Under the pieces are notes generated by a model that worked only from the letters and a program-made list of their open reading frames with translations, was not told the DNA's origin and did no database searches. 64,000 nucleotides of DNA from Hyalangium minutum. Its GTDB lineage: Bacteria > Myxococcota > Myxococcia > Myxococcales > Myxococcaceae. The translations under genes and the position numbers were made by a program. Shown here piece by piece: positions 1 to 64,000 of the stretch. How positions within the stretch are numbered: the first letter of the stretch is position 1; every line of letters begins with the position of its first letter. The DNA is taken from the NCBI RefSeq assembly GCF_000737315.1, contig NZ_JMCB01000003.1, positions 248,001-312,000 of the forward strand. Direction: 5' to 3'.

Positions 1-116
1 CCCAGGCGAAGCTGATGGAGCGGCTGCGTCAGGAGATCTCGGTCCGTCGCTACCCGGAGCGGCTCAAGCTGGCAGAGGAGAAGAGCAAGCCCCAGGGCGA
101 GGGGGAGGCGAGATGA
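1..116 (+). CDS. 3' end of an upstream gene (partial), translationally coupled to the Rhs gene
   Basis: Open frame from position 3 (QAKLMERLRQEISVRRYPERLKLAEEKSKPQGEGEAR*) ends in TGA 114-116, overlapping the ATG at 113-115 (ATGA). Codons are strongly GC3-biased. Confidence 0.7.
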   Translation, partial: QAKLMERLRQEISVRRYPERLKLAEEKSKPQGEGEAR

Positions 117-3100
117 TCCGCCGCGCTCCGCGATGGCTGTGGCTCGTGCTGGGGCTGGTGACACTGGCCACGGCGTGCGACCGGCGCTCCAGCGAGGAGC
201 CCGCGTCCGCCGCGCCGCCCGCGCAGGCTGCTCAACAGGCACAGGCGCTGTCCGGAAGCACGTGCGACAGCGTGGCTCCCACCGGCATGGCGCCGGGGTG
301 GAAGGTGGCGCCGATCCAGGCTGCGGGCCAGAACGTCGCGAGCACGATCTTCCCGGCGTCCGTCGGTGAGCGGGCGATCCTGATCCTGCAGGAGTCGGCG
401 GAGGCGCTGAATCAGGAGTTCAAGACGGAGGCCTCCCTCAACGGTGTGGACTGGGTGGCCATCTCCCGGCAGAGGCCGCTGGCGGCGCGGGTGGTGCAGC
501 TGAGTGCCTCGAACCGGCTGGAGCTGGAGACGAACGGAGGCGTGGCACGGACGTCCGTGGCGGCGCTGTCGCCGCTGCCGTGCGCGGCGGTGGAGGCACG
601 CGTGACGCACGCGGGAGGCTCGGCCGCCACCGTGGAGACGCGCACCTTCACATGGCCCATGGGAGCAGGCCCGGCCCTGCTGGTGGTGGAGTCGGGCAGT
701 GCGTCGCAGGTGACGGGGCGGGTGGTGCTGGGCAGCCTGACGGTGCAGGTGCCGGCCGCAGGCCAGCTCCCCGTGGTGGAGGTGGTGTCGCCGCAGGCGA
801 GCAACACGCTGCGAGTCGAGGTGGGAGGCAGCGCGGGCGCGTGGGTCCGGGCAGTGGTGGTGGAGCCGGACATGTTGCCGCCCATCGTGAGCATGGGGCA
901 GCCCGCGGAGGGCGCGCAGCTGAACGCCTCGCCGGTGGAGGTCCAGGGCACCGCGGGAGCCGGGGCGGTGGCCGTGAAGGTGGGGGCGGTGGACGCGGTG
1001 CTGTCGCAAGGCCAGTACACGGCGCAGGTGCCGCTGGTGGAGGGGCCCAACGCGCTGGTGGCCGAGGTGAGAGACCAGTGCGGCAACGTGGCGCGAGTGT
1101 GCCGGCCGGTGGTGCTGACGACGGCGCCGCCCACCGTTGTTATCGAGGGAGTTACTGACGGCCAGGTCTCGCGCGAGCCACTGCACCCCACGTGGACGGT
1201 GACGAGCAGCGGCCCGGTCACGGTGGAGGCGACGCTGGATGGCGCGCCCTTCGTCGGCGGCACGGCTGTAACGGCCGAGGGCTCGCACGAGCTGCGGGTC
1301 ATGGTGCGGGACGCGGCGGGCCGGGAGGCGCAGGCGCAGGTGGGCTTCGCGATCGACACCACACCGCCGCGACTCACGCTGACAGGAGTGGAAGAGGGGG
1401 AGCGGCGCAATACTCCGGCGGTGCTCGGCTTCACGGTGGAGGAGGAGCACCCGGGCTCGGTGGAGGCCACCCTGGATGGGGCTCCCATGGCCTCGGGGGA
1501 CACGGTCTCGGCGGAGGGCGCGCATGTGTGGACGGTGGCGGCCACGGACGCGGCGGGCAACCGGTCCGAGGTGCAGCGCCACTTCGTGGTGGATGTGACG
1601 GCTCCCACGCTGGAGGTGCTCTCACCCGCGCCGGGCAGCTTCACCCAGGCGGGCTCCGTCGAGGTGGTGGTGGCGGCGGCGGATGACGGGCCGGTGGCGG
1701 GCGTGTGGCTGGGGAACGCGGAGCTGACGCTCGGCACGGACGGGAAGTACCGGAGCCTGGTGGTGTTGGAGGAGGGCAGCAACCTGCTGGTGCTGGTGGC
1801 TCGGGATGCGGCGGGCAACAGCGCGCAGAGCTCGCTGGCCGTGACGCGGGACTCCACGCCGCCCCAGCTCACCCTCACCACCCCGGCCGAGGGCGCGAAG
1901 GTGGCGGGGGACTCGGTGCAGGTGGAGGGACAGGCGCAGGACACCACGCCGCTCACGGTGCGCGTGGCGGGGATGACCGCGGCGGTCGCGGCGGATGGTC
2001 ACTTCCAGCTCTCGGTGGCCGTGGCGCAGGGCCCTGTCTCCCTGGAGGTGGTGGCCACGGATGCGGCGGGGAACACCGCGCGTCTGGTGCGCGGCATCCG
2101 CGTCAACACCACGCCCCCGAGGTTGGATCTGACGGCACCGGCCTCGGGCACGGTCACCGAGGAGTCCTCCATCGAGGTGTCCGGCTTCGCGAGGGCGGCG
2201 GATCGCACGGACACGGTGCGGGTAGAGGTGGCGGGAACCGAGCACGGTGTGAGGGCGGATGGCAGCTTCTCGGTGCAGGTGCCGCTGGAGGTGGGCCTGA
2301 ACACCGTGTCCGTCACGGCGGTGGATGGCTATGGCCTGCGCACCCCGCGCACCGTGCGGGTGGAGCGCCAGGGGCCTCAGGGGCCCGGTCCTGGAGATGG
2401 AGGCTCGGGAGACGGTTCGGGAGGCGGCACGGACGGAGGCTCGGGGGAAGACACCCCGGATGCAGGCAGCGGAGCGCCGGATGCGGGCTCGCCCGGTCCC
2501 GTGCCGGATGGCGGCATCCCGAGCGAGCCTCCGGTGCTGGTGCTGGCCTCGCCCCAGGAGAACAGCCTCTGGGGTGTGGAGCGGGTGTCGGTGCTGGGCC
2601 GTGTGGAGGGCGGAGACCTGCCGCTGCAGGTGACGGTGGATGGACTGCCAGCCGCGGTGACGGGGCGCCAGTTCTCCGCATCGGTGGCGCTGCCTGAAGG
2701 CTCCTCGATGCTGCACGTGCGCGCCGTGGACGCGCTGGGCCGGATCGCCGAGGTGCGGCGGCAGGTGAGGGTGGATCAGACACCGCCCTTCTTGGAAGTG
2801 ACGCGGCCGGAGCAGCCGTCGACGACCGTGAGCGAATCCCCATACCTGGTGGAGGGCCTCGCGGGAGACGCGTACCTCGCGGGCGTCACGGTGAACGGGG
2901 CGCCGGTGATGGTGCTGGCCGGGCACTTCTCGTCCTCGGTGGCCCTGGTCGCGGGAGACAACACCGTGGAGGTGGAGGCGGTGGATCTCGCGGGTAACCG
3001 CTCGCGCGCCGTCCGGACCTTGCGGGTGGAAGCGCTGCCGCCTCAGCTGACCGTGCTGGAGCCGGTCGATGGCTCGGAGGCCACCGAGCCGGTGGTGAGG

Positions 3101-6100
3101 GTGACGGTGAAGGTCGAGTCCTCCGCGCCGCTCGACGAGGTGCGCATCGGCACGGGCATCGCGGCGAACCTGGGCTCGGGCCAGTACACGGCCCAGGTGC
3201 CGCTGGCGCTGGGAGAGAACGTCATCCCCGTGAGCGCGCGGGACACGCTGGGGATGACGGGCTCGGCCACCGTGCGCGTGCGCTACCGCGATCCGAGCAC
3301 TGAGCCGTTGACCGTGACGGGGGTGGATCCCTCGGATCAGGCCACGGAGCTGGAGCCGGACACGCTGGTGAACGTGGCCTTCAACAAGGCCGTGAAGCCT
3401 GCGTCGGTGCGGGCGGGCTTCACGGTGAGCGTGGAAGGGCAGCCGCTGGCGGGCGGCTGGTCCGTCGCGCACGGAGCACAGATCGTCTCCTTCATTGCGC
3501 GCGATCCGCTGCCGGAGGGCGCCACGCTGCAGGTACGGGTAGCGGGCGTGGAGCCGGTGCAGGGGCCGGGGATGCAGGGCGAGTTCCGCAGCATGTTCAC
3601 GGTGCGCCGTCCACTGACCCGGCTGCGCGGCCAGGTGGTGGACGCGCGGCGCGAGCCCGTGTCCGGCGTACGGGTGGAGGTGGAGGGCCAGGGCCTCTTC
3701 ACGCGCACGGGAGCGGACGGCAACTGGGCCCTCTTTGGGGTGCAGCCGGGGCAGGTGGTGCTGCGCTACGAGGGAGGCGCCTCCTCGGAAGGGCAGGTCT
3801 TCCCCACGGTCCGCCGGCGGTTCGCCGTGGAGGCCGAGCGGGACAATGAGGAGTCCACCGTGGTGCTGACGCCCGTGGACGCCGAGTCCGCGGAGCCGGT
3901 GGATACCTCCCTGCCGCTGCACCTCACCTTTGGGGGGAGGCATGGGGCGCTGGAGGTGGACATCCCCGCGGGGGGGCTCATTCTCGAAGGAGGATCGACG
4001 CGCGGCCTGGTGACGCTCACGCAGCTGCCGCTCCACTCGCTCCCGGTGCCCACGGAAGGCGCCTTGCGCCCGGTGGTGGTGTGGCAGCTCCAGCCCGCCG
4101 GGACGCGCCTGGTGCGGCCGGTGGTGCTCCGCCTGCCCAATCGGCTGAGTGCGCCGCCCGGCAGCCGGGCCGCGCTGTTCACGTATGATCCCGAGGCGCA
4201 CCGGCTGCACATCGCGGGGCTGGCCACGCTCAGCGCGGATGGCACACAGCTCGTGTCGGACGGTGTGCTCGAGGCCGGCTCGCTGGAGTACTTCGGCTAC
4301 CTGCCGCTGCCCGAGGAGTCCTCCGTCGCGCGGGCCGGGGCCGTCTCTCCCCGTGTGGCGAACCTGGGCCCGCTGCCCCGGCCACCGTCTGACGGGCTCA
4401 TCCGCCCGCTGACCCAGGGCTTCGGGCTGGATCCTGGCAGCGCGCTCGCCATCTGGGACTCCTACCAGCCCTTCATCGCTCCCGCCGCCGTCATGGGGAC
4501 GGTCCGAGGGCCTCGCGAGCAGGCGGTGGCCCTCGATCTCTCCTCGCCGAGCCTGGGCGAGTCGCGGCGGGTGGCGTTGGATTCGCAGCTGCGCTACCGG
4601 ATGCCGCTCTCGGTTCAGGCCCGCTCGCTCTATCCCCTCTCGAGCAGTGGCCGGGATTCGCTCGTGCTGGCCCTCGAGGGCGTGGGCCCCGAGGGACAAC
4701 GGCTGGGGCCGCCCAGCGGGGGCTCCTGGCGGCAGGAGAGCCCCCAGGGGCAGCGCGCGGAGCTGTCCACGCAGGTCGAACTCTCGCTCGGGACCAGCTC
4801 GCTCTGGGCCACGGGCACCACGGCGCGCGGACGCAACGTACTCCGGCTGAACGCCGAGCTGTCCCTGGCGGATGGAGGCGTACCGGATGGGGGCGCGACC
4901 TCGGGATTGCTGCGCGTCCAGCGGGGGGATGGAGGCTCGGCAGGAGGGGAGGACAGTGAGGGACTGGTCCGCTTCGCGGGCATGCCTGTCCGGGTGACCG
5001 ATGGCTGGCACGAAGGAGGGTCGATCTCCGGCCCGGCGGGCCGGTATGCCGCCTCGATCATCATGCTCCAGTCCTCCTGGATCCCTCCCGCGTCGGTCCT
5101 GGCCTGTGTTCGCCTGCCCATCGGATGGAACGTCCAGAGCTGGGTGGCGTGGGATGGCCGTGTCCGCACGCGCAAGGCCCCCTCCACCGCGGAGGAGTGC
5201 TCGGGCCCCTGGGAAGTCCTGGCCTGGCCTTCGCCCATCATCCCCGACATCGACGTGCTCGTGGATGTGCGGTGGTTGCACGGCAACATCACGTTCGTGG
5301 ATCGGCAGGGCGAGCCGCTCCCGCCGCCGTGCAGCGACTTGGTGGTGCGCCAGGGCACCGAGGTGACCGGGCTGTCGCAAGACGCCGTGCGGAGCACGGA
5401 GGTTCACTTCTTCCGGGAGGATAATCTCTCCACCCCCATCGTCAGCTACGCCGTCGCGGATCCCGAGCAGTGTGACTCGTATCCGGGGGCCCCGCATGGC
5501 CGCTATGCCAAGGTCCGCTACGGTCCCTCCACCCTGAGCCGCGTGGCCTCGCGCCGCGACAGCCAGCGGTTGCTCCCGGGGGACCGGCTGGTGGTGTTCG
5601 CCGTCAACCATGCCACGGGCTATTCGGGCATGGAGGTCGTCACCGTTCCCTCCGTCAACCAATCCTCTCGCGCCGAGGATGGGAGCTGCCCGGCGGATGA
5701 CGCCGCGGGCGGCCCGATGGCCGTGCAAGATGGGAGTCGCACGGTCTCCGTCTCTCGCTGCACGCTGCAGGATCTCGGCATCGAGGCGGATCTCAAGCTG
5801 TACCCGCCGGAGATCGACGTGCGTGTGGAGCGCCAGTCTCGGGCCGAGGGATCTTCCCAGGAGGCCCTGGAGCCCAGCCTTGTCCGCCATAAGGGCGCGG
5901 CCACGACGCGGGACAACTTCGTGAGCGTTGCCACGCACTGGCGCGTCCGGCGCCAGCCCGCGCGCTCGTGGGATCCGGGGGTGTTGCCTCCCGTGAATTC
6001 TTCCTGCGAGGGCGGGAGCCAGGCGGCTGGAAGCACCTGTGCGCCCCAGATCCTCCTGGACGAGGGCCCGCGAGGCACATGGGCGGAGCACTACTGCGGG

Positions 6101-9100
6101 GAACTTCCCGAGCCGCGGACCCCCGAGCAGCAGGCCCTCTGCCTGAAGGATGACCGCGAGCTGGCGGAGGTTCCGGTGGGGGTACCGCCCCTGGCTGGGC
6201 GCGTGGTGCGCATCACTGGCTCGGCGGTGGAGGAGCCAGCGGTGGCGAGCTTCCACGTGGCCCCGGGCCGCTCCACGACGACCGTGCAGACAGCGCTGCG
6301 GCGAGTGGAGCGGGACGGGCGCGAGGTGGTGCTCAACAACCTGACGCGTGCCTACTACTACGTGCAGGTGGTGGGGCACCCCGTGCTCCCGCGGGATCGC
6401 AACAGCGATGGCACGCTGGATCCCTCGGAGGAGAACGCGCCGCCGCCCGACTTCGAGGATGATGAGGACGCCCCGGGGATTCCCGAGGGAGTCGTCACGC
6501 TGAAGAGCGTCTACCGGAGCGTGGAGCCCGAGGGGCGCATCGAGCGCTACGATCGAGCGCTCGAGCACGAGTTCCGGGTGATGGAAGTGGGCTCCTCCCG
6601 GGTCACGGCACGGACGGAGCGGGGCGAGGAGCGCCCGCTGCCCCAGCCGGGGCAGCCTCCGTCGTCTGCGGCCGCCAGCCCGGAGGACGTGGCCTATCAG
6701 TTCCTGCTCAATCTGCTGGAGCCAGAAGATCCGGGGCGGACGGGGCCGCCGAGCAGCCAGTACGTGCTGCGGCTGGGCACGGACTCCTTCGGCATCGAGT
6801 GCCCCATCGAGCTGAACGCCTCGGCGGGCACGCTGCGTGGCACGTGCGAGGGCGAGTACCTGCCGGAGGTGCTGAGCGCGGGGGATGTGCTCTACCTCGA
6901 GGTGTACTTGCGCGGTAACGCGGAGAACGTGCTGTACCGCTTCAACTTCGACGGTCTGTCCATGCGGGAGGACTACCTGGGGGCCTCCAGCCGGTTCACC
7001 GCCCACCGCGCGGTGGAGCAGCAGAATGGCAAGCCCGTGGAGGATCGGCCGATCTCCCGGCTGAACGAGGCGCACTTCTTCCTCTCGCCTCACGAGCTCA
7101 GCTCAGGACGGATCCGGCTCTGCACCAACGCGGAGTGCTCGGGCGACGGGGCGGTCATCAAGGACGCCACCGTCTTGTGGACGGCGGCGGGCTCCTACGC
7201 GGTGAGCGAGCAGGCGACGGGCAGTGCTCCGGGGCGGCTGGTCCAGGAGGTCACGTCAGGCGCAGGGAACGCGCGCCACCTTCGGCTGGGACTGCCTGCC
7301 TCGGTGACGGCGATGCCGGGGATCGCGGCGGCGGGCGCGGGGATCTTCCTGGTCAAGGACAGCGAGTCTCCGCCACGAGCGCGGCAGGTGGAGCGCCTGG
7401 GAACGCCGAAGGGACGCTTCCAGGGGCTGAACGCGCAGGCGCCGGGCCAGGAGGCCGTGGCGGGCATCAATGTGGCGGATCTGCACCTGGCCCTGACGCA
7501 CACGGACTTCGCGGTGCCGCAGCTCGCGGGAGAGGTCTCCTTCTCCAGGACCTATGCCAACCAGAACGATCTGCCCTCGCCCATGGGCGTGGGCTGGAGG
7601 CACGAGCTGGACGGCTTCGTGCTCGAGGAGAGCCTCGGCCGCTATGTCGTGAACCTGGGTGGGCAGGCCTGGGGCTTCATCCGGTGCACCACCGTGGATG
7701 AGGAAGCGCAGACCGCCAGCGGGTGCATGACGGACAAGACCCACGGCATGTCGCTGAAGGTTGACAGCGAGGGCGTCCAGCTCACCACGGAGCAGGGGAG
7801 TGTGTACCGGTTCAACCGGCCGGCGGTGAAGCGGGACCAGGAGGGCCGGCGCAAGTGGCTGCTGACCAAGTTCCACGATGGCCATGGCCGAGGCGAGCAG
7901 GACGGGTGGACGCACCTCACCTATGCCGAGGGCACCAACCGGCTCACGCAAGCGAAGCGCACGCCTGGGGAGCTGTCGCTGGAGCTCAAGTACTGCGAGG
8001 ACTTCTCCCGCGAGGACTGCGATGGCGTGGCGCCGGACGCGCCTGGCAACCTCAAGTTCCTGGCGCGCAGCGAGGGCTTCAAGCTGCTGAAGGGCGTGGT
8101 TCTCAAGAACAGCCAGGGCCAGGAGCTGCACATCGTGCGCTTCAAGCACGACCGGTGGGGCAACCTGCTGGAGGCCGAGCGCACCACGGATCCGCCCACG
8201 CAGAAGTGGAAGTACACCTACGCGCCCATTGCCGATGACGTGCCGTCCATGATGGCCTGGCGTGCCATCAATGAGCTGTCCGAGGCTCGCCTCGAGGTGG
8301 CTGGTCATCCCCAGTGGGTCGCCACCTACGGGCGCGGCGGCGCCGAGTGCTATGCGCACCTCGAGGCCTTCGAGTGTGTGAGCTCGGTGACGCAGACAGG
8401 CTTCATGGGCAACGTCCTTCAGGTGCAGGGCGAGGCGGGCCATCGCCAGCTCAAGCTCCCCACGGGGAACTCCGCGGAGGTGTCACTCAATGAGTATGGG
8501 AACGTCACCTCCTCGGCGTCGGAGGGGCAGGCGGCGCGGCGGCTGACGTGGCCCAGCTCCCAGCGCGGGGGCGAGGTGCGGCTGGAGAAGTCAGTCTCTC
8601 CGAGCGGCCGGACCCTGCGCTATGGCACGGATCACCAGCTGCGCCTGGACGAGGTGAAGCTGGAGGGGAGCTCGGACGTGGTGGGGCTCGAAGCGGGGGC
8701 GCTCGTCTCCGTGTTGGCACGCGATGCCCGGGGCTTGCCTACCTCGGGGAAGCTGTCCACGGCCAATGGTCCGGCCGAGTGGTCCATGCCCCGCTCTCAG
8801 TCGGGGGACGTGCTGGGCCTCTCACTGGGGGGCACGCAGCTCTTCTCGCGGGTCACGGACGAGGAGGGCCGGATCACCTCGGAGCGGGATGCGCTGGGCA
8901 ATACGACCACGTTCACGTTTGGCGCGTTGGGGTTGCCTGTCAGGATCCAGGTGTCCTCGGACTCCGCGACGTCGGGGCTCGTCCGCTACACGCTGGTGCT
9001 GGAGTACGACGCCTATGGGCGTCTGATCCGCCGCTTCAATGAGACGACGGGCGAAGCGGAGTCCTGGCGTTACGACGGCCAGGGCAACATGCTCGAGCAC

Positions 9101-12100
9101 ACGCTCACGGGGGAGCCGTCCGAACGGTGGACGTACACCTATACGTACGGCGATCAGCGGCTCACCGTGGTGGAGCGCCTGGAAGGCACGGCCTACACCC
9201 GCACCGCCCTCTTCGAGCAGGGGCTGCTGAAGAGCGAGCAGCTCAGCTACGGCACGGGCAACGCGTCACGTGCCTATGAGTACGAGGGCGGGCGGCTCAA
9301 GAAGAAGACAGACGAGCTGTCAGTCACCTGGGAATACACCTACGACAGCGCGGGCCGGCTGAAGGTGGTGAAAGCGAATGGCCGGACCGTGGAGTCCTAC
9401 GGGCTGGATGAGGACGGCATCCTCATCTCCACCACGGACCGCGAAGGGCACACCACCCAGATCGGCAACGACTCGCTGGGGAGACCCGTCTCGTGGACCT
9501 ATGAGGATGGGTACAAGGAGGAGGTGCGGCGGGATGCCCAGGGCGCCATCGTCTGGGAGAAGAAAATGTCTCCCGGCGCGGACAGAGCCCACGTCTTCGC
9601 TCAAGAGGTGGACGCGCTCGGACAGGTTCTGAGCCGCCGGAGCGCGGAAAATGGGAGCGGAGTGGAGATCGTCTCCACCTATGACGCCGCGGGGAGAGTG
9701 CGGACGCGAGAGGATCGGGGCAGGGGCCTGAACGAGTCCTTCGAGTATGGTGACGTGCTCGGAAGGCTGACGCGCTATCAGCGGACCGTGGCGTCCGCCG
9801 CGGGGAGCCAGAACTGGATCGAGACCCGTCAATACGTGGATGAAGGGGGCCGCACGGAGCTCCGCATCCTGCGCCAGATCGACACGGGTTTAGGGCCGCG
9901 GCAAGAGAACCAGGTCCTGGTGCTGGATGCGCTGGGGCGGGTGCTGAAGGACCAGCGTCTGGGTGCGGGGGTCTTCGAGTACACCTACGACGCGCGAGGC
10001 AACGTGCTGGAGCGTCGGCACTCCGTGCTGGGAACCACGTCGTATACCTACGACGGGTTGGGGAACCTGCTGTCGATGACGGAGCCGGGGGGCGTCACCA
10101 CCACGTACACGGTGGATGCGGCAGGCCGGGTGCTCACGCAGGAGGGGCCTCACGATCAGGAGCGGTGGACGTTCACCTACGATCTGTTCGACCGGCCGCT
10201 GACGCAGGTGCTGGCGCAGGCCGGGAGCTCGCCGCAGGCTGCGTGGAGCTTCGAGTATCCGGGGAATGGGATCGTCATTGAGACGGATCCTCTGAGTATC
10301 GCGACGACCCGGCGTTTCAACTCGCGCGAGCTGCTGCTCTCGGAGGAGCGAGGGAGCCAGACGGCGGAGTACGCCTACGATGGAACGTGGCCTCGCCTGC
10401 ACCTCATCTCCCATGAAGGTTCGGAGCGGAAGCTGACGCGGAGCTTCGATGACCTCGGGCGGCCGCTCCAGCAGGTGGAGTTCTGGAAACAGGGGGACCA
10501 CTCCTATACGTACAGCACGACCACGGCTTGGACGGGCAGGCGCGGGACTCGCCAGGAGCGGTGGGAGGCCACGGACGCGAGCGTCCGGACGCTCACGGCG
10601 ACGATCCGGGTGGACGGGCTGGGGAACCTCATCGAGCAGGAGCAGGGGGGCCTGACGGACGCTTGGGCCTACGATGCGGCCGGACTGTTGGCACGTGAGG
10701 CACTGGCGGGGCGTCCGGAAAAGCGCTTCTTCTACGAGCAGGATCGGCTCGTCCGGATGGAGAACGGCTCGGAGACGACGCTGTACGAGTATGACGCCGC
10801 GGGCCGGCAGTGGAAGGAGACGGATCCTTCGGGGCGCGAGCGCACGCGGGTCTACAACGCACAGGGCCTGGTGGCGAGCGAGCGCTTCGGAGCAGGGGAG
10901 ACGCTGGAGTCCGCGTACACTTACGATCGAGGCGGGGGCCTCCGGACGCTGACGCGTGGCGGGGCACAGTGGAACTTCACGCATGGGCCTCGGGGGGAAC
11001 TCCAGGCCGTCGAACTTCCGGGCGGGCTGGGGACCTTCACCTATCAATACGATGCCTTGCTGCAGCTCAAGGGGGTGACGCCTCCAGAGGGCGGGGGAGC
11101 AGCGGCACAGACCTTCGCGTATGACAACTGGGGCCGGCAGCTGCGCCGGACCCGAGGCTCCAGCGTCTGGTCCACGGCCTGGCAGGGCGGGTTGAGCACC
11201 ACGAGCGACCCGAATGGCGACGTGGTGGAGCAGCTCTACGACGGCCGCGGCCGCGTCGTGCGTGAGCGCTTCGCTCCCGGGAACAGCAGCCGGCCCTTCC
11301 ATGATCTGACAGCGGTGACGTACGCCTATGACGGGCTCGACCAGCTGCTGTTGGCGCAGGAGAGCCGCATCTCGGGAGCGGTCTCCAATGTGTATGACTA
11401 TGACGGGCGGAGCCGGCTGATCTCGATGCGGCGCGGCAGCGAGGAGATCTCATACACATACACGGAGAGCGGGCAGAAGCGGACGGTCACGTCTCCGTCC
11501 GGCACGTTGCGCTACGAATACGACGCGCAGGATCGGGTGCGGCGCATCGAGAGCAGCCAGGGGCCGGTGGTGGCGGTGGGCTGGGAGCCGGGAGGTCTGC
11601 TCTCGGAGGTCAGTGGCAACGGGGTGGTGGAGCGGTACGCGTATTGGGGCCATGGGCTCATCCGCTCCATCGCTTCGCAGTGGGACGGCCCCTCGGCGGG
11701 CACGCTGCGGTACGAGTACGGCTACGATGTGCGCGGCAACCGCCTGGAAGAGCGCTACACGGCACCGGGGGCCACGGCGTTCGAGGTGACGCAATTCGGG
11801 TACGACGCGGCGGACCGGCTGACCGGGGTGCGCTACCCCACAGGCGAGGCCGAACTCTACCTCCTGGCAGCTGACGGCTCGCGCCTGGAGGAGAAGCACC
11901 TGCAGGGGTACTCAGGGGGACTGACTCCCCAGGCGCTGGCCAACGCCACGAATGCCACCCAGCACTGGCGGTACGCGTATGACACCGCGGGAGGGCTGCA
12001 ACGCATTGATGACGTGTTGACGGGGGGCGTGGAAGCCCAGGTCACCACGGACGCGGGAGGCCGCGTCGTCGCGGAGATGCGAGGTGGCACCACGCGGCAG

Positions 12101-14161
12101 TATGGCTGGGACGCAGGAGGGCGGCTCGCTTCGACCAAGCGGATCACCGCGCAGGAGACGGTCGAAGCCTCATATGCGTATGGCTTTGACGGACTGCGGC
12201 GGACTCGGACCGTGAACGGAGTGAGCACCCGGTATGTGTGGGGTGCGAACGAAGAGCTGCTCGAAGAAGGGCCGGCTGTGGGAAGTCGGCTGTTGTATGC
12301 CCAGGCAGGCTTCGGAGCGGTGGCGGCGGGAGGAGAGCGGCTGCTGCGGGATGCGCTGGGCAGTGTCGTGGGGCGCGTGGGTCCGTCCACGGAGCTGTCT
12401 CGCTATGGCGCGTGGGGCGCACTCCGGCAGGGAGCGCCGCCCCAGGGCATGGAACCGTCCCTGGCCTACGCGGGGCAATCTCTCGACAGCGAAACAGGGC
12501 TGAGCTACGCGCAGCAGCGTTGGTACAGCTCGGAGACCGGGCGTTTCCTCTCGGAGGATCCCCTGGGAGCGGCGGCGTACCTCTCGACCCCGACCGAGCT
12601 GAACCCCTGGCTCTATGCGAGGTCCAATCCCCTGACGTACCTGGATCCCTCGGGTTTGTGGTCCTGGTCTCAGGCTGGAGTGGGGCTGGCCAGAGCTGGC
12701 AGGAAAGCCTGGCATGAAACGGCCAATGCTTTCTCGTGGGCCGCTCGTCCTCTGAACGGCGCGTTCGGAGTGTCCTCGGGACACTACGACAAGAAGGGAC
12801 GATGGAGGCTTCGGGATACAGGCACCTTCAAAGAGGAGGCGAAGAAGCAGCTCAAGCAGATCAAGGAGGTCGCGGAGTACGTGAAGGACCACCCGGTGGA
12901 GACGGTGACTGGGCTGGTGGTGGAGCCGGCGAAGGCGATCGGTACCGGGATTGCGGCCTGTGTCGTCGGCGCGACGACGCAGGGCGTGGTGGGCGACGAG
13001 GCGAGCCGTGACTGTGGCGAGATGCTCCCGAAGGCGATCGGATCGGTAGCGGGCACTTTCTCCGGGGCAGGCGCGGCGATCCGGACCGCAGGACGCGTCC
13101 GGCGTGCCGCGGCAGATATGCGTACGGCCATGAGGAGGAGCGTCTCGGCCGCTGATGACATGGCCAGGACGAGGCTGGGCCCGCAGCGCGGATGGCCTGA
13201 CGAGGCCCCGAAGCCCGCGAGGGCCGGCGCCAATGACTGCGCGGGTGGGGTCTGCCAACGCCCAGGACAATGCTTCGTGGCGGGCACTCCCGTCCTGACC
13301 CAGGAAGGTCTCAAGCCCATTGAGCAGATTGTCGAAGGGGAACTGGTCTGGTCACGTAACGAGGAGACGGGCCAATCGGATTGGCGGCCCGTGGTGCGGA
13401 CGTTCGTGACGCCGGACCAGCCAGTGCTGAGACTGGAGCTGACGGACGAGGCCGGTCAGCGCACCGTGCTGGGAGTGACTGGGGAGCACCCGTTCTGGGT
13501 GAAAGACCTGGGATGGGTGGGAGCGTCGTCGCTGCTCCCCGGTCAGCAGGTGGCCAGCGCGCACGGAGGATGGCTCAAGGTGGGGGCCGCGACGTGGGAG
13601 CAGGCGCGCGCCACCGTCTTCAACTTCGAAGTGGAGGAATTCCACACCTACTTCGTGGGCGACGTCGGCGCGTGGGTCCACAACAGCTGTCAGCAGCCAT
13701 GGTTGTTCGCGGCGGGACAGGGGGATGTGTACACGCTCCTGGAGAAATTCAGGAAGACTCACACGTTAGGGAAAGCGGAGACCTTTGCGCTGGCAATGCT
13801 GGAGAGTGGTGAGCGTGCATTTGGAATCAACTCGGGTTTGTTCAAGGGCAGGGATTCCCGGATTCATGGCTTTGAAATGTTGAGGGAGCACGGGTTGCTG
13901 AAGAAAGCCACCATATACAGTCAGGAGCCCTTCCTGCTGCACGCAGAGGCTCTGGCGGTCATTCGTCTGTGGGAGCGGCTGCAGGGCAAAGACCTTTCAC
14001 TGATTCGGCTGTACGTCGACAACCCAACCTGCAAGCTGTGTCTGAGCGGCCTTCCCAGACTGCAAGTGGCGCTTGGGATCAAACGCTTGGAGATTTATGG
14101 CCCGGGAACCATTCACATCAGCAAGCCGTCTCTCCACCCCATTGACCTTCTCAAGAATTGA
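113..14161 (+). CDS. Giant lipoprotein Rhs/YD-repeat polymorphic toxin (Ig-like repeats, Rhs core, HINT, deaminase-like C-terminus), 4682 aa
   Basis: Lipobox LATA-C22 (TGC 176-178). About nine Ig-like repeats ending in D(A/L)xG(N), a Big_5-like and a carboxypeptidase-regulatory-like domain, a DUF6531-like segment (SFSRTYANQ...MGVGWRH), and many YD repeats. Rhs core end GRFLSEDPLG...NPLTYLDPSG (D at 12644). HINT CFVAGT...VHN 13271-13684. HAE (13940) and PTCKLC (Cys at 14030, 14039). Confidence 0.93.
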   Translation: MIRRAPRWLWLVLGLVTLATACDRRSSEEPASAAPPAQAAQQAQALSGSTCDSVAPTGMAPGWKVAPIQAAGQNVASTIFPASVGERAILILQESAEALNQEFKTEASLNGVDWVAISRQRPLAARVVQLSASNRLELETNGGVARTSVAALSPLPCAAVEARVTHAGGSAATVETRTFTWPMGAGPALLVVESGSASQVTGRVVLGSLTVQVPAAGQLPVVEVVSPQASNTLRVEVGGSAGAWVRAVVVEPDMLPPIVSMGQPAEGAQLNASPVEVQGTAGAGAVAVKVGAVDAVLSQGQYTAQVPLVEGPNALVAEVRDQCGNVARVCRPVVLTTAPPTVVIEGVTDGQVSREPLHPTWTVTSSGPVTVEATLDGAPFVGGTAVTAEGSHELRVMVRDAAGREAQAQVGFAIDTTPPRLTLTGVEEGERRNTPAVLGFTVEEEHPGSVEATLDGAPMASGDTVSAEGAHVWTVAATDAAGNRSEVQRHFVVDVTAPTLEVLSPAPGSFTQAGSVEVVVAAADDGPVAGVWLGNAELTLGTDGKYRSLVVLEEGSNLLVLVARDAAGNSAQSSLAVTRDSTPPQLTLTTPAEGAKVAGDSVQVEGQAQDTTPLTVRVAGMTAAVAADGHFQLSVAVAQGPVSLEVVATDAAGNTARLVRGIRVNTTPPRLDLTAPASGTVTEESSIEVSGFARAADRTDTVRVEVAGTEHGVRADGSFSVQVPLEVGLNTVSVTAVDGYGLRTPRTVRVERQGPQGPGPGDGGSGDGSGGGTDGGSGEDTPDAGSGAPDAGSPGPVPDGGIPSEPPVLVLASPQENSLWGVERVSVLGRVEGGDLPLQVTVDGLPAAVTGRQFSASVALPEGSSMLHVRAVDALGRIAEVRRQVRVDQTPPFLEVTRPEQPSTTVSESPYLVEGLAGDAYLAGVTVNGAPVMVLAGHFSSSVALVAGDNTVEVEAVDLAGNRSRAVRTLRVEALPPQLTVLEPVDGSEATEPVVRVTVKVESSAPLDEVRIGTGIAANLGSGQYTAQVPLALGENVIPVSARDTLGMTGSATVRVRYRDPSTEPLTVTGVDPSDQATELEPDTLVNVAFNKAVKPASVRAGFTVSVEGQPLAGGWSVAHGAQIVSFIARDPLPEGATLQVRVAGVEPVQGPGMQGEFRSMFTVRRPLTRLRGQVVDARREPVSGVRVEVEGQGLFTRTGADGNWALFGVQPGQVVLRYEGGASSEGQVFPTVRRRFAVEAERDNEESTVVLTPVDAESAEPVDTSLPLHLTFGGRHGALEVDIPAGGLILEGGSTRGLVTLTQLPLHSLPVPTEGALRPVVVWQLQPAGTRLVRPVVLRLPNRLSAPPGSRAALFTYDPEAHRLHIAGLATLSADGTQLVSDGVLEAGSLEYFGYLPLPEESSVARAGAVSPRVANLGPLPRPPSDGLIRPLTQGFGLDPGSALAIWDSYQPFIAPAAVMGTVRGPREQAVALDLSSPSLGESRRVALDSQLRYRMPLSVQARSLYPLSSSGRDSLVLALEGVGPEGQRLGPPSGGSWRQESPQGQRAELSTQVELSLGTSSLWATGTTARGRNVLRLNAELSLADGGVPDGGATSGLLRVQRGDGGSAGGEDSEGLVRFAGMPVRVTDGWHEGGSISGPAGRYAASIIMLQSSWIPPASVLACVRLPIGWNVQSWVAWDGRVRTRKAPSTAEECSGPWEVLAWPSPIIPDIDVLVDVRWLHGNITFVDRQGEPLPPPCSDLVVRQGTEVTGLSQDAVRSTEVHFFREDNLSTPIVSYAVADPEQCDSYPGAPHGRYAKVRYGPSTLSRVASRRDSQRLLPGDRLVVFAVNHATGYSGMEVVTVPSVNQSSRAEDGSCPADDAAGGPMAVQDGSRTVSVSRCTLQDLGIEADLKLYPPEIDVRVERQSRAEGSSQEALEPSLVRHKGAATTRDNFVSVATHWRVRRQPARSWDPGVLPPVNSSCEGGSQAAGSTCAPQILLDEGPRGTWAEHYCGELPEPRTPEQQALCLKDDRELAEVPVGVPPLAGRVVRITGSAVEEPAVASFHVAPGRSTTTVQTALRRVERDGREVVLNNLTRAYYYVQVVGHPVLPRDRNSDGTLDPSEENAPPPDFEDDEDAPGIPEGVVTLKSVYRSVEPEGRIERYDRALEHEFRVMEVGSSRVTARTERGEERPLPQPGQPPSSAAASPEDVAYQFLLNLLEPEDPGRTGPPSSQYVLRLGTDSFGIECPIELNASAGTLRGTCEGEYLPEVLSAGDVLYLEVYLRGNAENVLYRFNFDGLSMREDYLGASSRFTAHRAVEQQNGKPVEDRPISRLNEAHFFLSPHELSSGRIRLCTNAECSGDGAVIKDATVLWTAAGSYAVSEQATGSAPGRLVQEVTSGAGNARHLRLGLPASVTAMPGIAAAGAGIFLVKDSESPPRARQVERLGTPKGRFQGLNAQAPGQEAVAGINVADLHLALTHTDFAVPQLAGEVSFSRTYANQNDLPSPMGVGWRHELDGFVLEESLGRYVVNLGGQAWGFIRCTTVDEEAQTASGCMTDKTHGMSLKVDSEGVQLTTEQGSVYRFNRPAVKRDQEGRRKWLLTKFHDGHGRGEQDGWTHLTYAEGTNRLTQAKRTPGELSLELKYCEDFSREDCDGVAPDAPGNLKFLARSEGFKLLKGVVLKNSQGQELHIVRFKHDRWGNLLEAERTTDPPTQKWKYTYAPIADDVPSMMAWRAINELSEARLEVAGHPQWVATYGRGGAECYAHLEAFECVSSVTQTGFMGNVLQVQGEAGHRQLKLPTGNSAEVSLNEYGNVTSSASEGQAARRLTWPSSQRGGEVRLEKSVSPSGRTLRYGTDHQLRLDEVKLEGSSDVVGLEAGALVSVLARDARGLPTSGKLSTANGPAEWSMPRSQSGDVLGLSLGGTQLFSRVTDEEGRITSERDALGNTTTFTFGALGLPVRIQVSSDSATSGLVRYTLVLEYDAYGRLIRRFNETTGEAESWRYDGQGNMLEHTLTGEPSERWTYTYTYGDQRLTVVERLEGTAYTRTALFEQGLLKSEQLSYGTGNASRAYEYEGGRLKKKTDELSVTWEYTYDSAGRLKVVKANGRTVESYGLDEDGILISTTDREGHTTQIGNDSLGRPVSWTYEDGYKEEVRRDAQGAIVWEKKMSPGADRAHVFAQEVDALGQVLSRRSAENGSGVEIVSTYDAAGRVRTREDRGRGLNESFEYGDVLGRLTRYQRTVASAAGSQNWIETRQYVDEGGRTELRILRQIDTGLGPRQENQVLVLDALGRVLKDQRLGAGVFEYTYDARGNVLERRHSVLGTTSYTYDGLGNLLSMTEPGGVTTTYTVDAAGRVLTQEGPHDQERWTFTYDLFDRPLTQVLAQAGSSPQAAWSFEYPGNGIVIETDPLSIATTRRFNSRELLLSEERGSQTAEYAYDGTWPRLHLISHEGSERKLTRSFDDLGRPLQQVEFWKQGDHSYTYSTTTAWTGRRGTRQERWEATDASVRTLTATIRVDGLGNLIEQEQGGLTDAWAYDAAGLLAREALAGRPEKRFFYEQDRLVRMENGSETTLYEYDAAGRQWKETDPSGRERTRVYNAQGLVASERFGAGETLESAYTYDRGGGLRTLTRGGAQWNFTHGPRGELQAVELPGGLGTFTYQYDALLQLKGVTPPEGGGAAAQTFAYDNWGRQLRRTRGSSVWSTAWQGGLSTTSDPNGDVVEQLYDGRGRVVRERFAPGNSSRPFHDLTAVTYAYDGLDQLLLAQESRISGAVSNVYDYDGRSRLISMRRGSEEISYTYTESGQKRTVTSPSGTLRYEYDAQDRVRRIESSQGPVVAVGWEPGGLLSEVSGNGVVERYAYWGHGLIRSIASQWDGPSAGTLRYEYGYDVRGNRLEERYTAPGATAFEVTQFGYDAADRLTGVRYPTGEAELYLLAADGSRLEEKHLQGYSGGLTPQALANATNATQHWRYAYDTAGGLQRIDDVLTGGVEAQVTTDAGGRVVAEMRGGTTRQYGWDAGGRLASTKRITAQETVEASYAYGFDGLRRTRTVNGVSTRYVWGANEELLEEGPAVGSRLLYAQAGFGAVAAGGERLLRDALGSVVGRVGPSTELSRYGAWGALRQGAPPQGMEPSLAYAGQSLDSETGLSYAQQRWYSSETGRFLSEDPLGAAAYLSTPTELNPWLYARSNPLTYLDPSGLWSWSQAGVGLARAGRKAWHETANAFSWAARPLNGAFGVSSGHYDKKGRWRLRDTGTFKEEAKKQLKQIKEVAEYVKDHPVETVTGLVVEPAKAIGTGIAACVVGATTQGVVGDEASRDCGEMLPKAIGSVAGTFSGAGAAIRTAGRVRRAAADMRTAMRRSVSAADDMARTRLGPQRGWPDEAPKPARAGANDCAGGVCQRPGQCFVAGTPVLTQEGLKPIEQIVEGELVWSRNEETGQSDWRPVVRTFVTPDQPVLRLELTDEAGQRTVLGVTGEHPFWVKDLGWVGASSLLPGQQVASAHGGWLKVGAATWEQARATVFNFEVEEFHTYFVGDVGAWVHNSCQQPWLFAAGQGDVYTLLEKFRKTHTLGKAETFALAMLESGERAFGINSGLFKGRDSRIHGFEMLREHGLLKKATIYSQEPFLLHAEALAVIRLWERLQGKDLSLIRLYVDNPTCKLCLSGLPRLQVALGIKRLEIYGPGTIHISKPSLHPIDLLKN
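881..3290 (+). repeat. Tandem bacterial Ig-like domain repeats (about 9) with a central Gly/Asp-rich linker
   Basis: Recurrent units of about 80-90 aa start PP(x)L(x)(L/V)xxP and end (V/A)xAxD(A/L)xGN. Linker GPGPGDGGSGDGSGGGTDGG...PDAG at about 2370-2520. Boundaries are approximate. Confidence 0.75.
13271..13684 (+). other. Pre-toxin HINT / bacterial intein-like domain within the Rhs protein (138 aa)
   Basis: Block A C1FVAGTPV, block B TGEHPFW (TxxH), block F VFNFEVEEFHTYFV, block G WVHN followed by Ser(+1). Confidence 0.92.
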
Positions 14162-14173
14162 CCCGGCATATAG

Positions 14174-15640
14174 CTATTGCGCCTGCGGATTCTGAGTCGT
14201 GGGCGGGCGCGCTCGTTCCCAAGCAGGGTCGTAGCACTCCTCCTGCCACTGGTAGGTATCGTCGCTGCATGGCGGTCTCTTGTCGGCCACGCGCACCCAG
14301 CAGCCGCCATGAATGATTTTCTCCCAGTCTCGCTTGCACGGGGGGCGGCGCTGGCCCGGGAGCGGTTGCTTGGGCATGTCCAGGGAGATGGATCTGGCCT
14401 CAGAGGGAATCGATTGAACTTCCATCCGAGTGGTGAGCGCATCGTCTCCCAATCCGCGGGTACCGGCATCTGGCTCCATGCCCGCATCCAGCGCTTCAGC
14501 ACGCGCCGTCTCAGACGGCTTTGCGCTCCACTCGGGAGCCATCCAGCAGGGCCCCACCACCGCCAGAGACATCGTGAGCAGCGCGAGGAGATTCCTCCAA
14601 GGGACGGGCCGAACTTGCTGCCTCGCCTGGAGAGTTCCTGCTTTGTGCTCAGTAGCTTTGGCTGGGGCCGTCTTCGCATCGACGGGCCTCGCGGGCCCGG
14701 CTTGAGTCTGTACCGCAGGCTTCACTGAAGCCCAGAGAGGAACATCCGCTGCGGAACCTAGATGCTCCGCCGAGGTTTCCGCTGCTTGTGCCAACTCACT
14801 TGCCGTCCCGCGAGCCTCAGGCTCCGCCGCGAGCAGCCGCTCCACCAGCGCCGAGAGCTCAGGCACCACTCGGGGGTTGAGTTCATGCGTGCATTGGCGT
14901 CGCGCAACTCCACCCTGGATTTGTTTCTTGAGGTCTTCAGGCTCCGTGCCAGGAGGGGGATAGATCCGAGTCAATAACCGGTACAGCGTCACGCCCAGCG
15001 CATAGAGATCGTCCGCCGGGGTGGCGTGGTAGCGCGCTCCCGGCGTGCTCCAGTGTTGCCACTCGAAGCGTAGCGCCTCGGGGCTGCGGTACTCAGGCGT
15101 GTTGGGAGGCAGCACCCGATGGGTGAGTGGGGGAGCGCCCTTCCACGTGCCCGAACCAAAATCCGTGAGCACCGCCCGGCCCTCGGGCTCCACAAGAATG
15201 TTGTCGCCCTTCAGGTCGCGGTGCAGGCATTCCCCGCGGTGCAACACCTCCAACCCCCATGCCAGCTGGGCCACCACCCGGAGCACTTCGCGGCTGGTGG
15301 GAGTGTGCATCCGCGCCCACTCGTACAGCCGCTGGCCCCGGATCCACTCCATCACCACATAGGGATGCCGGACTCCAGGCTCGGCCTCCCACCAACCTTG
15401 GTCGATGAGTCGAGGCACGGCCGGGTGGCGGGTGCGTCTGAGCAACTCCACCTCCCGTTCGAAGCGCGGGTCATGAGGGAACACCGCCATCTTCAGTGCC
15501 ACGGGCGGGGAGCCCGGGTCGTCGGCGCGCCGGGCGCGGAACACGGCGCCGTAGCTGCCCCGGCCGGCATAGCCCTCGATGCGCCAGGGGCCGACCAGAT
15601 CTCCGATGTTCAGCGAGTCAGGTGTCCTCGTGCCCGTCAT
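14174..15640 (-). CDS. Hanks-type Ser/Thr protein kinase with a TM helix and a Cys-rich C-terminal domain
   Basis: GRGSYG, VALK, HRDLKGDN, DFG and TPEYRSPE motifs; hydrophobic LLALLTMSLAVVG; C-terminal PGQRRPPC...GGCW...RPPC...CY. Confidence 0.92.
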   Translation of the reverse strand: MTGTRTPDSLNIGDLVGPWRIEGYAGRGSYGAVFRARRADDPGSPPVALKMAVFPHDPRFEREVELLRRTRHPAVPRLIDQGWWEAEPGVRHPYVVMEWIRGQRLYEWARMHTPTSREVLRVVAQLAWGLEVLHRGECLHRDLKGDNILVEPEGRAVLTDFGSGTWKGAPPLTHRVLPPNTPEYRSPEALRFEWQHWSTPGARYHATPADDLYALGVTLYRLLTRIYPPPGTEPEDLKKQIQGGVARRQCTHELNPRVVPELSALVERLLAAEPEARGTASELAQAAETSAEHLGSAADVPLWASVKPAVQTQAGPARPVDAKTAPAKATEHKAGTLQARQQVRPVPWRNLLALLTMSLAVVGPCWMAPEWSAKPSETARAEALDAGMEPDAGTRGLGDDALTTRMEVQSIPSEARSISLDMPKQPLPGQRRPPCKRDWEKIIHGGCWVRVADKRPPCSDDTYQWQEECYDPAWERARPPTTQNPQAQ

Positions 15641-15809
15641 GGCACCGGAGACTACCCAAGGGGTCGCTCGCCGTCATGCCGCTCTTTCAGGTAGGATGGC
15701 GGCGATGGAGAATCTCCCGAGAGAGACGGAGCGTCTCCGGCCGTGGACGGTTCACAGGCGTCTCGCTCTGGCAACCGCTTGGCTCGGGAGTTGCTTGAGG
15801 CCGGGCGGT

Positions 15810-16910
15810 ATGACGGGACTGCACGACCGATTCTTCCGCTACCTCTTCAACCACACCGCGCGCACCGAGGCTTTGCTGCGGCACAACCTGCCCGCGTTCC
15901 TCATGGCCGAGGTGGATTGGCCGTCGCTGCGGCGAGAGTCCGGCACGCTGGTCGACGGCGAGCGCGAGACTCGCAAGGACCTGCTCTTCTCCGCCCGCTG
16001 TCTCCAGTCCGCACCGGAGGAGCCTCCGCACTTCTTTCTCATCGAGCATCAATCCTCGGTGGACCCGTGGATGGCACTGCGGATGCACGACTACGCTTGG
16101 CGTCTCATCCAGCACTGGCGAGAGCAGCACCCCCAGAGCCGATGGATTCCCGAGGTGACGCCCCTGGTGGTGTACCCCCGGCAAGGTCGGACGTGGTCAG
16201 CGCCCCTGCGGCTGGGTGACCACTATCTGGTGCGAGCGCGCGCGGACAAAGAGGGGCTGCCTTGGATTTTGCGTTCTGGGTACTGGATGGACGCCGTCTC
16301 GAACGAGCAGGAGGCACGGGCTCACGGGGGACCACCGCTGGTTTCTCTGGGATTGCTGGTGCTCAGCTTCGCGGGTACGCGGCAATTGGCGAGGAGGTTG
16401 CCGCACTGGTGCGATCTGTTTGCCCAGGTGTACGCGACAGATGGTCCCCAAACGCTCTATCGCATGGTGCGCTATGTGCACCATCTGGGGGACGAGGAGG
16501 CCGTTGCGGCAATTCGGCGCGTGCTACATTCCATTATGGAGTCCACAAGGGCGGAGGCGTTCATGCGAACCATGGCAGAGGTGCTCAAAGAGCGGGGACG
16601 CCGCGAGGGGTGGATCGAGGGGAAGGCAGAAGGGAAGGCCGAGGGGAAGGCCGAGGGGAAGGCCGAGGGGAAGGCCGAGGGGAAGGCCGAGGGGAAGGCC
16701 GAGGGGAAGGCCGAGGGGCTCGCCGAGGGAGAGGCCAAGGGCTTGGTCAAGGCTCTCCTCCGCTTGTTAGCGGCACGAGGCCTACGTGTCGATGAGGCCT
16801 CCCAGGAGCGCATCCAGAATTGCGGCGATGTCGCCACACTGGAGCGCTGGCTCGACCGGGCTCTGAACGCTACGCGGCTCACCGACGTCCTGGACGGCCC
16901 CGCGCAGTAA
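15810..16910 (+). CDS. Rpn/YhgA-like (Transposase_31) PD-(D/E)XK-type nuclease, 366 aa
   Basis: Family N-terminus MTGLHDRFFRYLF with GAGG at 15797-15800 before ATG 15810 (the track start at 15579 is too long). KDLLF...LIEHQS core; (GKAE)n repeats; DUF4351-like tail LERWLDRALNATRLTDVL. Confidence 0.88.
   Translation: MTGLHDRFFRYLFNHTARTEALLRHNLPAFLMAEVDWPSLRRESGTLVDGERETRKDLLFSARCLQSAPEEPPHFFLIEHQSSVDPWMALRMHDYAWRLIQHWREQHPQSRWIPEVTPLVVYPRQGRTWSAPLRLGDHYLVRARADKEGLPWILRSGYWMDAVSNEQEARAHGGPPLVSLGLLVLSFAGTRQLARRLPHWCDLFAQVYATDGPQTLYRMVRYVHHLGDEEAVAAIRRVLHSIMESTRAEAFMRTMAEVLKERGRREGWIEGKAEGKAEGKAEGKAEGKAEGKAEGKAEGKAEGLAEGEAKGLVKALLRLLAARGLRVDEASQERIQNCGDVATLERWLDRALNATRLTDVLDGPAQ
16620..16739 (+). 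repeat. In-frame 12-bp tandem repeat GGGAAGGCCGAG encoding (GKAE)n
   Basis: Seven perfect copies at 16632-16715, one variant at 16620-16631 and two degenerate copies at 16716-16739. Confidence 0.97.
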
Positions 16911-16915
16911 TCGCG

Positions 16916-18163
16916 TCAGAACAGCGCGTGCTCCGCGAGGAGCACCGCCAGCCCCACGATGAAGCTCAACAGCGTCACTGGCACGCCCACGCGCAGGTAG
17001 TCCAGGAAGGACATCTTCACCTTGTCGCGCGCGGCCTCGAAGACGATCAGGTTCGCCACGCTGCCAATCAACGTCAGGTTGCCCGCCAGCGTGGAGCACA
17101 GCGCCAGCACGTGCCAGCCCAGCTCCGGGTCCTGCAGCGTCGGAACCCACGTGCGCGCCAGCATCACGAACGGCACGTTGCTGAACAGGTTCGACGCCAC
17201 CAGCGTCAGCGCCGCGAACCCCAGCGTCTCCCGCCACGGTGGCCCCGCCATCAACGGCGCGAACAGCGCCCGCAGCTCCTCCGTCCAGCCGTACTTGTTC
17301 ACCCCGTACACCACGATGAACAGGCTGGCGAAGAACACCAGCAGCACGAAGTCCACTCGCTCCATGATGGCCCGAGGCTCTCGGCGCGCCATGGCCATCA
17401 CCACCGCCGCTCCCGTCAGCGCGCTCCAGCTCATGGAGAAGCCCGCGAAGAAGGCCACCACCACCGCCGCCATCACCGCCACCGTCAGCACCATCAGCGG
17501 TCGATCCACCGGAGGCGGCTGCGGCTGCGGCTCGAAGCGCTTCGTGGGCAGCTCCTTGCGGAACAGGTACAGCAGCATTGCGATGACAATCCCCGTGGAC
17601 AGGATCGCCGGCAGCGCCATGTACGCGGCGAAGCTCGCGTAGGACAGCTTCGAGGCCCCCTGAATCAGCATGTTCTGCGGGTTGCCCGTGAACGTGGCCA
17701 CCGAGCCGCTGTTGGAGCCCATGCACACCGCCAGCAGGTACGGCACGGGCGGCAGGCGCGCGTCCTCCACCACCACCAGCACCAGCGGCGTCAGCATCAG
17801 GCACACGGTGTCATTCACCAGGAACGCGGACAGGAGCGCGCTGATCCCCGTCACCGCCGCCAGCAGCAGCCGGGGCGTGTGCGCCAGCCGCACCGTGTGG
17901 GCCCCCGCCGTCCGGAAGAACGCCGCCTGCGCCAGGTACGCCGCCAGCAGCATCATCCCCAGCAGCAGGACGATCGTGTCCAGATCCACCGCGTGCCGCG
18001 AGACGTCCTCGCTGTGGTTGAAGACCTCGGCGGGGGTGACGACGCCCAGGACCACCATGAGCACGGCACCCAGCAGGGCGCCGCCCGGCCGATCCAGCTT
18101 CAGGAACGGGAGGCGCGCCCCGGCAATGAACACATACGTCAGCAAGAAGATGGCGAGGGCCAC
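16916..18163 (-). CDS. ArsB/NhaD (ion transporter superfamily) anion permease
   Basis: Highly hydrophobic 415 aa with SAFLVND, GSNSGSVATFTGNPQN and STLAGNLTLIGSVANLIV hairpin motifs. Confidence 0.85.
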   Translation of the reverse strand: MALAIFLLTYVFIAGARLPFLKLDRPGGALLGAVLMVVLGVVTPAEVFNHSEDVSRHAVDLDTIVLLLGMMLLAAYLAQAAFFRTAGAHTVRLAHTPRLLLAAVTGISALLSAFLVNDTVCLMLTPLVLVVVEDARLPPVPYLLAVCMGSNSGSVATFTGNPQNMLIQGASKLSYASFAAYMALPAILSTGIVIAMLLYLFRKELPTKRFEPQPQPPPVDRPLMVLTVAVMAAVVVAFFAGFSMSWSALTGAAVVMAMARREPRAIMERVDFVLLVFFASLFIVVYGVNKYGWTEELRALFAPLMAGPPWRETLGFAALTLVASNLFSNVPFVMLARTWVPTLQDPELGWHVLALCSTLAGNLTLIGSVANLIVFEAARDKVKMSFLDYLRVGVPVTLLSFIVGLAVLLAEHALF

Positions 18164-18231
18164 GAAGCGCGGACAGTACCCCAGGTGCTTCTGCTACGCT
18201 GCAATCCTCACGCATCGCCTCAAGGGACATC

Positions 18232-19308
18232 ATGACCGGCACCAGCCGGCCCGAAGAGGGGCCGGTGCAGCTCGACGGCAGCGAAGGGGAGGGGGGAGGG
18301 CAGATCCTCCGCTCGGCGCTCGCCCTGTCGCTCATCACCGGCCGCCCGTTCCACCTCACCCGCCTGCGTGAGCGCAGGGATCCCCCCGGCCTGCGCCCTC
18401 AGCACCTGGCCTGCGTGCGAGGCGCCGAGGCCCTCAGCTCCAGCACCAGCGTGGGCGCCGTCCTGGGCGGCTCAGAGCTGTCCTTCACCCCCGGCCCCGT
18501 GCGTCCCGGCGACTACGTACTGGAGGTGGGCACTGCAGGCAGCACCCCGTTGCTCTTCCAGTGCCTCTTCTTCCCATTGGCCCTGGCCGGAGGCGGGAGC
18601 CTCACCCTGCGCGGCGGCACGCACCTGCCGCACAGCCCCAGCTACCACTACCTCGCCAACGTCTGGCTGCCGGTGATGCACGCCTATGGGTTCCCGGCCG
18701 CGCTCCGGCTGACGCACGCCGGCTTCTACCCAGAGGGTGGCGGAGAGTTTCAAGGAGAGATCTCGGCTCCGGCCGAGCCGCCCCGGCTCGTGGATCTGCC
18801 CACGCGCGGCATGCTGCAGGACATCACCGTCAGCACCTTCGTGGGGGGCCTGCCGTTCACCATCGCCGATCGCCAGTCCCGTGCCGCCGAGGCCGCCTTG
18901 CGTGAGCGGGGGCTCTACAGCCTCGTGCAGAACCGGGCCTTGCCCGTGGCGGGCTCTGCCGGAACCGTCACTTTCATCCTGGCGCAGTTCGAGAACACCT
19001 TCGCGGGCTTCACCGCCATCGGTGAGCGCGGACGGCCCGCAGAGGAAGTGGGGCGCGAGGCCGCTGACGCCGTGGCCCGCTTCATGGAATCCGCCGGCGC
19101 CATCGACGAGCACCTGGGGGATCAGATCCTGCTCCCGGCGGCGCTGCTGGCCTCGGGGCGGCTGGGCCCGGCCTCACCGGGAACCACGCGCTTCACGGCC
19201 GCGAAGGTCACCGAGCACCTGACGACGCACGCACGGGTCCTCGAGCGCTTCCTGCCAGTCAAAGTGACGGTGGAGCCGGGCGGTACGGTGGAGGTCCGCC
19301 CGGCTTGA
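18232..19308 (+). CDS. rtcA: RNA 3'-terminal phosphate cyclase
   Basis: LDGSEGEGGGQILRSAL, GLRPQHL, GFYPEGGG and DEHLGDQILLP motifs, with the catalytic His in EHLTT. Confidence 0.93.
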   Translation: MTGTSRPEEGPVQLDGSEGEGGGQILRSALALSLITGRPFHLTRLRERRDPPGLRPQHLACVRGAEALSSSTSVGAVLGGSELSFTPGPVRPGDYVLEVGTAGSTPLLFQCLFFPLALAGGGSLTLRGGTHLPHSPSYHYLANVWLPVMHAYGFPAALRLTHAGFYPEGGGEFQGEISAPAEPPRLVDLPTRGMLQDITVSTFVGGLPFTIADRQSRAAEAALRERGLYSLVQNRALPVAGSAGTVTFILAQFENTFAGFTAIGERGRPAEEVGREAADAVARFMESAGAIDEHLGDQILLPAALLASGRLGPASPGTTRFTAAKVTEHLTTHARVLERFLPVKVTVEPGGTVEVRPA

Positions 19309-19356
19309 CACGGAAACGGTGTCTTGCAGCTTCAGGCCCGGGTAGCCGGGTGAGGC

Positions 19357-19704
19357 TCAGGACTCTTCTTCGCCCTCGGCCGCCGCAGCCGCCGAAGTAC
19401 CGAAGGAGTTCGAGTCCGCGATCTCCTTCGTCGTGTTGCGGTAGGCCCGGAGCGCGAACGGCGTGGCTGCCAGGAACACGAGCCCGGCCAGGCCGATGGC
19501 GGCCCAGGGCACCGGGGTCTCCTTGATCTGGATGTCCTTGCTATAGGCGTTCATGTTGCCCCCGAGCTGCTGAGCCTTGAGGGCGGACTTCTCCTCATCG
19601 GACATCTCGGAGGGGGGCTGGAACTCCTGCACGGGGCGGCCAGCCAGCACGGCGCTACCCGAGAGCAGGGCGGACAGGAGGACGAGTCGCGAGAGCGTAC
19701 GCAT
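19357..19704 (-). CDS. Hypothetical small exported/membrane protein
   Basis: Signal-like MRTLSRLVLLSALLSGSAVLA, a second hydrophobic segment and typical codon bias. Confidence 0.7.
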   Translation of the reverse strand: MRTLSRLVLLSALLSGSAVLAGRPVQEFQPPSEMSDEEKSALKAQQLGGNMNAYSKDIQIKETPVPWAAIGLAGLVFLAATPFALRAYRNTTKEIADSNSFGTSAAAAAEGEEES

Positions 19705-19821
19705 GGAATCCCATCCTATCACGGGTCGGGCCCTCCATCGCCAGAGGGGACCATCGCCGCCCGTACAGCTCCATGAAAGCAGGCTTGCGTCCGTCCCAGC
19801 CGTCCATTAGGCGCGGAGCGA

Positions 19822-21537
19822 ATGCGCCTGCTCTTCGTTGGCCTCGCGAACCTGCTGCTGGGGGTGTGGACCCTGCTTGGGCTGCCCTTCCGCCTGCTTG
19901 CCTCCCGGAACCGTCCCACCTACGTCCGCTTCCGGCTCTCCGGGGAGCTGCCCTACCGTCAGCCGCGCAAGGCCCGGCGGTTTTTCTCCGGCTCGAAGCC
20001 CGAGCCCGCCACCGTCACCTCCCTGGTGGCCTTCGGTGAGTCGCTCAAACTGCTGGCCCAGGATCCTCACGTGAAGGGCATCCTCCTGGAGATCGAGGGG
20101 CTGGAGCTCGGCTCGGCGAAGAAGGACGCGGTGGTGAAGCTGCTCACGGACTTCCGGGCGGCGGGCAAGCGGGTGGTGGGGTGGGCCGTGAGCGTGGACA
20201 ACCTGGGCTACCAGATCCTCTGCGCGGCGGACGAGGTGCTGCTGGCCCCCGCCGGGAGGCTCGAGCTGGTGGGCTATGCCGCGGAGGCCACGGCGATCGG
20301 AGAGGGGCTCGCGCGCGTGGGCATCCAGGCGCACTTCGTCCGCCGGGGTGACTACAAGACGGCCCCCGAGCTCTTCACCCATGCCCATGTCTCGGACATC
20401 CAGCGCCAGACCATCGAGGGCTTCCTGGACGAGCGCTATGCCGATCTCATCGACTCGATAGCCCGGGGGCGCAAGCGCACGCCCGAGGAGGTCCGAGCAA
20501 TCATCGACGTCGGCCCCTACAGCGCCCAGCGCGCGCTGGCGGCGGGACTGGTGGACGGGCTGTGCAGCGAGGCAGATCTCCCCGCCCGGCTGGACGAGCG
20601 CAGGCGCGAGGAGAAGGACTCGGACGATGCCGAGGAGCCGATCGAGCCAATGGCGTCCTGGCTGGGCGCGCGGCCGTTCCCTCCGATGAAGTGGCGGCCA
20701 GTGAAGCGGCGGCCGAAGCTCGGGCTGGTGGTGATCTCGGGGATCATCGCCCCGGGCAAGGGCTCCAGCGGCGAGCTGGGGCCGAAGATTGCGGGCTCCG
20801 AGGCGGTGGTGAAGGCCCTGCGTGCGGCCAGCCGGGACAAGCGGGCCAAGGCGGTGGTGCTCTACATCGACAGCCCGGGGGGCTCGGCGCTGGCCTCGGA
20901 GTTGATCCTCGAGGCCGTGCAGCGGGTGGCGCGCAAGAAGCCGGTGATCGCCTACGTGGATCAAGTCTGCGCCAGCGGCGGGTACATGGCGGCGCTCGGG
21001 GCCAAGGAGATCTGGTCGGCGCCGCACGCGATCGTCGGCTCCATTGGCGTCTTCGCTGGGAAGTTCGAGGCCTCGGGGCTCATGGATCGCCTGGGCATTC
21101 GCCGGACACTGATCTCCCGAGGCGAGAACGCCGGGATCTTCTCCACCTCGCGAGGCTTCACCCCGCACGAGCGCGCCGCGCTGGAGGCGGAGGTGGAGGA
21201 GACGTACCAGGCCTTCCTCGCCCACGTGGCCAAGGCCCGCGGGAAGACGAAGGAGGAGATCCACACTCGCGCCGAGGGCCGCGTGTACTCGGGCACGCGC
21301 GCGCTGGCAGCGGGGCTGGTGGACCGCGCGGGAAGCTTCGAGGAGGTGTGCCGCCATGCGCTCGACCTGGCGAAGGTACCTCCCGGCAAGTTCGACGTGG
21401 GGCTGTACGCCACGCCCGATAGAGGGCTCTCCCTGCTGCAGATCCTCCTGAGCCTGTCTGGCGCTCACCTCTATGCACTGTGCCCCTCCGCCTGGTCTCT
21501 CATGGGAGGGAAGGCAGGCAGGCGATTCGAGGGGTAG
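19822..21537 (+). CDS. sppA: Signal peptide peptidase SppA (protease IV)
   Basis: Tandem S49 domains: GDYKTAPE (Lys), IDSPGGS, ASGGY (Ser), VGSIGV, GRVYSG. Confidence 0.9.
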   Translation: MRLLFVGLANLLLGVWTLLGLPFRLLASRNRPTYVRFRLSGELPYRQPRKARRFFSGSKPEPATVTSLVAFGESLKLLAQDPHVKGILLEIEGLELGSAKKDAVVKLLTDFRAAGKRVVGWAVSVDNLGYQILCAADEVLLAPAGRLELVGYAAEATAIGEGLARVGIQAHFVRRGDYKTAPELFTHAHVSDIQRQTIEGFLDERYADLIDSIARGRKRTPEEVRAIIDVGPYSAQRALAAGLVDGLCSEADLPARLDERRREEKDSDDAEEPIEPMASWLGARPFPPMKWRPVKRRPKLGLVVISGIIAPGKGSSGELGPKIAGSEAVVKALRAASRDKRAKAVVLYIDSPGGSALASELILEAVQRVARKKPVIAYVDQVCASGGYMAALGAKEIWSAPHAIVGSIGVFAGKFEASGLMDRLGIRRTLISRGENAGIFSTSRGFTPHERAALEAEVEETYQAFLAHVAKARGKTKEEIHTRAEGRVYSGTRALAAGLVDRAGSFEEVCRHALDLAKVPPGKFDVGLYATPDRGLSLLQILLSLSGAHLYALCPSAWSLMGGKAGRRFEG

Positions 21538-21539
21538 GG

Positions 21540-21565
21540 GGGGCCCGCCCAGACATACGGGCCCC
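21540..21565 (+). terminator. GC-rich hairpin after sppA
   Basis: GGGGCCCG-N10-CGGGCCCC directly after the stop codon; no U tract. Confidence 0.4.
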
Positions 21566-21646
21566 TGATCGACGCGCTGCGCAAAAGGATACGTTCACTT
21601 TCAGGCAATTCCGCTATCCTCCCGGTAGGAGGGCCCCCGCCAGACC

Positions 21647-22807
21647 ATGAACGTCGTCTTCATCTCGCCGCACTTTCCCCCTCACTTCGTGCACTTCGTC
21701 AGCGCGCTTCGCGAGCGCGGCATCCACGTGTTGGGGATCGGGGACGCTCCGTATGACACCTTGCAGCAAGAGCTGCGCACCGTGTTGACGGAGTACTACT
21801 TCACGCCCCGGCTCAGTGACGCAGAGGCGATGTTGCGCGCGGTCGGCTACTTCACCTGGCGCTACGGCCGCATTCACCGCATCGACTCGCTCAACGAGAC
21901 GTGGCTGGAGGTCGAGGCCTACCTGCGTGAGGACTTTCACGTGCCAGGCCTGCTGCCCTCGGAGGTGCGCCAGCTGCGCTCGAAGCTGGGCATGCACGAT
22001 CTCTTCAAGGCAGCCGGTATTCCGCACCCGGACGCGATCGCCGCCCAGGACGCCGCCACCGTGAAGGCCTTTGGCCAGAAGGTGGGCTATCCGCTCGTGC
22101 TCAAGCCGGACGTGGGCGTGGGCGCCGCCGACACCTTCACCGTGAAGAGTGACGCGGACGTGGACGCGGCGTTCTCCAAGCCGCTGCAGGGCTACGCGGC
22201 GCAGAAGTTCGTGAAGGGCACCATCGTCACCTACGACGGCATGGTGGATGGGAACGGCAAGATCGTCTGCTCGTTCAGCCACGAGTACAGCACCGGCATC
22301 ATGGAGTCGGTGCTCGAGCAGCGCGACATCTCCATCTGGAGCCAGCGTGAGCTGCCGCCAGCGCTCGAGGAGATGGGCCGCAAGACGCTCGACGCGCTCG
22401 GGCTTCGAGAGCGCTGGTTCCACCTGGAGTTCTTCCGTCTGGAGGATGGGAGCTACGCCGCACTGGAGGCCAACCTGCGTCCGCCAGGGGCCTTCTTGAT
22501 GGACATGATGAACTACGCCTGCGACATCGACGTGTACCGGCTGTGGGCGCGGATGATCTCCGGCGAGACCGTGAGCGACTTTCAGTACAGCCGCAAGTAC
22601 CACGTGTGTCACACGTCCCGCCGGGCGGGACGTACGTACAAATATCCGCACGCGGAGGTGGTGTCCCGGCTGGGCGGCGCATTGATCGATCACCGCGAGC
22701 TGCCGGGGGTCTTCCACAGCGCGCTGGGCACCGAGATGTACCTGTCTCGGCACCAGGAGCTGGACGCCATGCGCGAGGCCGTCCAGTTCATCCAGGCGCG
22801 GCCCTGA
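21647..22807 (+). CDS. ATP-grasp domain protein of unknown substrate
   Basis: MNVVFISPHFP start; YPLVLKPDVGVGA, QKFVKG and FHLEFF...LEANLRPPG ATP-grasp motifs. Confidence 0.85.
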   Translation: MNVVFISPHFPPHFVHFVSALRERGIHVLGIGDAPYDTLQQELRTVLTEYYFTPRLSDAEAMLRAVGYFTWRYGRIHRIDSLNETWLEVEAYLREDFHVPGLLPSEVRQLRSKLGMHDLFKAAGIPHPDAIAAQDAATVKAFGQKVGYPLVLKPDVGVGAADTFTVKSDADVDAAFSKPLQGYAAQKFVKGTIVTYDGMVDGNGKIVCSFSHEYSTGIMESVLEQRDISIWSQRELPPALEEMGRKTLDALGLRERWFHLEFFRLEDGSYAALEANLRPPGAFLMDMMNYACDIDVYRLWARMISGETVSDFQYSRKYHVCHTSRRAGRTYKYPHAEVVSRLGGALIDHRELPGVFHSALGTEMYLSRHQELDAMREAVQFIQARP

Positions 22808-22831
22808 GCCGCGGGGCACGGTGCTGGCGGC

Positions 22832-23605
22832 TCAGCTCAGCAGCCAGCGCAGCGCCATGGGGAGGCGGCGCTGCCAGTCCAGCTCGTGGTGGTGGCCGTG
22901 GGGCTCCAACACGAGCGCCAGCTCGTGATCGGCGTACCCCAGGTTCTTGAGGTGGAAGTAGAAGTCCCGAGTGGCCTGTCCATAGAACATGGGCCAGCCC
23001 ACGGGATCGATGTTCTCGTCCGTGCCCGCGTCCAGGTAGATGCGCGTCCAGCGCCGGGTATGGGACGTCCAGTGCTCGAAGAGCCGGCCGTAGCTCCACA
23101 TCACGGAAGGCGACATGCCGCCGACGCGGCCGAACAGCTCCGGGTACCTCCACCCCAGGTAGAGCGAGATGAGGCCGCCCATGGACGAGCCCATGACGCC
23201 AGTCCACTCGGGGCTCTGGCGCGTGGGCCAGTGGTGGTCCACGAAGGGCTTGAGGGTGTCTACGAAGAAGCGGACGTAGGGCTCCCCGCGAGCGGAGATG
23301 CGGCTGCGGGGCTCGTCCCACGGGGAGTACTCGGAGAGGCGATGGGGGGTGGAGTCGACGGCGACGATGATCCACGGCTCGGAGTGGCGCTGGTGCACCA
23401 GGGAGTCGAGCACGTGGTTGGCGCACCAAGTGTCGTAGATGGCCGACTCGTGGTGGGCGAAGACGTTCTGCCCATCGTGCATGTAGAGCACGGGATAGCG
23501 GTGGCCCGCTGAGGGGTCATACCCCTCGGGAGTGCAGATGCGCAGAGTGCGCGAGAAGCCTTCCTGAGGGGAGTAGAAGTCGCGGATGATCTGGATGGAA
23601 CTCAT
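22832..23605 (-). CDS. Alpha/beta-hydrolase family putative esterase
   Basis: YPVLYMHDGQN, nucleophile elbow GSSMGG, IYLDAG and a C-terminal His (HHELDW). Start taken at MSSIQ. Confidence 0.88.
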   Translation of the reverse strand: MSSIQIIRDFYSPQEGFSRTLRICTPEGYDPSAGHRYPVLYMHDGQNVFAHHESAIYDTWCANHVLDSLVHQRHSEPWIIVAVDSTPHRLSEYSPWDEPRSRISARGEPYVRFFVDTLKPFVDHHWPTRQSPEWTGVMGSSMGGLISLYLGWRYPELFGRVGGMSPSVMWSYGRLFEHWTSHTRRWTRIYLDAGTDENIDPVGWPMFYGQATRDFYFHLKNLGYADHELALVLEPHGHHHELDWQRRLPMALRWLLS

Positions 23606-23673
23606 GAGGGGGAACCCGGCGGCCCGCACGATAGATGGGGGCTTTGCTCTATCCAATGGCTAAGCTTGCCCCC

Positions 23674-24735
23674 ATGTCCTGTGTGCACTGTGGCCAACCT
23701 CTGCCGGAGGCAGAGAGTCGCACCTGCCCCCACTGTGGGAAGCCCGTGGAGCGCTCGGAGGCTCGGCTGCCACCCGAGGTAGCGAAGGCGGCCGCCACCG
23801 CCGCGGACGCGGCCCGGCGCGCGGCGGGACATACGGGGCAGGCGGTGCAGTCCGTGCTGGAGGATCCGCGCCTGAGGGAGCGCCTCCCGGGGCGATCCTT
23901 GGCGCTGCTGGGAGCGGGGTTGGTGGCGCTGGCGGTGCTGTTGTCCGTGCTGCCGTTCTTTGGGGGGATTGGGGTGGGGTGGTCGCTGGTGATGCTCGCG
24001 GGGAGCCTGCTCATCGGAGCGCGCGAGCTTCATGCGGCGGGGCGCACGCTTCCGGACCCGGTGGTGCAGGCGGCGCGGTGGGCCGAGCACCCGCTGTTCC
24101 TCCCGGCCTTCACGGTGCTGACGTTCGTGCACGCGATCCTGACGCTGGGCTTCGGGATCGTGCCGTTGCTGTGGCTGCTGGCGGCGGTGGTGCTGGGCTA
24201 CGACCAGCGGCGGACGCTGGCTTCGTACGTAGCGGAGCAGGGCGCTCCGGCGCCCGCGGAGCGGAAGCTGGCTCGCTGGGTGCTGGGGGGCACGCTGCTG
24301 TGCGTGGTGGCGCTGTTCTTCTCGTGGGGATACGGAGGCGGTGGCTTTTTCTCGGGAGGCATCCAGCAGGTCCACGAGCGAGACATCATCATGGACGGCT
24401 TTGGCCGGGAGCATGTGGATCGGTTCTCGTACCGCTACAACCCGATGATGAACTGGGTACCCGCGTACGCGGCGTCGGGCCGGGGTCGTCCGCTGGTGTC
24501 CGGAGTGCTGCTCGGGCTGGGTGGGTTGGTGGTGCTGACGCGGGGGCGCCGGGTTCGGTCAGCAGTGCCACCGTGGGTGCTGCCCGTGCTCGCGGGCGTC
24601 GTCACGCTCTGGGGGCTTTCTGGGCTGGCCTCCGCTCTGGGACCGTGGCTCTTCCTGGCGGGGGCGATCCTGGTCGACATCGCCGTGGTGAGAGACTTTC
24701 AGCAGCAGCGCCCGCGCTCAGGTTCGGGGAGCTAG
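23674..24735 (+). CDS. Zinc-ribbon-containing multi-pass membrane protein
   Basis: N-terminal CxxC...CPxC (CVHC, CPHC) followed by several hydrophobic segments. Confidence 0.75.
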   Translation: MSCVHCGQPLPEAESRTCPHCGKPVERSEARLPPEVAKAAATAADAARRAAGHTGQAVQSVLEDPRLRERLPGRSLALLGAGLVALAVLLSVLPFFGGIGVGWSLVMLAGSLLIGARELHAAGRTLPDPVVQAARWAEHPLFLPAFTVLTFVHAILTLGFGIVPLLWLLAAVVLGYDQRRTLASYVAEQGAPAPAERKLARWVLGGTLLCVVALFFSWGYGGGGFFSGGIQQVHERDIIMDGFGREHVDRFSYRYNPMMNWVPAYAASGRGRPLVSGVLLGLGGLVVLTRGRRVRSAVPPWVLPVLAGVVTLWGLSGLASALGPWLFLAGAILVDIAVVRDFQQQRPRSGSGS

Positions 24736-24758
24736 GCTCCCCGGTCTTCCGGGGAGGC

Positions 24759-26255
24759 TCAGAGCACTTCGGAGAGACACGTGCTCTGCAGCGGCACGGA
24801 CCAGAGCTGCCCGGCCTGCGTGTCGTCGTAGGCGCCGAAGTAAACGCGCTCCCCGACGCGCATGAACGAGCGAGGGTAGGCGCTCTCCCCGCCAGGACCG
24901 ATGTCCCGCAGCCGCTGCGTGCCGGCGGCCGTCCCGTCACTCACCCAGGGCTCGATGCCAGTGGCCGGCTCGTAGGCGCTGAAGAAGACGAGCCCGCTGC
25001 CAAGAGCGTAGATCGGTGAGGAGTACTCATCCGAGAGGCTCAGCGGTCGCCGCAGGAGCTTCGTCCCGCCCTGTGTCCCATCTGTCACCCACAGCTGGGT
25101 GTCGCGGGGCGCCGGGCCCGTGCTGCCGATTCCGATGGAGAAGAAGATCTTCCCCTCCGTGCGAGAGACGTCCTGCAAGAATGGGATCGCGTCGGGCTGA
25201 CCCGCGTAGGGGTTGGGCACGGTCGCAATGTACTCGCGGCTCGAGGCGACGCCCGTGCGCAGCCGGTACACCCGCATCCACTGCAAATCCGTGTCTGAGA
25301 GCGTGAGGTACACGTACTCTCCGAGCGAGCCCAAGAGCCGGGCGGTGGGGTTGGGGCCGAAGGTGTACAGGCGCAGGGTGCCGCCCGATGTTCCGTCCGT
25401 CTGCCAGACCTCGGTGTTGTTCCCATCGAGCACGGTGAAGAAGGCCCTTCGGCCCTCGTTGCGCATGTCGAGCACGTTCACCTGTCCACTGTCGATGAGT
25501 TGGAGAAGGCCCGTGCCTGCCGCCGTACCATCCGTCTTCCACAACTCGGTGCCCCGGGTAGGGTGGGTGACGATGAAGAGTGCGGCGGTGTCCAGCCGGA
25601 TATTCTTCCAGCTCACGGACGAGCCCGCCCCCAGATCCACTAGGCGCTGAGTGCCTGCGGCGGTGCCATCGGACCGCCACAGCTCCGACCTTTCCGCCTG
25701 GGTGGCCGAGCCGGGAACGAGCCGGGCGAAGACGAGCGTGCTGCCCACGCGAGAGAGAGGTCTCAGGTTCGAACCTTCGGAGCCAGGAGTGATCTCCCTC
25801 ACGAGCCTCGTCCCGCCGGGCGTGCCGTCCGTCGCCCACAGCTCGCTGCCCGTGGCGGCCTCAGTGGCCAGGAAGAAGAGCGTGTCTTCTGCAGGGGTTA
25901 GCTCGCCCACCCGAGCGAAGGTCCAGGGAGGCAGGGCTGCGAAGCCCTTCACCTCGGTGGTGGTGGCGCCGGTGCCAGCGCTCTTCCACAGCGCCGTGCG
26001 GCCATCCTCGAAGTTCAGGGCGAAGTAGAGCTGGCCCCGAAACTCCACCAAGCTCTCCGGCATCGCCGCATACCGGGGAATGTTCTCGGAGGGTGGGAGA
26101 ACGGTCTTCACACGCTGGGCTTCACCGGCGGGAGCGCACGACCCGGCGGCTGTCTCGGCTGCCTGGCCCTCGTCCCACGCGCCCTCGTCTGGCAGCGCTC
26201 CACCACACCCGATCGCCAACCCACACATCACCAGTCCTGCACGCCACGCCTGCAT
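24759..26255 (-). CDS. ELWxxDGT-repeat (beta-propeller-type) lipoprotein
   Basis: Repeats ALWKSAGT, ELWATDGT, ELWRSDGT, ELWKTDGT, EVWQTDGT, QLWVTDGT, EPWVSDGT; lipobox LAIG-C. Confidence 0.88.
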   Translation of the reverse strand: MQAWRAGLVMCGLAIGCGGALPDEGAWDEGQAAETAAGSCAPAGEAQRVKTVLPPSENIPRYAAMPESLVEFRGQLYFALNFEDGRTALWKSAGTGATTTEVKGFAALPPWTFARVGELTPAEDTLFFLATEAATGSELWATDGTPGGTRLVREITPGSEGSNLRPLSRVGSTLVFARLVPGSATQAERSELWRSDGTAAGTQRLVDLGAGSSVSWKNIRLDTAALFIVTHPTRGTELWKTDGTAAGTGLLQLIDSGQVNVLDMRNEGRRAFFTVLDGNNTEVWQTDGTSGGTLRLYTFGPNPTARLLGSLGEYVYLTLSDTDLQWMRVYRLRTGVASSREYIATVPNPYAGQPDAIPFLQDVSRTEGKIFFSIGIGSTGPAPRDTQLWVTDGTQGGTKLLRRPLSLSDEYSSPIYALGSGLVFFSAYEPATGIEPWVSDGTAAGTQRLRDIGPGGESAYPRSFMRVGERVYFGAYDDTQAGQLWSVPLQSTCLSEVL

Positions 26256-26418
26256 GTCCGCTCTCTCCTCTTGGGGGTGGCGCCAAGGTTTGAAGCGAAC
26301 CGGAATATGTCCAGTGTCCGCGCCAAGACGGGTTAAACGCCTGACCCTGGCCCGAGCGAGCACTCCACCGTTCTTGCCTCCCTCCTGCCACACGCCCGGT
26401 GCTACGCTGCCGCACGCC

Positions 26419-27024
26419 ATGAAGCCCTCTTGCCGCCTGCTCCTGCTCCTGGCCCTCACCGCCGGTTGCGCCACGACGCCCCAGGGGCCCTCGGCCGCTG
26501 CGGAGTCCTATGCCAAGGCGCTCGAGGAGAACCGGCTCACGGACGCCTATGCCCTCACCACCGGGCTGGCCGAGGGTGAGAAGGGCTTCCAGGAGCGCTA
26601 TGCGGACGCCGCCGCGCGCCAGGAGCGGGCCGCCTCCGTGCGTGCCGTGGTGGGCCAGCTCGAGGCGCGGGCGCCGAACCTGATCGTCGAGCGCCGGGAG
26701 AACGCCTGGCGCGTGGTGGAGACGCGGCCGGCAGACGAGGCCAAGGCGGTGCTGACGCGCTTTCTCAACGCGGTGGATGCGCGGGACTGGGAGAAGGCCT
26801 GGAGCCTGCTGAGCGCGCCGCTGCGCTCCCGCTACACGCCAGACCGGTTCCGCGACGACTTCGAGCGCGAGCCCCTGGCCAGGGAGCGTGTGCGCAAGGC
26901 CCGGCTGGCACTCAAAGGCGCCATGAAGGTAACGAACGCGGAGGCCTCCATTGCCTTGGGGGCGGATCGGGCGGTGCGGCTGGTGATGGAGGACGGCGAG
27001 TACCGGGTGGCCGCCATCGAGTGA
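26419..27024 (+). CDS. Hypothetical lipoprotein
   Basis: MKPSCRLLLLLALTAG-C lipobox; GC3-biased frame. Confidence 0.75.
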   Translation: MKPSCRLLLLLALTAGCATTPQGPSAAAESYAKALEENRLTDAYALTTGLAEGEKGFQERYADAAARQERAASVRAVVGQLEARAPNLIVERRENAWRVVETRPADEAKAVLTRFLNAVDARDWEKAWSLLSAPLRSRYTPDRFRDDFEREPLARERVRKARLALKGAMKVTNAEASIALGADRAVRLVMEDGEYRVAAIE

Positions 27025-27098
27025 GCTTCATTAACGGGAGCGTGCAGGCGGGCGGAGGGACGGAGCGTGCAGGCGGGGCCGGGGCCCGTTAAACGTCG

Positions 27099-27127
27099 TT
27101 GACAGCCCGGGGGGGGCTGGCCATCCT
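27099..27127 (+). promoter_or_regulatory. Candidate sigma70-type promoter for apbC
   Basis: TTGACA 27099-27104, 17-nt spacer, CATCCT 27122-27127. Confidence 0.45.
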
Positions 27128-27182
27128 CCGCGCCCTTCCGGGCTCGCAACCGCCCGATTTCCAAAAGGTTTCAGGTGTTTCG

Positions 27183-28274
27183 ATGAGCGTTTCCGAGCGC
27201 GACATCCTCGCGGCGATGTCCAAGGTGATGGATCCCGAGCTTCACGTGGATCTGGTGAAGGCGGGCATGGTGAAGGACATCCGTCTCAACGGCGATGCGG
27301 TGAAGCTGAAGATCGAGCTGACCACGCCGGCCTGTCCAATGAAGGGGAAGATCCAGGCGGACGCCGAGGCAGCGCTCAAGGCCGTGCCGGGGCTGAAGTC
27401 CTTCGACATCGAGTGGGGAGCGCAGGTGCGGGCCACGGGTGGCGCGGGGCCGGGCCAGCAGGGCCAGGCGCTGCTGCCGGGTGTGAAGAACATCGTCCTG
27501 GTGGGCGCGGGCAAGGGCGGTGTGGGCAAGAGCACGGTGGCGGTGAACCTGGCCGTGAGCCTGGCCAAGCACGGGGCGAAGGTGGGCCTGCTGGACGCGG
27601 ACTTCTACGGCCCATCCATCCCGCTGATGACCGGGATTACCGAGCGCCCGGTGAGCCCGGACGGCAAGACGCTCAACCCGATGATCAAGCACGGGCTGAA
27701 GGTCATGTCGATCGGCTTCCTGGTGGAGTCGGATCAGGCGCTCATCTGGCGTGGGCCCATGCTGCACGGGGCGCTGATGCAGCTGGTGCGCGACGTGAAC
27801 TGGGGCGAGCTGGACTACCTCATCCTGGATCTGCCGCCGGGCACGGGCGACGTGGCGCTCTCGCTGTCGCAGAGCGTGCGCGCGGCGGGCGCGGTGTTGG
27901 TGACGACGCCGCAGGACGTGGCGCTGGCGGACGTGGTGCGCGCCAAGCAGATGTTCGACAAGGTCCACATTCCGGTGCTGGGGATCGTAGAGAACATGAG
28001 CCAGTTCGTGTGCCCGAACTGCTCGCACACGACGCACATCTTCAACAAGGGCGGCGGCCGCAAGGCGGCGGAGATGTTCAACATCTCCTTCTTGGGCGAG
28101 GTGCCTCTGGATCTGAAGGTGCGCGAGTCGGGTGATGCGGGAGTGCCGGTGGTGGCGGGCGCCCCGGAGAGCCTGGAGGCGAAGGCGTTCATGGAGATCG
28201 CCCGCAACGTGGCCGGCCGGGTGTCCGCGGAGAGCGCGCGGGCCATCCGTCTGCCGGTGATGCAGGCGCGCTGA
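27183..28274 (+). CDS. apbC: Mrp/NBP35 Fe-S cluster carrier ATPase
   Basis: N-terminal FeS-assembly domain (LTTPACP), GKGGVGKST, DADFYGPS, WRGPM, DLPPGTGD and ENMS..FxCPxC. Confidence 0.93.
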   Translation: MSVSERDILAAMSKVMDPELHVDLVKAGMVKDIRLNGDAVKLKIELTTPACPMKGKIQADAEAALKAVPGLKSFDIEWGAQVRATGGAGPGQQGQALLPGVKNIVLVGAGKGGVGKSTVAVNLAVSLAKHGAKVGLLDADFYGPSIPLMTGITERPVSPDGKTLNPMIKHGLKVMSIGFLVESDQALIWRGPMLHGALMQLVRDVNWGELDYLILDLPPGTGDVALSLSQSVRAAGAVLVTTPQDVALADVVRAKQMFDKVHIPVLGIVENMSQFVCPNCSHTTHIFNKGGGRKAAEMFNISFLGEVPLDLKVRESGDAGVPVVAGAPESLEAKAFMEIARNVAGRVSAESARAIRLPVMQAR

Positions 28275-28298
28275 GTCCCGAAGTCCCGGAGGTCCCTC

Positions 28299-28778
28299 AT
28301 GGCTGGTGACAGCAACGACTTTCCGCCGGATCCGCTCGATGACGACTACCAGCAGCCGCACTCGGGCCGCGAGGGGCGTGCGGGCTTTGTGCCCGACTTC
28401 GTGCGCAAGGTGGCGGTGGCGGGGCTAGGCGCCATCTTCATGACGGAGGAGGGCATCCGGAACCTGGCGGGACAGCTCAAGCTGCCCAAGGAGATGCTCG
28501 GCTTCGTGCTCTCCCAGGCGGAGAAGACGAAGGACGAGGTCGGCCGGGTGCTGGCGGAGGAGGTGCGCCGCTTCCTACAGTCGGAGAAGCTGCGCGAGGA
28601 GTTCGTGAAGCTGATGTCGGGGATGACCTTGGATGTGCGGGCGCAGATCCGCCTGGTGCCCGCCGACGAGGACAAGAAGGAGGCCTCGTCCGAGGAGGGC
28701 TCGGGTGTCCCCACGACGCCCAAGGTGACCGTCTCCGAGGTGAACGCGCGCCGCGGCAAGCGGGCGAAGAAGGAGTGA
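28299..28778 (+). CDS. Hypothetical protein (weak phasin-like N-terminal pattern)
   Basis: GGAGG RBS; helical segment RKVAVAGLGAIFMTEE; basic tail. Confidence 0.75.
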   Translation: MAGDSNDFPPDPLDDDYQQPHSGREGRAGFVPDFVRKVAVAGLGAIFMTEEGIRNLAGQLKLPKEMLGFVLSQAEKTKDEVGRVLAEEVRRFLQSEKLREEFVKLMSGMTLDVRAQIRLVPADEDKKEASSEEGSGVPTTPKVTVSEVNARRGKRAKKE

Positions 28779-28822
28779 CGTTGGAGTCTGAAGCACGGCC
28801 CAGCTGGCGGAACCGCCCCTTG

Positions 28823-29182
28823 ATGAAGCGCCTGCCGTTGCTGGTGATGGCGGCGCTGGGCGTGTGGCTCTGGCAGACGATGGGCACGCCGGAGCGCGAG
28901 CTGGTCTGGCAACTGGACGGCTCGGGCTGGGCGGCGGTACGGGCGCTGGACCTCCAGGTGACGGCGCCGGACGGGAAGATCCTCAAGCGGGAGGAGCGGT
29001 TCTTTACCGGAGCGCCTCCGCACGAGGTGACGCTGAAGGTGGCGCTGCCGGAGGGCACCTACCGCGCGCTCATCTTCGTGAAAGAGGAGAACCGCCCCAC
29101 GCGGCCCCCACTGGTGGAATCCCTGACGATTGGCTCGGAGCAGTATGTGCTCCGGACGCTGAGACTGCCGGCGATCCGTTGA
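28823..29182 (+). CDS. Hypothetical membrane-anchored protein
   Basis: MKRLPLLVMAALGVWLW anchor followed by a beta-rich domain. Confidence 0.7.
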   Translation: MKRLPLLVMAALGVWLWQTMGTPERELVWQLDGSGWAAVRALDLQVTAPDGKILKREERFFTGAPPHEVTLKVALPEGTYRALIFVKEENRPTRPPLVESLTIGSEQYVLRTLRLPAIR

Positions 29183-29244
29183 CCGGCTGGGAGGCGGGGG
29201 CTATAGCGCCCGCACTTTCACTCTCGGCTGGAGCAGGAGACGCC

Positions 29245-30093
29245 ATGGCAACGGAGCACATCGTCGTCGTCGGGGCAGGGCAGATGGGAGCGGGCATCGC
29301 GCAGGTCTCGCTGCTGGCGGGGCTGCGCGTCACGCTGGTGGACGTCTCGAAGGAGGGGCTCGCCAAGGGCGCGGACCGCATTCGGGCTGGCCTGGCGAAG
29401 CTGGTGGAGAAGGGCAAGCTGGACGACGCCAAGCGCAAGGCCGCCGAGGCGAACCTGGCCACGGCCACCAGCGCCGCCGAGGTGAAGGACGTGGACTTCG
29501 CCGTCGAGGCGGTGACGGAGAACGAGGACCTCAAGCGCCGCATCTTCCAGGAGCTGGACGGGGTGGTGAAGCCCGGGGGCGTGCTGGCGACGAACACCTC
29601 GTCCATTCCGATCACGCGCATCGCGGCGGGGACGAAGCGGCCCGAGGCGGTGATCGGGATGCACTTCATGAACCCGGTGCCAGTGATGCAGCTGGTGGAG
29701 CTGATCCGGGGCGCGGCGACGTCGGACGAGACGTACCAGAAGACAAAGGCGCTGGCGGAGAAGATGGGGAAGACGACGGTGGTGTCCAAGGACATGCCGG
29801 GCTTCATCGTCAACCGCATCCTGATTCCGATGCTGAACGAGGCGTGCTTCGCGCTGATGGAGGGGCTGGGGACGGCGGAGGACATCGACACGGCGATGAA
29901 GCTGGGGACGAACCAGCCCATGGGCCCGCTGCAGCTGGCGGACTTCATCGGCCTGGACACGTGCCTCTACATCGCCGAGGTGCTCCACAAGGGCCTGGGC
30001 GACAGCAAGTACCGCCCGTGCCCGCTGCTGCGTCAGTACGTGGACGCCGGTTGGTACGGCAAGAAGAGCGGCCGCGGCTTCTACAAGTACTAG
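29245..30093 (+). CDS. hbd: 3-hydroxybutyryl-CoA dehydrogenase
   Basis: VVGAGQMGAG Rossmann motif, EAVTE, ATNTSS, GMHFMNP, GFIVNR; AGGAG RBS. Confidence 0.93.
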   Translation: MATEHIVVVGAGQMGAGIAQVSLLAGLRVTLVDVSKEGLAKGADRIRAGLAKLVEKGKLDDAKRKAAEANLATATSAAEVKDVDFAVEAVTENEDLKRRIFQELDGVVKPGGVLATNTSSIPITRIAAGTKRPEAVIGMHFMNPVPVMQLVELIRGAATSDETYQKTKALAEKMGKTTVVSKDMPGFIVNRILIPMLNEACFALMEGLGTAEDIDTAMKLGTNQPMGPLQLADFIGLDTCLYIAEVLHKGLGDSKYRPCPLLRQYVDAGWYGKKSGRGFYKY

Positions 30094-30116
30094 AGCACCG
30101 AGCCGTCTCGGATCCT

Positions 30117-30749
30117 TTAGGGCACGGGGCGCACGGGAAGCGGAGCCGTCTTCAAGTTCGCCAGATCGAGGACGAACTCGAGCTTCTCGAGCTGCTGCCC
30201 CCAGCCGATCTGCACCGTCACCTTGACGCTTCCCTTCTTCGGGAGGGGAGCGCCCCAGAGCACGGTGCGCATGACCGAGGCTTTGCCAGTGGACACCCCG
30301 AATGCGTCCTCAAGGGTCCTGCCATCGGTGGCAAGGACGTCCTTCGGATCGAAGAGCTCGGTGCCTGGCTCGAAGCGCTTCTTGAGGAGCGTCTCGGTCA
30401 TCGCCTGGTAGCTCTGACCATCGATGGTGAAATCTCGCAGCTCGGCTAGGGAGAAGAGCCCCGTGGCCGAGGGCTGCCGGACGAAGAGAAACTCGAACCC
30501 GAGCCCGTCGGGTGCTTCCTGCCTCGCGGCGGTCTGAGCGTCGAGCTTCCAGGCCCGTAGCAACAGGGCCCGCGAGTGCGCGCCTTTCTTCTCCGTCACG
30601 ACGGCCGGGGGCTTGGCCTTCTTGGCGGCGCCTTGGCTTGGAGGGGCGCTGGCGCTGGCCGTCTGCAAGGGAGCGGTGACCCCCAGGAACAGGGAGAACG
30701 TCAGCAGGGCGATGGAACGGGTGTGACGGGCGGGATCCAACACGCTCAT
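30117..30749 (-). CDS. Hypothetical secreted protein
   Basis: Signal-like IALLTFSLFLGVTAPLQTASA, then a soluble domain; antisense between hbd and crt. Confidence 0.65.
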   Translation of the reverse strand: MSVLDPARHTRSIALLTFSLFLGVTAPLQTASASAPPSQGAAKKAKPPAVVTEKKGAHSRALLLRAWKLDAQTAARQEAPDGLGFEFLFVRQPSATGLFSLAELRDFTIDGQSYQAMTETLLKKRFEPGTELFDPKDVLATDGRTLEDAFGVSTGKASVMRTVLWGAPLPKKGSVKVTVQIGWGQQLEKLEFVLDLANLKTAPLPVRPVP

Positions 30750-30831
30750 GGAGGCCTCTGGGAATATGCCTTGGAGGGGACTCGGGGAATGGTATGGATA
30801 ACCGCGTCTCGACGGAACACGAGGACCTCAC

Positions 30832-31608
30832 ATGGCCTACGAGAACATCAAGCTGGAGACGCAGGGCCCCATCAGCACGCTCACGATCGACCGGCCCAAG
30901 GCGCTCAACGCGCTCAACAGCAAGACCCTTCAGGAGATCGAGTCCGCGCTGCAGTCCCTGGGCCCGGACACCCGCGTGCTCATCGTCACCGGAGGCGGGG
31001 AGAAGGCCTTCGTCGCCGGCGCGGACATCTCGGAGATGTCCTCGATCAGCGCGGCACAGGCTCGTGAGTTCGCCGCCCTCGGCCACCGCGTGTTCCTGGC
31101 GCTGGAGTCTCTGCCGTTCCCCACCATCGCTGCGGTGAACGGCTTTGCCCTGGGCGGCGGCTGCGAGCTGGCCCTGGCGTGCGACCTCATCTACGCCTCG
31201 GAGAAGGCCAAGATGGGCCTGCCGGAGGTCTCCCTCGGCGTTATCCCCGGCTTCGGCGGGACGCAGCGGCTCGCGCGGCTCGTGGGGAAGATGCGCGCCA
31301 AGGAGCTCATCTTCTCGGGTAGCCATGTGACGGCGGCGCAGGCCAAGGAATACGGCATGGTGCTGGATGTGCTGCCTCCGGAGAAGCTCATGGAGCATTG
31401 CCAGGGGGTGGCCGCGAAGATCCTCAAGAACGGCCCGCTGGCCATCTCGCAGGCCAAGCGCGTCATCGAGTTCGGCGCGGACCAAGACCTGCGCGCTGCC
31501 AACGAGCTGGAGCGCCAGGGCTTCGCCGTCCTCTTCGGCTCGGAGGACCAGCGCGAGGGCATGAAGGCCTTCCTGGAGAAGCGCCCCGCCTCCTTCATGG
31601 GCAAGTAG
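30832..31608 (+). CDS. crt: Enoyl-CoA hydratase (crotonase)
   Basis: AFVAGADI, NGFALGGGCELALACD, PEVSLGVIPGFGGTQRL. Confidence 0.93.
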   Translation: MAYENIKLETQGPISTLTIDRPKALNALNSKTLQEIESALQSLGPDTRVLIVTGGGEKAFVAGADISEMSSISAAQAREFAALGHRVFLALESLPFPTIAAVNGFALGGGCELALACDLIYASEKAKMGLPEVSLGVIPGFGGTQRLARLVGKMRAKELIFSGSHVTAAQAKEYGMVLDVLPPEKLMEHCQGVAAKILKNGPLAISQAKRVIEFGADQDLRAANELERQGFAVLFGSEDQREGMKAFLEKRPASFMGK

Positions 31609-31636
31609 GCATCTGCCCACAGCACCGGGAAGCCGT

Positions 31637-31648
31637 CCGACCGGTCGG
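31637..31648. promoter_or_regulatory. Perfect palindrome CCGACCGGTCGG, candidate repressor operator
   Basis: 12-bp palindrome in the intergenic region upstream of the acyl-CoA dehydrogenase pair. Confidence 0.45.
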
Positions 31649-31758
31649 TTTCTCATGGGCGCGGCAACCTGGACTCGGGGGAGCCCGCTGACGAGCGGTA
31701 TTCCCCAGCGCCGCGCCTCATTATAAGGAGTCCGAGCCCCATCCCCTTCAGGAGTGCC

Positions 31759-32901
31759 ATGAACTTCGAGCTGACCGACATCCAGCGTGACATCCAGCGG
31801 ATGTGCCGAGAGTTCGCCGCCAAAGAGCTCATCCCCAACGCCCGTAAGTGGGACGAGACCCACGCGTGGCCCACCGAGGCCGTGAAGAAGCTGGCGGAGC
31901 TGGCGCTGCTGGGCGTCGCGGTGCCGGAGCAGTACGGCGGCGCCGGGCTGGACAACGTCTGCTACGCCATCGCCATGGAGGAGATCAGCCGCGGCTGCGC
32001 CTCCACCGGCGTCATCATGAGCGTGAACAACTCGCTGTACTGCGATCCGGTGATGAAGTTCGGCACCGAGGCGCAGAAGCAGGAGTTCCTCGTCCCGTTC
32101 GCGCGCGGCGAGAAGCTCGGCTGCTTCGGCCTCACCGAGCCCGAGGCTGGCAGCGACGCGGCCGCCCAGAAGACCACCGCCGTCCGCCGGGGTGACGAGT
32201 ACGTCATCAACGGCTCGAAGAACTGGATCACGGTGGGCCCGAAGGCGGACGCCATCGTCCTGTTCACGATGACGAACAAGGAAGCGGGCAACAAGGGCAT
32301 CACCGCGTTCCTGGTTCCGACGAACACGCCGGGCTTCATCCGCGCCGAGCCGGACAAGAAGATGGGCATCAGTGCAGCGCACTCGTGCTCCATGTTCTTC
32401 GAGGACATGCGCGTACCGGCCAAGAACATCCTCGGCAAGGAGGGGGATGGCTTCAAGGTGGCCATGAGCACGCTGGACGGCGGGCGCATCGGCATCGCGG
32501 CGCAGGCGCTGGGCATCGCGCGGGCGGCCTTCGAGGAGGCGGTGCGGTACTCGGGGGAGCGCAAGACGTTCGGCAAGCCCATCCGCGATCACCAGGCCAT
32601 CCAGTTCATGCTGGCGGACATGGCCACGGAGATCGACGCGGCGCGGCTGCTGGTGTGGCAGGCGGCGCTGCTCAAGGACAAGGGCGTGCGCCACAGCGTG
32701 GAGAGCGCCATGGCGAAGCTGTACGCCAGCGAGATGGCCAGCCGCGTGGCGAACAAGGCCCTGCAGGTCCATGGCGGCATGGGCTACAGCAAGGAGATGG
32801 ACGCCGAGCGCCACGTGCGCGACGCCCGCATCACTGAGATCTACGAGGGGACGAGCGAGATCCAGCGCATCGTCATCTCGGCCAACCTGCTGAAGGACTA
32901 G
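31759..32901 (+). CDS. Acyl-CoA dehydrogenase (short-chain/butyryl-CoA type)
   Basis: FGLTEPEAGSDA, NGSKNWIT, KMGI, LDGGRIGIA, GGMGY, EIYEGTSEIQ. Confidence 0.94.
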   Translation: MNFELTDIQRDIQRMCREFAAKELIPNARKWDETHAWPTEAVKKLAELALLGVAVPEQYGGAGLDNVCYAIAMEEISRGCASTGVIMSVNNSLYCDPVMKFGTEAQKQEFLVPFARGEKLGCFGLTEPEAGSDAAAQKTTAVRRGDEYVINGSKNWITVGPKADAIVLFTMTNKEAGNKGITAFLVPTNTPGFIRAEPDKKMGISAAHSCSMFFEDMRVPAKNILGKEGDGFKVAMSTLDGGRIGIAAQALGIARAAFEEAVRYSGERKTFGKPIRDHQAIQFMLADMATEIDAARLLVWQAALLKDKGVRHSVESAMAKLYASEMASRVANKALQVHGGMGYSKEMDAERHVRDARITEIYEGTSEIQRIVISANLLKD

Positions 32902-32907
32902 CGCGCC

Positions 32908-34053
32908 GTGAACCTCGAGCTGACCGAGACCCAGACGCTGATCCGCGACACCGCACGCAAGTTCGCCAAGGAGAAGGTGGCTCCGCAGGCGCGCAAGCTG
33001 GATCGCGAGGAGATCTTCCCCACGGCCACCTTCAAGGAGCTGGCCGAGCTGGGGCTGATGGGCGTGAACCTCCCCACGCGCTACGGCGGCGCCGAGGCCG
33101 GCGTGGTGGCCTACGCGCTGGCGATGATGGAGATCGCCGCGGCGGACGCGTCCACCTCGGTGGCCATGTCGGTGACGAACATGTGCGCGGAGCTGATCTA
33201 CATGTTCGGCACGGACGCGCAGCGCGAGAAGTTCGTCACGAAGCTGACCTCGGGCGAGGCGGTGGTGGGCTCGTTCGCGCTGTCCGAGCCGCATGCGGGC
33301 TCGGATCCGGGGGCGATGAACACCTCGGCGGTGCGCAAGGGCGACACGTGGGTGCTCAACGGCAGCAAGCAGTGGATCACCTCGGGCGCGCACGCGGGGG
33401 TGATGGTGGTGTGGGCGCGCACGTCCCCGGCCGGCAACAAGGGTCTTTCCTGCTTCATCGTAGAGGGCGGGACGAAGGGCCTCATCATCGGCAAGCACGA
33501 GGACAAGATGGGGCTGCGCTCCTCGAACACGGTGGGGCTGACGTTCGAGGACTGTGAGATCCCGGCGGAGAACCTCCTGGGCAAGGAAGGGGAGGGCTTC
33601 AAGCTGGCGATGGTGGCGCTGGACGGCGGGCGCATCGGCATCGCCTCGCAGGCGTGCGGGGTGGCGCGGGCGGCGCTGGAGGCGTCGGTGCAGTACACGA
33701 AGGACCGCAAGGCGTTCAACCAGCCCATCTCCGAGTTCCAGGCGCCGCGCTTCATGATGGCGGACATGAAGGTGCAGCTCGCGGCGGCCGAACTGCTGAC
33801 CTTCCGGGCGGCGGCGCTGAAGGAGGCGGGCAAGCCGTTCACCCGCGAAGCGTCCATGGCGAAGCTGTACGCCAGCGAGATGTCCAACCGTGTCTGCGAC
33901 AAGGCGGTGCAGCTGCACGGTGGCTACGGCTACATCGACGAGTTCCCGGTGGAGCGCTACTTCCGGGACGCGCGCGTGCAGACCATCTACGAGGGCACCA
34001 GCGAGGTGCAGCGGATGGTCATCGCCCGGGAGACCTTCAAGCTGTTCACCTGA
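32908..34053 (+). CDS. Acyl-CoA dehydrogenase (second paralog)
   Basis: FALSEPHAGSD, NGSKQWIT, LDGGRIGIA, GGYGY, TIYEGTSEVQ; GTG start. Confidence 0.94.
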   Translation: MNLELTETQTLIRDTARKFAKEKVAPQARKLDREEIFPTATFKELAELGLMGVNLPTRYGGAEAGVVAYALAMMEIAAADASTSVAMSVTNMCAELIYMFGTDAQREKFVTKLTSGEAVVGSFALSEPHAGSDPGAMNTSAVRKGDTWVLNGSKQWITSGAHAGVMVVWARTSPAGNKGLSCFIVEGGTKGLIIGKHEDKMGLRSSNTVGLTFEDCEIPAENLLGKEGEGFKLAMVALDGGRIGIASQACGVARAALEASVQYTKDRKAFNQPISEFQAPRFMMADMKVQLAAAELLTFRAAALKEAGKPFTREASMAKLYASEMSNRVCDKAVQLHGGYGYIDEFPVERYFRDARVQTIYEGTSEVQRMVIARETFKLFT

Positions 34054-34065
34054 GCGATGCCCTGA

Positions 34066-34890
34066 TCAGCCCTTCACCGCGCCAGCGGTGAGGCCGGAGA
34101 TGATCTTCCGCTGGAAGATCAGCACCAGCACCACCAGGGGCACCGTGACGATCACCGAGGCGGCCATGATGAGGCCCCACGGTGTCTCGAACGCGCTGCC
34201 GCCGCTGAACAGGGCAATGGCCACCGGAACCGTCCGCACGTTGTCGGACTGGGTGAAGGTGAGCGCGAAGAGAAACTCGTTCCACGCGGCGATGAACGCC
34301 AGCAGGCCCGTGGTCGCCATGGCCGGGCCCAGCAGCGGCAGGAACACGCGGGTGACGATCATCCAGGGCGTGGCCCCGTCCACGATCGCTGCCTCCTCGA
34401 GCTCGTTGGGCAGCTCCCGCATGAACGTGGTCAGCACCCACACCGTGAAGGGCAGGGTGAGGATCAGGTTGGAGATAATCAGCGCGGGCAGCTTGTTGTA
34501 GATGCCCAGCCACCGGACCAGCTCGAACATGCCGGACAGCACCGCGATCTGCGGGAACATGGACACGGCGAGCACCGATAGGAGCAACACCTTGCGTCCA
34601 CGGAACTGGATGCGCGCCAGCGCGAACGACGCCGTCAGCCCCAGGAGCAGCGAGAGTACCACCACCGCCGTGGCGACGATCACCGAGTTGAAGATGTTCT
34701 GCCCGAAGGGCTGCGCCGTGAACACGTCCACGTAGTTGCTGTACGCGGGCTGCTTCGGCCAGGGATCCACCTCGAACAGCTCGCTGCCTGTCTTCAGGGA
34801 CGAGACGATCGCCCAATAGAAGGGGAACAGCGTGTAGACCGCGATCACCGCCAGCATCAGCCAGAAGGCCGTCTTCTTGAGCACCTTCAT
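34066..34890 (-). CDS. Carbohydrate ABC transporter permease (MalG/ThuG-like)
   Basis: EAA loop EEAAIVDGAT; AWNEFLFAL; six TM segments. Confidence 0.92.
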   Translation of the reverse strand: MKVLKKTAFWLMLAVIAVYTLFPFYWAIVSSLKTGSELFEVDPWPKQPAYSNYVDVFTAQPFGQNIFNSVIVATAVVVLSLLLGLTASFALARIQFRGRKVLLLSVLAVSMFPQIAVLSGMFELVRWLGIYNKLPALIISNLILTLPFTVWVLTTFMRELPNELEEAAIVDGATPWMIVTRVFLPLLGPAMATTGLLAFIAAWNEFLFALTFTQSDNVRTVPVAIALFSGGSAFETPWGLIMAASVIVTVPLVVLVLIFQRKIISGLTAGAVKG

Positions 34891-34893
34891 GCG

Positions 34894-35844
<951 letters not shown>

Positions 35845-35856
35845 GCGCGCTCCTCT

Positions 35857-37122
<1,266 letters not shown>

Positions 37123-37182
37123 GCGTGATTCCCTCCCTGGGGCGCCCCGAGGTTGAGGCGCATTCTCACGAACCCGTCTGGT

Positions 37183-37210
37183 TTTGACGCGGATTGTCAA
37201 AGCTTGACGC
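37183..37210. promoter_or_regulatory. TTTGAC-N7-GTCAAA inverted repeat plus a TTGACGC direct repeat in the divergent promoter region
   Basis: TTTGAC 37183-88, GTCAAA 37196-201; TTGACGC at 37184 and 37204; TTGACA on the minus strand at 37195-37200. Confidence 0.45.
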
Positions 37211-37393
37211 AGCTCGTTAAAGCCGCAGACGCTACTTCGCGCTCGCGAGCGGGGCATCCCGTATCACGATTCTCCAGTGATCAGGAGGCTTGATTGTGTG
37301 CAGTATCAGGCTTAATGGGGGGCGCGGCTCGTCTGGCCTACCGAGGGGACGGGCCATTCCTCGTAACACTCTTCTCCATCTGGGGGCTGTATC

Positions 37394-38791
37394 GTGCTTC
37401 TCGCTCGAAGACTGCGTACCTGTGTCACGACATCGCTGGCTGTGCTGTCTTTTTTGGCCATTTCTGAAAGCGCTTTCGCGGGCCTCGAAGCGGGTCCGAT
37501 CGAAGTCGGCATGTACGGCCGCGTTGGCGTGGCGTGGAACCCCCAGAACGGCCGGTATGTGCACGGCAAATCGCTGAACCTGCTGGGTACGCTCGGTGGC
37601 CGCCTCGAGGAGGGCGACTACCTCGAGCCCACGATCAAGCTGAACATCGTGAAGCCCACGGCCGAGGACAACACCAAGCCGTACTTCCATGTCGTCCTCA
37701 CGCCGTCGATGTTCTCCACCAACGGCTCCTTCATCGGCGCGTTCGCCAACAACTTCTCGACGACGCTGCGCATCGAGCTGTTCCAGGCCTACCTGGAGGC
37801 CGGCAACGTCCTCATCCCGGACCTGAAGATCTGGGCCGGCCAGCGCTTCTACCGCGGCAGTGATGTGCACATCGCGGACTACTTCTTCTTCAACAACCTG
37901 AGCTCGCAGGGCTTTGGCGTGAAGTACAAGGCGCTGGACGTGGCCGTGCTGCTGCAGACGGGCACCTCTACCCTGTACTCCTCTCGGGCGGATGACGGTA
38001 ACCCCGACACCACGGATCCCCTCTTCCAGCGCCAGCGCACGGTGCTCGTCGGCCAGTACGTGCTGCCGGTGGCCGAGAAGCACTCGCTGCACCTGCTGGG
38101 CGAGTTCCACCTGCTGCCGGCCAACCGCGCGGCAATCGGCAGCACGGCGCTGGCCCCCACGGACATCGGCTACGTGGCGGGCGTCAAGTTCCGCGCGGAT
38201 CTGGGCAACGGCAGCTTCAGCGAGACGGCGGTGCGCGCCGGTGGCGGCATCGCCAACGGTGCCTATGCGGGCTCGTCCACGTGGGGCACCTATGGCCTGA
38301 CCAATGAGGACGGCAAGTACGCCGGCGCGCTGGGCCTCGAGTTCGTCGAGCACTTCCTCTACAACGTGAACCCGCTGTTCACCGTCAATGCCTTCGCCAT
38401 CGTGCAGCGCAGCCAGGGCGCCAGCGGTGAGTCCCAGGACCATGCGCTGAACTTCGCCACGGGCGCGCGCACCTTCCTGTATCTGCACAACCAGTTCCAC
38501 CTGATCAACGAGCTGACCTTCCAGGGCGTGTCCCTGGGTCAGCCCGAGGGTGCGGAGAAGCCGTCGCTTCCCTACGCCGTGAAGTTCTCCATCGTTCCGA
38601 CGCTCGTCCCCTCGGGTGACCGCTCGGCCTGGGCGCGTCCGCACCTGCGCCTCATCTACACCCTGGCGTACTACGGCGAGGGCGCGCGCGAGGCCGCCAG
38701 CGCGGGTACGCTGTCGTCGGCCTACATGCGCGAGTTCGGCCCCCGCACTTTCGGCCACTACCTGGGCGCCCGCGCCGAGTGGTGGTTCTAA
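37394..38791 (+). CDS. Carbohydrate porin (LamB/maltoporin-like)
   Basis: Signal peptide; GRLEEGDYLE, WAGQRFYR, SAWARPHLR; C-terminal aromatic AEWWF (beta-barrel signature); divergent from the sugar ABC operon. Confidence 0.85.
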   Translation: MLLARRLRTCVTTSLAVLSFLAISESAFAGLEAGPIEVGMYGRVGVAWNPQNGRYVHGKSLNLLGTLGGRLEEGDYLEPTIKLNIVKPTAEDNTKPYFHVVLTPSMFSTNGSFIGAFANNFSTTLRIELFQAYLEAGNVLIPDLKIWAGQRFYRGSDVHIADYFFFNNLSSQGFGVKYKALDVAVLLQTGTSTLYSSRADDGNPDTTDPLFQRQRTVLVGQYVLPVAEKHSLHLLGEFHLLPANRAAIGSTALAPTDIGYVAGVKFRADLGNGSFSETAVRAGGGIANGAYAGSSTWGTYGLTNEDGKYAGALGLEFVEHFLYNVNPLFTVNAFAIVQRSQGASGESQDHALNFATGARTFLYLHNQFHLINELTFQGVSLGQPEGAEKPSLPYAVKFSIVPTLVPSGDRSAWARPHLRLIYTLAYYGEGAREAASAGTLSSAYMREFGPRTFGHYLGARAEWWF

Positions 38792-38808
38792 CCGTCCGGA
38801 AGCCCTGG

Positions 38809-38844
38809 GAGCGGGCAGGCATGCACGCCTCCTGGCCCGCTCCT
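38809..38844 (+). terminator. Hairpin downstream of the porin gene
   Basis: GGAGCGGGC...GCCCGCTCC inverted repeat after the stop at 38791. Confidence 0.45.
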
Positions 38845-39019
38845 CCCTCTGGACATGTTGCGCCGAGGGGGAAGCGTTCATAAACAGGAGGAGAACCCTC
38901 GCGAGCGGGCCGGGAAGGGCGTCCGGTCTGCCCGAGGGCGGCTTACGGGCACTTCAGGAGCCTGTCAGAACCCTGGGCGTGCCCCTTTTGGCCTTTCATC
39001 ACATGATTCGCGTGCTCGC

Positions 39020-39049
39020 TTGACTGCCGGAATAACCGGTGTCTAGGGT
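39020..39049 (+). promoter_or_regulatory. Candidate sigma70 promoter of rpsA
   Basis: TTGACT 39020-25, 18-nt spacer, TAGGGT 39044-49. Confidence 0.4.
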
Positions 39050-39166
39050 GCGCGGCTTCTTCTTATCGTCCCCGAGGTGGGGACTCCCGGAACTCCCGCC
39101 GCGCCCCGCGGGAATCCTCCGGCCAGAACAGGGGCTGCTGTACCCGTTTCAAAGGACTTTCCATTC

Positions 39167-40882
<1,716 letters not shown>

Positions 40883-40912
40883 CCTCGCGCCTCCCCCTGG
40901 GAGGTACAGTCT

Positions 40913-40953
40913 GGCGGCCGGGTTTCCTCACGGGAGCCCGGCCGTCTGCTTTT
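40913..40953 (+). terminator. Rho-independent terminator of rpsA
   Basis: GGCGGCCGGGTTTCC-TCAC-GGGAGCCCGGCCGTC stem followed by TGCTTTT. Confidence 0.7.
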
Positions 40954-40968
40954 GAAGGAGAGGGTGTC

Positions 40969-41730
40969 GTGAGCGAGCCCGTGTACACGTACGGCCGGCC
41001 GGTGTGGCGGGAGCTGATGACTCGGGACGCAGCCAAGGCCCGAGCCTTCTATGCCGAGCTCTTTGGGTGGACGTACGAGGACGTCGATCTGGGCGAGCGC
41101 GGCAACTACACGCGCATCCTGATCGGCGGGAAGGCCCTGGGTGGGTTGTGGGAGGTGCTTCCGGACAACCCGTCGCCTTCGCTGTGGATGAGCTACGTGT
41201 CCGTCCCGGACGTGGACGCGGTGGCGCGGCAGGCGGTGCAGCTTGGCGGCAAGGTGGTGCGCGGCCCAGCAGAGTTCACGGGGCGCGGACGCTTCGCCGT
41301 GGTGCGCGACTTCGCGGGCGCGGTGTTCATTGTGTTCCACGCGCTGGCGGGAGATCCGCCGCTGGAGCCAGTCAGGCCCGGCGAGTTCTGCTGGGAGAGC
41401 ATCGCCACGCCGGATGTGCCGCGAGCCAAGGACTTCTACGAGAAGCTGCTGGGCTGGAAGGCGCTGAAGGGCCGCGAGGGCGCCGAGGCCTTGTTCACCG
41501 TGGACGGCACGCTGGAGGGCCAGATCGCCGATCTGCTGCACACCCAGGGCTTCACTCCCGCTTGGATGCCCAGTGTCCGGGTGGAGAAGCTGGGGCTGAT
41601 GAGTGAGCGAGTGGCCGAGCTGGGAGGAGAAGTCATTGCGCACTTCTCGGTGTTTCGCGTGGGCCGCATCGCTGTGGTCTCGGATCCCGTGGGCGGACAG
41701 CTGAGTATTTACGAGCCGACCAGTCGGTAG
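40969..41730 (+). CDS. VOC / glyoxalase-bleomycin resistance family protein (two domains)
   Basis: WRELMT.D...A.AFY.ELFGW and CWESIAT.D...AKDFY.KLLGW repeats. Confidence 0.88.
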   Translation: MSEPVYTYGRPVWRELMTRDAAKARAFYAELFGWTYEDVDLGERGNYTRILIGGKALGGLWEVLPDNPSPSLWMSYVSVPDVDAVARQAVQLGGKVVRGPAEFTGRGRFAVVRDFAGAVFIVFHALAGDPPLEPVRPGEFCWESIATPDVPRAKDFYEKLLGWKALKGREGAEALFTVDGTLEGQIADLLHTQGFTPAWMPSVRVEKLGLMSERVAELGGEVIAHFSVFRVGRIAVVSDPVGGQLSIYEPTSR

Positions 41731-41743
41731 GTCCGGCCAAAGG

Positions 41744-41757
41744 TGAATCAGGATTCA
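41744..41757. promoter_or_regulatory. Palindrome TGAATC-AG-GATTCA upstream of the thiolase-scoAB operon
   Basis: Perfect 6-bp inverted repeat with a 2-nt spacer in an intergenic region. Confidence 0.4.
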
Positions 41758-41890
41758 TGTGGGTGGTGCCTCCCTGAAGCAGGGGTGTTATCCATTGTCT
41801 GCCCCAGCGGCGGGAGCGCTTGACCCCTCATGAAGAGGTGGTGATAAGGGCTCCCTTGTTCGTATCACCGGTCTCCAAGGAGGCAGTTTC

Positions 41891-43072
41891 ATGGCTCGTG
41901 AAGTCGTCATCGTGGGCGCGGCCCGTACTCCCATCGGGGCCTTCCAGGGCTCTCTCTCCAAGCTGACGGCTCCGCAGCTCGGTGCCATCGTCATCAAGGC
42001 GGCGCTGGAGCGCGCGGGCGTGAAGCCGGAGGCCGTGCAGGAGGTCATCATGGGCTGCGTGCTCCAGGCGGGCGTGGGCCAGGCCCCCGCGCGCCAGGCC
42101 ATGCGTGCCGCCGGCCTTCCGGATACCGTGCCGGCCACCACGCTGAACAAGGTGTGTGGCTCGGGCCTCAAGGCCGTCATCGCCGGTGCGCAGGCGATCG
42201 CCCTGGGCGACGCGGACGTGGTGGTGGTGGGTGGCATGGAGTCCATGTCCAACGCCCCCTACGTGAGCCACTCCATGCGTGGCGGCGCTCGCATGGGCAA
42301 CGTCGAGTTCAAGGACGCGATGATCCTCGACGGCCTGTGGGATCCTTATGACAACGTCCACATGGGCATCTGCGCCGAGGAGTGCGCCACGTCGCAGAAC
42401 GTGAGCCGCTCGCAGCAGGACGAGTACGCGATGGAGTCCACCCGCCGCGCCATCCAGGCCCAGAAGGAGGGCCTGTTCACCGCGGAGATCATCCCGGTGC
42501 CCGTGCCCGGCAAGAAGCCCGAGGACACCGTCATCGTCGCCGAGGACGAGGGCCCCCGGAATGCCAAGCCGGAGAAGATCGCGGGCCTCAAGCCTGTGTT
42601 CAAGAAGGACGGTACGGTGACGGCGGCCAACGCCTCCTCCATCAACGACGGCGCCGCGGCGCTGGTGCTGATGAGCGAGGAGCGCGCCAAGGCCGAGGGC
42701 CGCACCATCCTCGGCCGCATCACCGGCTACGCCCAGGCGGCGCGCAAGCCGGTGGAGTTCACCATCGCCCCGGCGGACGCCATCAACAAGCTGCTGGAGA
42801 AGAAGAGCCTGAAGGCGGACGCGGTGGACCTCTGGGAGATCAACGAGGCGTTCGCGGTGGTGTCCATCGCCAACAACCGGCTGCTCAAGCTGGACCCGTC
42901 CAAGGTGAACGTGCGCGGCGGCGCGGTGGTGCTCGGGCACCCGATCGGCGCCTCGGGCGCGCGCGTGCTGGTGACGCTGCTGCACACGATGAAGGATCAG
43001 GACAAGAAGCGTGGCGTGGCGTCGCTGTGCATCGGCGGCGGCGAGGGCATCGCGCTGATGGTGGAGCGCTGA
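41891..43072 (+). CDS. atoB: Acetyl-CoA acetyltransferase (thiolase)
   Basis: NKVCGSG (catalytic Cys), NEAF, GHPIGASG, SLCIGGG. Confidence 0.93.
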   Translation: MAREVVIVGAARTPIGAFQGSLSKLTAPQLGAIVIKAALERAGVKPEAVQEVIMGCVLQAGVGQAPARQAMRAAGLPDTVPATTLNKVCGSGLKAVIAGAQAIALGDADVVVVGGMESMSNAPYVSHSMRGGARMGNVEFKDAMILDGLWDPYDNVHMGICAEECATSQNVSRSQQDEYAMESTRRAIQAQKEGLFTAEIIPVPVPGKKPEDTVIVAEDEGPRNAKPEKIAGLKPVFKKDGTVTAANASSINDGAAALVLMSEERAKAEGRTILGRITGYAQAARKPVEFTIAPADAINKLLEKKSLKADAVDLWEINEAFAVVSIANNRLLKLDPSKVNVRGGAVVLGHPIGASGARVLVTLLHTMKDQDKKRGVASLCIGGGEGIALMVER

Positions 43073-43155
43073 GCTTCCACTTCTCCTGAACGGGAGAAGA
43101 CTGGGGGTGGGGGAGTGGCTCCCTCACCCCCGTTCCACATGTAGCGGGAGGGCGG

Positions 43156-43854
43156 ATGAACAAGATCTACGCGAGCGCGGACGAGGCGGTCGCCGACATC
43201 CCGGATGGCGCCACGCTGATGAGCGGCGGCTTCGGGCTGTGCGGTAACCCTGAGAACCTGATTGAGGCGCTTCATCGCAAGGGCGTGAAGCACCTCACGA
43301 TCATCTCGAACAACTGCGGCACCGACGACAAGGGCCTGGGGATCCTGCTGGCGAACAAGCAGGTGAAGAAGATGGTCTCCAGCTACGTGGGTGAGAACAA
43401 GGAGTTCGAGCGCCAGTTCATCTCCAAGGAGCTGGAGGTGGAGCTCAACCCGCAGGGCACGCTGGCCGAGCGCATCCGCGCGGGCGGCTGCGGCATTGGC
43501 GGCTTCTTCACCCCCACCGGCGCGGGCACCCTGCTCACCGAGGGCAAGGAGACGCGCATGATCGACGGGCGCCTGCACGTGCTGGAGACGCCGCTCAAGG
43601 CGGACTTCGCCATCGTGCGGGCCTGGAAGGCGGATCGCTGGGGCAACCTGGTGTTCCGCAAGACGGCCCGGAACTTCTCGCCGATGATGTGCATGGCGGC
43701 GAAGGTGACGATCGTCGAGGCGGAGCACATCGTGGAGCCTGGCGAGCTCGACGGTGATTTGATTCACGTACCCAGCATCTTCGTGAAGCGCATCATCCAG
43801 TCGAAGAACCTCAAGAAGTGGATCGAGCGGCGCACCGTCCGCAAGCAGGCGTGA
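43156..43854 (+). CDS. scoA: 3-oxoacid CoA-transferase subunit A
   Basis: [43 protein letters not shown]. Confidence 0.92.
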
Positions 43855-43861
43855 GGAACCC

Positions 43862-44518
43862 ATGCCACTGACTCGTGAACAGATCGCGCAGCGCATCGCC
43901 CAGGAGCTGAAGGACGGCTTCTACGTGAACCTGGGCATTGGCATGCCCACGCTGGTGGCCAACTACGTCCCTGCGGGCGTGGACATCGTGCTCCAGTCCG
44001 AGAACGGCCTGCTGGGCATCGGCCCCTGGCCCATGGAGGGCGAGGAGGATCCGGACCTCATCAACGCCGGCAAGGAGACGGTGACGGCGCTGAAGGGCTC
44101 GGCGTACTTCGACTCGGCGCTGTCGTTCGGGATGATCCGCGGCGGCCACATCGACATGGCGGTGCTCGGGGCCATGGAGGTGAGCGAGCAGGGTGACCTG
44201 GCCAACTGGATGATCCCCGGGAAGATGGTGAAGGGCCCGGGTGGCGCCATGGATCTCGCGGTGGGCGCCAAGCGCATCTACGTGGCCATGGAGCACGTCA
44301 ACAACAAGGGCGAGCCGAAGATCCTCACCCAGTGCGCCCTCCCCATTACGGGGCTCAAGTGCGTGCACCACATCGTCACGGACCACGCGTTCCTGGATGT
44401 GACTCCCGAGGGTCTGGTGCTGCGGGAGCTGGCCCCCGGAGTGACGGTGGAGCAGGTGCAGAAGCTCACCCAGCCGAAGTTCAAGGTGGCCCCGGACTTG
44501 CGGGAGATGAAGGTCTGA
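43862..44518 (+). CDS. scoB: 3-oxoacid CoA-transferase subunit B
   Basis: [14 protein letters not shown] (catalytic Glu), INAGKE, GDLANW, GGAMDL. Confidence 0.92.
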
Positions 44519-44535
44519 AGGGTTGACGCATCGCT

Positions 44536-44574
44536 GCTCCGCTGCGAGCATCCAGCACCGTCTCGCAGCGGAGC
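44536..44574 (+). promoter_or_regulatory. Perfect 13-bp stem-loop covering the RBS of the PilZ gene
   Basis: GCTCCGCTGCGAG (44536-48) pairs with CTCGCAGCGGAGC (44562-74); GGAG 44570-73 lies in the 3' arm; ATG at 44579. Confidence 0.6.
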
Positions 44575-44578
44575 GCCC

Positions 44579-44956
44579 ATGGCCGATCAATCTTCCAAGT
44601 CCACCGTCGCGCCGCGCCCGCATCGGCTCGAGTATGAGCTCCCGGTGGCGTACCGGACCGTGTCTGGCTTCGTCACGGACTGGGCGGTGAACATCTCCCG
44701 AGGGGGGCTCTTCATCAACACGCAGAAGCCCCTGCCCGTGGGCACGCACGTGAAGCTCATCGTGTCGCTGCCGGGCACCGAGTTCCCGTTCGACATGACG
44801 GGTCGGGTGACGCGCGTGAACGAGACCCATCAGGCCCCCAATCAAGTTCCGGGCATGGCCATCGAGTTCGTTGGCGTGGATGAGGAGAAGCGCATCCGGC
44901 TCGAGGAGTTCGTGGAGCGCCTGCGCAAGGCGCTCCCTCCGGAAGAGCGCGGCTGA
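44579..44956 (+). CDS. Stand-alone PilZ-domain protein (myxobacterial TIGR02266 type)
   Basis: NISRGGLFI, LPVGT.V.L, GRV.RV, PGMAIEF. Confidence 0.88.
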   Translation: MADQSSKSTVAPRPHRLEYELPVAYRTVSGFVTDWAVNISRGGLFINTQKPLPVGTHVKLIVSLPGTEFPFDMTGRVTRVNETHQAPNQVPGMAIEFVGVDEEKRIRLEEFVERLRKALPPEERG

Positions 44957-44965
44957 GCCGCGGAG

Positions 44966-45709
44966 TTACTTGGCGATGAGATCCGCGGGCGAGCGAGGGG
45001 CCACCTCGTAGGTGGTCTCGTACTGCGCGCCGAAGCCCACCACCTGGATCTCCTTGCCTGCGGCCAGCGCTTGCAGGGCCGCCTTGTCGAAGCCCGCGGA
45101 GACGTGGACGAAGATCTGGATCTCGCCCGAGCCGTCGTCGATGTACAGCTTGTAGCCGTACGGCGAGTCGTCCTGGAAGGTCTTCGTGATCTTGCCCTTG
45201 ACCTGGATGAGCTGGCCCTCGACGGACTCGTTGACCGCGCCGGTGCCCACCTTTGTGGGGGAGAGCTTCTTGGTTCCCTTGAGGACCGTGACGCCGCTGG
45301 GCTCGGCCTTCAGGGTGCGCAGCTTGTTCTGCTCGTCCAGGACGCCCGTGACGCGGACCTGCGTGCCGACGCCGAAGGACTGCTTCTCGGCCATCTTCAC
45401 GTAGACGCCGGCCGTGCCGTCCTGCACGGCGAAGCCCTGGTCCTCCAGCGCGGACGTGAAGGCGCCCGGCGCGACCGTGACGGTGCCTTCAATCGTGACC
45501 GTGGCGCCCGTGGCTTCCGCCCGGGCCTTGGAGATGTTGAGCTTCTTGGCAGGGGCCTGGGCTGGGGGCGCCGCAGCTGGAGTGGGGTTGTCCGCGTAGG
45601 CGGGCACCACGGCGAGGAGCGCCGCAGCCAGCGTGGACCGCAGCCAGGGGGTGGACGACAGCCTGCGAGAGAGACTCGGAGTGAAAGTGGGCATGCCGCC
45701 ATTTGGCAT
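44966..45709 (-). CDS. Secreted protein with two OB-fold-like domains
   Basis: Signal AALLAVVPAYA; VTIEG.V...FAVQD.TAG.YV and V.G.I...YGYKLYIDDGSGEIQIFV. The start may be 45694. Confidence 0.7.
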   Translation of the reverse strand: MPNGGMPTFTPSLSRRLSSTPWLRSTLAAALLAVVPAYADNPTPAAAPPAQAPAKKLNISKARAEATGATVTIEGTVTVAPGAFTSALEDQGFAVQDGTAGVYVKMAEKQSFGVGTQVRVTGVLDEQNKLRTLKAEPSGVTVLKGTKKLSPTKVGTGAVNESVEGQLIQVKGKITKTFQDDSPYGYKLYIDDGSGEIQIFVHVSAGFDKAALQALAAGKEIQVVGFGAQYETTYEVAPRSPADLIAK

Positions 45710-45817
45710 GAATGGAGGGGGGCTTCAATTCGCGAATACTCGTGGAAGGGAGCGCGATCTCGGGACGGAAATCCGTTCGCGCTGGGTTACGGTGGGAGCG
45801 CAGTGCTGAGTGTTCCC

Positions 45818-47110
45818 ATGCCCCTGTCCGTCTTGCCTGAAAGCCCTGTGGATCTGACCATCGAACGCCTCGGGCAGCTCGGCGAAGGCGTTGCGTCCTG
45901 GCAGGGACGCACGGTGTTCGTTCCGGGGGCCTTCCCTGGTGATCTCGTCAGCGTTCACCTGGAGCAGCAGGGCAAGGTGCTCCGAGGACTGCTCCGGCAG
46001 GTGGTGACGCCGGGGAAGGACCGGCGCCCGTCTCCGTGTGCCCTCAGCGGCGACTGTGGGGGGTGCGACTGGCTGGAGTTGGACGTGGCCGCTCAACGTT
46101 CGGCCAAGCAGGAGATCGTCCTCTCAACCTTGGAACATCTGGGGCACCTTCAGAGGGACCGATTCACCGTGCGTCCGCTGCTCGTAGCGCCGAGGGACTT
46201 CGGGTACCGGCGGCGGGCGGTGCTGCACTTCGCCAAGGGCTCGCTGGCCTACTTTGGGCGCCGCAGCCACGAGAAGGTCGCTGTCTCCGAGTGCGGTGCG
46301 CTCACCCCTGTGCTCGCACCGCTTCCGGGAAAGCTGGCGCCGCTGCTTAAGCCTCTCTCCAAGGACGCCGAGGAGGTTCACCTCCTCGCAGAGGGCAGCA
46401 AGGCGGCCTTCGCGGTCATGCTGACAGGGCCTGTGACGGCCCGGCACGTGGAAGCCACGGAGGCCGCAGTGCGGGCCTTGCGGTTGGAGGGCGCGGTGCT
46501 GGTGCCCAAGGAAGGGTCGCCCCGGCTTGTTGGGAAGCCTGCGCTCCGCTCGCTGTCTCCGCTGCGCCCGGAGGTGCCGATCTACCTGCGGCCGGACTCC
46601 TTCGCCCAGGCCCATGCCGAGGCCAATGTGGGTCTCGTCACGGCGGCCCTGTACGAACTGGCGCCTCGGGAGACGGACTCCGTCCTCGAGCTGTACTCCG
46701 GCAATGGCAACTTCACCTTCCCGCTGGCGGCCACGGCGGCCTCTGTGCTGGGCGTGGAGTCCTCCCCCGTGGGGGTCGAACTGGCCCAGCGCAGCGCTCG
46801 GGAGGGAGGGGTGGCCAACGTGCGCTTCATCCAGGGAGACGCTCGCAAGGTGTGCGACGGGCTCAAGGGCGAGGGCCAGCGGTTCGACCTTTGCCTCGCG
46901 GACCCGCCTCGCGCGGGGGCTCCTGGACTCGCACGCCAAGTATCAGCACTGGGCGTGAAAAGAGTGGTGTATGTGGCCTGTGACCCGGCGTCGCTCGCCC
47001 GGGATGCTGCGGGGTTGGTGGAGGAGGGTTACAAGCCCCTGGCGCTCCAGGTGGTTGACATGTTCCCCCAGACCCACCACGTGGAAGCCGTCATGTCGTT
47101 CGAGCGCTGA
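45818..47110 (+). CDS. rlmD: TRAM-domain class I SAM-dependent RNA (uracil-5)-methyltransferase, RlmD/TrmA family
   Basis: TRAM start IERLGQLGEG; C.LSGDCGGC Fe-S motif; FAQ, ELYSGNGNF, DPPRAG, YVACDP..LARD, DMFPQTHHVE. Confidence 0.85.
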   Translation: MPLSVLPESPVDLTIERLGQLGEGVASWQGRTVFVPGAFPGDLVSVHLEQQGKVLRGLLRQVVTPGKDRRPSPCALSGDCGGCDWLELDVAAQRSAKQEIVLSTLEHLGHLQRDRFTVRPLLVAPRDFGYRRRAVLHFAKGSLAYFGRRSHEKVAVSECGALTPVLAPLPGKLAPLLKPLSKDAEEVHLLAEGSKAAFAVMLTGPVTARHVEATEAAVRALRLEGAVLVPKEGSPRLVGKPALRSLSPLRPEVPIYLRPDSFAQAHAEANVGLVTAALYELAPRETDSVLELYSGNGNFTFPLAATAASVLGVESSPVGVELAQRSAREGGVANVRFIQGDARKVCDGLKGEGQRFDLCLADPPRAGAPGLARQVSALGVKRVVYVACDPASLARDAAGLVEEGYKPLALQVVDMFPQTHHVEAVMSFER

Positions 47111-47120
47111 AGGAGGCCCC

Positions 47121-48518
47121 GTGGACGCCCGCATCGTCGAGTTCGCCGAGGTGCTCCGCCAGAACGGCGTGCGTGTCAGCACGTCTGAGGTTCAGGATGC
47201 TCTGCGCGCCAGTGCCGTCGTGGGCCTGAAGGAGCGCGCTGTGTTCCGCGCCGTGCTGCGCACCACGCTCGTCAAGCGCGAGCTGGATGTGGACGTGTTC
47301 AACCGCGCCTTTGACTTCTACTTCTCGGGCGCGGCCAAGACGTTCGAGGCGCTCGATAAGTCGCTCGCGAAGCAGATCGAGGAGGAGGGCTACCTCCAGG
47401 GCGACGAGCTGAAAATGGTGCTGTACCAGATGAACTTGCTGTTCCCGGAGATGTCTCCGCTCGCCAAGGCCATCGTGGAGGGAGACAGGGCCCGGATGGC
47501 GCAGATCTTCCGCGCCGCCATGCTTCAGCTCGACCTGTCTCGCATGGAGAGTGGTCTCCAGGCCGGGTTCTTCTCCCGGCGGCTGCTCGCGGGCGCAGGC
47601 ATGGAGCGGGCACGCTCGGACCTGAAGTCCCTGGAGGCCGAGCTCGCCGCCCGGGGCCTGTCCGCCGATGGCGTGGAGATCGTCTCCCGCTATGTCGCGG
47701 ATGCGATGCGGAAGATCGAAGAGGCCGCGCGCCAGGAGGTGAAGCGGCAGGCCGAGGCGCGAATCCGTCGGCGCACGGACTCGGTGACGGAGAAGCCGCT
47801 GCACCTGCTCACCCAGGCTGAGGTGGACCAGATGCAGTCCGCCGTGCGCACCCTGGCCGAGAAGCTCAAGAGCCGGCTCATTCGCAAGCAGCGCTCACAT
47901 CGGCGCGGGGCGCTTCATGTGCGCCGCACGCTCCGCCGCAACCTGCCGTGGGGTGGGGTGCCCATGGTGCCCCTGTTCCGCTCGCGCCGCCCCGAGCGCC
48001 CCGAAGTGGTCGTCCTCTGCGATGTCTCGGACTCGGTGCGCAACGCCGCGCGGATGATGCTGCTGTTCACGTACACACTGCAGGAGCTGTTCGTGCGCGT
48101 GCGCTCCTTCGTCTTCGTCTCGGACGTGGGCGAGGTGACGCAGTACTTCAAGGACCTCGATGTGGACCAGGCCATCGATATGGCCACCGCGGGCAAGGCC
48201 GTGTCCCTGAGCGCGAACTCGAATTATGGCCGGGCGCTCGCGGAATTTGTCCGCGATCACCTGGGCAGCATCACCCGGCGCACCACGGTGATGATCATTG
48301 GAGACGGCCGGAACAACTACAACCCGAACAACGTCTGGGCGCTGAAGGACCTGCAGCGCAAGGCCAAGCGCGTGCTCTGGATCTGTCCCGAGGATCGGGG
48401 CAACTGGGGCATCGGCGACAGCGAGATGCTCACCTACGAGAAGCACTGCTATCAGGCCGTGGTAGTCAACTCGGTGAACGATCTCGCGCGCATCGCCGAC
48501 CAGCTCGTTCCCGCCTGA
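47121..48518 (+). CDS. CoxE-like VWA domain protein
   Basis: GTG start after AGGAGG; LRQNGVRVST; MIDAS CDVSDSV; SNYG; IIGDGRNNY. Confidence 0.88.
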   Translation: MDARIVEFAEVLRQNGVRVSTSEVQDALRASAVVGLKERAVFRAVLRTTLVKRELDVDVFNRAFDFYFSGAAKTFEALDKSLAKQIEEEGYLQGDELKMVLYQMNLLFPEMSPLAKAIVEGDRARMAQIFRAAMLQLDLSRMESGLQAGFFSRRLLAGAGMERARSDLKSLEAELAARGLSADGVEIVSRYVADAMRKIEEAARQEVKRQAEARIRRRTDSVTEKPLHLLTQAEVDQMQSAVRTLAEKLKSRLIRKQRSHRRGALHVRRTLRRNLPWGGVPMVPLFRSRRPERPEVVVLCDVSDSVRNAARMMLLFTYTLQELFVRVRSFVFVSDVGEVTQYFKDLDVDQAIDMATAGKAVSLSANSNYGRALAEFVRDHLGSITRRTTVMIIGDGRNNYNPNNVWALKDLQRKAKRVLWICPEDRGNWGIGDSEMLTYEKHCYQAVVVNSVNDLARIADQLVPA

Positions 48519-48529
48519 CGGAGACCCAC

Positions 48530-49027
48530 ATGCCTTCCTTCTTGGACGATTTGAACAGCAGTGCCATCGACTCGGGCATCCAGGCGGCGGATGACAGGAC
48601 GCTCCGGCTCGCCTCCCACCCACTTACCGAGCAGGAGCTCGCTGGGCTGATCTGGTACCAGGAGAGCTACCTGGCTGTGGCCGAGCCCAATCCCAGCGCC
48701 GAAGGGCTCGCCCAGGCCCACGCCGAGGGTCTCAAGGCCTCCGGACTGGAGTTCAAGCATGTCGGGCTGGGGCTGGCGCTCCTCCGGGCCTACTGCGGCC
48801 AGCGCTGGGCCGTGAACAAGCTGAAGGACAAGCTGAAGCAACTGGAGTCCCAGGGCGCTGAGGTGGACGAGCTGCGCGGCCGCGTCCGGGGTGAGCTGGC
48901 CCGTCTGGAGCGAACCGATGCCTTCGTCCGAAGGTATGGCGAGGGGCCAATCGCGCTCCTCCAGAAGCACGAGGAGACGCTGCTCGGGCTCCATACCCGG
49001 ATGACGCGGGTGCTCAGTCGTGGATGA
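48530..49027 (+). CDS. Hypothetical helical protein
   Basis: GGAG RBS before ATG 48530; GC3-biased frame. Confidence 0.7.
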   Translation: MPSFLDDLNSSAIDSGIQAADDRTLRLASHPLTEQELAGLIWYQESYLAVAEPNPSAEGLAQAHAEGLKASGLEFKHVGLGLALLRAYCGQRWAVNKLKDKLKQLESQGAEVDELRGRVRGELARLERTDAFVRRYGEGPIALLQKHEETLLGLHTRMTRVLSRG

Positions 49028-49152
49028 GACTGCAGAAACAATTTGGTGGAGTTGTGAAATTGCAAGCTGACAGAGCAAGAACTGCGCTTGTGTTAAAGCA
49101 CTGTCAGCCAAGTCCATTGCCGGCCATTTGCGACACAGCACCACCTGGAACT

Positions 49153-49896
49153 ATGAGCATGCCTTCGGCGCGAACGTCGGCCAAGAGTCTCTTTGTTGCC
49201 ATGCTGATCAGTATTGGGTGCGCGCCGGTTCCCATCAAAGATGTTATTGCTAAGCCAAGCAACGGCTTCCTGGAGAGCCTTCCTCCGATGGAGGACTTTG
49301 GCCGTTTCGATTCCTTCATGGATGCGCTCGACAAGGCCTGCGACTTGGTTCTCTCGAAACCACACGCAAGTGTGGTTGGTATTCAAGATCCCGAGTTGGC
49401 TCAGCGCGTCGCGGACGAGTACTGCGCATGGCTTTATTACGCCTCGGATGAGAAGTACCACATGAGCATGCTGACGAATCAGTCAGATGGAGACGAGGCG
49501 TTGACGCGCAAGAAAACGTGCAGGCTTCCTGCCTCCGTGGATGATCCCCGCTTCCCTGCGTGGAGCATCAAGTACGTTTTCGCTCTTCATAATCACCCAT
49601 TTGGAGGGCCTCTTTCTTTGTCCGACCTGAAGCGGATCATCGCGTTTGCGAATACCCATGAGTGGGTCGTGGATACGAAGGATGGGAAGGTTCCCCTGGC
49701 CATGGTGGCGTTCTTCTCAAACTCGGGTGGTGAGGGCGCCCGGTGCGATGGCTTCTACCAGTACACCCCGGAAACCCGTGAGTTGGTCAAGTTCACTCAA
49801 ACGCAAGGAGAGTGGTTCCGGGAGGATATTGGGCGCGTCACTTGGGTCGATGAGAAGAGTTACAAGCTCAATGAGAAGCTCTATCGGTCAAGATAG
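49153..49896 (+). CDS. Lipoprotein with a JAB/MPN-like HxH...SxxD motif
   Basis: Lipobox ISIG-C23; DEYC (Glu 49417) and HNHPFGGPLSLSD (49588-49626); low GC. Confidence 0.7.
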   Translation: MSMPSARTSAKSLFVAMLISIGCAPVPIKDVIAKPSNGFLESLPPMEDFGRFDSFMDALDKACDLVLSKPHASVVGIQDPELAQRVADEYCAWLYYASDEKYHMSMLTNQSDGDEALTRKKTCRLPASVDDPRFPAWSIKYVFALHNHPFGGPLSLSDLKRIIAFANTHEWVVDTKDGKVPLAMVAFFSNSGGEGARCDGFYQYTPETRELVKFTQTQGEWFREDIGRVTWVDEKSYKLNEKLYRSR

Positions 49897-49938
49897 CGGA
49901 GTGAGTATGAGTGCTTTGGCCAAGAGAGTTGCCCGCAT

Positions 49939-50556
49939 ATGAGAAAGGTGTCCTTGGCGCTTGCCCTGATGTTCGTCAGTTGCCTCCGGGCCCCTGCACC
50001 TTCTCCGGTGCCAGTGGAGGATGACCGAACGATCGTCTTCCCTCAGTTCTTTGATCGAGCCGCGTGGCCTGTCGGCGTAGAGGGCGAGTTGTATGAACTG
50101 GATGGCGTGATGCTCCGAGCCGTCCTCATTGCCGCCAATGACTTCTTGCCCCCAGGGGCCAAGAACCCGTCCTGCCCCAACAGGCAAGAGGCTCAGTCGT
50201 ATCGGGTGATCCGCCAAGGCGACATCACCTTCGTCTACATCTACGAGAACGAAGCGTACTGCGGCGGTTCGTATCTGGCGCTGGATTCAGGTGCAAAGTA
50301 CGCGATCAGCACAGAAGGGCGCATTCTCCGGCGTGTCCTAGACGGCCACCCTGAAGCGGGGGCTCCGGGCTTCGAGGTCACGGATGCAGGCCCTCGGAAA
50401 GTTCTCTCCAGGCCGGGCGTTACTCCCGCATACGACTCCGTCTGGAACAAGCCGCCACCTGGCACGAGGCTGGACTCTCAGGACGGGGGCGTGGAGGAGG
50501 ATGGTGGGGGGAGCACGGGTCCAGGGGGGCATGTGGATGGCGGAGGACGGCCGTGA
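49939..50556 (+). CDS. Hypothetical lipoprotein with a DGG-rich tail
   Basis: Lipobox-like MFVS-C15; two further Cys; acidic Gly-rich C-terminus. Confidence 0.75.
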   Translation: MRKVSLALALMFVSCLRAPAPSPVPVEDDRTIVFPQFFDRAAWPVGVEGELYELDGVMLRAVLIAANDFLPPGAKNPSCPNRQEAQSYRVIRQGDITFVYIYENEAYCGGSYLALDSGAKYAISTEGRILRRVLDGHPEAGAPGFEVTDAGPRKVLSRPGVTPAYDSVWNKPPPGTRLDSQDGGVEEDGGGSTGPGGHVDGGGRP

Positions 50557-50660
50557 AGGAGGGGAGCAAAGGGGCCAGGGCCTGCTGGAATCGCTTCTCC
50601 TCCGGTTGCATTCCGGCGCCCGGCAGCGCATAAGAATCCGTTTTTCAACGGGAAAAGCTC

Positions 50661-52058
50661 ATGAAGCGCTACTTCATCCACACCTTCGGCTGCCAGATGA
50701 ACGTCAACGACTCGCTCCGCATGAGCGAGGTCCTGGCGAAGTTGTCCTACCAGCCGACGCCCACTCCGGATGACGCCGACCTCATCATCCTCAACACCTG
50801 CGCCATCCGAGAGAAGGCCGAGGACAAGATGCTGTCCGCGCTCGGGCGCTACCGGCCCGTCAAGGTCAGTCGTGGCGCGCTCATCGGCGTGGGCGGCTGC
50901 GTGGCCCAGCAGGAGAAGGATCGCCTCATCAAGAAGGTCCCTTACGTGGACTTCGTCTTCGGCCCCGACAACATCGGCAAGCTGCCGGAGATCATCACCC
51001 GCGTAGAGCAGGAGCGCGAGCGCGTCGTCGAGACCGCCTTCGTCGACTCCGAGGAGTACGTCTTCCCTCGCGCCAACGCCGAGACTTCCCGCGGCAAGGT
51101 GACTGAGTTCGTCACCGTCATGAAGGGCTGCGACAACGTCTGCTCCTTCTGCGTCGTCCCCCACACCCGTGGCCGCGAGGTCAGCCGCGCCTTCCCGGAG
51201 GTCCTCACCGAGGTCGCCGAGCTGGCCGGCATCGGCCTGCGCGAAGTCACGCTGATCGGCCAGAACGTCAACTCGTACAAGGGCGGCATCAGCTTCGCCC
51301 AGCTCCTGCTGCGCACCGCTGAGGTCCCCGGCATCGAGCGCGTGCGCTTCACCACCAGCCACCCGCACGACCTGTCCGACGAGCTCATCGACGCCTTCCG
51401 CACCCAGCCGAAGATCGCTCCGCACTTCCACCTGCCCGTGCAGAGCGGCTCGGATCGCATCCTCAAGATGATGCGCCGCGACTACACCGTGGTGCAGTAC
51501 CTGGAGCGCCTCGAGAAGCTGCGCGCCGCCCGGCCCGGCATCGCCGTCACTACCGACATCATCGTGGGCTTCCCGGGTGAGACGGATGAGGAGTTCGAGC
51601 TCACCCTGAAGCTCACCGAGCAGGTGCGCTACGAGAACCAGTTCTCCTTCATCTACAGCCCGCGCCCGAAGACCGGCGCCGCCCTGCGCGAGAAGGACTG
51701 GGGCCCCGTGCCCCACGAGGTGAAGATCGCCCGCCTGGAGCGCCTCCAGAAGCTCCAGCGGAAGATCTGCGGGGAGATCGCCGCCACCCAGCTCCACGCC
51801 GAGGTGGAGGTGCTCGTCGAGGGCCACTCCAAGTACGACGCCGCCAAGCGCTTCGGCCGCACCCCCGAGAACCGGACCGTCAACTTCGACGGCGATGCCC
51901 TCGCCGGCGCCATCGTGAAGGTTCTCATCGAGAAGGCCACCCCCAACCAGCTCATGGGCAAGCAGACGGCGGTAGTCCATGCTCCCACCGTCCAGCCCCC
52001 TCCCGCCGAGGCCCTGGCTGGGGTGCAGCCAGACCGGTTTCCTCTTTCCATGGCGTAA
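50661..52058 (+). CDS. miaB: tRNA-2-methylthio-N6-dimethylallyladenosine synthase
   Basis: TFGCQMN, LNTCAIRE, GGCVAQ, radical SAM CDNVCSFC, GQNVNSY, FTTSHP, C-terminal TRAM domain. Confidence 0.96.
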   Translation: MKRYFIHTFGCQMNVNDSLRMSEVLAKLSYQPTPTPDDADLIILNTCAIREKAEDKMLSALGRYRPVKVSRGALIGVGGCVAQQEKDRLIKKVPYVDFVFGPDNIGKLPEIITRVEQERERVVETAFVDSEEYVFPRANAETSRGKVTEFVTVMKGCDNVCSFCVVPHTRGREVSRAFPEVLTEVAELAGIGLREVTLIGQNVNSYKGGISFAQLLLRTAEVPGIERVRFTTSHPHDLSDELIDAFRTQPKIAPHFHLPVQSGSDRILKMMRRDYTVVQYLERLEKLRAARPGIAVTTDIIVGFPGETDEEFELTLKLTEQVRYENQFSFIYSPRPKTGAALREKDWGPVPHEVKIARLERLQKLQRKICGEIAATQLHAEVEVLVEGHSKYDAAKRFGRTPENRTVNFDGDALAGAIVKVLIEKATPNQLMGKQTAVVHAPTVQPPPAEALAGVQPDRFPLSMA

Positions 52059-52132
52059 GGGCGGGGCATTTCGCCCCCCTTCTCTGGTCGAAACGCTGAC
52101 GGAGGGGGGTGGGGCGTGGTAGGAGCACTCCT

Positions 52133-52603
52133 ATGGCCATCGTGCCCGAGACCGTGCTGAAGGCGTGCCCCATCTTCAAGGGGTTCACCGACACTGGCAT
52201 CGCCATCTTCGCCAGCATTGCTGTCCCGCGCGCCTTTCCCAAGGGCACCCAGCTCTTTGCCGAAGGCAAGAAGGGCGAGTCCTGCCTCATCGTCGGCGAG
52301 GGCACGGTGCGGCTCAGCGCGAAGAGCCAGGCCGGCGAGGAGATCTCTCTCGGGGACGTCACCGCCGGTGAGCCCCTGGGCGAGCTGGCCCTGGTGCAGG
52401 TGGGTGATCGCCTCTGCACCGCCACCGCTATCTCGGATGTCTCCGCGCTGGAGATCCGCCACGCGGACTTCCAGAAACTCCTGATCCAAAAGCCCCAGGC
52501 CTGCGTGAAGCTGCTGATGGGCATCGTCGTGTACTTCGGCCAGAAGGCCCGCGATAACCGCGAGATGCTCCGCACGCTCGTCGGAAAGGCCCCTGCCGCC
52601 TGA
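52133..52603 (+). CDS. Stand-alone cyclic nucleotide-binding domain protein
   Basis: CPIFKGF, LFAEG..G, LGELAL...RLCTA; no HTH. Confidence 0.85.
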   Translation: MAIVPETVLKACPIFKGFTDTGIAIFASIAVPRAFPKGTQLFAEGKKGESCLIVGEGTVRLSAKSQAGEEISLGDVTAGEPLGELALVQVGDRLCTATAISDVSALEIRHADFQKLLIQKPQACVKLLMGIVVYFGQKARDNREMLRTLVGKAPAA

Positions 52604-52631
52604 GCCGCGCGTGCTAGCCTGCACGCTGGTT

Positions 52632-53624
52632 ATGCGTGCATGCAGCCCCATCCTGGCGGTGCTCCTGGCTCTCGGGCCGTCGCTGGCGCACGCCGAGATC
52701 GACTGGTTCTCCCGCATCGACACGCCCGGAGGCATCGAGCTCCGCGCCGACTCGCGCGTCTTCACTCTGTTCGCCTTGCTCAACCGCGCCGGCTACGACG
52801 CGGGCCCTGTGCGGCGCGAACACCCCGTGCCGGCTTACCGGTACTCGCCCGCCCGTGTCCGCGTGCGTGAGGCCCTGTCCAGCGCAGACCTCGCCGTGCT
52901 CCAGCGCGCCCAGGCCTTCTTCGACGCCCACCCGCTGCCGCTGGAGCGCTATCTGGCCCTCTCCGTCCGCCTGGAGGACACGCCAGAAGTGCCCCCAGAG
53001 CTTCGCGAGCTGGAGGGGCTCGAGGCGCTGCTCGATCTCGTCGAGTCCCGCTGGCCCATTCCGGGGCTCAGGTCCGAGACCTTCGAGGAGTACCGCGGGG
53101 TGATGCGCTCGTACGTTGCCGTGCTGGATGCCCCGCTCCAACGTGTTCAGAGGGTGCTGCGCCTGCCGGAAAGCAGGCCAGGGCTCCGAGTGGTCGTTAA
53201 TCTGCTCGGAGCGGAAGGGTGGAGCCGAGGCTTTCGCACCCCTCAGGCTGTGGTGGTTGTGGTAGGTCCGGGTAAGAGCCCGGAAGTGGAGCGGGTGGTG
53301 TGGGAGTACGCGCGGCTGCTGCTTCCCCCTCGGGTGAGCGAGCAGGCGCAGGCGCAGTGGGCGGCGGGGCCCTCCCTCCTGAAGGAGGCGCAGGCCCTGG
53401 GAGCGAGGGAGGCGACGGTGGGGGAGTATGCGGTGGCGCTCGTGAGCCGTGCGCTGGCGCTGGTGGCAGTGGGAGCCCCGGATTCGGCCTATGAAGCGGC
53501 CAGTCGGGAGGGCTACTTCGGGCTCAAGGTCCTGGCGGGAAGTTTTGAGGACCCGCGCCCGGTTGATGGCTGGGTGATGGAGGGGCTGGCTCGGGTGGCT
53601 GCCGGGCGTCCCTCCCGGAAGTAA
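52632..53624 (+). CDS. Hypothetical secreted protein
   Basis: Signal MRACSPILAVLLALGPSLAHA; no recognised motif. Confidence 0.7.
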   Translation: MRACSPILAVLLALGPSLAHAEIDWFSRIDTPGGIELRADSRVFTLFALLNRAGYDAGPVRREHPVPAYRYSPARVRVREALSSADLAVLQRAQAFFDAHPLPLERYLALSVRLEDTPEVPPELRELEGLEALLDLVESRWPIPGLRSETFEEYRGVMRSYVAVLDAPLQRVQRVLRLPESRPGLRVVVNLLGAEGWSRGFRTPQAVVVVVGPGKSPEVERVVWEYARLLLPPRVSEQAQAQWAAGPSLLKEAQALGAREATVGEYAVALVSRALALVAVGAPDSAYEAASREGYFGLKVLAGSFEDPRPVDGWVMEGLARVAAGRPSRK

Positions 53625-53644
53625 ACGAGAGGCGAGGACGAAGC

Positions 53645-54412
53645 GTGGAAGAGCTACTCACCAGTCTCCTGAGCAATACCCAGGGCTTTATCGCTTACGC
53701 GACCGTCTTCCTGATCCTCCTGGCCTGCGGCCTGGGGGTTCCGCTGCCCGAAGACATCTCGCTCATCCTGGGCGGCTTCCTGGCTCACAAGGGCGCGGCG
53801 AGCCTGCCGGTGATGATGGTAGTGGGCTTCGCGGGCATCCTCGCGGGCGACAGCCTCATCTTCCACTTTGGCCGCAAGCTGGGCTCCAAGGTAGGCCGCA
53901 AGCCCGGAGGCTTCTTCGCGCGCATCATCACGCCCGAGAAGCGCGCCAAGGTGGAGGGCCTCTTCGAGAAGCACGGCCACAAGGTCGTCATGATCGCCCG
54001 CTTCATGCCGGGCGTGCGCGCGGTGACGTACTTCACCGCGGGCTCGGTGGGCATGCCCTACTGGCGCTTCATCTTCTGGGATGGCCTTGCCGCGCTCCTG
54101 TCCGCGCCGGTGTTCGTGTTCCTCGGCTTCCACTTCGGCAGCGAGCTGGACTTCCTCATCGGCAAGCTCAAGGACGGCCAGTTCGTGGTGATGGGCATCC
54201 TCGTCGCGGCCGGCGTGGGGTACTTCCTGTGGCAGCGGCGCAAGGCGGCTGCTGCGGCTCGCGACGCCGCCCAGTCCCTTCAACAAGCGGCCGTGGCGCC
54301 CGTGATTCCGCACGAGGTGGCCGTGGCCGACGGCCGCCCCGCGTCCTTCCTGGACGCGCCGGAGAAGCAGGCCGTGGCGGCCCGCTCCCACACCTCCGAG
54401 CTGCAGAAGTAG
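53645..54412 (+). CDS. DedA family membrane protein
   Basis: GVPLPEDI, GDSLIF..GR, ARFMPGVR, FIFWD. Confidence 0.9.
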   Translation: MEELLTSLLSNTQGFIAYATVFLILLACGLGVPLPEDISLILGGFLAHKGAASLPVMMVVGFAGILAGDSLIFHFGRKLGSKVGRKPGGFFARIITPEKRAKVEGLFEKHGHKVVMIARFMPGVRAVTYFTAGSVGMPYWRFIFWDGLAALLSAPVFVFLGFHFGSELDFLIGKLKDGQFVVMGILVAAGVGYFLWQRRKAAAAARDAAQSLQQAAVAPVIPHEVAVADGRPASFLDAPEKQAVAARSHTSELQK

Positions 54413-54436
54413 GGCGGGCCCCAAGTCCCTCGGGGC

Positions 54437-57229
54437 TCAGCGCCGTCCGAAGAGCCCCTTGAGCCAGCCCACCATGCCCGTCTTCTTCGTGGGCGACGGG
54501 GGCTCGGCCGCGGGCGTGGTGCCCGGTGCGCCTTTGGTTCCGGCTGACGGTGCTCCCGCCTGGGCGGGCTCCTGCGCCTGTGCCAGCCGGGCCTTCACGG
54601 CCTCCGGTGTGTCGCGCGTGGAGAAGGTGCTGGAGATCTCCTTCCCCGTCGAGTTCTCCTTGGCCGTCACCTTCAGCAGCGACTCGCTGTTCACCTCGAA
54701 GGTGATCGTCACCTGCACCTCACCGCGCGGGCGGTGGGGCAGGCCCGTCAGCTTCAGCGTCCCCAGGAACTCGTTCTCCGCGATCCGGTTGGACTCGCCC
54801 TGGAAGATGCTCACCTCGAGCTCCGCCTGGTTGTCCCGGTGCGTGGTCACCGTGTACGACTTGGTCGTGGGCAGCGCCGTGTTGCGCTCCATGACGGCCT
54901 TGAAGCGCCCGCCCGGCAGCCCCACGCCGATCGCCATGGGCAGCACGTCGATGAGGGTTACTCCCTCCTTCTGACCCAGGCTGTGCGCCAGCAGGGCCGC
55001 GCCCAGCGCCACCGCCTCGTCCGGGTGCACGTTCTTCGTGGGCGGCTTGCCGAAGTACTGGGTGATCTTCTCGTGCACCAGCGGGAAGCGGCTCTGGCCT
55101 CCCACCAGCACCACCTCGTGGATGTCCTGCTGCGTGAGCCCCTTCGCCTCGAGCACCTCGCCGCAGACCTCGATCGTCCGATCCACCAGCTTCTCGGTCA
55201 GCTCGATCAGCTTCTTGCGCGTGAGCGTGACGTCCAGATCGTACGGCGTGTTGTCGATCATCGTCACGAACGCCACGTGGATGCGCATGTCGTTGCGCTC
55301 CGACAGCGAGCACTTGGCGCGCTCGGCTGCGTCGTGGATGCGCTGCATGGCCACCCGATCGCCCTGGAAGACCTTGCCCGTCTGCTTCTGGAACTCCTCC
55401 AGCAGGTACTCGACGATGGCGTTGTCGAAGTCGATACCGCCCAGGAACGTGTCGCCGCCGGTGGAGACCACTTCGTAGACGGTGTCGTGCAGCTCCAGCA
55501 CCGACGCGTCGAAGGTACCGCCGCCCAGATCGTAGACCAGGATGCGTTGCTTGAGCTTGCGCCCGTAGCCGTACGCCAGCGCCGCCGCCGTGGGCTCGTT
55601 GAGGATGCGCTCCACGTAGAGCCCGGCCAGCTGACCGGCGTCGCGCACTGCCTGGCGCTGGTTGTCGTTGTAGTAGGCGGGCACCGTGATCACCGCCCGA
55701 GACACGGGCTGGCCAAGCTGGTTCTGCGCCACCTCGCGCACCTCGCGCAGGATGAGCGCGGAGATCTGCTGCAGCGAGAAGACGCGGTTGCCCAGCTTCA
55801 CCGCCGCTTCGCCGTTCTCGCCGGGGGCCACCTCGTAGTGGAACCGGTCCTTGATGTGCTGGACGATCGGCGAGTCGTAGGCGCGGCCCACGAGCCGCTT
55901 GGCCCCGTACACCGTCTGACGGGGGTTGGTGAGCATCTGCCCCTTGGCCGGGTGGCCGAGCACCATCTTCCCACGCGTGTTGAGCGCCAGGATGGAGGGC
56001 ACCGTGTTGTGGCCCTCGCGGCTGCGCAGCACCTCGGGCTTGCCGTTGCGCACGTAGGCCGCGCACGAGTTCGTCGTGCCGAGATCGATGCCAATGACTG
56101 GCCCCTCACGCTTGGGCTCCTCCTTGGGCGGCTCGAAGGCGGGCGCGTTGAGAGTCCCCGCGTTGGAGGAGACGACGGGCACGAAGCTGCCCGAGGGGCG
56201 CGTCGGGTTCTGGCTGGCGGAGGCGGGCGTTGGGGCCGGGGGCGCGGGAGGCGTGGCCTGCGCAGTCGCCGGAGGAGCGGCGGGCGCCGGGGGAGGGGAG
56301 GCCTCAGCCGGAGAAGAAGGAGGTGCAGGCGGCGCGGGTGGGGTGGCGGGCGCTGGGGCCGGAGCAGGCGCGGATGGTGGAGCGGCGGCCTCTGGCAGGG
56401 GCTCGGGAGGGGCCGTAGGTGGAGGAGCGGGAGTCGGGGGCGCGGCCTCGGGAATGGGAGCCGGAGTCGCCGTGCGCGGAGGGGGTGGAGGTGGGGGCGC
56501 GGCCTGGGGGCCAACAGAGGGGATCCCCGTGCGCGACGGGGAGGACGGCGTCGCTGCAGGTGGCGGGGGCGGGCTCTGCGGGACGGGCGCGGGAGTGGCC
56601 GTGCGAGGGGGCTCAGAAGGTGGATGCTCGGCCAGGGGGGCAGGCGCAGGAATATCCGTGCTGGGATGCGCGAGCGGTGGATGCTCGGCCAAGGGGGCAG
56701 GCGCGGGAATGTCCGTGCTGGGAGGCGCGGGCGGCAGAGGCACGGCCTGAGGGGAGGAGGTGGGAGCCGGCGTCGGCGCGACGCTCGCCGCATCGGGCGT
56801 TAGCGCATCGCCTGGGGAGGCCGCCACCGGTGCTGGTGTAGGTTGAGGTGGAACGGCAAAGTCAGCAGGCCCTACACCCGCGGGCACAGGGGGCTCCGCC
56901 GACTGGGCGTGGGGCACGTGGGCGAGTGCCGAGTCCAGGAAGCGCTTCGTCTCGGGATCGAGCGTGAGGAAGCGCAGCCCCATGCCGGGGATGCCCTGGC
57001 CCTGCTGGCCCGTGACGAAGTGGACCACGGCCGAGGCGTAGATGATGCGCGCCCCGGTGGACAGCTTCAGGTCCAGGGTGACAGGCGTGCCTGGCGGCTT
57101 CACCGTCTTGGAGCGCAGGTAGATGCCGCCCCGGCTGAGGTTGGTGCCGTACTTCGCGAGGAACTCTTCCGGGGTGGCAAAGGGCAGCTTGACCGCCAGC
57201 CCAATCGGCCCCTGATTGGAATCCGTCAA
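54437..57229 (-). CDS. PilZ (TIGR02266) - Pro/Ala-rich linker - Hsp70/DnaK fusion protein
   Basis: TTG start (MTDSNQG); NLSRGGIY; about 260 aa of Pro/Ala-rich linker; GIDLGTTNS, TVPAYY, LNEPTAAAL, YDLGGGTFD, VGGQSRFP, TLIDV. Confidence 0.9.
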   Translation of the reverse strand: MTDSNQGPIGLAVKLPFATPEEFLAKYGTNLSRGGIYLRSKTVKPPGTPVTLDLKLSTGARIIYASAVVHFVTGQQGQGIPGMGLRFLTLDPETKRFLDSALAHVPHAQSAEPPVPAGVGPADFAVPPQPTPAPVAASPGDALTPDAASVAPTPAPTSSPQAVPLPPAPPSTDIPAPAPLAEHPPLAHPSTDIPAPAPLAEHPPSEPPRTATPAPVPQSPPPPPAATPSSPSRTGIPSVGPQAAPPPPPPPRTATPAPIPEAAPPTPAPPPTAPPEPLPEAAAPPSAPAPAPAPATPPAPPAPPSSPAEASPPPAPAAPPATAQATPPAPPAPTPASASQNPTRPSGSFVPVVSSNAGTLNAPAFEPPKEEPKREGPVIGIDLGTTNSCAAYVRNGKPEVLRSREGHNTVPSILALNTRGKMVLGHPAKGQMLTNPRQTVYGAKRLVGRAYDSPIVQHIKDRFHYEVAPGENGEAAVKLGNRVFSLQQISALILREVREVAQNQLGQPVSRAVITVPAYYNDNQRQAVRDAGQLAGLYVERILNEPTAAALAYGYGRKLKQRILVYDLGGGTFDASVLELHDTVYEVVSTGGDTFLGGIDFDNAIVEYLLEEFQKQTGKVFQGDRVAMQRIHDAAERAKCSLSERNDMRIHVAFVTMIDNTPYDLDVTLTRKKLIELTEKLVDRTIEVCGEVLEAKGLTQQDIHEVVLVGGQSRFPLVHEKITQYFGKPPTKNVHPDEAVALGAALLAHSLGQKEGVTLIDVLPMAIGVGLPGGRFKAVMERNTALPTTKSYTVTTHRDNQAELEVSIFQGESNRIAENEFLGTLKLTGLPHRPRGEVQVTITFEVNSESLLKVTAKENSTGKEISSTFSTRDTPEAVKARLAQAQEPAQAGAPSAGTKGAPGTTPAAEPPSPTKKTGMVGWLKGLFGRR
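56619..56722 (-). repeat. 57-bp-spaced duplication encoding STDIPAPAPLAEHPP twice
   Basis: Near-identical 47-nt copies at 56619-56665 and 56676-56722. Confidence 0.85.
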
Positions 57230-57377
57230 AGCCTCATCCCGATATGTATGTGAGGTGTAAGGGGGAGTATCGCCTGAACCCACGGGGAAGGCATCAAAAC
57301 AGCCGACGGTTGGCGTCTCATGGCCGTTGCGAGCCCCCTCTCAGGCGCGTATGGAAGCGGCCTCCGCCGGGCGCTGA

Positions 57378-58862
<1,485 letters not shown>

Positions 58863-58915
58863 GGCGCAGCTTCGGAGTGGGGGAGGGTGGCTCCCCCATG
58901 TTGCTGGGGCAGGGA

Positions 58916-59533
58916 CTACTTGCCGCCGCGGCGCTTGCCACCGCCGGTGCCCTCGGCGGGAGGCTCGGTCGAGGCGGACACCTTCTTCTCCGCGTTGCCC
59001 ACCCGGTTGAGGAGCGAGTCCTTGTCATCCGGGTTCAGTGTCTCGATGGCCTGCCGCAGGGTGTTGAAGTCCAGGCGGGCGATGGTGACGGTGTTGCCGC
59101 CCTTGATCTCCTGGACCGTGGGCACGTCCACCAGCTCACGGACGTAGGTCTCGAACTCGCCGCGCACGTCGGCGGTCTGCTGGATGCAGACCTCGCGGGC
59201 GTTGACGATGCTGGTGGCGCCCTCGCGGTACTGCAGATCCGGGTTGCGCGTCATGGCATCATCGAAGGTCTGGATGCGCTTGCGGAGCGAGTCGTACAGG
59301 GTGATGTAGTCCGCCAGCCGCTCGGTCTCGGGGCGGTTGACGTTGCGCGCCTTGTTCAGCTCCTCGGCGGTGTCCTCGCAGTTGAGCTTCTCCAGCTCGC
59401 CGGCCTTCGGGGACTCCTTCACCGCCAGGTTCGCGGTCTCGCGGTCAAGCCGCTCGTCCGAGGTGATCTCCTTTCCTGCACAGCCGGTGACGGACAAGAA
59501 GAGAACAGTGGCAGCGGCAGGCAAGCGGCGCAT
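58916..59533 (-). CDS. Hypothetical helical lipoprotein
   Basis: [18 protein letters not shown] lipobox; antisense between guaB and guaA. Confidence 0.75.
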
Positions 59534-59616
59534 CCAGAACCTCGAAATAGGGTTGATCTTCCAAAGTTTGTAGCGGTATGGGCCGCCCTCCGTCAACGAC
59601 GCCCGGGGAGAACCAC

Positions 59617-61170
59617 GTGGATATCCATGCTGAGAAGATCCTGATCCTCGACTTCGGCAGCCAGTACACCCAGCTCATCGCCCGGCGTGTTCGCGAACTG
59701 GGGGTGTACTGCGAGATCCACCGCCCGGACCTCCCCGAGGAGCAGATTCGCCGCTTCGCCCCTCGGGGCATCATCCTGTCGGGTGGGCCGGCCTCGGTGG
59801 AGACCGAGGGCTCGCCCCGCTGCGATCCGTACGTCTTCCAGGCGGGCGTGCCGGTGCTCGGCATCTGCTACGGGCTCCAACTTCTAGCCAAGCTGCTGGG
59901 AGGCAAGGTGGACCGGTCGGCACACCGCGAGTACGGCCCCGCCGAGGTGGAGGTGCTGGCCGCGCGGGGGCCGTTCACGGAGTTCACCCAAGGCGATCGG
60001 GTGAAGGTGCTGATGAGCCACGGCGATCGGGTGGAGGCGCTCCCGCCGGGATTCGAGGCCATCGGGCGCAGCGGGAACTCGCCGTTCGCGGCGGCGGCGC
60101 ATACCTCGAAGCCGGTGTACGGGCTGCAGTTCCACCCGGAGGTGGTGCACACACCGCGCGGCAAGGAGATGCTCCGGGCGTTCCTGTTCGGCGACTGCAA
60201 GGTGAGCGGCTCCTGGACGATGAAGGGCTTCATCCAGGAGGCCGAGGAGGCGATTCGCCAGAAGGTGGGCGAGCACGGGCGGGTCATCTGCGGGCTGTCG
60301 GGCGGCGTGGACAGCTCGGTGGCGGCGCTGCTGCTGCACCGGGCGCTCGGGCCTCGGCTGCAGTGCATCTTCGTGGACAACGGGCTGCTGCGGCAGGGCG
60401 AGCGCGCCCAGGTCGAGGCGCTCTTCGTGGATCGCTTCCACGTGCCGCTGAAGACGGTGGATGCGCGGGCGCGGTTCCTGGAGAAGCTGGCCGGCGTCAC
60501 GGATCCGGAGAAGAAGCGGAAGATCATCGGCCGCGAGTTCATCGCGGTGTTCGAGGAGGCCGCGCGCGAGGTGCATGACGCCGGGTTCCTGGCGCAGGGC
60601 ACGTTGTACCCGGACGTGATCGAGTCCGTGTCGTACAAGGGCCCGTCCGTGACCATCAAGAGCCACCACAACGTGGGCGGGCTGCCGGAGCAGATGAAGC
60701 TCAAGCTGGTGGAGCCGCTGCGCGAGCTGTTCAAGGACGAGGTGCGCGTGCTGGGCCGGGAGCTGGGGCTGCCCGAGGAGATGGTGGGGCGCCAGCCGTT
60801 CCCGGGGCCGGGTCTGGCCATCCGCGTGCTGGGCGAGGTGACGGAGGCGCGGCTGGAGCTGGTGCGGCGGGCGGATGCGATTGTCCAGGAGGAGATCCGC
60901 CAGGCCGGGCTCTACTCGCAGGTGTGGCAGGCGTTCGCGGTGTTGCTGCCGGTGCAGAGCGTGGGCGTGATGGGGGACGAGCGGACGTACGAGTCCACCT
61001 GCGTGCTGCGCGCGGTGACGAGCGTGGACGGCATGACGGCGGAGTGGGCGCGGCTGCCGTTCGAGGTGCTGGAGCGCATCTCCACGCGCATCACCAACGA
61101 GGTGCGTGGCGTCAACCGGGTCGTCTACGACATCTCCTCGAAGCCGCCGGCCACCATTGAGTGGGAGTAG
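59617..61170 (+). CDS. guaA: GMP synthase (glutamine-hydrolyzing)
   Basis: [38 protein letters not shown]; GTG start. Confidence 0.97.
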
Positions 61171-61181
61171 CAGGGAATGAG

Positions 61182-61215
61182 CAGGCAGGCTTCCAGGTTG
61201 GGGGGCCTGCCTTTC
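61182..61215 (+). terminator. Terminator after guaA
   Basis: AGGCAGGCTTCC-N5-GGGGGGCCTGCCT stem followed by TT. Confidence 0.55.
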
Positions 61216-61250
61216 CGCCCCGTTCCCGACACCCTTGTCTGGAGGTCTCC

Positions 61251-63476
61251 TTGATTCGCAAGCTCCTCGTCGCCACGGTGGGTACGGCCCTCTTGTCTGG
61301 CGCCTGTGCGACCACTACCACCGCCGCCCCGGAGGCCAGCAGCGCCCCGGTTCAGGAGGGCAGCTCCACCATGCAACCCAGCGCAACAACTCCGACGACC
61401 CAGCCCGAGAACCCGGTACTGGCCAAGTGGGTCGGTCCGTACGGCGGCGTCCCCGCCTTCGACAAGGTCCAGGTCGCGTACTTCAAGCCCGCCCTGGAGG
61501 CGGCCATGGAGCAGACCCGGAAGGAGGTCGCCGCGATCGCGGGCAACCCGGCCGCGCCGACGTTCGAGAACACGATCGCCGCGATGGAGGACGCGTCGCG
61601 GACGTTGAGCGACGTGCGGACGATCTACGGCATCTGGTCCTCGTCCATGAACGGGCCGGAGTTCCAGGCCGTCGAGCGCGAGATGGCGCCCAAGCTGGCT
61701 GCCTTCTCCGATGAGATCACCCAGAACGAGCAGCTCTTCCAGCGCATCGAGGCGGTCTACACTTCGCCCGACAAGGCGAAGCTGCCCCCCGAGCAGCAGC
61801 GTCTGGCGTGGGTCCGCTACACCAACTTCGTCCGTGCGGGAGCGAAGCTGGATGCGGCGGCGAAGAAGCGCATGGTGGAGATCAACCAGCGCCTGGCTTC
61901 GCTCTACACCTCGTTCAGCCAGAACGTGCTGGCCGATGAGGAGGGGTACGCCGTCATCCTCGAGTCGGAGGCAGATCTGGCCGGTCTTCCTGACTCGTTC
62001 CGGGCGGGGGCTGCGGCTGCGGCGGAGGCTCGAGGGCTGAAGGGCAAGTGGGCGATCCCCAACACGCGCTCGGCGATGGAGCCGTTCCTGACGTACTCGT
62101 CCCGGCGGGAGCTGCGCGAGAAGGTGTGGCGCTACTACGTCGACCGGGGTGACAACCGGGACGCGCACGACAACAACGCGATCATCTCGGAGATCCTCAA
62201 GCTGCGCGCCGAGCGGGCCAAGCTGCTGGGCTACGCGACGCACGCGCACTGGCGGCTCGAGAACACCATGGCCAAGACGCCCGAGCGGGCCATGGAGCTG
62301 ATGGAAGCGGTCTGGAAGCCGGCGGTGGCCCGGGTCCGCGAGGAGGTCGCCGACATGCAGGCGATCGCCAACAAGGAGGGTGCGAAGTTCAAGATCGCTC
62401 CTTGGGACTACCGCTACTACGCCGAGAAGGTGCGCAAGGCGAAGTACGACCTGGACCAGAACGAGGTGAAGCCGTACCTGCAGCTGGAGAAGCTGCGCGA
62501 GGGCATGTTCTGGGTGGCGGGAGAGCTGTTCGGTTTCGTGTTCGAGCCGGTGAACAACGTGCCCGTGTACCACCCGGATGTCCGCGTCTGGGAGGTGAAG
62601 GACAAGGCCACAGGGCGGCACATTGGGCTCTGGTACTTCGATCCGTACGCGCGGCAGGGGAAGCGGTCCGGGGCGTGGATGAACGCGTACCGGGCGCAGG
62701 AGCGGTTCAAGGGGGACGTGACGACGATCGTCTCCAACAACGCGAACTTCGTGAAGGGCAAGCCGGGCGAGCCGGTGCTCATCAGCTGGGAGGACGCGTC
62801 GACGCTGTTCCACGAGTTCGGCCACGCGCTGCACGGGCTGAACTCGCAGGTGACGTACGGCACGCTGTCGGGCACGGCGGTGGCGCGGGACTACGTGGAG
62901 TTCCCGTCGCAACTTCTGGAGCACTGGCTCCCGACGCCCGAGGTGTTGAACCGGTTCGCGCTGAACGCCGAGACGGGCAAGCCCGTGCCGCCGGAGCTGG
63001 TGGCGCGGATCACCAAGGCGTCCACGTTCAACCAGGGCTTCGCCACGGTGGAGTACCTGGCGAGCGCTCTGGTGGACATGAAGCTGCACCTGGCGGGGGA
63101 CAAGCCGATCGACGCGGATGCGTTCGAGCGGGAGACGCTGAAGACGCTCGGGATGCCGCAGGAGATCGTCATGCGGCACCGCACGCCGCAGTTCAGCCAC
63201 GTGTTCGCGGGGGATGGGTACTCGGCGGGCTACTACAGCTATCTGTGGTCCGACACACTCACGGCCGATGCGTACGAGGCCTTCACTGAAGGGAAGGGGG
63301 CCTACGATCGCGATGTGGCCGAGCGTCTGCGCAAGCACGTCTTCTCGGTGGGTAACACGATCGACCCCGCCGAGGGCTACCGGGCCTTCCGAGGCAAGGA
63401 GGCCGGGATCGATGCGCTGATGCGCAAGCGCGGCTTCCCTGTCCCCAGCGCTCCGGCCTCCAAGAAGGCGAAGTAG
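61251..63476 (+). CDS. dcp: M3 family metallopeptidase (peptidyl-dipeptidase Dcp-like), lipoprotein
   Basis: TTG start with GGAGG; lipobox LSGA-C; KRSGAWM, LFHEFGHALH, VEFPSQ, YSAGYYSY. Confidence 0.9.
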   Translation: MIRKLLVATVGTALLSGACATTTTAAPEASSAPVQEGSSTMQPSATTPTTQPENPVLAKWVGPYGGVPAFDKVQVAYFKPALEAAMEQTRKEVAAIAGNPAAPTFENTIAAMEDASRTLSDVRTIYGIWSSSMNGPEFQAVEREMAPKLAAFSDEITQNEQLFQRIEAVYTSPDKAKLPPEQQRLAWVRYTNFVRAGAKLDAAAKKRMVEINQRLASLYTSFSQNVLADEEGYAVILESEADLAGLPDSFRAGAAAAAEARGLKGKWAIPNTRSAMEPFLTYSSRRELREKVWRYYVDRGDNRDAHDNNAIISEILKLRAERAKLLGYATHAHWRLENTMAKTPERAMELMEAVWKPAVARVREEVADMQAIANKEGAKFKIAPWDYRYYAEKVRKAKYDLDQNEVKPYLQLEKLREGMFWVAGELFGFVFEPVNNVPVYHPDVRVWEVKDKATGRHIGLWYFDPYARQGKRSGAWMNAYRAQERFKGDVTTIVSNNANFVKGKPGEPVLISWEDASTLFHEFGHALHGLNSQVTYGTLSGTAVARDYVEFPSQLLEHWLPTPEVLNRFALNAETGKPVPPELVARITKASTFNQGFATVEYLASALVDMKLHLAGDKPIDADAFERETLKTLGMPQEIVMRHRTPQFSHVFAGDGYSAGYYSYLWSDTLTADAYEAFTEGKGAYDRDVAERLRKHVFSVGNTIDPAEGYRAFRGKEAGIDALMRKRGFPVPSAPASKKAK

Positions 63477-63496
63477 GGCCGCTCAGGGAGGCGGGT

Positions 63497-64000
63497 TCAG
63501 CTCTTGCCCGCCTTCTCCAGCATCTGGAGCAGCCAGCGTCGATGAGAGTAGACGCTGGTGAAGATGGACAGATGCCCCCCGGTGGGCGTCTTCGAGCCTA
63601 CTGTTGAGATGCCTATGAGGATGTTTCTACGCTCGTTCTTGACGCAGGCACCGCCACTGTCGCCGTTCTGCATGTGAGAGGCCGCCGAGCCATCGGGCAG
63701 CAATCTCGCGTCCGTCCTGAAGACGGAACTTCCAGTCTCCAGATGGATCAACCGGCTCACGCGGTTGGAGCCGAAGTAGCGGACGCCATAGTCGGGCGCC
63801 GAGTCTTCTCCGTAGGAATAGCCCACCATGGTGATGGCATCCCCTTCTTGAACCTCGGCCTCGGTGATTTCGAGCCGTGGCATGTTGTCGCCGAGGGGCT
63901 CCTTCAGGAAAATGACGGCGAGATCGGCGTTGCTCCACACCACTCCCTGGCTCTGGCCACGTTGGCCAGTGATGAGCTCGAAAGCCGGGTGGATGACCAC
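63497..64000 (-). CDS. Trypsin-like (S1) serine protease, 5' end outside the window
   Basis: ADLAVI (Asp), VGYS, and NGDSGGAC (catalytic Ser). Confidence 0.85.
   Translation of the reverse strand: MVIHPAFELITGQRGQSQGVVWSNADLAVIFLKEPLGDNMPRLEITEAEVQEGDAITMVGYSYGEDSAPDYGVRYFGSNRVSRLIHLETGSSVFRTDARLLPDGSAASHMQNGDSGGACVKNERRNILIGISTVGSKTPTGGHLSIFTSVYSHRRWLLQMLEKAGKS

Follow-up and report, generated by a model that had tools for sequence, protein, structure and literature searches.

A giant Rhs gene of Hyalangium minutum predicted to encode a lipid-anchored, T6SS-independent polymorphic toxin with a rare MafB19-like deaminase tip

The giant Rhs gene of Hyalangium minutum DSM 14724 is predicted to encode a polymorphic toxin that is exported as a lipoprotein (Sec/SPII) and acts independently of type VI secretion (T6SS). 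Both parts of this prediction are well supported at the sequence level, because lipoboxes and variable tips are found across the family and T6SS genes are absent from the window. The full model, in which a Sec/SPII-exported, lipidated Rhs cage on an Ig-like stalk releases a HINT-deaminase cargo delivered by a non-T6SS route, is considered probable (roughly 0.7). Rhs toxins of very large size that need no T6SS had been described from myxobacteria before. The idea is therefore not new, and the gene is a well-built, fairly ordinary example of this known class with a few unexplained details. The locus refines the current picture of Rhs toxins and does not change it.

Myxobacteria possess several contact-dependent toxin systems that separate kin from non-kin and perhaps kill prey. 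Least understood among these, with regard to outer-membrane crossing and target entry, is the class of very large Rhs proteins. M. xanthus Rhs4 and Rhs5 are ~4,000 aa in length (Vassallo et al. 2020, as summarised in PMC10433427), and the same review describes kin discrimination by very large M. xanthus signal-peptide Rhs proteins that is independent of both T6SS and TraAB exchange. A 2026 paper (PMC13018210) described YD-shell toxins of Myxococcota as Sec/SPII lipoproteins. The preliminary description of this DNA had put forward a delivery route distinct from T6SS-Rhs and CDI; in view of PMC13018210 and PMC10433427, a newly distinct route is not supported.

The window, i.e. the whole stretch of 64 kb that was analysed, contains an uninterrupted ORF at 113-14161 (+) of 4,682 codons, with its ATG at 113 and its stop codon at 14159-14161. 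The ORF call and the order of Pfam and NCBIfam domains agree with the architecture that had been proposed for one ORF. In it, a signal peptide with lipobox Cys22 is followed by ~11 Ig-like/beta-sandwich domains, a middle module, DUF6531, an Rhs shell, a 204-aa linker, an intact PT-HINT domain and a divergent MafB19-like deaminase. The features are as follows.

1..116 (+), 3' end of a gene for a lipoprotein parvulin-type peptidyl-prolyl isomerase (PPIase), the rest of which lies upstream of the window
113..178 (+), predicted signal peptide and lipobox, aa 1-22 (MIRRAPRWLWLVLGLVTLATA|C22), with an equivalent lipobox in 12/14 orthologous N-termini
179..877 (+), N-terminal region without a Pfam family, aa 23-255
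878..2362 (+), first Ig-like array, aa 256-750, six repeats of ~80-86 aa (Pfam Glucodextran_B, Big_13, Big_7)
2363..2530 (+), Gly/Pro/Asp/Ser-rich low-complexity hinge, aa 751-806, from the translation
2531..3292 (+), second Ig-like array, aa 807-1060, three repeats, with the best Glucodextran_B stretch at aa 892-972
3299..3586 (+), Big_5 Ig-like domain, aa 1063-1158 (PF13205, 28.9 bits; cut-off 23.6)
3623..3862 (+), transthyretin-like (CarboxypepD_reg) beta-sandwich, aa 1171-~1250 (PF13620)
3863..7462 (+), family-specific middle module, aa 1251-2450, mostly beta
7487..7621 (+), DUF6531, aa 2459-2503 (PF20148, 29.4 bits; cut-off 24.1)
7622..12658 (+), Rhs/YD shell, aa 2504-4182, with the Rhs-associated core at its end
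12659..13270 (+), post-cleavage linker, aa 4183-4386, with Gly/Ala-rich hydrophobic stretches and no Pfam family
13271..13684 (+), PT-HINT (bacterial intein-like) autoprotease, aa 4387-4524 (PF07591)
13685..14161 (+), MafB19-like deaminase-fold toxin, aa 4525-4682, plus stop codon

Bacterial lipoproteins were recognised by a positively charged n-region, a hydrophobic h-region and a lipobox whose final Cys falls among residues 15-35. By the PROSITE PS51257-type rule, MIRRAPRWLWLVLGLVTLATA|C22DRR of the giant Rhs protein is such a signal, as are the N-termini of 12/14 orthologs. The lipobox is less canonical than the L-A-G-C seen in most orthologs, because it reads A-T-A-C with Leu at -4. Counting the giant Rhs protein itself, the lipobox Cys is kept in 13/15 known family N-termini; L011 and L024 have ordinary, non-lipoprotein signal peptides. 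These results support both the lipoprotein signal (LATA-C22) and the Sec/SPII export of the preliminary description. An Ala/Gln/Pro-rich tether, read from the translation, follows the lipid anchor within aa 23-255.

Pfam matches in the stalk comprise seven stretches of Glucodextran_B together with Big_13, Big_7 and Big_5, and repeat starts were mapped to aa 254, 336, 416, 495, 581, 666, ~806, ~888 and 974. Given these matches and repeat starts, the earlier count of ~11 Ig/beta-sandwich domains is a fair one. The PF13620 match of the transthyretin-like domain (aa 1171-1220) scored 27.9 bits, below the cut-off of 32.3; CarboxypepD_reg was also recorded for the orthologous fragments P0066 and P0068-P0070. 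The sequence between stalk and shell had been described as ~1000 aa long and Cys-containing. Its Cys content was confirmed (14 Cys), but its length was not, as the module spans ~1,200 aa (1250-2450). All 14 Cys (aa 1665-2342) are conserved in 20 aligned sequences, as is expected for disulfides formed outside the cytoplasm, which supports a predicted extracytoplasmic location of the giant Rhs protein. Relatives of the middle module were found in myxobacteria only. Protein-index searches with this module returned fragments only, and the full-length giant orthologs came from the genome scan. An AF2 model of aa 1230-2429, built on 9 alignment rows, was poor (pLDDT 49), and its Foldseek matches were generic multi-sandwich proteins (TM ~0.06). 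We also considered a ZU5-like sandwich at ~aa 1270-1400, with Pfam ZU5 matches in 7/17 orthologs (best E 0.016) and a Foldseek match to 3kbt_C; this signal does not suffice for a claim, and the autoproteolytic motif typical of ZU5 was not evident in the alignment.

DUF6531 commonly sits before Rhs repeats, and the shell that follows it here scored 156.6 bits with RHS_repeat and 121.8 bits with YD_repeat_2x. The Rhs-associated core (Rhs_assc_core, TIGR03696; aa 4098-4182, 64.5 bits) contains DPLG at 4149 and, at aa 4173-4182, PLTYLDPSGL, which fits the PxxxxDPxGL motif and is a predicted aspartyl autocleavage site, with cleavage after L4182. The repeat arrays and this core bear out the YD/Rhs shell with a DPSG site that had been reported before. 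PDB sequence matches to aa 2906-4190 were the Rhs cages 7q97, 8qja, 8h8a and 7pq5. Of the features of an Rhs/YD polymorphic toxin, an RHS/YD repeat array, a core with an autocleavage motif and variable tips are present, and a cognate immunity gene directly downstream is absent. Beyond the shell, the linker is common to the closest relative, L002, up to ~aa 4350. The HINT domain of the preliminary description was recovered by PF07591 at aa 4394-4525 (82.1 bits against a cut-off of 27.7) and by PDB 2lwy (E 7.6e-18), and its catalytic motifs are all intact (C4387; T4456-x-x-H, as T4456GEH; H4523-N4524, followed by S4525).

A genome scan identified 25 related loci, every one of them in myxobacteria; their ORFs span 4,026-5,791 aa and have the stalk, middle module and shell in common. 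Identity to L002 is 60-87% until ~aa 4300 and then falls to noise, with the break at ~aa 4350. Fourteen tails are mutually unrelated and include PIN, YwqJ deaminase, Tox-MPTase5 (metallopeptidase), Tox-HNH-EHHH and unknowns. The survey of homologous loci that had been proposed earlier therefore returned a conserved body with variable tips.

The tip of the giant Rhs protein carries H-A-E and C4640-x-x-C4643, the same HAE...CxxC zinc site as the MafB19-like deaminase toxins (PF14437; Iyer et al. 2011, PMC3239186), and like these toxins it occupies the C-terminal position of a polymorphic toxin. It differs from them in scoring below the family cut-off and in falling within a rare sub-group. Alone, the tip reached 22.4-22.8 bits with Pfam MafB19-deam (PF14437) against a cut-off of 27, while the family was matched by 26/28 of the sequences scanned (the tip and 27 relatives; best E 4e-14). 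HAE and CxxC are invariant within the tip sub-family. An AF2 model of the tip had a pLDDT of 85, and its top PDB matches were mostly deaminases; when the deaminase alignment was run as a profile against the PDB, deaminase matches were marginal only (E 0.008-0.5). The deaminase-like tip proposed earlier is supported by the motifs, the matches of its relatives and the model. A word-indexed protein search with the tip found nothing, and an exhaustive HMMER search yielded ~55 true representatives of the sub-group among 1.84 billion sequences. Judged by its sequence, the tip belongs to a rare MafB19-like deaminase sub-group; enzymes of this kind attract interest for base editing. Relatives of the tip are located behind HINT domains, behind Rhs cores or beside an eCIS gene; each is then followed by a related small ORF, and the sub-group has its own small immunity family. 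The GC content of the tip is 0.55 over the last 450 nt, compared with ~0.68 for most of the window.

In the proposed mechanism, Sec would export the protein unfolded, Cys22 would be lipidated via signal peptidase II, and folding would take place outside the cytoplasm, probably helped by the translationally coupled lipoprotein parvulin PPIase. The N-terminal lipid would anchor the stalk of ~11 Ig-like domains, followed by the disulfide-rich 1,200-aa module and then the Rhs cage. The motifs suggest that the aspartyl site (PLTYLDPSGL) cuts after L4182 and that a 500-aa cargo, consisting of the Gly-rich hydrophobic linker, the HINT autoprotease and the 158-aa MafB19-like deaminase, stays inside the cage. 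Contact with another cell would free the cargo, HINT (C4387, HN4524|S) would liberate the deaminase, and the deaminase may then act upon nucleotides or nucleic acid within the cytoplasm of the target. Delivery would proceed without a T6SS. Given the analogy with the giant M. xanthus Rhs proteins, display at the surface in the manner of CDI or WapA is more likely than the other delivery options. CDI features (TPS secretion domain, FHA repeats, cdiB) were detected neither in the protein nor in its neighbourhood.

The M. xanthus proteins Rhs4 and Rhs5 resemble the giant Rhs protein in being myxobacterial, ~4,000-5,000 aa long and equipped with a signal sequence, a shell and a polymorphic C-terminal toxin. 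The likeness is drawn from the published description, and surface display of Rhs4/Rhs5 is presumed in PMC10433427. The Rhs4/Rhs5 genes lie in Mx-alpha prophages with immunity genes, whereas the giant Rhs gene has housekeeping genes around it, a PPIase gene in front of it and no immunity gene. WapA of Bacillus subtilis and the 'T2SS/Sec-dependent' RHS class (Zhang et al. 2012, PMC3482391) likewise combine a Sec signal, a surface tether, a cage and a C-terminal toxin, and HINT is named as a releasing peptidase of this class (PMC3482391). The WapA tether is to the Gram-positive cell wall; that of the giant Rhs protein would be a lipid in a diderm, which leaves the outer membrane still to be crossed. 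It counts against the model that a ~500-kDa protein with an N-terminal lipid anchor would have to reach the diderm cell surface.

The upstream PPIase gene was missed in the preliminary description. Its stop codon TGA (114-116) and the Rhs start codon ATG (113-115) overlap as ATGA, and in 14 related loci a PPIase gene is likewise conserved immediately upstream. The full PPIase gene encodes 278-289 aa, with a Pfam Rotamase match of 68 bits and the lipobox LAVLSG|C. Two ATGA overlaps link a gene for a 10,488-aa protein, the PPIase gene and the Rhs gene, and this 10,488-aa neighbour often lies in front. The conserved lipobox, the PPIase gene joined to the toxin gene by ATGA and the disulfide-rich module between stalk and cage offer experimental handles.

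The absence of an immunity gene, also missed before, is unusual for a toxin used among kin. No such gene was found adjoining the toxin or elsewhere in the 64-kb window plus 10 kb upstream (74 kb in total, immunity-family HMM). Small low-GC ORFs lie directly 3' of the stop in 11 orthologous loci, at the position of a cognate immunity gene, and two of them are SUKH-3 immunity proteins; this feature is not seen at the Hyalangium locus. Two candidates were ruled out: the Ser/Thr kinase, which is a membrane kinase, and the antisense ORF at 14177-14728, which is an Arg-rich shadow ORF. The absence weakens a simple kin-weapon reading for this particular Hyalangium copy and raises the question of who the target is. 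The copy might not be a working kin weapon at all, with a tip that was gained without immunity and is inactive or tolerated, or with a protein directed at non-kin prey, or with a protein that is mainly an adhesin; if the target were non-kin prey, the producer would need no immunity. Consistent with this, the stop codon is followed by no immunity-like ORF, with the convergent Ser/Thr kinase gene ending 13 nt away, the immunity family of related deaminases has no homolog in the 74 kb, L002 also lacks a small downstream ORF, and the GC content of the tip is foreign. An Rpn/YhgA-like nuclease gene is found beside both the giant Rhs locus and the L002 locus, which hints at rearrangement. We nevertheless regard this reading as unlikely, as HAE, CxxC and the full set of HINT catalytic residues are preserved, nothing interrupts the 14-kb ORF, and an immunity gene may sit elsewhere in the genome.

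Delivery by TraAB exchange appears similarly unlikely. Here the protein would be an Rhs lipoprotein of the outer-membrane inner leaflet that is passed on like SitA, with its cargo released from the recipient periplasm. The lipobox is conserved, and bulk transfer of lipoproteins by outer-membrane exchange is described in PMC5562445 and PMC8546572. The published M. xanthus sorting residues (PMC3222651), in which +2 Lys specifies the inner membrane and +7 Ala the matrix, are inapplicable to the giant Rhs protein, which has +2 Asp and +7 Glu; with neither +2 Lys nor +7 Ala, the outer membrane would be the default by these rules. Against exchange, the large M. xanthus Rhs toxins tested still killed in traA and T6SS mutants, according to PMC10433427. 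In addition, traA, traB and sitB/sitI-type genes are absent from the window, it is hard to see what a stalk of 11 Ig domains would do inside the periplasm, and two family members (L011, L024) have non-lipoprotein signal peptides. SitA proteins are likewise myxobacterial lipoprotein polymorphic toxins, but they are small, have no Rhs cage or Ig stalk and are encoded in sitBAI cassettes; no sitB-sitA-sitI cassette was found in the window, and the SitA-type architecture is absent from the giant Rhs protein.

A more far-reaching and rather doubtful proposal is that the conserved, translationally coupled genes for a 10,488-aa surface protein, a PrsA-like lipoprotein PPIase and the lipidated Rhs protein encode a dedicated envelope apparatus, with a route distinct from T6SS, CDI and SitA. 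Since the Hyalangium copies have no immunity genes, they might on this proposal target prey and not kin. If true, the apparatus would export and present a half-megadalton lipoprotein toxin on, or between, diderm cells.

The giant Rhs protein could also belong with the bacterial teneurin-like proteins (TLPs), whose domain order is BIG, TTR, TIP, FN-plug, NHL, YD-shell and toxin (Raoelijaona et al. 2026, PMC13018210). The order is similar, running from Ig-like domains through a TTR-like sandwich and a long insert to a plug-type domain, then to a YD shell that carries a DPxG autocleavage site, and finally to a polymorphic tip. Myxococcota TLPs are also predicted SPII lipoproteins, some of them with HINT tips (PMC13018210). 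However, NHL, FN-plug and TEN_* Pfam families were not matched at E up to 0.01; the shell is Rhs-type, is preceded by DUF6531, and its PDB sequence matches are T6SS-type Rhs cages and not teneurins. TLPs usually have an immunity gene downstream (PMC13018210). The published HMM screen covers the very genome studied here (GCA_000737315.1) and lists only one TLP for it, a protein of 2,032 aa from another gene (PMC13018210). TLP identity, improbable on this evidence, was rejected because of the missing Pfam matches, the PDB matches to Rhs cages and the listing of that protein as the only TLP of the genome.

That the protein is T6SS cargo, as most Gram-negative Rhs proteins are, is highly improbable, since, even with solved T6SS Rhs cages as the closest shell sequences, a signal peptide with lipobox replaces a PAAR or VgrG-binding domain, the conserved Cys pairs suggest disulfides made outside the cytoplasm, no T6SS gene is nearby, and 4,682 aa far exceeds known T6SS cargo. 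PAAR, prePAAR, VgrG and T6SS families were found neither in the protein (Pfam, NCBIfam) nor in the other genes of the window, in agreement with the earlier statement that no such adaptor is present. Scans of the 64-kb window for tRNA genes and Rfam families gave no matches. The genes around the giant Rhs gene are housekeeping genes, and the third-position GC of the giant ORF (0.86) is like that of its neighbours.

The giant Rhs protein of this locus belongs with the known very large Sec-exported Rhs toxins of myxobacteria. Three useful details of it were previously unremarked: a coupled lipoprotein PPIase, a conserved disulfide-rich module and a giant co-operonic neighbor. The locus also has one anomaly, in that it is without an immunity gene.

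Translation of the window gave one ORF of 4,682 codons without interruption, from the ATG at 113 to the stop at 14159-14161, and family scans confirmed the order of a lipoprotein signal, Ig stalk, Rhs shell, HINT domain and deaminase-like tip that the preliminary description had read from it. A GGAGG motif lies 7 nt 5' of the ATG, which overlaps the upstream TGA as ATGA at 113-116, and third-position GC (0.86) is similar to that of the adjoining genes. The identical protein is recorded in NCBI assembly GCA_000737315.1, contig JMCB01000003.1 (Hyalangium minutum DSM 14724).

Features of the giant Rhs protein and the genes 5' of it (L001 is DNA of the same contig containing sequence upstream of the window)
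L001:1-9138, upstream of the window: C-terminal part of a 10,488-aa gene, ending 29 nt before the annotated PPIase GTG
L001:9135-10004, 3' end at window 1-116: parvulin PPIase gene, 289 aa, stop overlapping the giant Rhs ATG
Stalk: nine Ig-like repeats in two arrays with a Gly/Pro/Asp-rich hinge between them (Pfam and repeat starts)
C-terminal end of stalk: Big_5 domain, then a sub-threshold transthyretin-like CarboxypepD_reg domain (Pfam)
aa 2459-2503, +: DUF6531 (Pfam), with RHS/YD repeats next
aa 4098-4182, +: Rhs-associated core; motifs DPLG (4149) and canonical PLTYLDPSGL (4173-4182)
Between Rhs core and HINT: linker of 204 aa with Gly/Ala-rich hydrophobic segments
C-terminal to the linker: PT-HINT domain, 82 bits; matches the solved bacterial intein-like domain 2lwy, E 7.6e-18
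Last 158 residues: tip, the toxin domain

By a PROSITE PS51257-type sequence rule, MIRRAPRWLWLVLGLVTLATA/C22 qualifies as a lipoprotein signal peptide. Among 14 orthologous N-termini, a lipobox Cys ends the signal peptide in 12, mostly as L-A-G-C; two related loci, L011 and L024, have ordinary, non-lipoprotein signal peptides, and the lipid anchor is therefore usual, not obligatory, in the family. In L024, an RCC1-like Cys/Gly-rich repeat region replaces the first Ig array. Lipoprotein sorting in M. xanthus follows Lys at +2 (inner membrane) and Ala at +7 (matrix) (PMC3222651). The giant Rhs protein, with Asp at +2 and Glu at +7, is without these residues; at +2 its orthologs vary (Gly, Pro, Arg or Lys).

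The middle module (residues 1250-2450), which separates the stalk from the Rhs shell, had no match in Pfam or NCBIfam. Across an alignment of 20 sequences, each of its 14 Cys (aa 1665-2342) is either invariant or conserved in at least 90%, the pattern that would be expected for disulfides made outside the cytoplasm. A weak ZU5-like signal occurs at the start of the module (window 3920-4310; aa about 1270-1400). Pfam ZU5 was found in 7 of 17 orthologs (best E 0.016), Foldseek matches were the ZU5 domains of ankyrin and UNC5, and no catalytic motif was evident in the alignment of this stretch; ZU5 is a known N-terminal autoprotease in some RHS toxins (PMC3482391). Relatives of the module were confined to myxobacteria, both in the protein database, which holds a few fragments, and in the species-representative genome collection, which yielded 25 loci at 33-73% identity from Hyalangium, Cystobacter, Archangium, Pyxidicoccus, Citreicoccus, Corallococcus, Myxococcus and MAGs. 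Complete ORFs in ten related loci are of 4,026-5,791 aa.

Conservation in this family runs through YAQQRWY..GRFLSEDP ... DPxG, and the tails beyond are unrelated, so that the survey proposed earlier for a conserved N-terminus with variable C-termini found just that: a shared body and exchanged ends. The tails include PIN (locus L009), YwqJ deaminase (L014), Tox-MPTase5 (L015) and Tox-HNH-EHHH (L019); several others matched no family in a Pfam scan. Compared with L002, the closest relative, each 100-residue stretch is 60-87% identical as far as about aa 4300, after which identity falls to noise level. The exchange point is thus placed approximately 170 residues past the Rhs cleavage site, leaving linker sequence, which matched no family in our scan, in the conserved part. 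The HINT residues C4387, T4456-G-E-H and H4523-N4524 are kept, with Ser next.

The tip by itself scored 22.4 bits against MafB19-deam, below the Pfam cut-off of 27, and a word-indexed protein search returned no relatives. When 1.84 billion representatives were searched exhaustively with HMMER, 62 matched; seven of these were repeat-protein false positives, and in the remainder the match was C-terminal in nearly all cases. An alignment of 28 sequences has invariant G, H-A-E, D and C-x-x-C, and MafB19-deam was matched by 26 of the 28 sequences scanned (the tip and 27 relatives; best E 4e-14). The AF2 model of the tip (pLDDT 85, pTM 0.81) has best PDB matches that are almost all deaminases (DYW, CDA, DddA, APOBEC), at modest values (E 0.015, TM 0.55). 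The tip is thus a predicted deaminase-fold domain. Its relatives follow a HINT domain or an Rhs core, or adjoin an eCIS gene, and its GC content is foreign (0.55 over the last 450 nt versus about 0.68 in most of the window).

At the sequence level, the domain order, the lipobox, the polymorphism and intact predicted catalytic motifs in the Rhs core, HINT and deaminase domains are evident. Rhs cages cut themselves at DPxGL, with the C-terminal fragment kept inside, and deaminase toxins have nucleic acids in the target as their substrate. The giant Rhs protein would be exported through Sec and then lipidated at Cys22, its folding aided by the PPIase, and a cut after L4182 would produce a 500-aa cargo. 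On cell contact the cargo would be released, the hydrophobic Gly-rich linker may aid its membrane passage, and HINT would liberate the deaminase. Freeing the toxin is the presumed role of HINT domains in this position close to the tip (PMC3482391).

Small ORFs follow such toxins elsewhere. In the five cases examined among relatives of the tip, an ORF of 58-144 aa (the shortest being cut by a contig end) begins 8-47 nt past the stop; the five are mutually related (blastp 1e-5 to 1e-26) and therefore form a putative cognate immunity family. In 11 orthologous loci, a small lower-GC3 ORF begins at the stop or within about 35 nt of it, overlapping in four; their products include two SUKH-3 immunity proteins, one TPR protein and one pentapeptide-repeat protein. 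In L002, a 477-aa secreted TPR-containing protein takes the place of the small ORF. In the window, no small immunity-type ORF lies directly past the toxin stop, and tblastn and HMM searches of the window plus 10 kb upstream detected no copy of the deaminase-linked immunity family (best E about 1).

Genes downstream of the giant Rhs gene
14174-15640, -: Ser/Thr protein kinase gene, convergent, ending 13 nt past the toxin stop
15579-16910, +: Rpn/YhgA-like (Transposase_31) gene beyond the kinase, with an internal (EGKA)n repeat

In the kinase, a membrane segment lies at the C-terminal end, and the ectodomain is rich in Cys. Third-position GC in the 3' half of its gene is about 0.65-0.70, unusually low for the genome, as though this half had been gained along with the toxin tip. 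A 70%-identical copy of the Rpn/YhgA-like gene occurs downstream of the L002 Rhs locus, and this gene may mark a rearrangement-prone spot. The immunity gene may have been lost by rearrangement beside it, may be located elsewhere, or may be needless if the target is non-kin.

Immediately 5' of the giant Rhs gene, the PPIase is a predicted lipoprotein by the lipobox rule (...LAVLSG/CDDS) and shares Asp at +2 with the Rhs protein. A PPIase gene occupies this position in 14 related loci, with a lipobox in 12 of the 12 whose N-terminus was read, and four Myxococcus loci have lipoprotein PPIase paralogs there in tandem sets of two or three. It is reasonable to infer that the PPIase is a PrsA-like foldase dedicated to a giant exported protein rich in beta structure; no description of one was found in the literature cited on these toxins. 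The stop of the 10,488-aa gene overlaps an in-frame PPIase ATG, again as ATGA. The last 3,045 aa of its product match no toxin family; they contain Big_7 Ig domains, extended stretches of beta-rich repeats and several C-x-NG-x-DDDGDG modules rich in Cys. In at least seven further myxobacterial loci, a related gene lies 5' of the PPIase and Rhs genes.

Myxobacteria have very large signal-peptide Rhs proteins, among them Rhs4 and Rhs5 of about 4,000 aa, whose kin discrimination persists with outer-membrane exchange and T6SS inactivated and which are thought to be located at the surface as CDI toxins are (Wall laboratory review, PMC10433427; PMC10047993). Zhang et al. 2012 had already listed RHS toxins that depend on Sec and have HINT as a releasing peptidase (PMC3482391). 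Myxococcota teneurin-like proteins (TLPs; 2026) are predicted Sec/SPII lipoproteins ordered as Ig, TTR, insert, FN-plug, NHL, YD-shell and polymorphic tip, with an immunity gene after (PMC13018210). The interpretation in the preliminary description is partly supported: its central idea of a Sec-exported, lipid-anchored contact weapon was right in substance but already known, because Rhs4/Rhs5, TLPs and the toxins of Zhang et al. had been described before (PMC10433427, PMC13018210, PMC3482391).

The giant Rhs protein resembles TLPs in layout but not in what defines them: Pfam found neither NHL nor FN-plug, PDB sequence matches of the shell are T6SS-type Rhs cages, and the one TLP that its authors' screen lists for the H. 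minutum genome is another protein, of 2,032 aa (PMC13018210). Assignment as a TLP was rejected on these grounds.

A gene-by-gene family scan of the window bore out the reported absence of PAAR, VgrG and T6SS genes, and TraAB genes were likewise not found. The remaining genes are housekeeping: Fe-S assembly, beta-oxidation, a sugar ABC transporter, LamB, ribosomal protein S1, guaB, guaA, an M3 peptidase and others. Two ORFs with N-termini of the lipoprotein type and no Pfam match occupy a low-GC island (48500-50630, GC 0.60) and are a possible toxin/immunity pair of small lipoproteins.

ORFs of the low-GC island
49024-49896: ...MLISIG/C lipobox-type N-terminus, HNHPFGG motif
49939-50556: ...LMFVS/C lipobox-type N-terminus

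At 54437-57340 (-), a 967-aa protein combines an N-terminal PilZ domain with a full Hsp70/DnaK-like ATPase.

Follow-up and report, generated by a model that had tools for sequence, protein, structure and literature searches.

Organization of the toxin gene

The window (the whole 64 kb stretch of Hyalangium minutum DNA that was analysed) comes from contig JMCB01000003.1 of strain DSM 14724 of this soil myxobacterium, an accession tied to the species in PMC5441343. It contains an uninterrupted ORF at positions 113–14161 of the forward strand. The ORF encodes a polymorphic toxin of 4,682 amino acids, as identified from the ORF list, the translation and Pfam, and the NCBI assembly contains this gene call too. 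All parts of the protein described below are thus read from the forward strand. At the N-terminus (113–178) the translation gives MIRRAPRWLWLVLGLVTLATA directly before a cysteine, Cys22, and we take the residues up to Cys22 to be a lipoprotein-type signal peptide on the basis of the lipobox pattern. Seven Ig-like domains are found by Pfam upstream of the C-terminal region, along with RHS repeats. The DUF6531 and RHS/YD-repeat shell (RHS_repeat, 1.3e-46; DUF6531, 1e-6) spans 7487–12667 and ends in the RHS core motifs EDPLG ... YLDPSGLWSW.

The RHS core is followed by a linker of about 200 amino acids (12668–13270) with Gly/Ala-rich hydrophobic stretches, for which the Pfam search gave no match. 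It is 52–61% identical to the linker of the orthologue in a Myxococcaceae MAG (locus L004) over most of its length, and 34% identical over the last ~50 amino acids. Directly before the toxin domain lies a pre-toxin HINT domain (13271–13684, CFVAGTP ... AWVHN), matched by PF07591 (PT-HINT) with E = 3.5e-24 and 6e-23 in two Pfam runs and predicted to be a self-cleaving release module. The HN junction at its end is kept in nine related loci. The 3′ end of the ORF, 13685–14161, encodes 158 amino acids and the stop; homology, the Pfam matches of relatives and the fold point to a MafB19-like zinc deaminase toxin domain.

Signal, shell, pre-toxin domain and locus-variable C-terminal toxin are the parts of a polymorphic toxin system in the sense of Zhang and Aravind. 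Judged by its sequence, this RHS toxin ends in a genuine MafB19-type zinc deaminase domain, though a divergent one. Bacterial weapons of this kind are known; what is unusual here is mainly that no immunity gene lies next to it.

Family and fold of the C-terminal domain

The initial annotation proposed a CDA-fold deaminase from two motifs, LHAEALA (His codon at 13940) and CKLC (14030–14041) within YVDNPTCKLC (Tyr codon at 14012). Both are where it placed them, and the tail LPRL...LGIKRLEI is present in the translation. The bare HxE/CxxC motif is weak evidence: translated in all six frames, the window has three instances of H.E-x18-40-CxxC and one of HAE...CxxC. The domain alone also scores 22.4–22.6 bits (E = 1e-4) against PF14437 (MafB19-deam), under the gathering score of 27 bits. 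Both observations would fit a chance motif in a C-terminal extension that is not a deaminase, but we regard this as highly improbable. The motif is more than chance because the domain has clear homologues: phmmer returned 62 matches at E ≤ 1e-3 in 1.84 billion representatives (best E = 2e-25), and a family HMM built without the H. minutum sequence scores it at 93.6 bits (E = 5e-28). About 55 of the 62 matches are true relatives, nearly all C-terminal in their protein and several placed after an HN junction.

PF14437 is matched by 40 of the 42 aligned relatives (best E = 3.8e-21), and 19 of the 42 also touch PF00383. Membership of the H. minutum domain in PF14437 is therefore transitive only, through its relatives and the family HMM. 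PF14428 (BaDTF1/DddA), PF14432 (DYW, BaDTF2/SsdA) and PF14427 (Pput_2613, BaDTF3/DddB) gave no match to the domain at E ≤ 1, and are absent from the nine Pfam families matched by any relative. Within the family, the domain groups with P0001/L003, L004 and L028 in a small subclade at the periphery, and it is 42–53% identical to these three by different measures.

The AlphaFold model of the domain (pLDDT 87, pTM 0.84) has the order alpha-beta-beta-alpha-alpha-beta-alpha-beta with no helix 4 after strand 4, which would place it in the C-terminal-hairpin division of the CDA fold. Strand 5 and the 8–9-residue insertion before it are modelled at a pLDDT below about 50–55. In the Foldseek search of the PDB, a check already called for in the initial annotation, nearly all matches listed are deaminases: PPR-DYW (probability 0.99), guanine deaminase (0.98), DddA (0.94), and also CDA, APOBEC3 and TadA. 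Viral deaminases top the matches listed in the BFVD fold search. The proposal of a CDA-like fold was thus borne out, while no solved structure is close to the domain, since the E-values in the PDB are no better than 0.01 and the TM-scores are 0.35–0.5. The confident CDA-like model and the almost exclusively deaminase fold matches, together with the phmmer relatives, their PF14437 matches and the family HMM, effectively refute a chance motif.

In the model, HAE and CxxC both stand at helix starts. His4610-Ala-Glu4612 (13940–13948) opens helix 2 (residues 75–87) and Cys4640-Lys-Leu-Cys4643 (14030–14041) opens helix 3 (residues 105–118); His4610, Cys4640 and Cys4643 are placed there for zinc binding and Glu4612 as the predicted proton shuttle. 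All 42 aligned relatives carry the same H, E, D, C, C and G, and the H. minutum domain retains 18 of the 22 conserved columns. Thr4557 in strand 1 and Asn4573 of FGIN (13829–13831) at the end of strand 2 are family-conserved; the latter is the Asn typical of the clade in the Iyer signature (96% of the column). Val4635 of LYVD ends strand 3 (column 91% Val), and the Gly of LGIKRLEI is present (column 91%).

The spacing PTCxxC, in place of PCxxC, had been taken to leave the subfamily open. This view does not hold: xTCxxC with a basic residue ahead of it (+xxCxxC) has been published as characteristic of the MafB19 clade (Iyer 2011, PMC3239186), and we read it as such rather than as a new spacing because the PF14437 matches of the relatives, the family HMM and the fold agree. 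On this sequence evidence we consider the subfamily settled as MafB19-like. With these toxins the domain shares the Asn ending strand 2, HxE, the Val ending strand 3 and xxCxxC, probably also the Gly before strand 4 and the lack of helix 4, and like them it is fused to a HINT peptidase and RHS repeats. Unlike them, it has no adjacent SUKH, SUFU or other immunity gene, and the "+" of +xxCxxC is Asn4637 (14021–14023). In the alignment column of VD[R/K]xTCxxC, all 53 other members have a basic residue, Arg in 96% and Lys in two (P0030, P0056), and Asn is found in H. minutum alone. The true departure from the clade is this Asn in place of Arg/Lys at the third position ahead of the first Cys.

An exchanged cassette and its missing immunity gene

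The base composition changes at the toxin domain. The GC counts of 33/60 and 28/60 given in the initial annotation for the lines at 13801 and 13861 are correct, and the comparison line at 1201 has 46 rather than 47. The C-terminal domain has a GC of 0.556, the whole ORF one of 0.693; for GC3 the values are 0.70 and 0.86, with a drop from 0.83 to 0.70 at the toxin domain. By blastn, positions 1–4438 of L004 align with 9252–13683 of the window at 74% identity, and 6926–8057 with 15713–16909. DNA synteny with the MAG therefore breaks off precisely where HINT meets the toxin domain (13683) and is back at 15713, leaving a variable cassette (13684–15712), made up of the toxin domain and a convergent kinase gene, without DNA similarity to the orthologous locus. 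A YhgA-like (Transposase_31) gene (15810–16910, forward strand; PF04754, 9.5e-23) forms the right flank, where synteny resumes. Protein identity to the L004 orthologue falls from 73–90% in HINT to 38–60% in the toxin domain, and unrelated tips follow the same HN junction in Archangium paralogues and other loci. Hence, the warhead does look swapped in, as had been proposed, and the comparison indicates that the cassette with the toxin domain has been exchanged horizontally.

In the three closest relatives (L003, L004, L028) a homologous immunity gene overlaps or directly follows the toxin stop. In H. minutum its place is filled by a Ser/Thr protein kinase gene of 488 codons on the reverse strand (14174–15640; Pkinase, 2.5e-31; NCBI gene calls), whose stop at 14174 lies 12 bases past the toxin stop at 14161. 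ORFs and NCBI gene calls show no immunity gene directly downstream on the same strand at this locus, and tblastn with the immunity proteins of the relatives found no homologue in the 64 kb window (none; E > 0.05). The cassette in H. minutum carries no cognate immunity gene. The initial annotation was silent on this absence.

This raises the question of whether the tip is attenuated or disarmed, the cassette having come or been rearranged without its immunity gene, as an orphan heading for decay or replacement. On this reading, loss of part or all of the activity through the replacement of Arg by Asn, alone or together with the C-terminal insertion, would be the reason why the domain is tolerated. 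Asn at a position where every other member is basic, the immunity genes of the three relatives, and the insertion before strand 5 relative to these relatives all fit such a history. However, the ORF is intact with all four zinc and catalytic residues, the other three column deviations are conservative, and the pattern of retained columns resembles purifying selection rather than decay. An immunity gene may also sit elsewhere in this 11-Mb-class genome, since the search covered the 64 kb window. We therefore consider a disarmed tip unlikely.

Proposed mechanism and relation to known toxins

We favour, with a probability of about 0.65, an RHS toxin whose MafB19-like zinc deaminase tip, carried on an exchanged cassette, is released by HINT and deaminates cytosine in nucleic acid. 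The protein would be exported by Sec and anchored as a lipoprotein, and the RHS shell would take the C-terminal region out of the cell. PT-HINT would then cut between VHN and S, so that the 158-amino-acid domain is freed in or on the target cell. Its substrate there would be cytosine in a nucleic acid, with DNA as the most likely one, and the deamination would poison or mutagenise the target.

We can only infer that the substrate is a polynucleotide, since PF14437 also catches phage mononucleotide dCMP deaminases (10.1101/2024.12.05.627091) and the NEB screen had no enzyme with PF14437 as best match among those tested. An active toxin that deaminates something other than DNA cytosine, either C or A in RNA or tRNA, or free dCMP, dCTP or CTP, seems to us improbable. 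It would agree with the RNA-editing PPR-DYW deaminase as the best fold match listed, with TadA and tRNA deaminases also listed, and with the overlap of PF14437 and PF00383 on the phage enzymes and among the relatives. But fold scores cannot tell substrates apart, the sole reported activity of PF14437 members, shown in fusions to Cas9, is the deamination of cytidine in ssDNA (10.1101/2023.05.21.541555), and the polymorphic-toxin deaminases defined by experiment so far all act on DNA. The favoured cytosine deaminase carries a 36-residue insert, SGLFKGRDSRIHGFEMLREHGLLKKATIYSQEPFLL, after strand 2, where DddA, SsdA, DddB and APOBEC3A have substrate-selecting elements; in other toxin deaminases, such insertions set ssDNA/dsDNA engagement (PMC13346905).

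DddA (BaDTF1, SCP1.201-like) of Burkholderia cenocepacia, a T6SS toxin that deaminates cytosine in dsDNA, shares with the domain the fold division (Foldseek probability as given above, TM 0.42–0.46 to 6u08), the predicted zinc site of His and two Cys with a catalytic Glu, and the place at the C-terminal end of a polymorphic toxin. The two differ in sequence (13% identity, no Pfam SCP1.201 match), in the insert after strand 2 and in delivery, by T6SS for DddA and by a predicted Sec/lipoprotein RHS protein with HINT here; a DddI-type immunity partner is absent at this locus. SsdA (BaDTF2, DYW-like) and DddB (BaDTF3, Pput_2613-like) are likewise interbacterial toxin deaminases with an insertion after strand 2 (PMC13346905), and the structural matches listed are headed by DYW domains. 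However, the domain lacks Pfam DYW and Pput_2613 matches, and its insert has neither SsdA's SGW motif nor DddB's HhH/GFP motif.

WapA of the WapA/WapI pair of Bacillus subtilis, which stands for the Sec-dependent RHS toxins that act by contact, has an N-terminal signal peptide, no T6SS adaptor domains, an RHS shell and a variable C-terminal toxin. Unlike WapA, the present protein comes from a Gram-negative myxobacterium, carries a lipobox, seven Ig-like domains and PT-HINT, ends in a predicted deaminase instead of a tRNase, and is followed by no WapI-like immunity gene. Signal peptide, RHS shell and variable C-terminal toxin, as seen in the translation and Pfam matches, are common to both.

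Carrier protein and its C-terminal tip

The stretch 13685-14161 (+) is no separate gene: it comprises the final 158 codons and the stop of an uninterrupted ORF at 113-14161 (+), which encodes a protein of 4,682 aa. A putative lipoprotein-type signal, recognized by eye, is located at its N-terminus (+ strand; MIRRAPRWLWLVLGLVTLATA directly before C). Pfam places in the carrier seven Glucodextran_B/Big Ig-like domains, a carboxypeptidase-regulatory-like domain, DUF6531 and RHS repeats (1.3e-46), with core motifs (EDPLG ... YLDPSGLWSW) that reach residue 4185. Between the RHS core and the pre-toxin HINT domain lie roughly 200 aa of linker, which contain hydrophobic Gly/Ala-rich stretches. The HINT domain spans residues 4394-4525 by Pfam (6e-23) and extends from CFVAGTP (4387) to AWVHN (4524) by motif. 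The deaminase tip starts with Ser4525, the next residue after AWVHN. This layout of export signal, shell, self-cleaving release module and variable tip is that of a textbook polymorphic toxin.

About 1,100 residues (approximately 1300-2450; window about 4000-7480) lie between the Ig-like/carboxypeptidase-regulatory-like part and DUF6531 and form a large uncharacterised delivery module, in which Pfam gave no match at E <= 0.01. The RHS gene is the apparent third gene of an operon, as seen from L029, the window's own locus extended upstream (L029 1-10004, upstream of window base 113; the window coordinate equals the L029 coordinate minus 9888). The first gene is a 10,488-aa ORF, whose last 3,045 aa hold Big_7 Ig domains only. 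The second, with a stop that overlaps the start codon of the RHS gene, encodes a 278-aa PpiC-type peptidyl-prolyl isomerase. This foldase, placed beside two giant surface proteins, may have a role in their export or assembly.

Clade and fold of the tip

The motifs from which the initial annotation read a zinc deaminase are in place, with the H of LHAEALA at 13940 and CKLC at 14030-14041, and the deaminase fold is supported by the family HMM, the invariant H, E, C and C, and a CDA-like model. The domain alone matches PF14437 (MafB19-deam) with 22.4 bits and E = 1.3e-4, under the 27-bit gathering score; dCMP_cyt_deam_1 and Bd3614-deam are lesser Pfam matches. With the domain, NCBIfam returned nothing useful, the word-indexed protein search no homologue and tblastn of plasmids no match. 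A contig scan with the domain also gave nothing; its patterns were too specific, and L004, the orthologous locus in a Myxococcaceae MAG, was missed and later recovered with a HINT query.

The exhaustive HMMER search of 1.84 billion cluster representatives at E <= 1e-3 matched 62 proteins, the top one 53% identical to the domain (E = 2e-25). P0004, P0027, P0036, P0049, P0052, P0060 and P0061 are repeat proteins, WD40 among them, that match through many short stretches; we rejected them as false positives. In the approximately 55 remaining relatives the match is at or near their own C-terminus, the host proteins reach 2,862 aa, and in several of them an HN junction stands immediately before the domain. 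Residues G, H, E, D, C and C are invariant in the alignment of 42 domain relatives (A1), whose consensus reads FGVNS ... LtHAEAhALmRA ... YVDRxTCxxC ... LGIxxLxI. PF14437 is matched by 40 of the 42 sequences (best E = 3.8e-21), and the families of DddA (SCP1.201), SsdA (DYW) and DddB (Pput_2613) by none. A family HMM that omits both the query and its closest relative gives the query 93.6 bits. We discount as spurious a second, weak match of the family HMM in the window, which covers 29 residues near 63.6 kb at 12.9 bits.

The MafB19 clade is defined by an N ending strand 2, HxE, a V ending strand 3, +xxCxxC and a G starting strand 4, as well as by the C-terminal-hairpin topology and the association with RHS and HINT (PMC3239186). 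The tip carries the N, HxE, V and G and the association with RHS and HINT, but not the basic residue of +xxCxxC; its C-terminal-hairpin topology is putative, as no helix follows strand 4 in the model and strand 5 is modelled at pLDDT below 55. Therefore its PTCxxC, regarded at first as non-canonical spacing, is the normal xTCxxC of the clade. We consider the tip a MafB19-clade deaminase toxin with a probability of about 0.9. The subfamily, initially said to be open, is MafB19-like, in a peripheral subclade; the tip is a divergent newcomer to a well-described kind, not a new kind.

The AlphaFold2 model, run on A1 and numbered by domain residues, has a mean pLDDT of 87 and a pTM of 0.84. It comprises a helix at 2-13, strands at 22-26 and 32-36, a helix at 44-56, helices at 70-73 and 75-87, the latter starting with HAE, a strand at 94-99, a helix at 105-118 with CxxC at its start, and a strand at 122-126. 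Helix 4 is absent from the model, and the tail 131-139 is modelled at low confidence. The Foldseek comparison, proposed earlier as a check, gave almost only deaminases among the PDB matches listed (PPR-DYW with probability 0.99, guanine deaminase 0.98, DddA 0.94, and further CDA, APOBEC3H/3B and TadA), at E-values never better than 0.01 and TM-scores of 0.35-0.5. BFVD returned viral dCMP and nucleoside deaminases at a comparable level. By sequence, the single domain matched only a spurious Ku entry in the PDB, and the family profile found marginal dCMP/cytidine deaminase matches amid CxxC metal-binding and glutaredoxin noise, with no sequence-detectable solved relative. The predicted fold is CDA-like; no solved structure is close to the MafB19-like clade, and the PDB copy searched holds none of PF14437 itself.

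Cassette boundary and immunity gene

The linker and HINT region, used as a query, recovered the orthologous RHS locus L004 as well as paralogues from Archangium and from other phyla. In a DNA comparison, L004 1-4438 corresponds to window 9252-13683 with 74% identity; the similarity ends there and returns at L004 6926 (window 15713), on the upstream side of a YhgA-like gene common to both. The proteins of the two loci are about 72% identical in the RHS part, 73-90% in HINT and 38-60% directly past VHNSC. The two deaminase domains share about 45% protein identity with no DNA-level alignment, hence synonymous sites between them are saturated. The tip in L004 is likewise a member of this deaminase family; the Archangium tips past the same HN junction are unrelated.

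The low GC of the domain, pointed out in the initial annotation, is genuine and sharp: 0.556 versus 0.693 for the whole ORF, with GC3 of 0.70 in the domain versus 0.83-0.86 and the step between the 150-base windows 13541-13690 and 13691-13840. Its counts for lines 13801 (33/60) and 13861 (28/60) were reproduced; line 1201 has 46/60, not 47. In L004 the tip and the next gene are compositionally foreign as well (GC3 0.48-0.50 versus 0.76). The break of DNA synteny with L004 at the HINT/toxin junction and the GC3 drop support the earlier idea of a swapped-in warhead. Judged from the sequence, the tip is a swapped-in cassette with a boundary resolved to the single base, and it offers a clean case of cassette exchange exactly at the HINT junction.

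In L004 a 144-aa ORF (4849-5283) overlaps the toxin stop by 35 bases. Homologous small genes occupy the equivalent position after P0001, the tip in L003 (gene at 3122-3475), and after the tip in L028 (818-1267). The encoded immunity proteins have in common the motifs WERGSGDCGL ... LIYED ... VPRxWF (L003 versus L004, E = 9e-25). In the 5.8-billion-protein cluster set the family has three members, which adjoin only the closest relatives of the query deaminase, and none is from the Hyalangium minutum genome. Pfam gave no match for the L003 protein, and no Pfam match is recorded for the L004 and L028 proteins; the small family is apparently undescribed. In the more distant L001 and L002, too, the toxin is immediately followed by a small ORF on the same strand.

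In the window the toxin stop at 14161 is followed by the end of a convergent Ser/Thr kinase gene 12 bases on (14174-15640 (-); Pkinase 2.5e-31). NCBI gene calls have no small gene between the two, tblastn of all relatives' immunity proteins against the 64 kb window found nothing, and the hypothetical ORF 19357-19722 and the other neighbours, hypothetical genes included, gave no match to an immunity family. The immunity gene carried by all close relatives is absent from the 64 kb window. A tip with no neighbouring immunity gene bears on how myxobacteria spare kin from poisoning. The + strand ORFs 14158-14316 and 14177-14728, considered as immunity genes, were rejected, since they are Arg/Pro-rich and read the kinase tail in antisense.

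The kinase itself, encoded inside the cassette, is predicted to have a membrane segment and ends in a Cys-rich tail; the equivalent position in the MAG holds the immunity gene and a putative periplasmic-binding-protein-like lipoprotein. At 0.74, the GC3 of the kinase gene is lower than the 0.86 of the RHS gene, and the kinase may therefore have come together with the toxin tip.

Putative mechanism, substrate and surroundings

The domain order, catalytic residues, fold class and cassette boundary are established here, and for the course of delivery we turn to polymorphic toxins in general. By this analogy the carrier would be exported by Sec and lipidated, and the toxin displayed at the surface. 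HINT would then cut between HN and S, and the freed 158-aa domain would enter the target cell. We infer nucleic-acid cytosine as the target of the toxin tip, and find this full reading fairly probable.

Mitochondrial base editing, CRISPR-free base editing and methylation sequencing now make use of toxin deaminases such as DddA, SsdA, DddB and MsddA, whose clades differ in substrate preference. The present domain is small (core about 145 aa), and at a position near the active site that is otherwise invariant it carries a natural substitution. It originates from Hyalangium minutum DSM 14724, a type strain in culture with a sequenced genome, to which PMC5441343 assigns JMCB00000000; the window lies on contig JMCB01000003.1 (GCA_000737315.1).

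For PF14437 and the MafB19-like clade we found only screening-level activity data in the literature. Members fused to nCas9 deaminate ssDNA cytidine, and the family divides into two structural clades (10.1101/2023.05.21.541555). None of the 175 enzymes in the NEB screen has PF14437 as best match (10.1101/2023.06.29.547047). PF14437 overlaps phage mononucleotide dCMP deaminases (10.1101/2024.12.05.627091), and BaDTF3/DddB belongs to the distinct Pput_2613 family (PMC7901873). In DddA, SsdA, DddB and APOBEC3A the region after strand 2 sets ssDNA/dsDNA engagement (PMC13346905). The tip has a 36-residue insert at the same position, between strand 2 and HAE. In this insert the SGW and HhH/GFP motifs are both absent. 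By comparison with these enzymes, the insert is most likely the substrate-selecting element.

Of the 22 columns conserved at >= 80%, the tip retains 18. Its deviations comprise three conservative exchanges (I to L, V to F, L to V) and a single radical one next to the zinc site, in which Asn (Asn4637, bases 14021-14023) replaces the Arg of VD[R]xTC; all other members carry R or K there. Compared with the three nearest relatives, the loop before strand 1 is shorter and there is an insertion before strand 5. The conservation pattern looks like that of an enzyme under selection rather than a decaying remnant.

Two features are above routine, namely the loss of the clade-defining basic residue and the absence of the close relatives' immunity gene from the window. 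Asn4637, the remodelled C-terminus and the absent immunity gene might be connected by a shift to a substrate or context that the producer lacks or hides, such as a modified base, RNA or a prey-specific target; we regard this as improbable. If true, it would mean a self-safe deaminase toxin with a specificity unprecedented among toxin deaminases, of use in base editing or modification mapping.

Downstream, precomputed Pfam labels give an RtcA RNA 3'-phosphate cyclase, an ArsB/CitMHS permease and an S49 peptidase among 18232-19308 (+), 16916-18163 (-) and 19822-21537 (+). These are ordinary housekeeping-type genes, and no additional toxin or immunity modules were seen among the labels. The YhgA-like gene (Transposase_31, Rpn-type) at 15810-16910 (+) flanks the cassette and contains eight tandem EGKA units at 16617-16712; in its L004 orthologue the repeat is shorter and different (EGEARGEARGVAKGVAKG).

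Follow-up and report, generated by a model that had tools for sequence, protein, structure and literature searches.

A Hyalangium minutum Rhs toxin gene ends against a convergent kinase gene where its relatives carry an immunity gene

Does the Rhs toxin gene of Hyalangium minutum truly lack an immunity gene, and what would this mean for its toxin? The question arises at one junction within a 64-kb stretch of the genome (the window). A sequence-only reading had placed the end of the Rhs gene at 14161 and that of an opposing kinase gene at 14174, 12 nt apart, and had proposed that lipoprotein export does away with the need for immunity, that immunity is encoded upstream or in trans, or that the toxin is inactive or silent after displacement of the immunity gene. 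The coordinates were confirmed by the ORF list, the sequence, and the NCBI gene calls, and Pfam agreed with both identities, the long ORF being an Rhs gene with a toxin tip and the minus-strand ORF a kinase gene.

RESULTS

The Rhs-kinase junction

The ORFs are convergent, with the Rhs TGA at 14159-14161 (plus strand) and the kinase stop codon at 14174-14176 (minus strand). No immunity gene lies at this junction, and the 12-nt spacer takes the position that an Imm1-like immunity gene holds in the loci of relatives (Table 1). NCBI gene calls (GCA_000737315.1, JMCB01000003.1) contain the same Rhs and kinase genes and none in between; neither a sigma-70-like promoter nor an intrinsic terminator was found in 13900-15900. 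The kinase protein, a singleton cluster, consists of a kinase domain, a hydrophobic segment, and a Cys-rich C-terminal tail, and the codon-usage log-odds of its gene are +108.2 in the kinase domain and +37.4 in the C-terminal part.

An artefact or mis-annotation could produce the same picture, if a small protective gene were hidden inside the 3' end of the tip or, on the plus strand, across that of the kinase, or if the assembly were wrong. A 183-codon ORF does start on the plus strand 16 nt past the toxin stop, and the immunity gene of relatives often begins within the last codons of the toxin. This ORF (14177-14728, TTG start, 183 aa), the only sizeable one past the toxin stop on that strand, was rejected as a gene because it runs antisense to the kinase in the same phase, is Arg-rich, and lacks a Pfam match; over its bases the codon-usage log-odds are -22.4, whereas the kinase frame scores +37.4. 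It is a shadow ORF of the kinase. The Imm1-like profile resembled nothing in any frame of 13876-14800, while an assembly error is countered by the location of the junction well within a 1.23-Mb contig and by the exact match of the window translation to the protein on record. We therefore regard a hidden gene or a faulty assembly as highly improbable.

Table 1. Positions of the features in the window
Feature	Position	Strand	Evidence
Rhs/YD-repeat polymorphic toxin gene, 4682 aa, intact ORF	113-14161	+	ORF list, Pfam, NCBI gene call
Signal peptide with lipobox-like LATAC (Cys22)	113-178	+	Translation MIRRAPRWLWLVLGLVTLATAC/DRR; pattern fit by reading only
Rhs core end YLDPSGL/W (DPxGL-type core-end motif)	12638-12661	+	Motif reading
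PT-HINT autoproteolytic domain, Cys of QCFVAGTP to WVHNSC	13268-13690	+	PF07591, 82.1 bits, residues 4394-4525
C-terminal toxin tip, 156 aa, MafB19-like zinc deaminase, low GC	13691-14158	+	Homologs, profile, AF2 model
HAE catalytic/zinc motif, tip residues 84-86	13940-13948	+	Family alignment
AAC (Asn) at '+' of +xxCxxC, tip residue 111, protein residue 4637	14021-14023	+	Family alignment
CxxC zinc-binding motif (CKLC)	14030-14041	+	Both Cys invariant in tip family
Spacer between convergent stop codons, 12 nt	14162-14173		Read directly from sequence
Ser/Thr protein kinase gene, 488 aa	14174-15640	-	Pkinase 2.5e-31
Rpn/YhgA-like (Transposase_31) gene, right flank of variable segment	15810-16910	+	PF04754 1.7e-22; NCBI call

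The Rhs protein and its toxin tip

The ATG of the Rhs gene overlaps the stop of the upstream PpiC rotamase gene (ATGA), and a gene of 10,488 aa also lies upstream. Pfam matches comprise seven Glucodextran_B domains, Big_13, Big_7, and Big_5, DUF6531, RHS_repeat (1.3e-46), and PT-HINT (6e-23), and clustering of about 15 billion proteins at 90% leaves this one a singleton. Export by the Sec route as a lipoprotein is probable from the signal peptide, the long N-terminal array of Ig-like and Glucodextran_B domains suggests an adhesin-like surface protein, and PT-HINT is predicted to release the toxin tip. The 14-kb ORF is wholly intact, which counts against a long-silent gene.

A search of 1.84 billion representatives gave 61 homologs of the native tip (Rhs residues 4527-4682) with E<=1e-3, situated mostly at the C termini of proteins of 94-2862 aa. 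PF14437 was matched by 39 of 41 aligned family members (best 1.9e-14); the window tip itself reached 22.4 bits, under the 27-bit cutoff, and matched the profile of 58 other tips with E=1.2e-31. Among the other family members, the H of the HAE motif is conserved in 59/59 and the A and E each in 58/59. No structure of this family was found in the PDB, and the listed PDB fold matches of an AF2 model of the tip (pLDDT 68, moderate confidence) are nucleic-acid or nucleotide deaminases, e.g., DYW, SsdA, DddA, TadA, and CDA. Judged by profile and motifs, the tip is a MafB19-like zinc deaminase, and by analogy its substrate would be DNA cytosine.

The tip departs from its family in the clade signature. 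The motif +xxCxxC is given as a MafB19-clade feature in Table 1 of Iyer et al. (2011), and its '+' is basic in all 59 other members (57 Arg, 2 Lys); among all 60 tip sequences, only the window tip has Asn there, three residues ahead of the zinc-binding CxxC. The sister tips use CGT, CGT, and AGA, so at least two nucleotide changes are needed, and the Asn is no single-base error. The window tip is also the most divergent in its sister group. It is 46-52% identical to three sister tips that share 62-65% among themselves and scores lowest of the four against the outgroup profile (97.8 bits, versus 107-122 bits for the sisters); each sister comes closer than it does to 45-54 of the 58 outgroup tips. 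We infer that the change from Arg to Asn would weaken tip function. None of the fold-defining residues, HAE, CxxC, and Asp110 among them, has been lost, and the 156 codons contain no stop or frameshift; both observations speak against an inactive tip and indicate purifying selection through most of its past, and the tip may still be active.

The immunity gene in relatives

A small co-oriented gene is found at the toxin stop in 7/7 loci ascertained through a homologous tip, and the same arrangement occurs in two further loci ascertained through the immunity protein, bearing out the premise of the earlier reading that such a gene normally follows such a toxin. It starts between 35 nt ahead of the toxin stop and 47 nt past it, and in the tip-ascertained loci it encodes 117-155 aa or is cut by the contig end. 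As the downstream neighbors of C-terminal homologs revealed, these genes, where sequence is comparable, form one divergent Imm1-like family, of which 6/26 members weakly match Pfam Imm1. The tip family is normally a two-gene low-GC cassette, in which the tip is followed by a divergent Imm1-like gene at or just inside the toxin stop.

L008, a syntenic Rhs locus from a Myxococcaceae MAG, carries the same core, with YLDPAGRW at the core-end motif, the HINT domain, a homologous tip, and a downstream Rpn/YhgA gene, and its toxin stop is overlapped by an Imm1-like gene. DNA homology with the window runs over the Rhs core and HINT (73.6% nt) up to 13683, breaks, and resumes at 15713 on the Rpn side (75.7% nt); the intervening DNA is non-homologous save for 109 bp inside the tip. 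From the HINT end to the Rpn start, the window holds the tip and the kinase gene and L008 the tip, the Imm1-like gene, and a Bmp gene, so that the kinase stands in place of the latter two; no kinase counterpart was found in L008 or the other fetched loci. The low-GC island covers both tip (0.537) and immunity gene (0.483) in L008 and only the tip (0.554) in the window, where flanks are at 0.65-0.67 and GC returns to 0.65 directly past the stop. The Rpn/YhgA gene (NCBI call L001 25698-26798, equal to window 15810-16910) encodes a protein 67% identical to the L008 copy, likewise PF04754, and because of this synteny it is no part of a displacing block.

These loci bear on the proposal that export makes immunity needless. 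Myxobacteria are predators, and an active toxin exported unfolded by Sec as a lipoprotein, enclosed within the Rhs shell, and admitted to cells by a receptor absent from kin would never meet the cytoplasm of producer or kin and would strike non-kin only, either prey bacteria or eukaryotic microbes. The lipobox-like signal, the adhesin-like array, and the predatory habit are all in keeping with this, and immunity-less deaminase toxins are a recognized theme, also for Sorangium and Streptomyces, which are free-living (Iyer et al. 2011; Zhang et al. 2012). However, that theme was described for other clades, namely AID/APOBEC-like, OTT_1508, and XOO_2897, not for MafB19 (Iyer et al. 2011). The L008 Rhs, which shares the last ~1,400 core residues and HINT (its N-terminal part is off the contig), keeps its immunity gene; other carriers of homologous tips, one of them eCIS_core-linked, have the downstream gene too. 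The large signal-peptide Rhs proteins of M. xanthus serve kin discrimination, with no evidence for a role in predation. The export signal is present as the earlier reading had it, but the case for its making immunity needless is weakened, and we consider such a weapon improbable.

Search for an immunity gene in this genome

Six-frame translation of the 64-kb window and of the 10 kb upstream of it yielded no Imm1-like sequence (the best match had E=5 and 2.9 bits), and tblastn gave no Imm1-like match in the window. Immunity directly upstream, as had been suggested, is excluded, since the PpiC rotamase and 10,488-aa genes lie there and the 74 kb holds no match. A profile search of a 5.8-billion-protein collection, in which the proteins of this genome are included, returned 26 Imm1-like family members, and none of those listed is traceable to this genome; just two have an NCBI source, P0089, which is on 1-2 kb contigs of other assemblies, and a protein whose name refers to an uncultured Gimesia sp. 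The word filter of this search had a length of 5 residues and took its seeds from four sequences, so a diverged copy could escape it.

An active tip delivered to kin might still be countered by an immunity protein encoded in trans, either Imm1-like or of another family such as SUKH or SUFU, perhaps within an orphan immunity island or beside a paralogous toxin. The direct DNA search covered 74 kb of a multi-megabase genome, the catalytic motifs and ORF are intact, and myxobacteria have dozens of toxin-immunity loci. SUFU and SUKH are immunity partners of MafB19-clade toxins (Iyer et al. 2011), which makes a non-Imm1 partner conceivable. On the other hand, the immunity gene directly adjoins the toxin in every relative examined, often overlapping its stop, the profile search of the protein collection listed no member traceable to this genome, and the unique Asn at an invariantly basic position would be left unexplained. 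Immunity in trans seems to us a possible but rather unlikely solution.

DISCUSSION

The explanation that we tentatively favor, with confidence somewhat short of even, is secondary loss of the immunity gene at a variable junction, together with a tip that is attenuated or silent. The Rhs protein would be a large Sec-exported surface toxin, probably a lipoprotein, from which PT-HINT would release the MafB19-like deaminase tip, and only the tip half of the cassette would be present in this genome. Rearrangement of the segment between HINT and Rpn/YhgA may have brought the convergent kinase gene against the toxin stop, the immunity gene having been deleted without trace or never co-acquired. A lineage delivering an active nucleic-acid deaminase to its kin could not survive without this gene, which makes an attenuated or dead tip most likely; alternatively, the toxin may not be expressed.

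Displacement of the immunity gene together with an inactive or silent toxin, the last of the options raised earlier, fits best and finds indirect support for inactivity in the Asn at +xxCxxC and in the lowest score among the four sister tips, but the Rpn/YhgA gene has to be removed from the displacing block. As to the direction of the event, the family-wide pairing and GC would favor loss here over gain in L008, the synteny comparison being an unrooted one with a single genome. The case belongs to the ordinary biology of polymorphic toxin loci.

No gene between the Rhs and kinase stop codons

The Rhs gene and the kinase gene (Pfam protein kinase, 2.5e-31) run toward each other, and a co-oriented immunity gene directly 3' of the toxin is absent: the toxin stop is followed by a 12-nt gap and then by the convergent kinase gene (see the table). 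The window matches contig JMCB01000003.1 (1.23 Mb) of GCA_000737315.1 exactly, and the gene calls on that record give the same two genes with none in between. The sequence-only reading, which described an Rhs toxin ending 12 bp from a convergent kinase, was right in its coordinates and gene identities, on which the ORFs, Pfam and the record gene calls agree. We found no promoter-like or terminator-like site in 13900-15900. When about 15 billion proteins are grouped at 90% identity, the Rhs protein and the kinase are each left as singletons.

Positions of the features discussed (L-numbers, fetched loci; P-numbers, proteins; offset, distance of the downstream gene start from the toxin stop)
Sequence	Feature	Position	Strand	Size or offset
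L001 (source-genome contig) and window	Co-oriented genes upstream of Rhs	L001 1-10004; window 1-116
Window	Rhs gene	113-14161	+	4682 codons; TGA at 14159-14161
Window	Antisense shadow ORFs inside Rhs gene	1622-7093; 9890-11302; 12170-13270	-	up to 1823 codons
Window	PT-HINT domain	13268-13690	+	QCFVAGTP to WVHNSC
Window	Tip	13691-14158	+	last 156 residues of Rhs
Window	Gap between convergent stop codons	14162-14173		12 nt
Window	Kinase gene	14174-15640	-	488 codons; stop codon 14174-14176
Window	Kinase residues ~330-488	14177-14650	-
Window	Rejected shadow ORF	14177-14728	+	TTG start; 183 codons
Window	Rpn/YhgA-like gene, adjoining the tip segment	15713-16910	+
L008	Imm1-like gene after the Rhs tip	4849-5283		144 aa; overlaps by 35 nt
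L008	Rejected IS66 transposase fragment	5292-5717	-
L008	Rpn/YhgA-like gene, adjoining the tip segment	6926-8058
L002 (also L003, L004)	Imm1-like gene after P0063	4380-4847		155 aa; overlaps by 26 nt
L005	Imm1-like gene after P0001	3122-3475		117 aa; 47 nt after
JGI contig	Gene after P0011			138 aa; 9 nt after
L006	Imm1-like gene after P0007 (behind RHS/YD-shell gene)	2195-2629		144 aa; 20 nt after
JGI contig 4bBvJmkz	P0005 (eCIS_core + tip)	3001-5175
JGI contig 4bBvJmkz	Gene after P0005	5187-5615		142 aa; 12 nt after
L034	Gene after P0013	ends at contig end		at least 58 aa; 8 nt after
L009	Small ORF after the tip	8783-9199	+
L010	Small ORF after the tip	9073-9570	+

One plus-strand ORF lying over the kinase 3' end was considered as a hidden immunity gene and rejected as a shadow ORF. 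Its codon position 1 stands opposite kinase position 3, its product is Arg-rich and has no Pfam match, and over the same bases its codon-usage score is -22.4 versus +37.4 for the kinase frame, in a scoring trained on five window genes against their same-phase antisense frames. Because the genome is 65-70% GC, the same-phase antisense frame routinely yields long shadow ORFs, and ORF length alone has little meaning here; the Rhs gene contains three further antisense shadow ORFs. As the reason for the missing neighbor, a hidden gene or an artefact is hardly credible.

Within the kinase, the C-terminal part comprises the hydrophobic segment LLALLTMSLAVVGPCWM and then a four-Cys tail (PPCKRDW...GGCW...PPCSDD...EECYDP), which is matched by no Pfam or NCBIfam model and has a lower third-position GC than the kinase domain. 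No paralogs or orthologs of the kinase were present among the fetched loci.

A MafB19-like tip on unrelated carriers

HMMER, run exhaustively over 1.84 billion representatives, recovered 61 relatives of the tip; a word-indexed search with the tip alone gave no match, and a metagenome scan with four sister tips gave no confirmed match. Nearly all of these relatives sit at the extreme C-terminus of host proteins of 94 to 2862 residues, whose N-terminal parts are unrelated and include RHS, HINT, eCIS_core and haemagglutinin-like repeats. Therefore, the tip bears the hallmark of a polymorphic toxin domain. With a profile built from 58 of the other tips, it reaches 97.8 bits (E=1.2e-31). Pfam MafB19-deam (PF14437) is matched by 39 of 41 aligned tips (best 1.9e-14), and the window tip itself reaches 22.4 bits (E=1.2e-4), under the 27-bit gathering cutoff.

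Five features mark the MafB19 clade: strand 2 ends in N and strand 3 in V, strand 4 begins with G, and the motifs HxE and +xxCxxC are present; RHS repeats and HINT are among the listed carriers of the clade (Iyer et al. 2011). The tip family consensus fits all five features. In the 41-tip alignment G45, H84, E86, D110, C114 and C117 are invariant; in a 60-sequence alignment the His and both Cys are invariant in the 59 sequences other than the window tip, and the Glu is kept in 58 of those 59, with Lys in the remaining member. The window tip shares with the clade N47, HAE at residues 84-86, V109, CKLC at 114-117 and G129, and differs from it in the sub-cutoff Pfam score and in having Asn at the "+" position.

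In the AF2 model of the tip (pLDDT 68, pTM 0.66), strands and helices alternate as they should in a deaminase. The PDB fold matches listed are deaminases such as DYW, SsdA, DddA, TadA and CDA and are weak, with a best E of 2.2e-3 and a TM of about 0.5; a PDB sequence search returned nothing useful for either the tip family or the immunity family. In vitro, DNA cytosine deaminase activity has been shown for members of the Iyer-defined MafB19 clade, which tend to prefer Cg sites, and the Pfam and Iyer profiles for MafB19 are not identical (10.1101/2023.06.29.547047). We infer the substrate of the window tip by analogy, since the activity was seen in the Iyer-defined clade, whose profile differs from that of Pfam.

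An Imm1-like partner beside related tips

Seven loci were ascertained through the tip, including that of the closest relative (P0001, 53% identity), and a small co-oriented gene lies downstream of the toxin in all seven; L007 was left out as uninformative, its contig ending 75 nt past the toxin stop. For this tip family, the premise that such a gene normally follows the toxin is thereby upheld. Two further loci, L030 and L033, show the same arrangement and were ascertained through the immunity protein, hence are biased. One of the seven toxins, P0005, carries its tip on eCIS_core and sits in a run of eCIS_core genes. Toxins delivered by PVC/eCIS are said to lack immunity genes entirely (Iyer et al. 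2011).

The downstream proteins are related to each other: those of L002 and L006 share 35% identity over 107 residues, that of L008 shares 53% with L033 and 40% with L005, and the L034 fragment matches the profile of the same family. A profile search gave 26 members (P0066-P0091) of about 117-197 aa with the pattern W...G..L...F...W, and the family is present at the toxin stop in L002, L005, L006, L008, L030, L033 and L034. Six of the 26 match Pfam Imm1 weakly (best 2.4e-4), an immunity family first described beside deaminase toxins (Iyer et al. 2011). Because the adjacent genes are related and show these weak Imm1 matches, the regular partner of the tip family is a divergent Imm1-like protein. 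The partners listed for the MafB19 clade are different, SUFU or SUKH.

Ordinary turnover of tip and immunity is visible in the wider Rhs family. A scan with HINT plus tip (one genome per species) gave mostly HINT-only matches, and in the four that were checked (L009, L010, L028, L029) the tips are unrelated. The two Archangium Rhs paralogs, L009 and L010, have the HINT domain in common (60-72% identity). They bear two further tips of unrelated sequence, and behind each lies a small plus-strand ORF that differs between the two. Being a paralogous Rhs locus with other neighbors, they are of no use for rooting loss versus gain.

Comparison with a syntenic locus

L008, an 8.1-kb Myxococcaceae MAG contig, matches residues 1-503 of the 519-residue HINT plus tip query and allows the segment to be compared in place. 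L008 1740-4438 aligns with window 11000-13683 at 73.6% DNA identity, from the Rhs core through the HINT end, and window 15713-16909, the Rpn/YhgA-like gene, pairs with L008 6926-8057 at about 75%. Between these anchors only 109 bp are common, inside the tip (67.9%); the homology runs unbroken over core and HINT and collapses at the tip. In L008 the Imm1-like gene comes next after the tip and overlaps the Rhs stop (position 4883); beyond a spacer of 390 nt lies a minus-strand gene for a Bmp/PnrA-like lipoprotein. In the window the tip is followed by the kinase gene, also on the minus strand. The Bmp gene of L008 has no match elsewhere in the window. A reading of one minus-strand L008 stretch as an IS66 transposase fragment was dropped, as it had no Pfam support.

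The base composition follows the same division. In L008 the tip (GC 0.537) and the immunity gene (0.483) form one low-GC island between flanks of 0.65, while the low stretch of the window is confined to the tip (0.554), and the GC is back at 0.65 directly past the stop. Because the synteny and the GC islands agree, the natural unit is a tip-plus-immunity cassette, of which the window holds the first half only. The suggestion that a kinase/Rpn block displaced the immunity gene does not hold for Rpn: the Rpn/YhgA-like proteins of both loci (PF04754, 67% identical) are conserved neighbors. This gene adjoins the variable tip segment in both genomes, and weak matches to FliH-like models (NCBIfam, 1e-9) come from its C-terminal part. 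A recombination-promoting nuclease of this kind might have a part in the turnover at the junction.

The reading that we favor, and to which we give slightly less than an even chance, is that the cassette shed its immunity half at a rearranged junction between HINT and Rpn and that the tip has been attenuated or silenced, in either order.

A copy of the immunity gene elsewhere would offer another explanation. Upstream, where an immunity gene had been suggested, lie a PpiC-type rotamase gene and a gene of 10,488 residues, and the 10 kb hold no Imm1-like match. Across the window plus 10.2 kb upstream (~74 kb), tblastn with four immunity proteins gave noise only, and a six-frame search with the Imm1-like profile (28 members) gave a best E of 5 (2.9 bits). 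Nor did tblastn or the six-frame profile search turn up any relic of the immunity gene at the junction or beneath the 3' end of the kinase gene. In a collection of 5.8 billion proteins that includes those of this genome, no listed Imm1-like member is traceable to GCA_000737315.1; the only two NCBI-sourced matches are one protein that bears the name of an uncultured Gimesia sp. and P0089, found in other assemblies on contigs of 1-2 kb. Because that profile search depends on shared 5-residue words, its evidence against a copy in trans is moderate and not decisive. Thus the upstream half of the suggestion falls. Its other half, immunity in trans, runs contrary to the strict adjacency in relatives and leaves unexplained the substitution at tip residue 111, and we consider it somewhat unlikely.

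State of the tip

Several features speak for an active tip: HAE, CxxC, D110, N47 and G129 are intact, its 156 codons are open, and the whole 14-kb Rhs ORF is intact. The point against activity is residue 111, the "+" position of +xxCxxC, which is Asn in the window tip and Arg in 57 or Lys in 2 of the other 59 members; the basic residue is missing only here (n=60). The sisters have CGT, CGT and AGA at this codon; the AAC of the window tip differs from each by at least two bases, which a single-base error would not produce. Deaminases line their substrate pocket with the residues that immediately precede the first zinc-binding Cys. A functional effect of the change from a basic residue to Asn is plausible because the position just precedes that Cys, near the pocket.

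Within its sister group, too, the window tip stands apart. Its identity to the tips of L008, L005 and L033 is 46-52%, a level at which synonymous sites are saturated for dN/dS, and those three share 62-65% among themselves. It has the lowest score of the group against the outgroup profile; compared with each sister in turn, it is the less similar one to 45-54 of 58 outgroup tips. Compared with the three sisters, it lacks 7 residues before strand 1 (GLPPF... missing; GTxA changed to ETFA) and has an insertion of ~7-8 residues (IHISKPS) between the last two strands. The missing immunity neighbor and the missing basic residue, each absent from all relatives examined, coincide in one locus, which suggests that they are linked.

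The Rhs carrier and comparison with known toxins

The Rhs ORF contains seven Glucodextran_B domains, Ig-like domains, DUF6531, RHS/YD repeats (PF05593, 1.3e-46, 6 stretches; TEN_YD-shell is on record for the same protein) and PT-HINT (6e-23). Its N-terminus, MIRRAPRWLWLVLGLVTLATAC followed by DRR, reads by eye as a putative signal peptide with a lipobox. The core ends in a DPxGL-type motif (YLDPSGL before W, residues 4176-4183), after which come a linker of ~200 residues, PT-HINT and the tip as a variable C-terminal toxin. PT-HINT (PF07591) scores 82.1 bits against a 27.7 cutoff and keeps its N-terminal Cys and its C-terminal HN plus nucleophile. In the protein, Pfam detects neither PAAR nor VgrG, and the annotated flanks (10 kb upstream and roughly 10 kb downstream) contain no T6SS gene. 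Rhs is the third of three co-oriented genes, after the 10,488-aa gene and a 278-aa PpiC-type rotamase whose stop overlaps the Rhs start (ATGA), an apparent operon. The 10,488-aa gene gave Big_7 and Ig-like matches only, within the 3,045 residues covered. The PpiC-type foldase and this second giant surface protein may be part of the Rhs delivery apparatus.

This layout resembles the WapA-like Rhs4/Rhs5 class of M. xanthus, which is likewise ~4000 aa or larger, with an N-terminal signal sequence (putative in the window Rhs) and a variable C-terminal toxin past the DPxGL core end. Unlike that class, the window Rhs has no adjacent immunity gene, has a tip that PT-HINT, ~200 residues past the core end, would cut off, and lies in the apparent operon. 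The class of large signal-peptide Rhs proteins serves kin discrimination independently of T6SS (PMC10433427).

The window Rhs is also like the SitA toxins in being a myxobacterial polymorphic toxin with a (here predicted) lipoprotein signal. SitA proteins are small and encoded in sitBAI cassettes with an adjacent sitI, unlike the 4682-aa Rhs, which has no sitBAI cassette. The SitA toxins, which are delivered through outer-membrane exchange, are described as dependent on the lipoprotein signal and a cognate immunity protein (PMC5562445).

DddA/DddI and SsdA/SsdI likewise place a deaminase-fold domain at the C-terminus of a delivered polymorphic toxin, and both DddA and SsdA are among the fold matches of the tip model. 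They belong to other clades (SCP1.201-like and DYW-like), are T6SS-delivered and have no detectable sequence relationship to the window tip. An adjacent immunity gene, missing at the window locus, protects the producer in DddA/DddI, and equally for SsdA and BaDTF3. An assignment of BaDTF3 to the MafB19 clade proved wrong; it is Pput_2613-like.

A toxin directed at prey and needing no immunity would also account for the bare junction. There is precedent in other deaminase clades: immunity-independent deaminase toxins and host-directed Rhs/Tc toxins likewise have a C-terminal deaminase with no linked immunity gene, the former being AID/APOBEC-like, OTT_1508 and XOO_2897 toxins of endosymbionts or pathogens, with PVC delivery (Iyer et al. 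2011). The window tip, MafB19-like, lies outside these clades and this ecology, and its relatives examined, including the eCIS_core-linked one, have a downstream gene, unlike the immunity-independent toxins. Moreover, the syntenic L008 Rhs, whose N-terminal part lies beyond its contig, keeps its immunity gene, and the large signal-peptide Rhs proteins of M. xanthus act on kin. We therefore regard a prey-directed toxin as quite unlikely. That the tip is an active deaminase harmless to producer and kin without an immunity protein, that is, a prey-directed, immunity-free nucleic-acid editor on a surface Rhs, is a long shot. Loss of the invariant basic residue by the zinc site may have shifted the substrate or the uptake requirement of the tip. 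If the prey-directed reading were true, the locus would be a natural escape from the toxin-immunity lock in a kin-discrimination weapon.

Implications

None of the components is of a new kind: the Rhs is a large Sec-type protein with PT-HINT, its tip is a MafB19-like deaminase, and the immunity protein of relatives is Imm1-like. The state of the window locus is unusual and probably degenerate; apart from that, it shows the everyday turnover of Rhs tips. It is usual to treat polymorphic toxin loci as obligate pairs of toxin and immunity, and under the favored reading of cassette loss the window locus would be an example after immunity loss, with breakpoints fixed by one syntenic comparison and one substitution in view as the candidate for defusing the tip. 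Should the Arg/Lys of +xxCxxC prove essential, it would give a simple sequence test for dead tips in the deaminase family and would be a residue of interest for users of deaminases as tools. The usual partner of these tips, a divergent Imm1-like branch, is mostly missed by Pfam, so automated annotation would often report such toxins as having no known immunity, and this matters wherever "toxins without immunity" are annotated.
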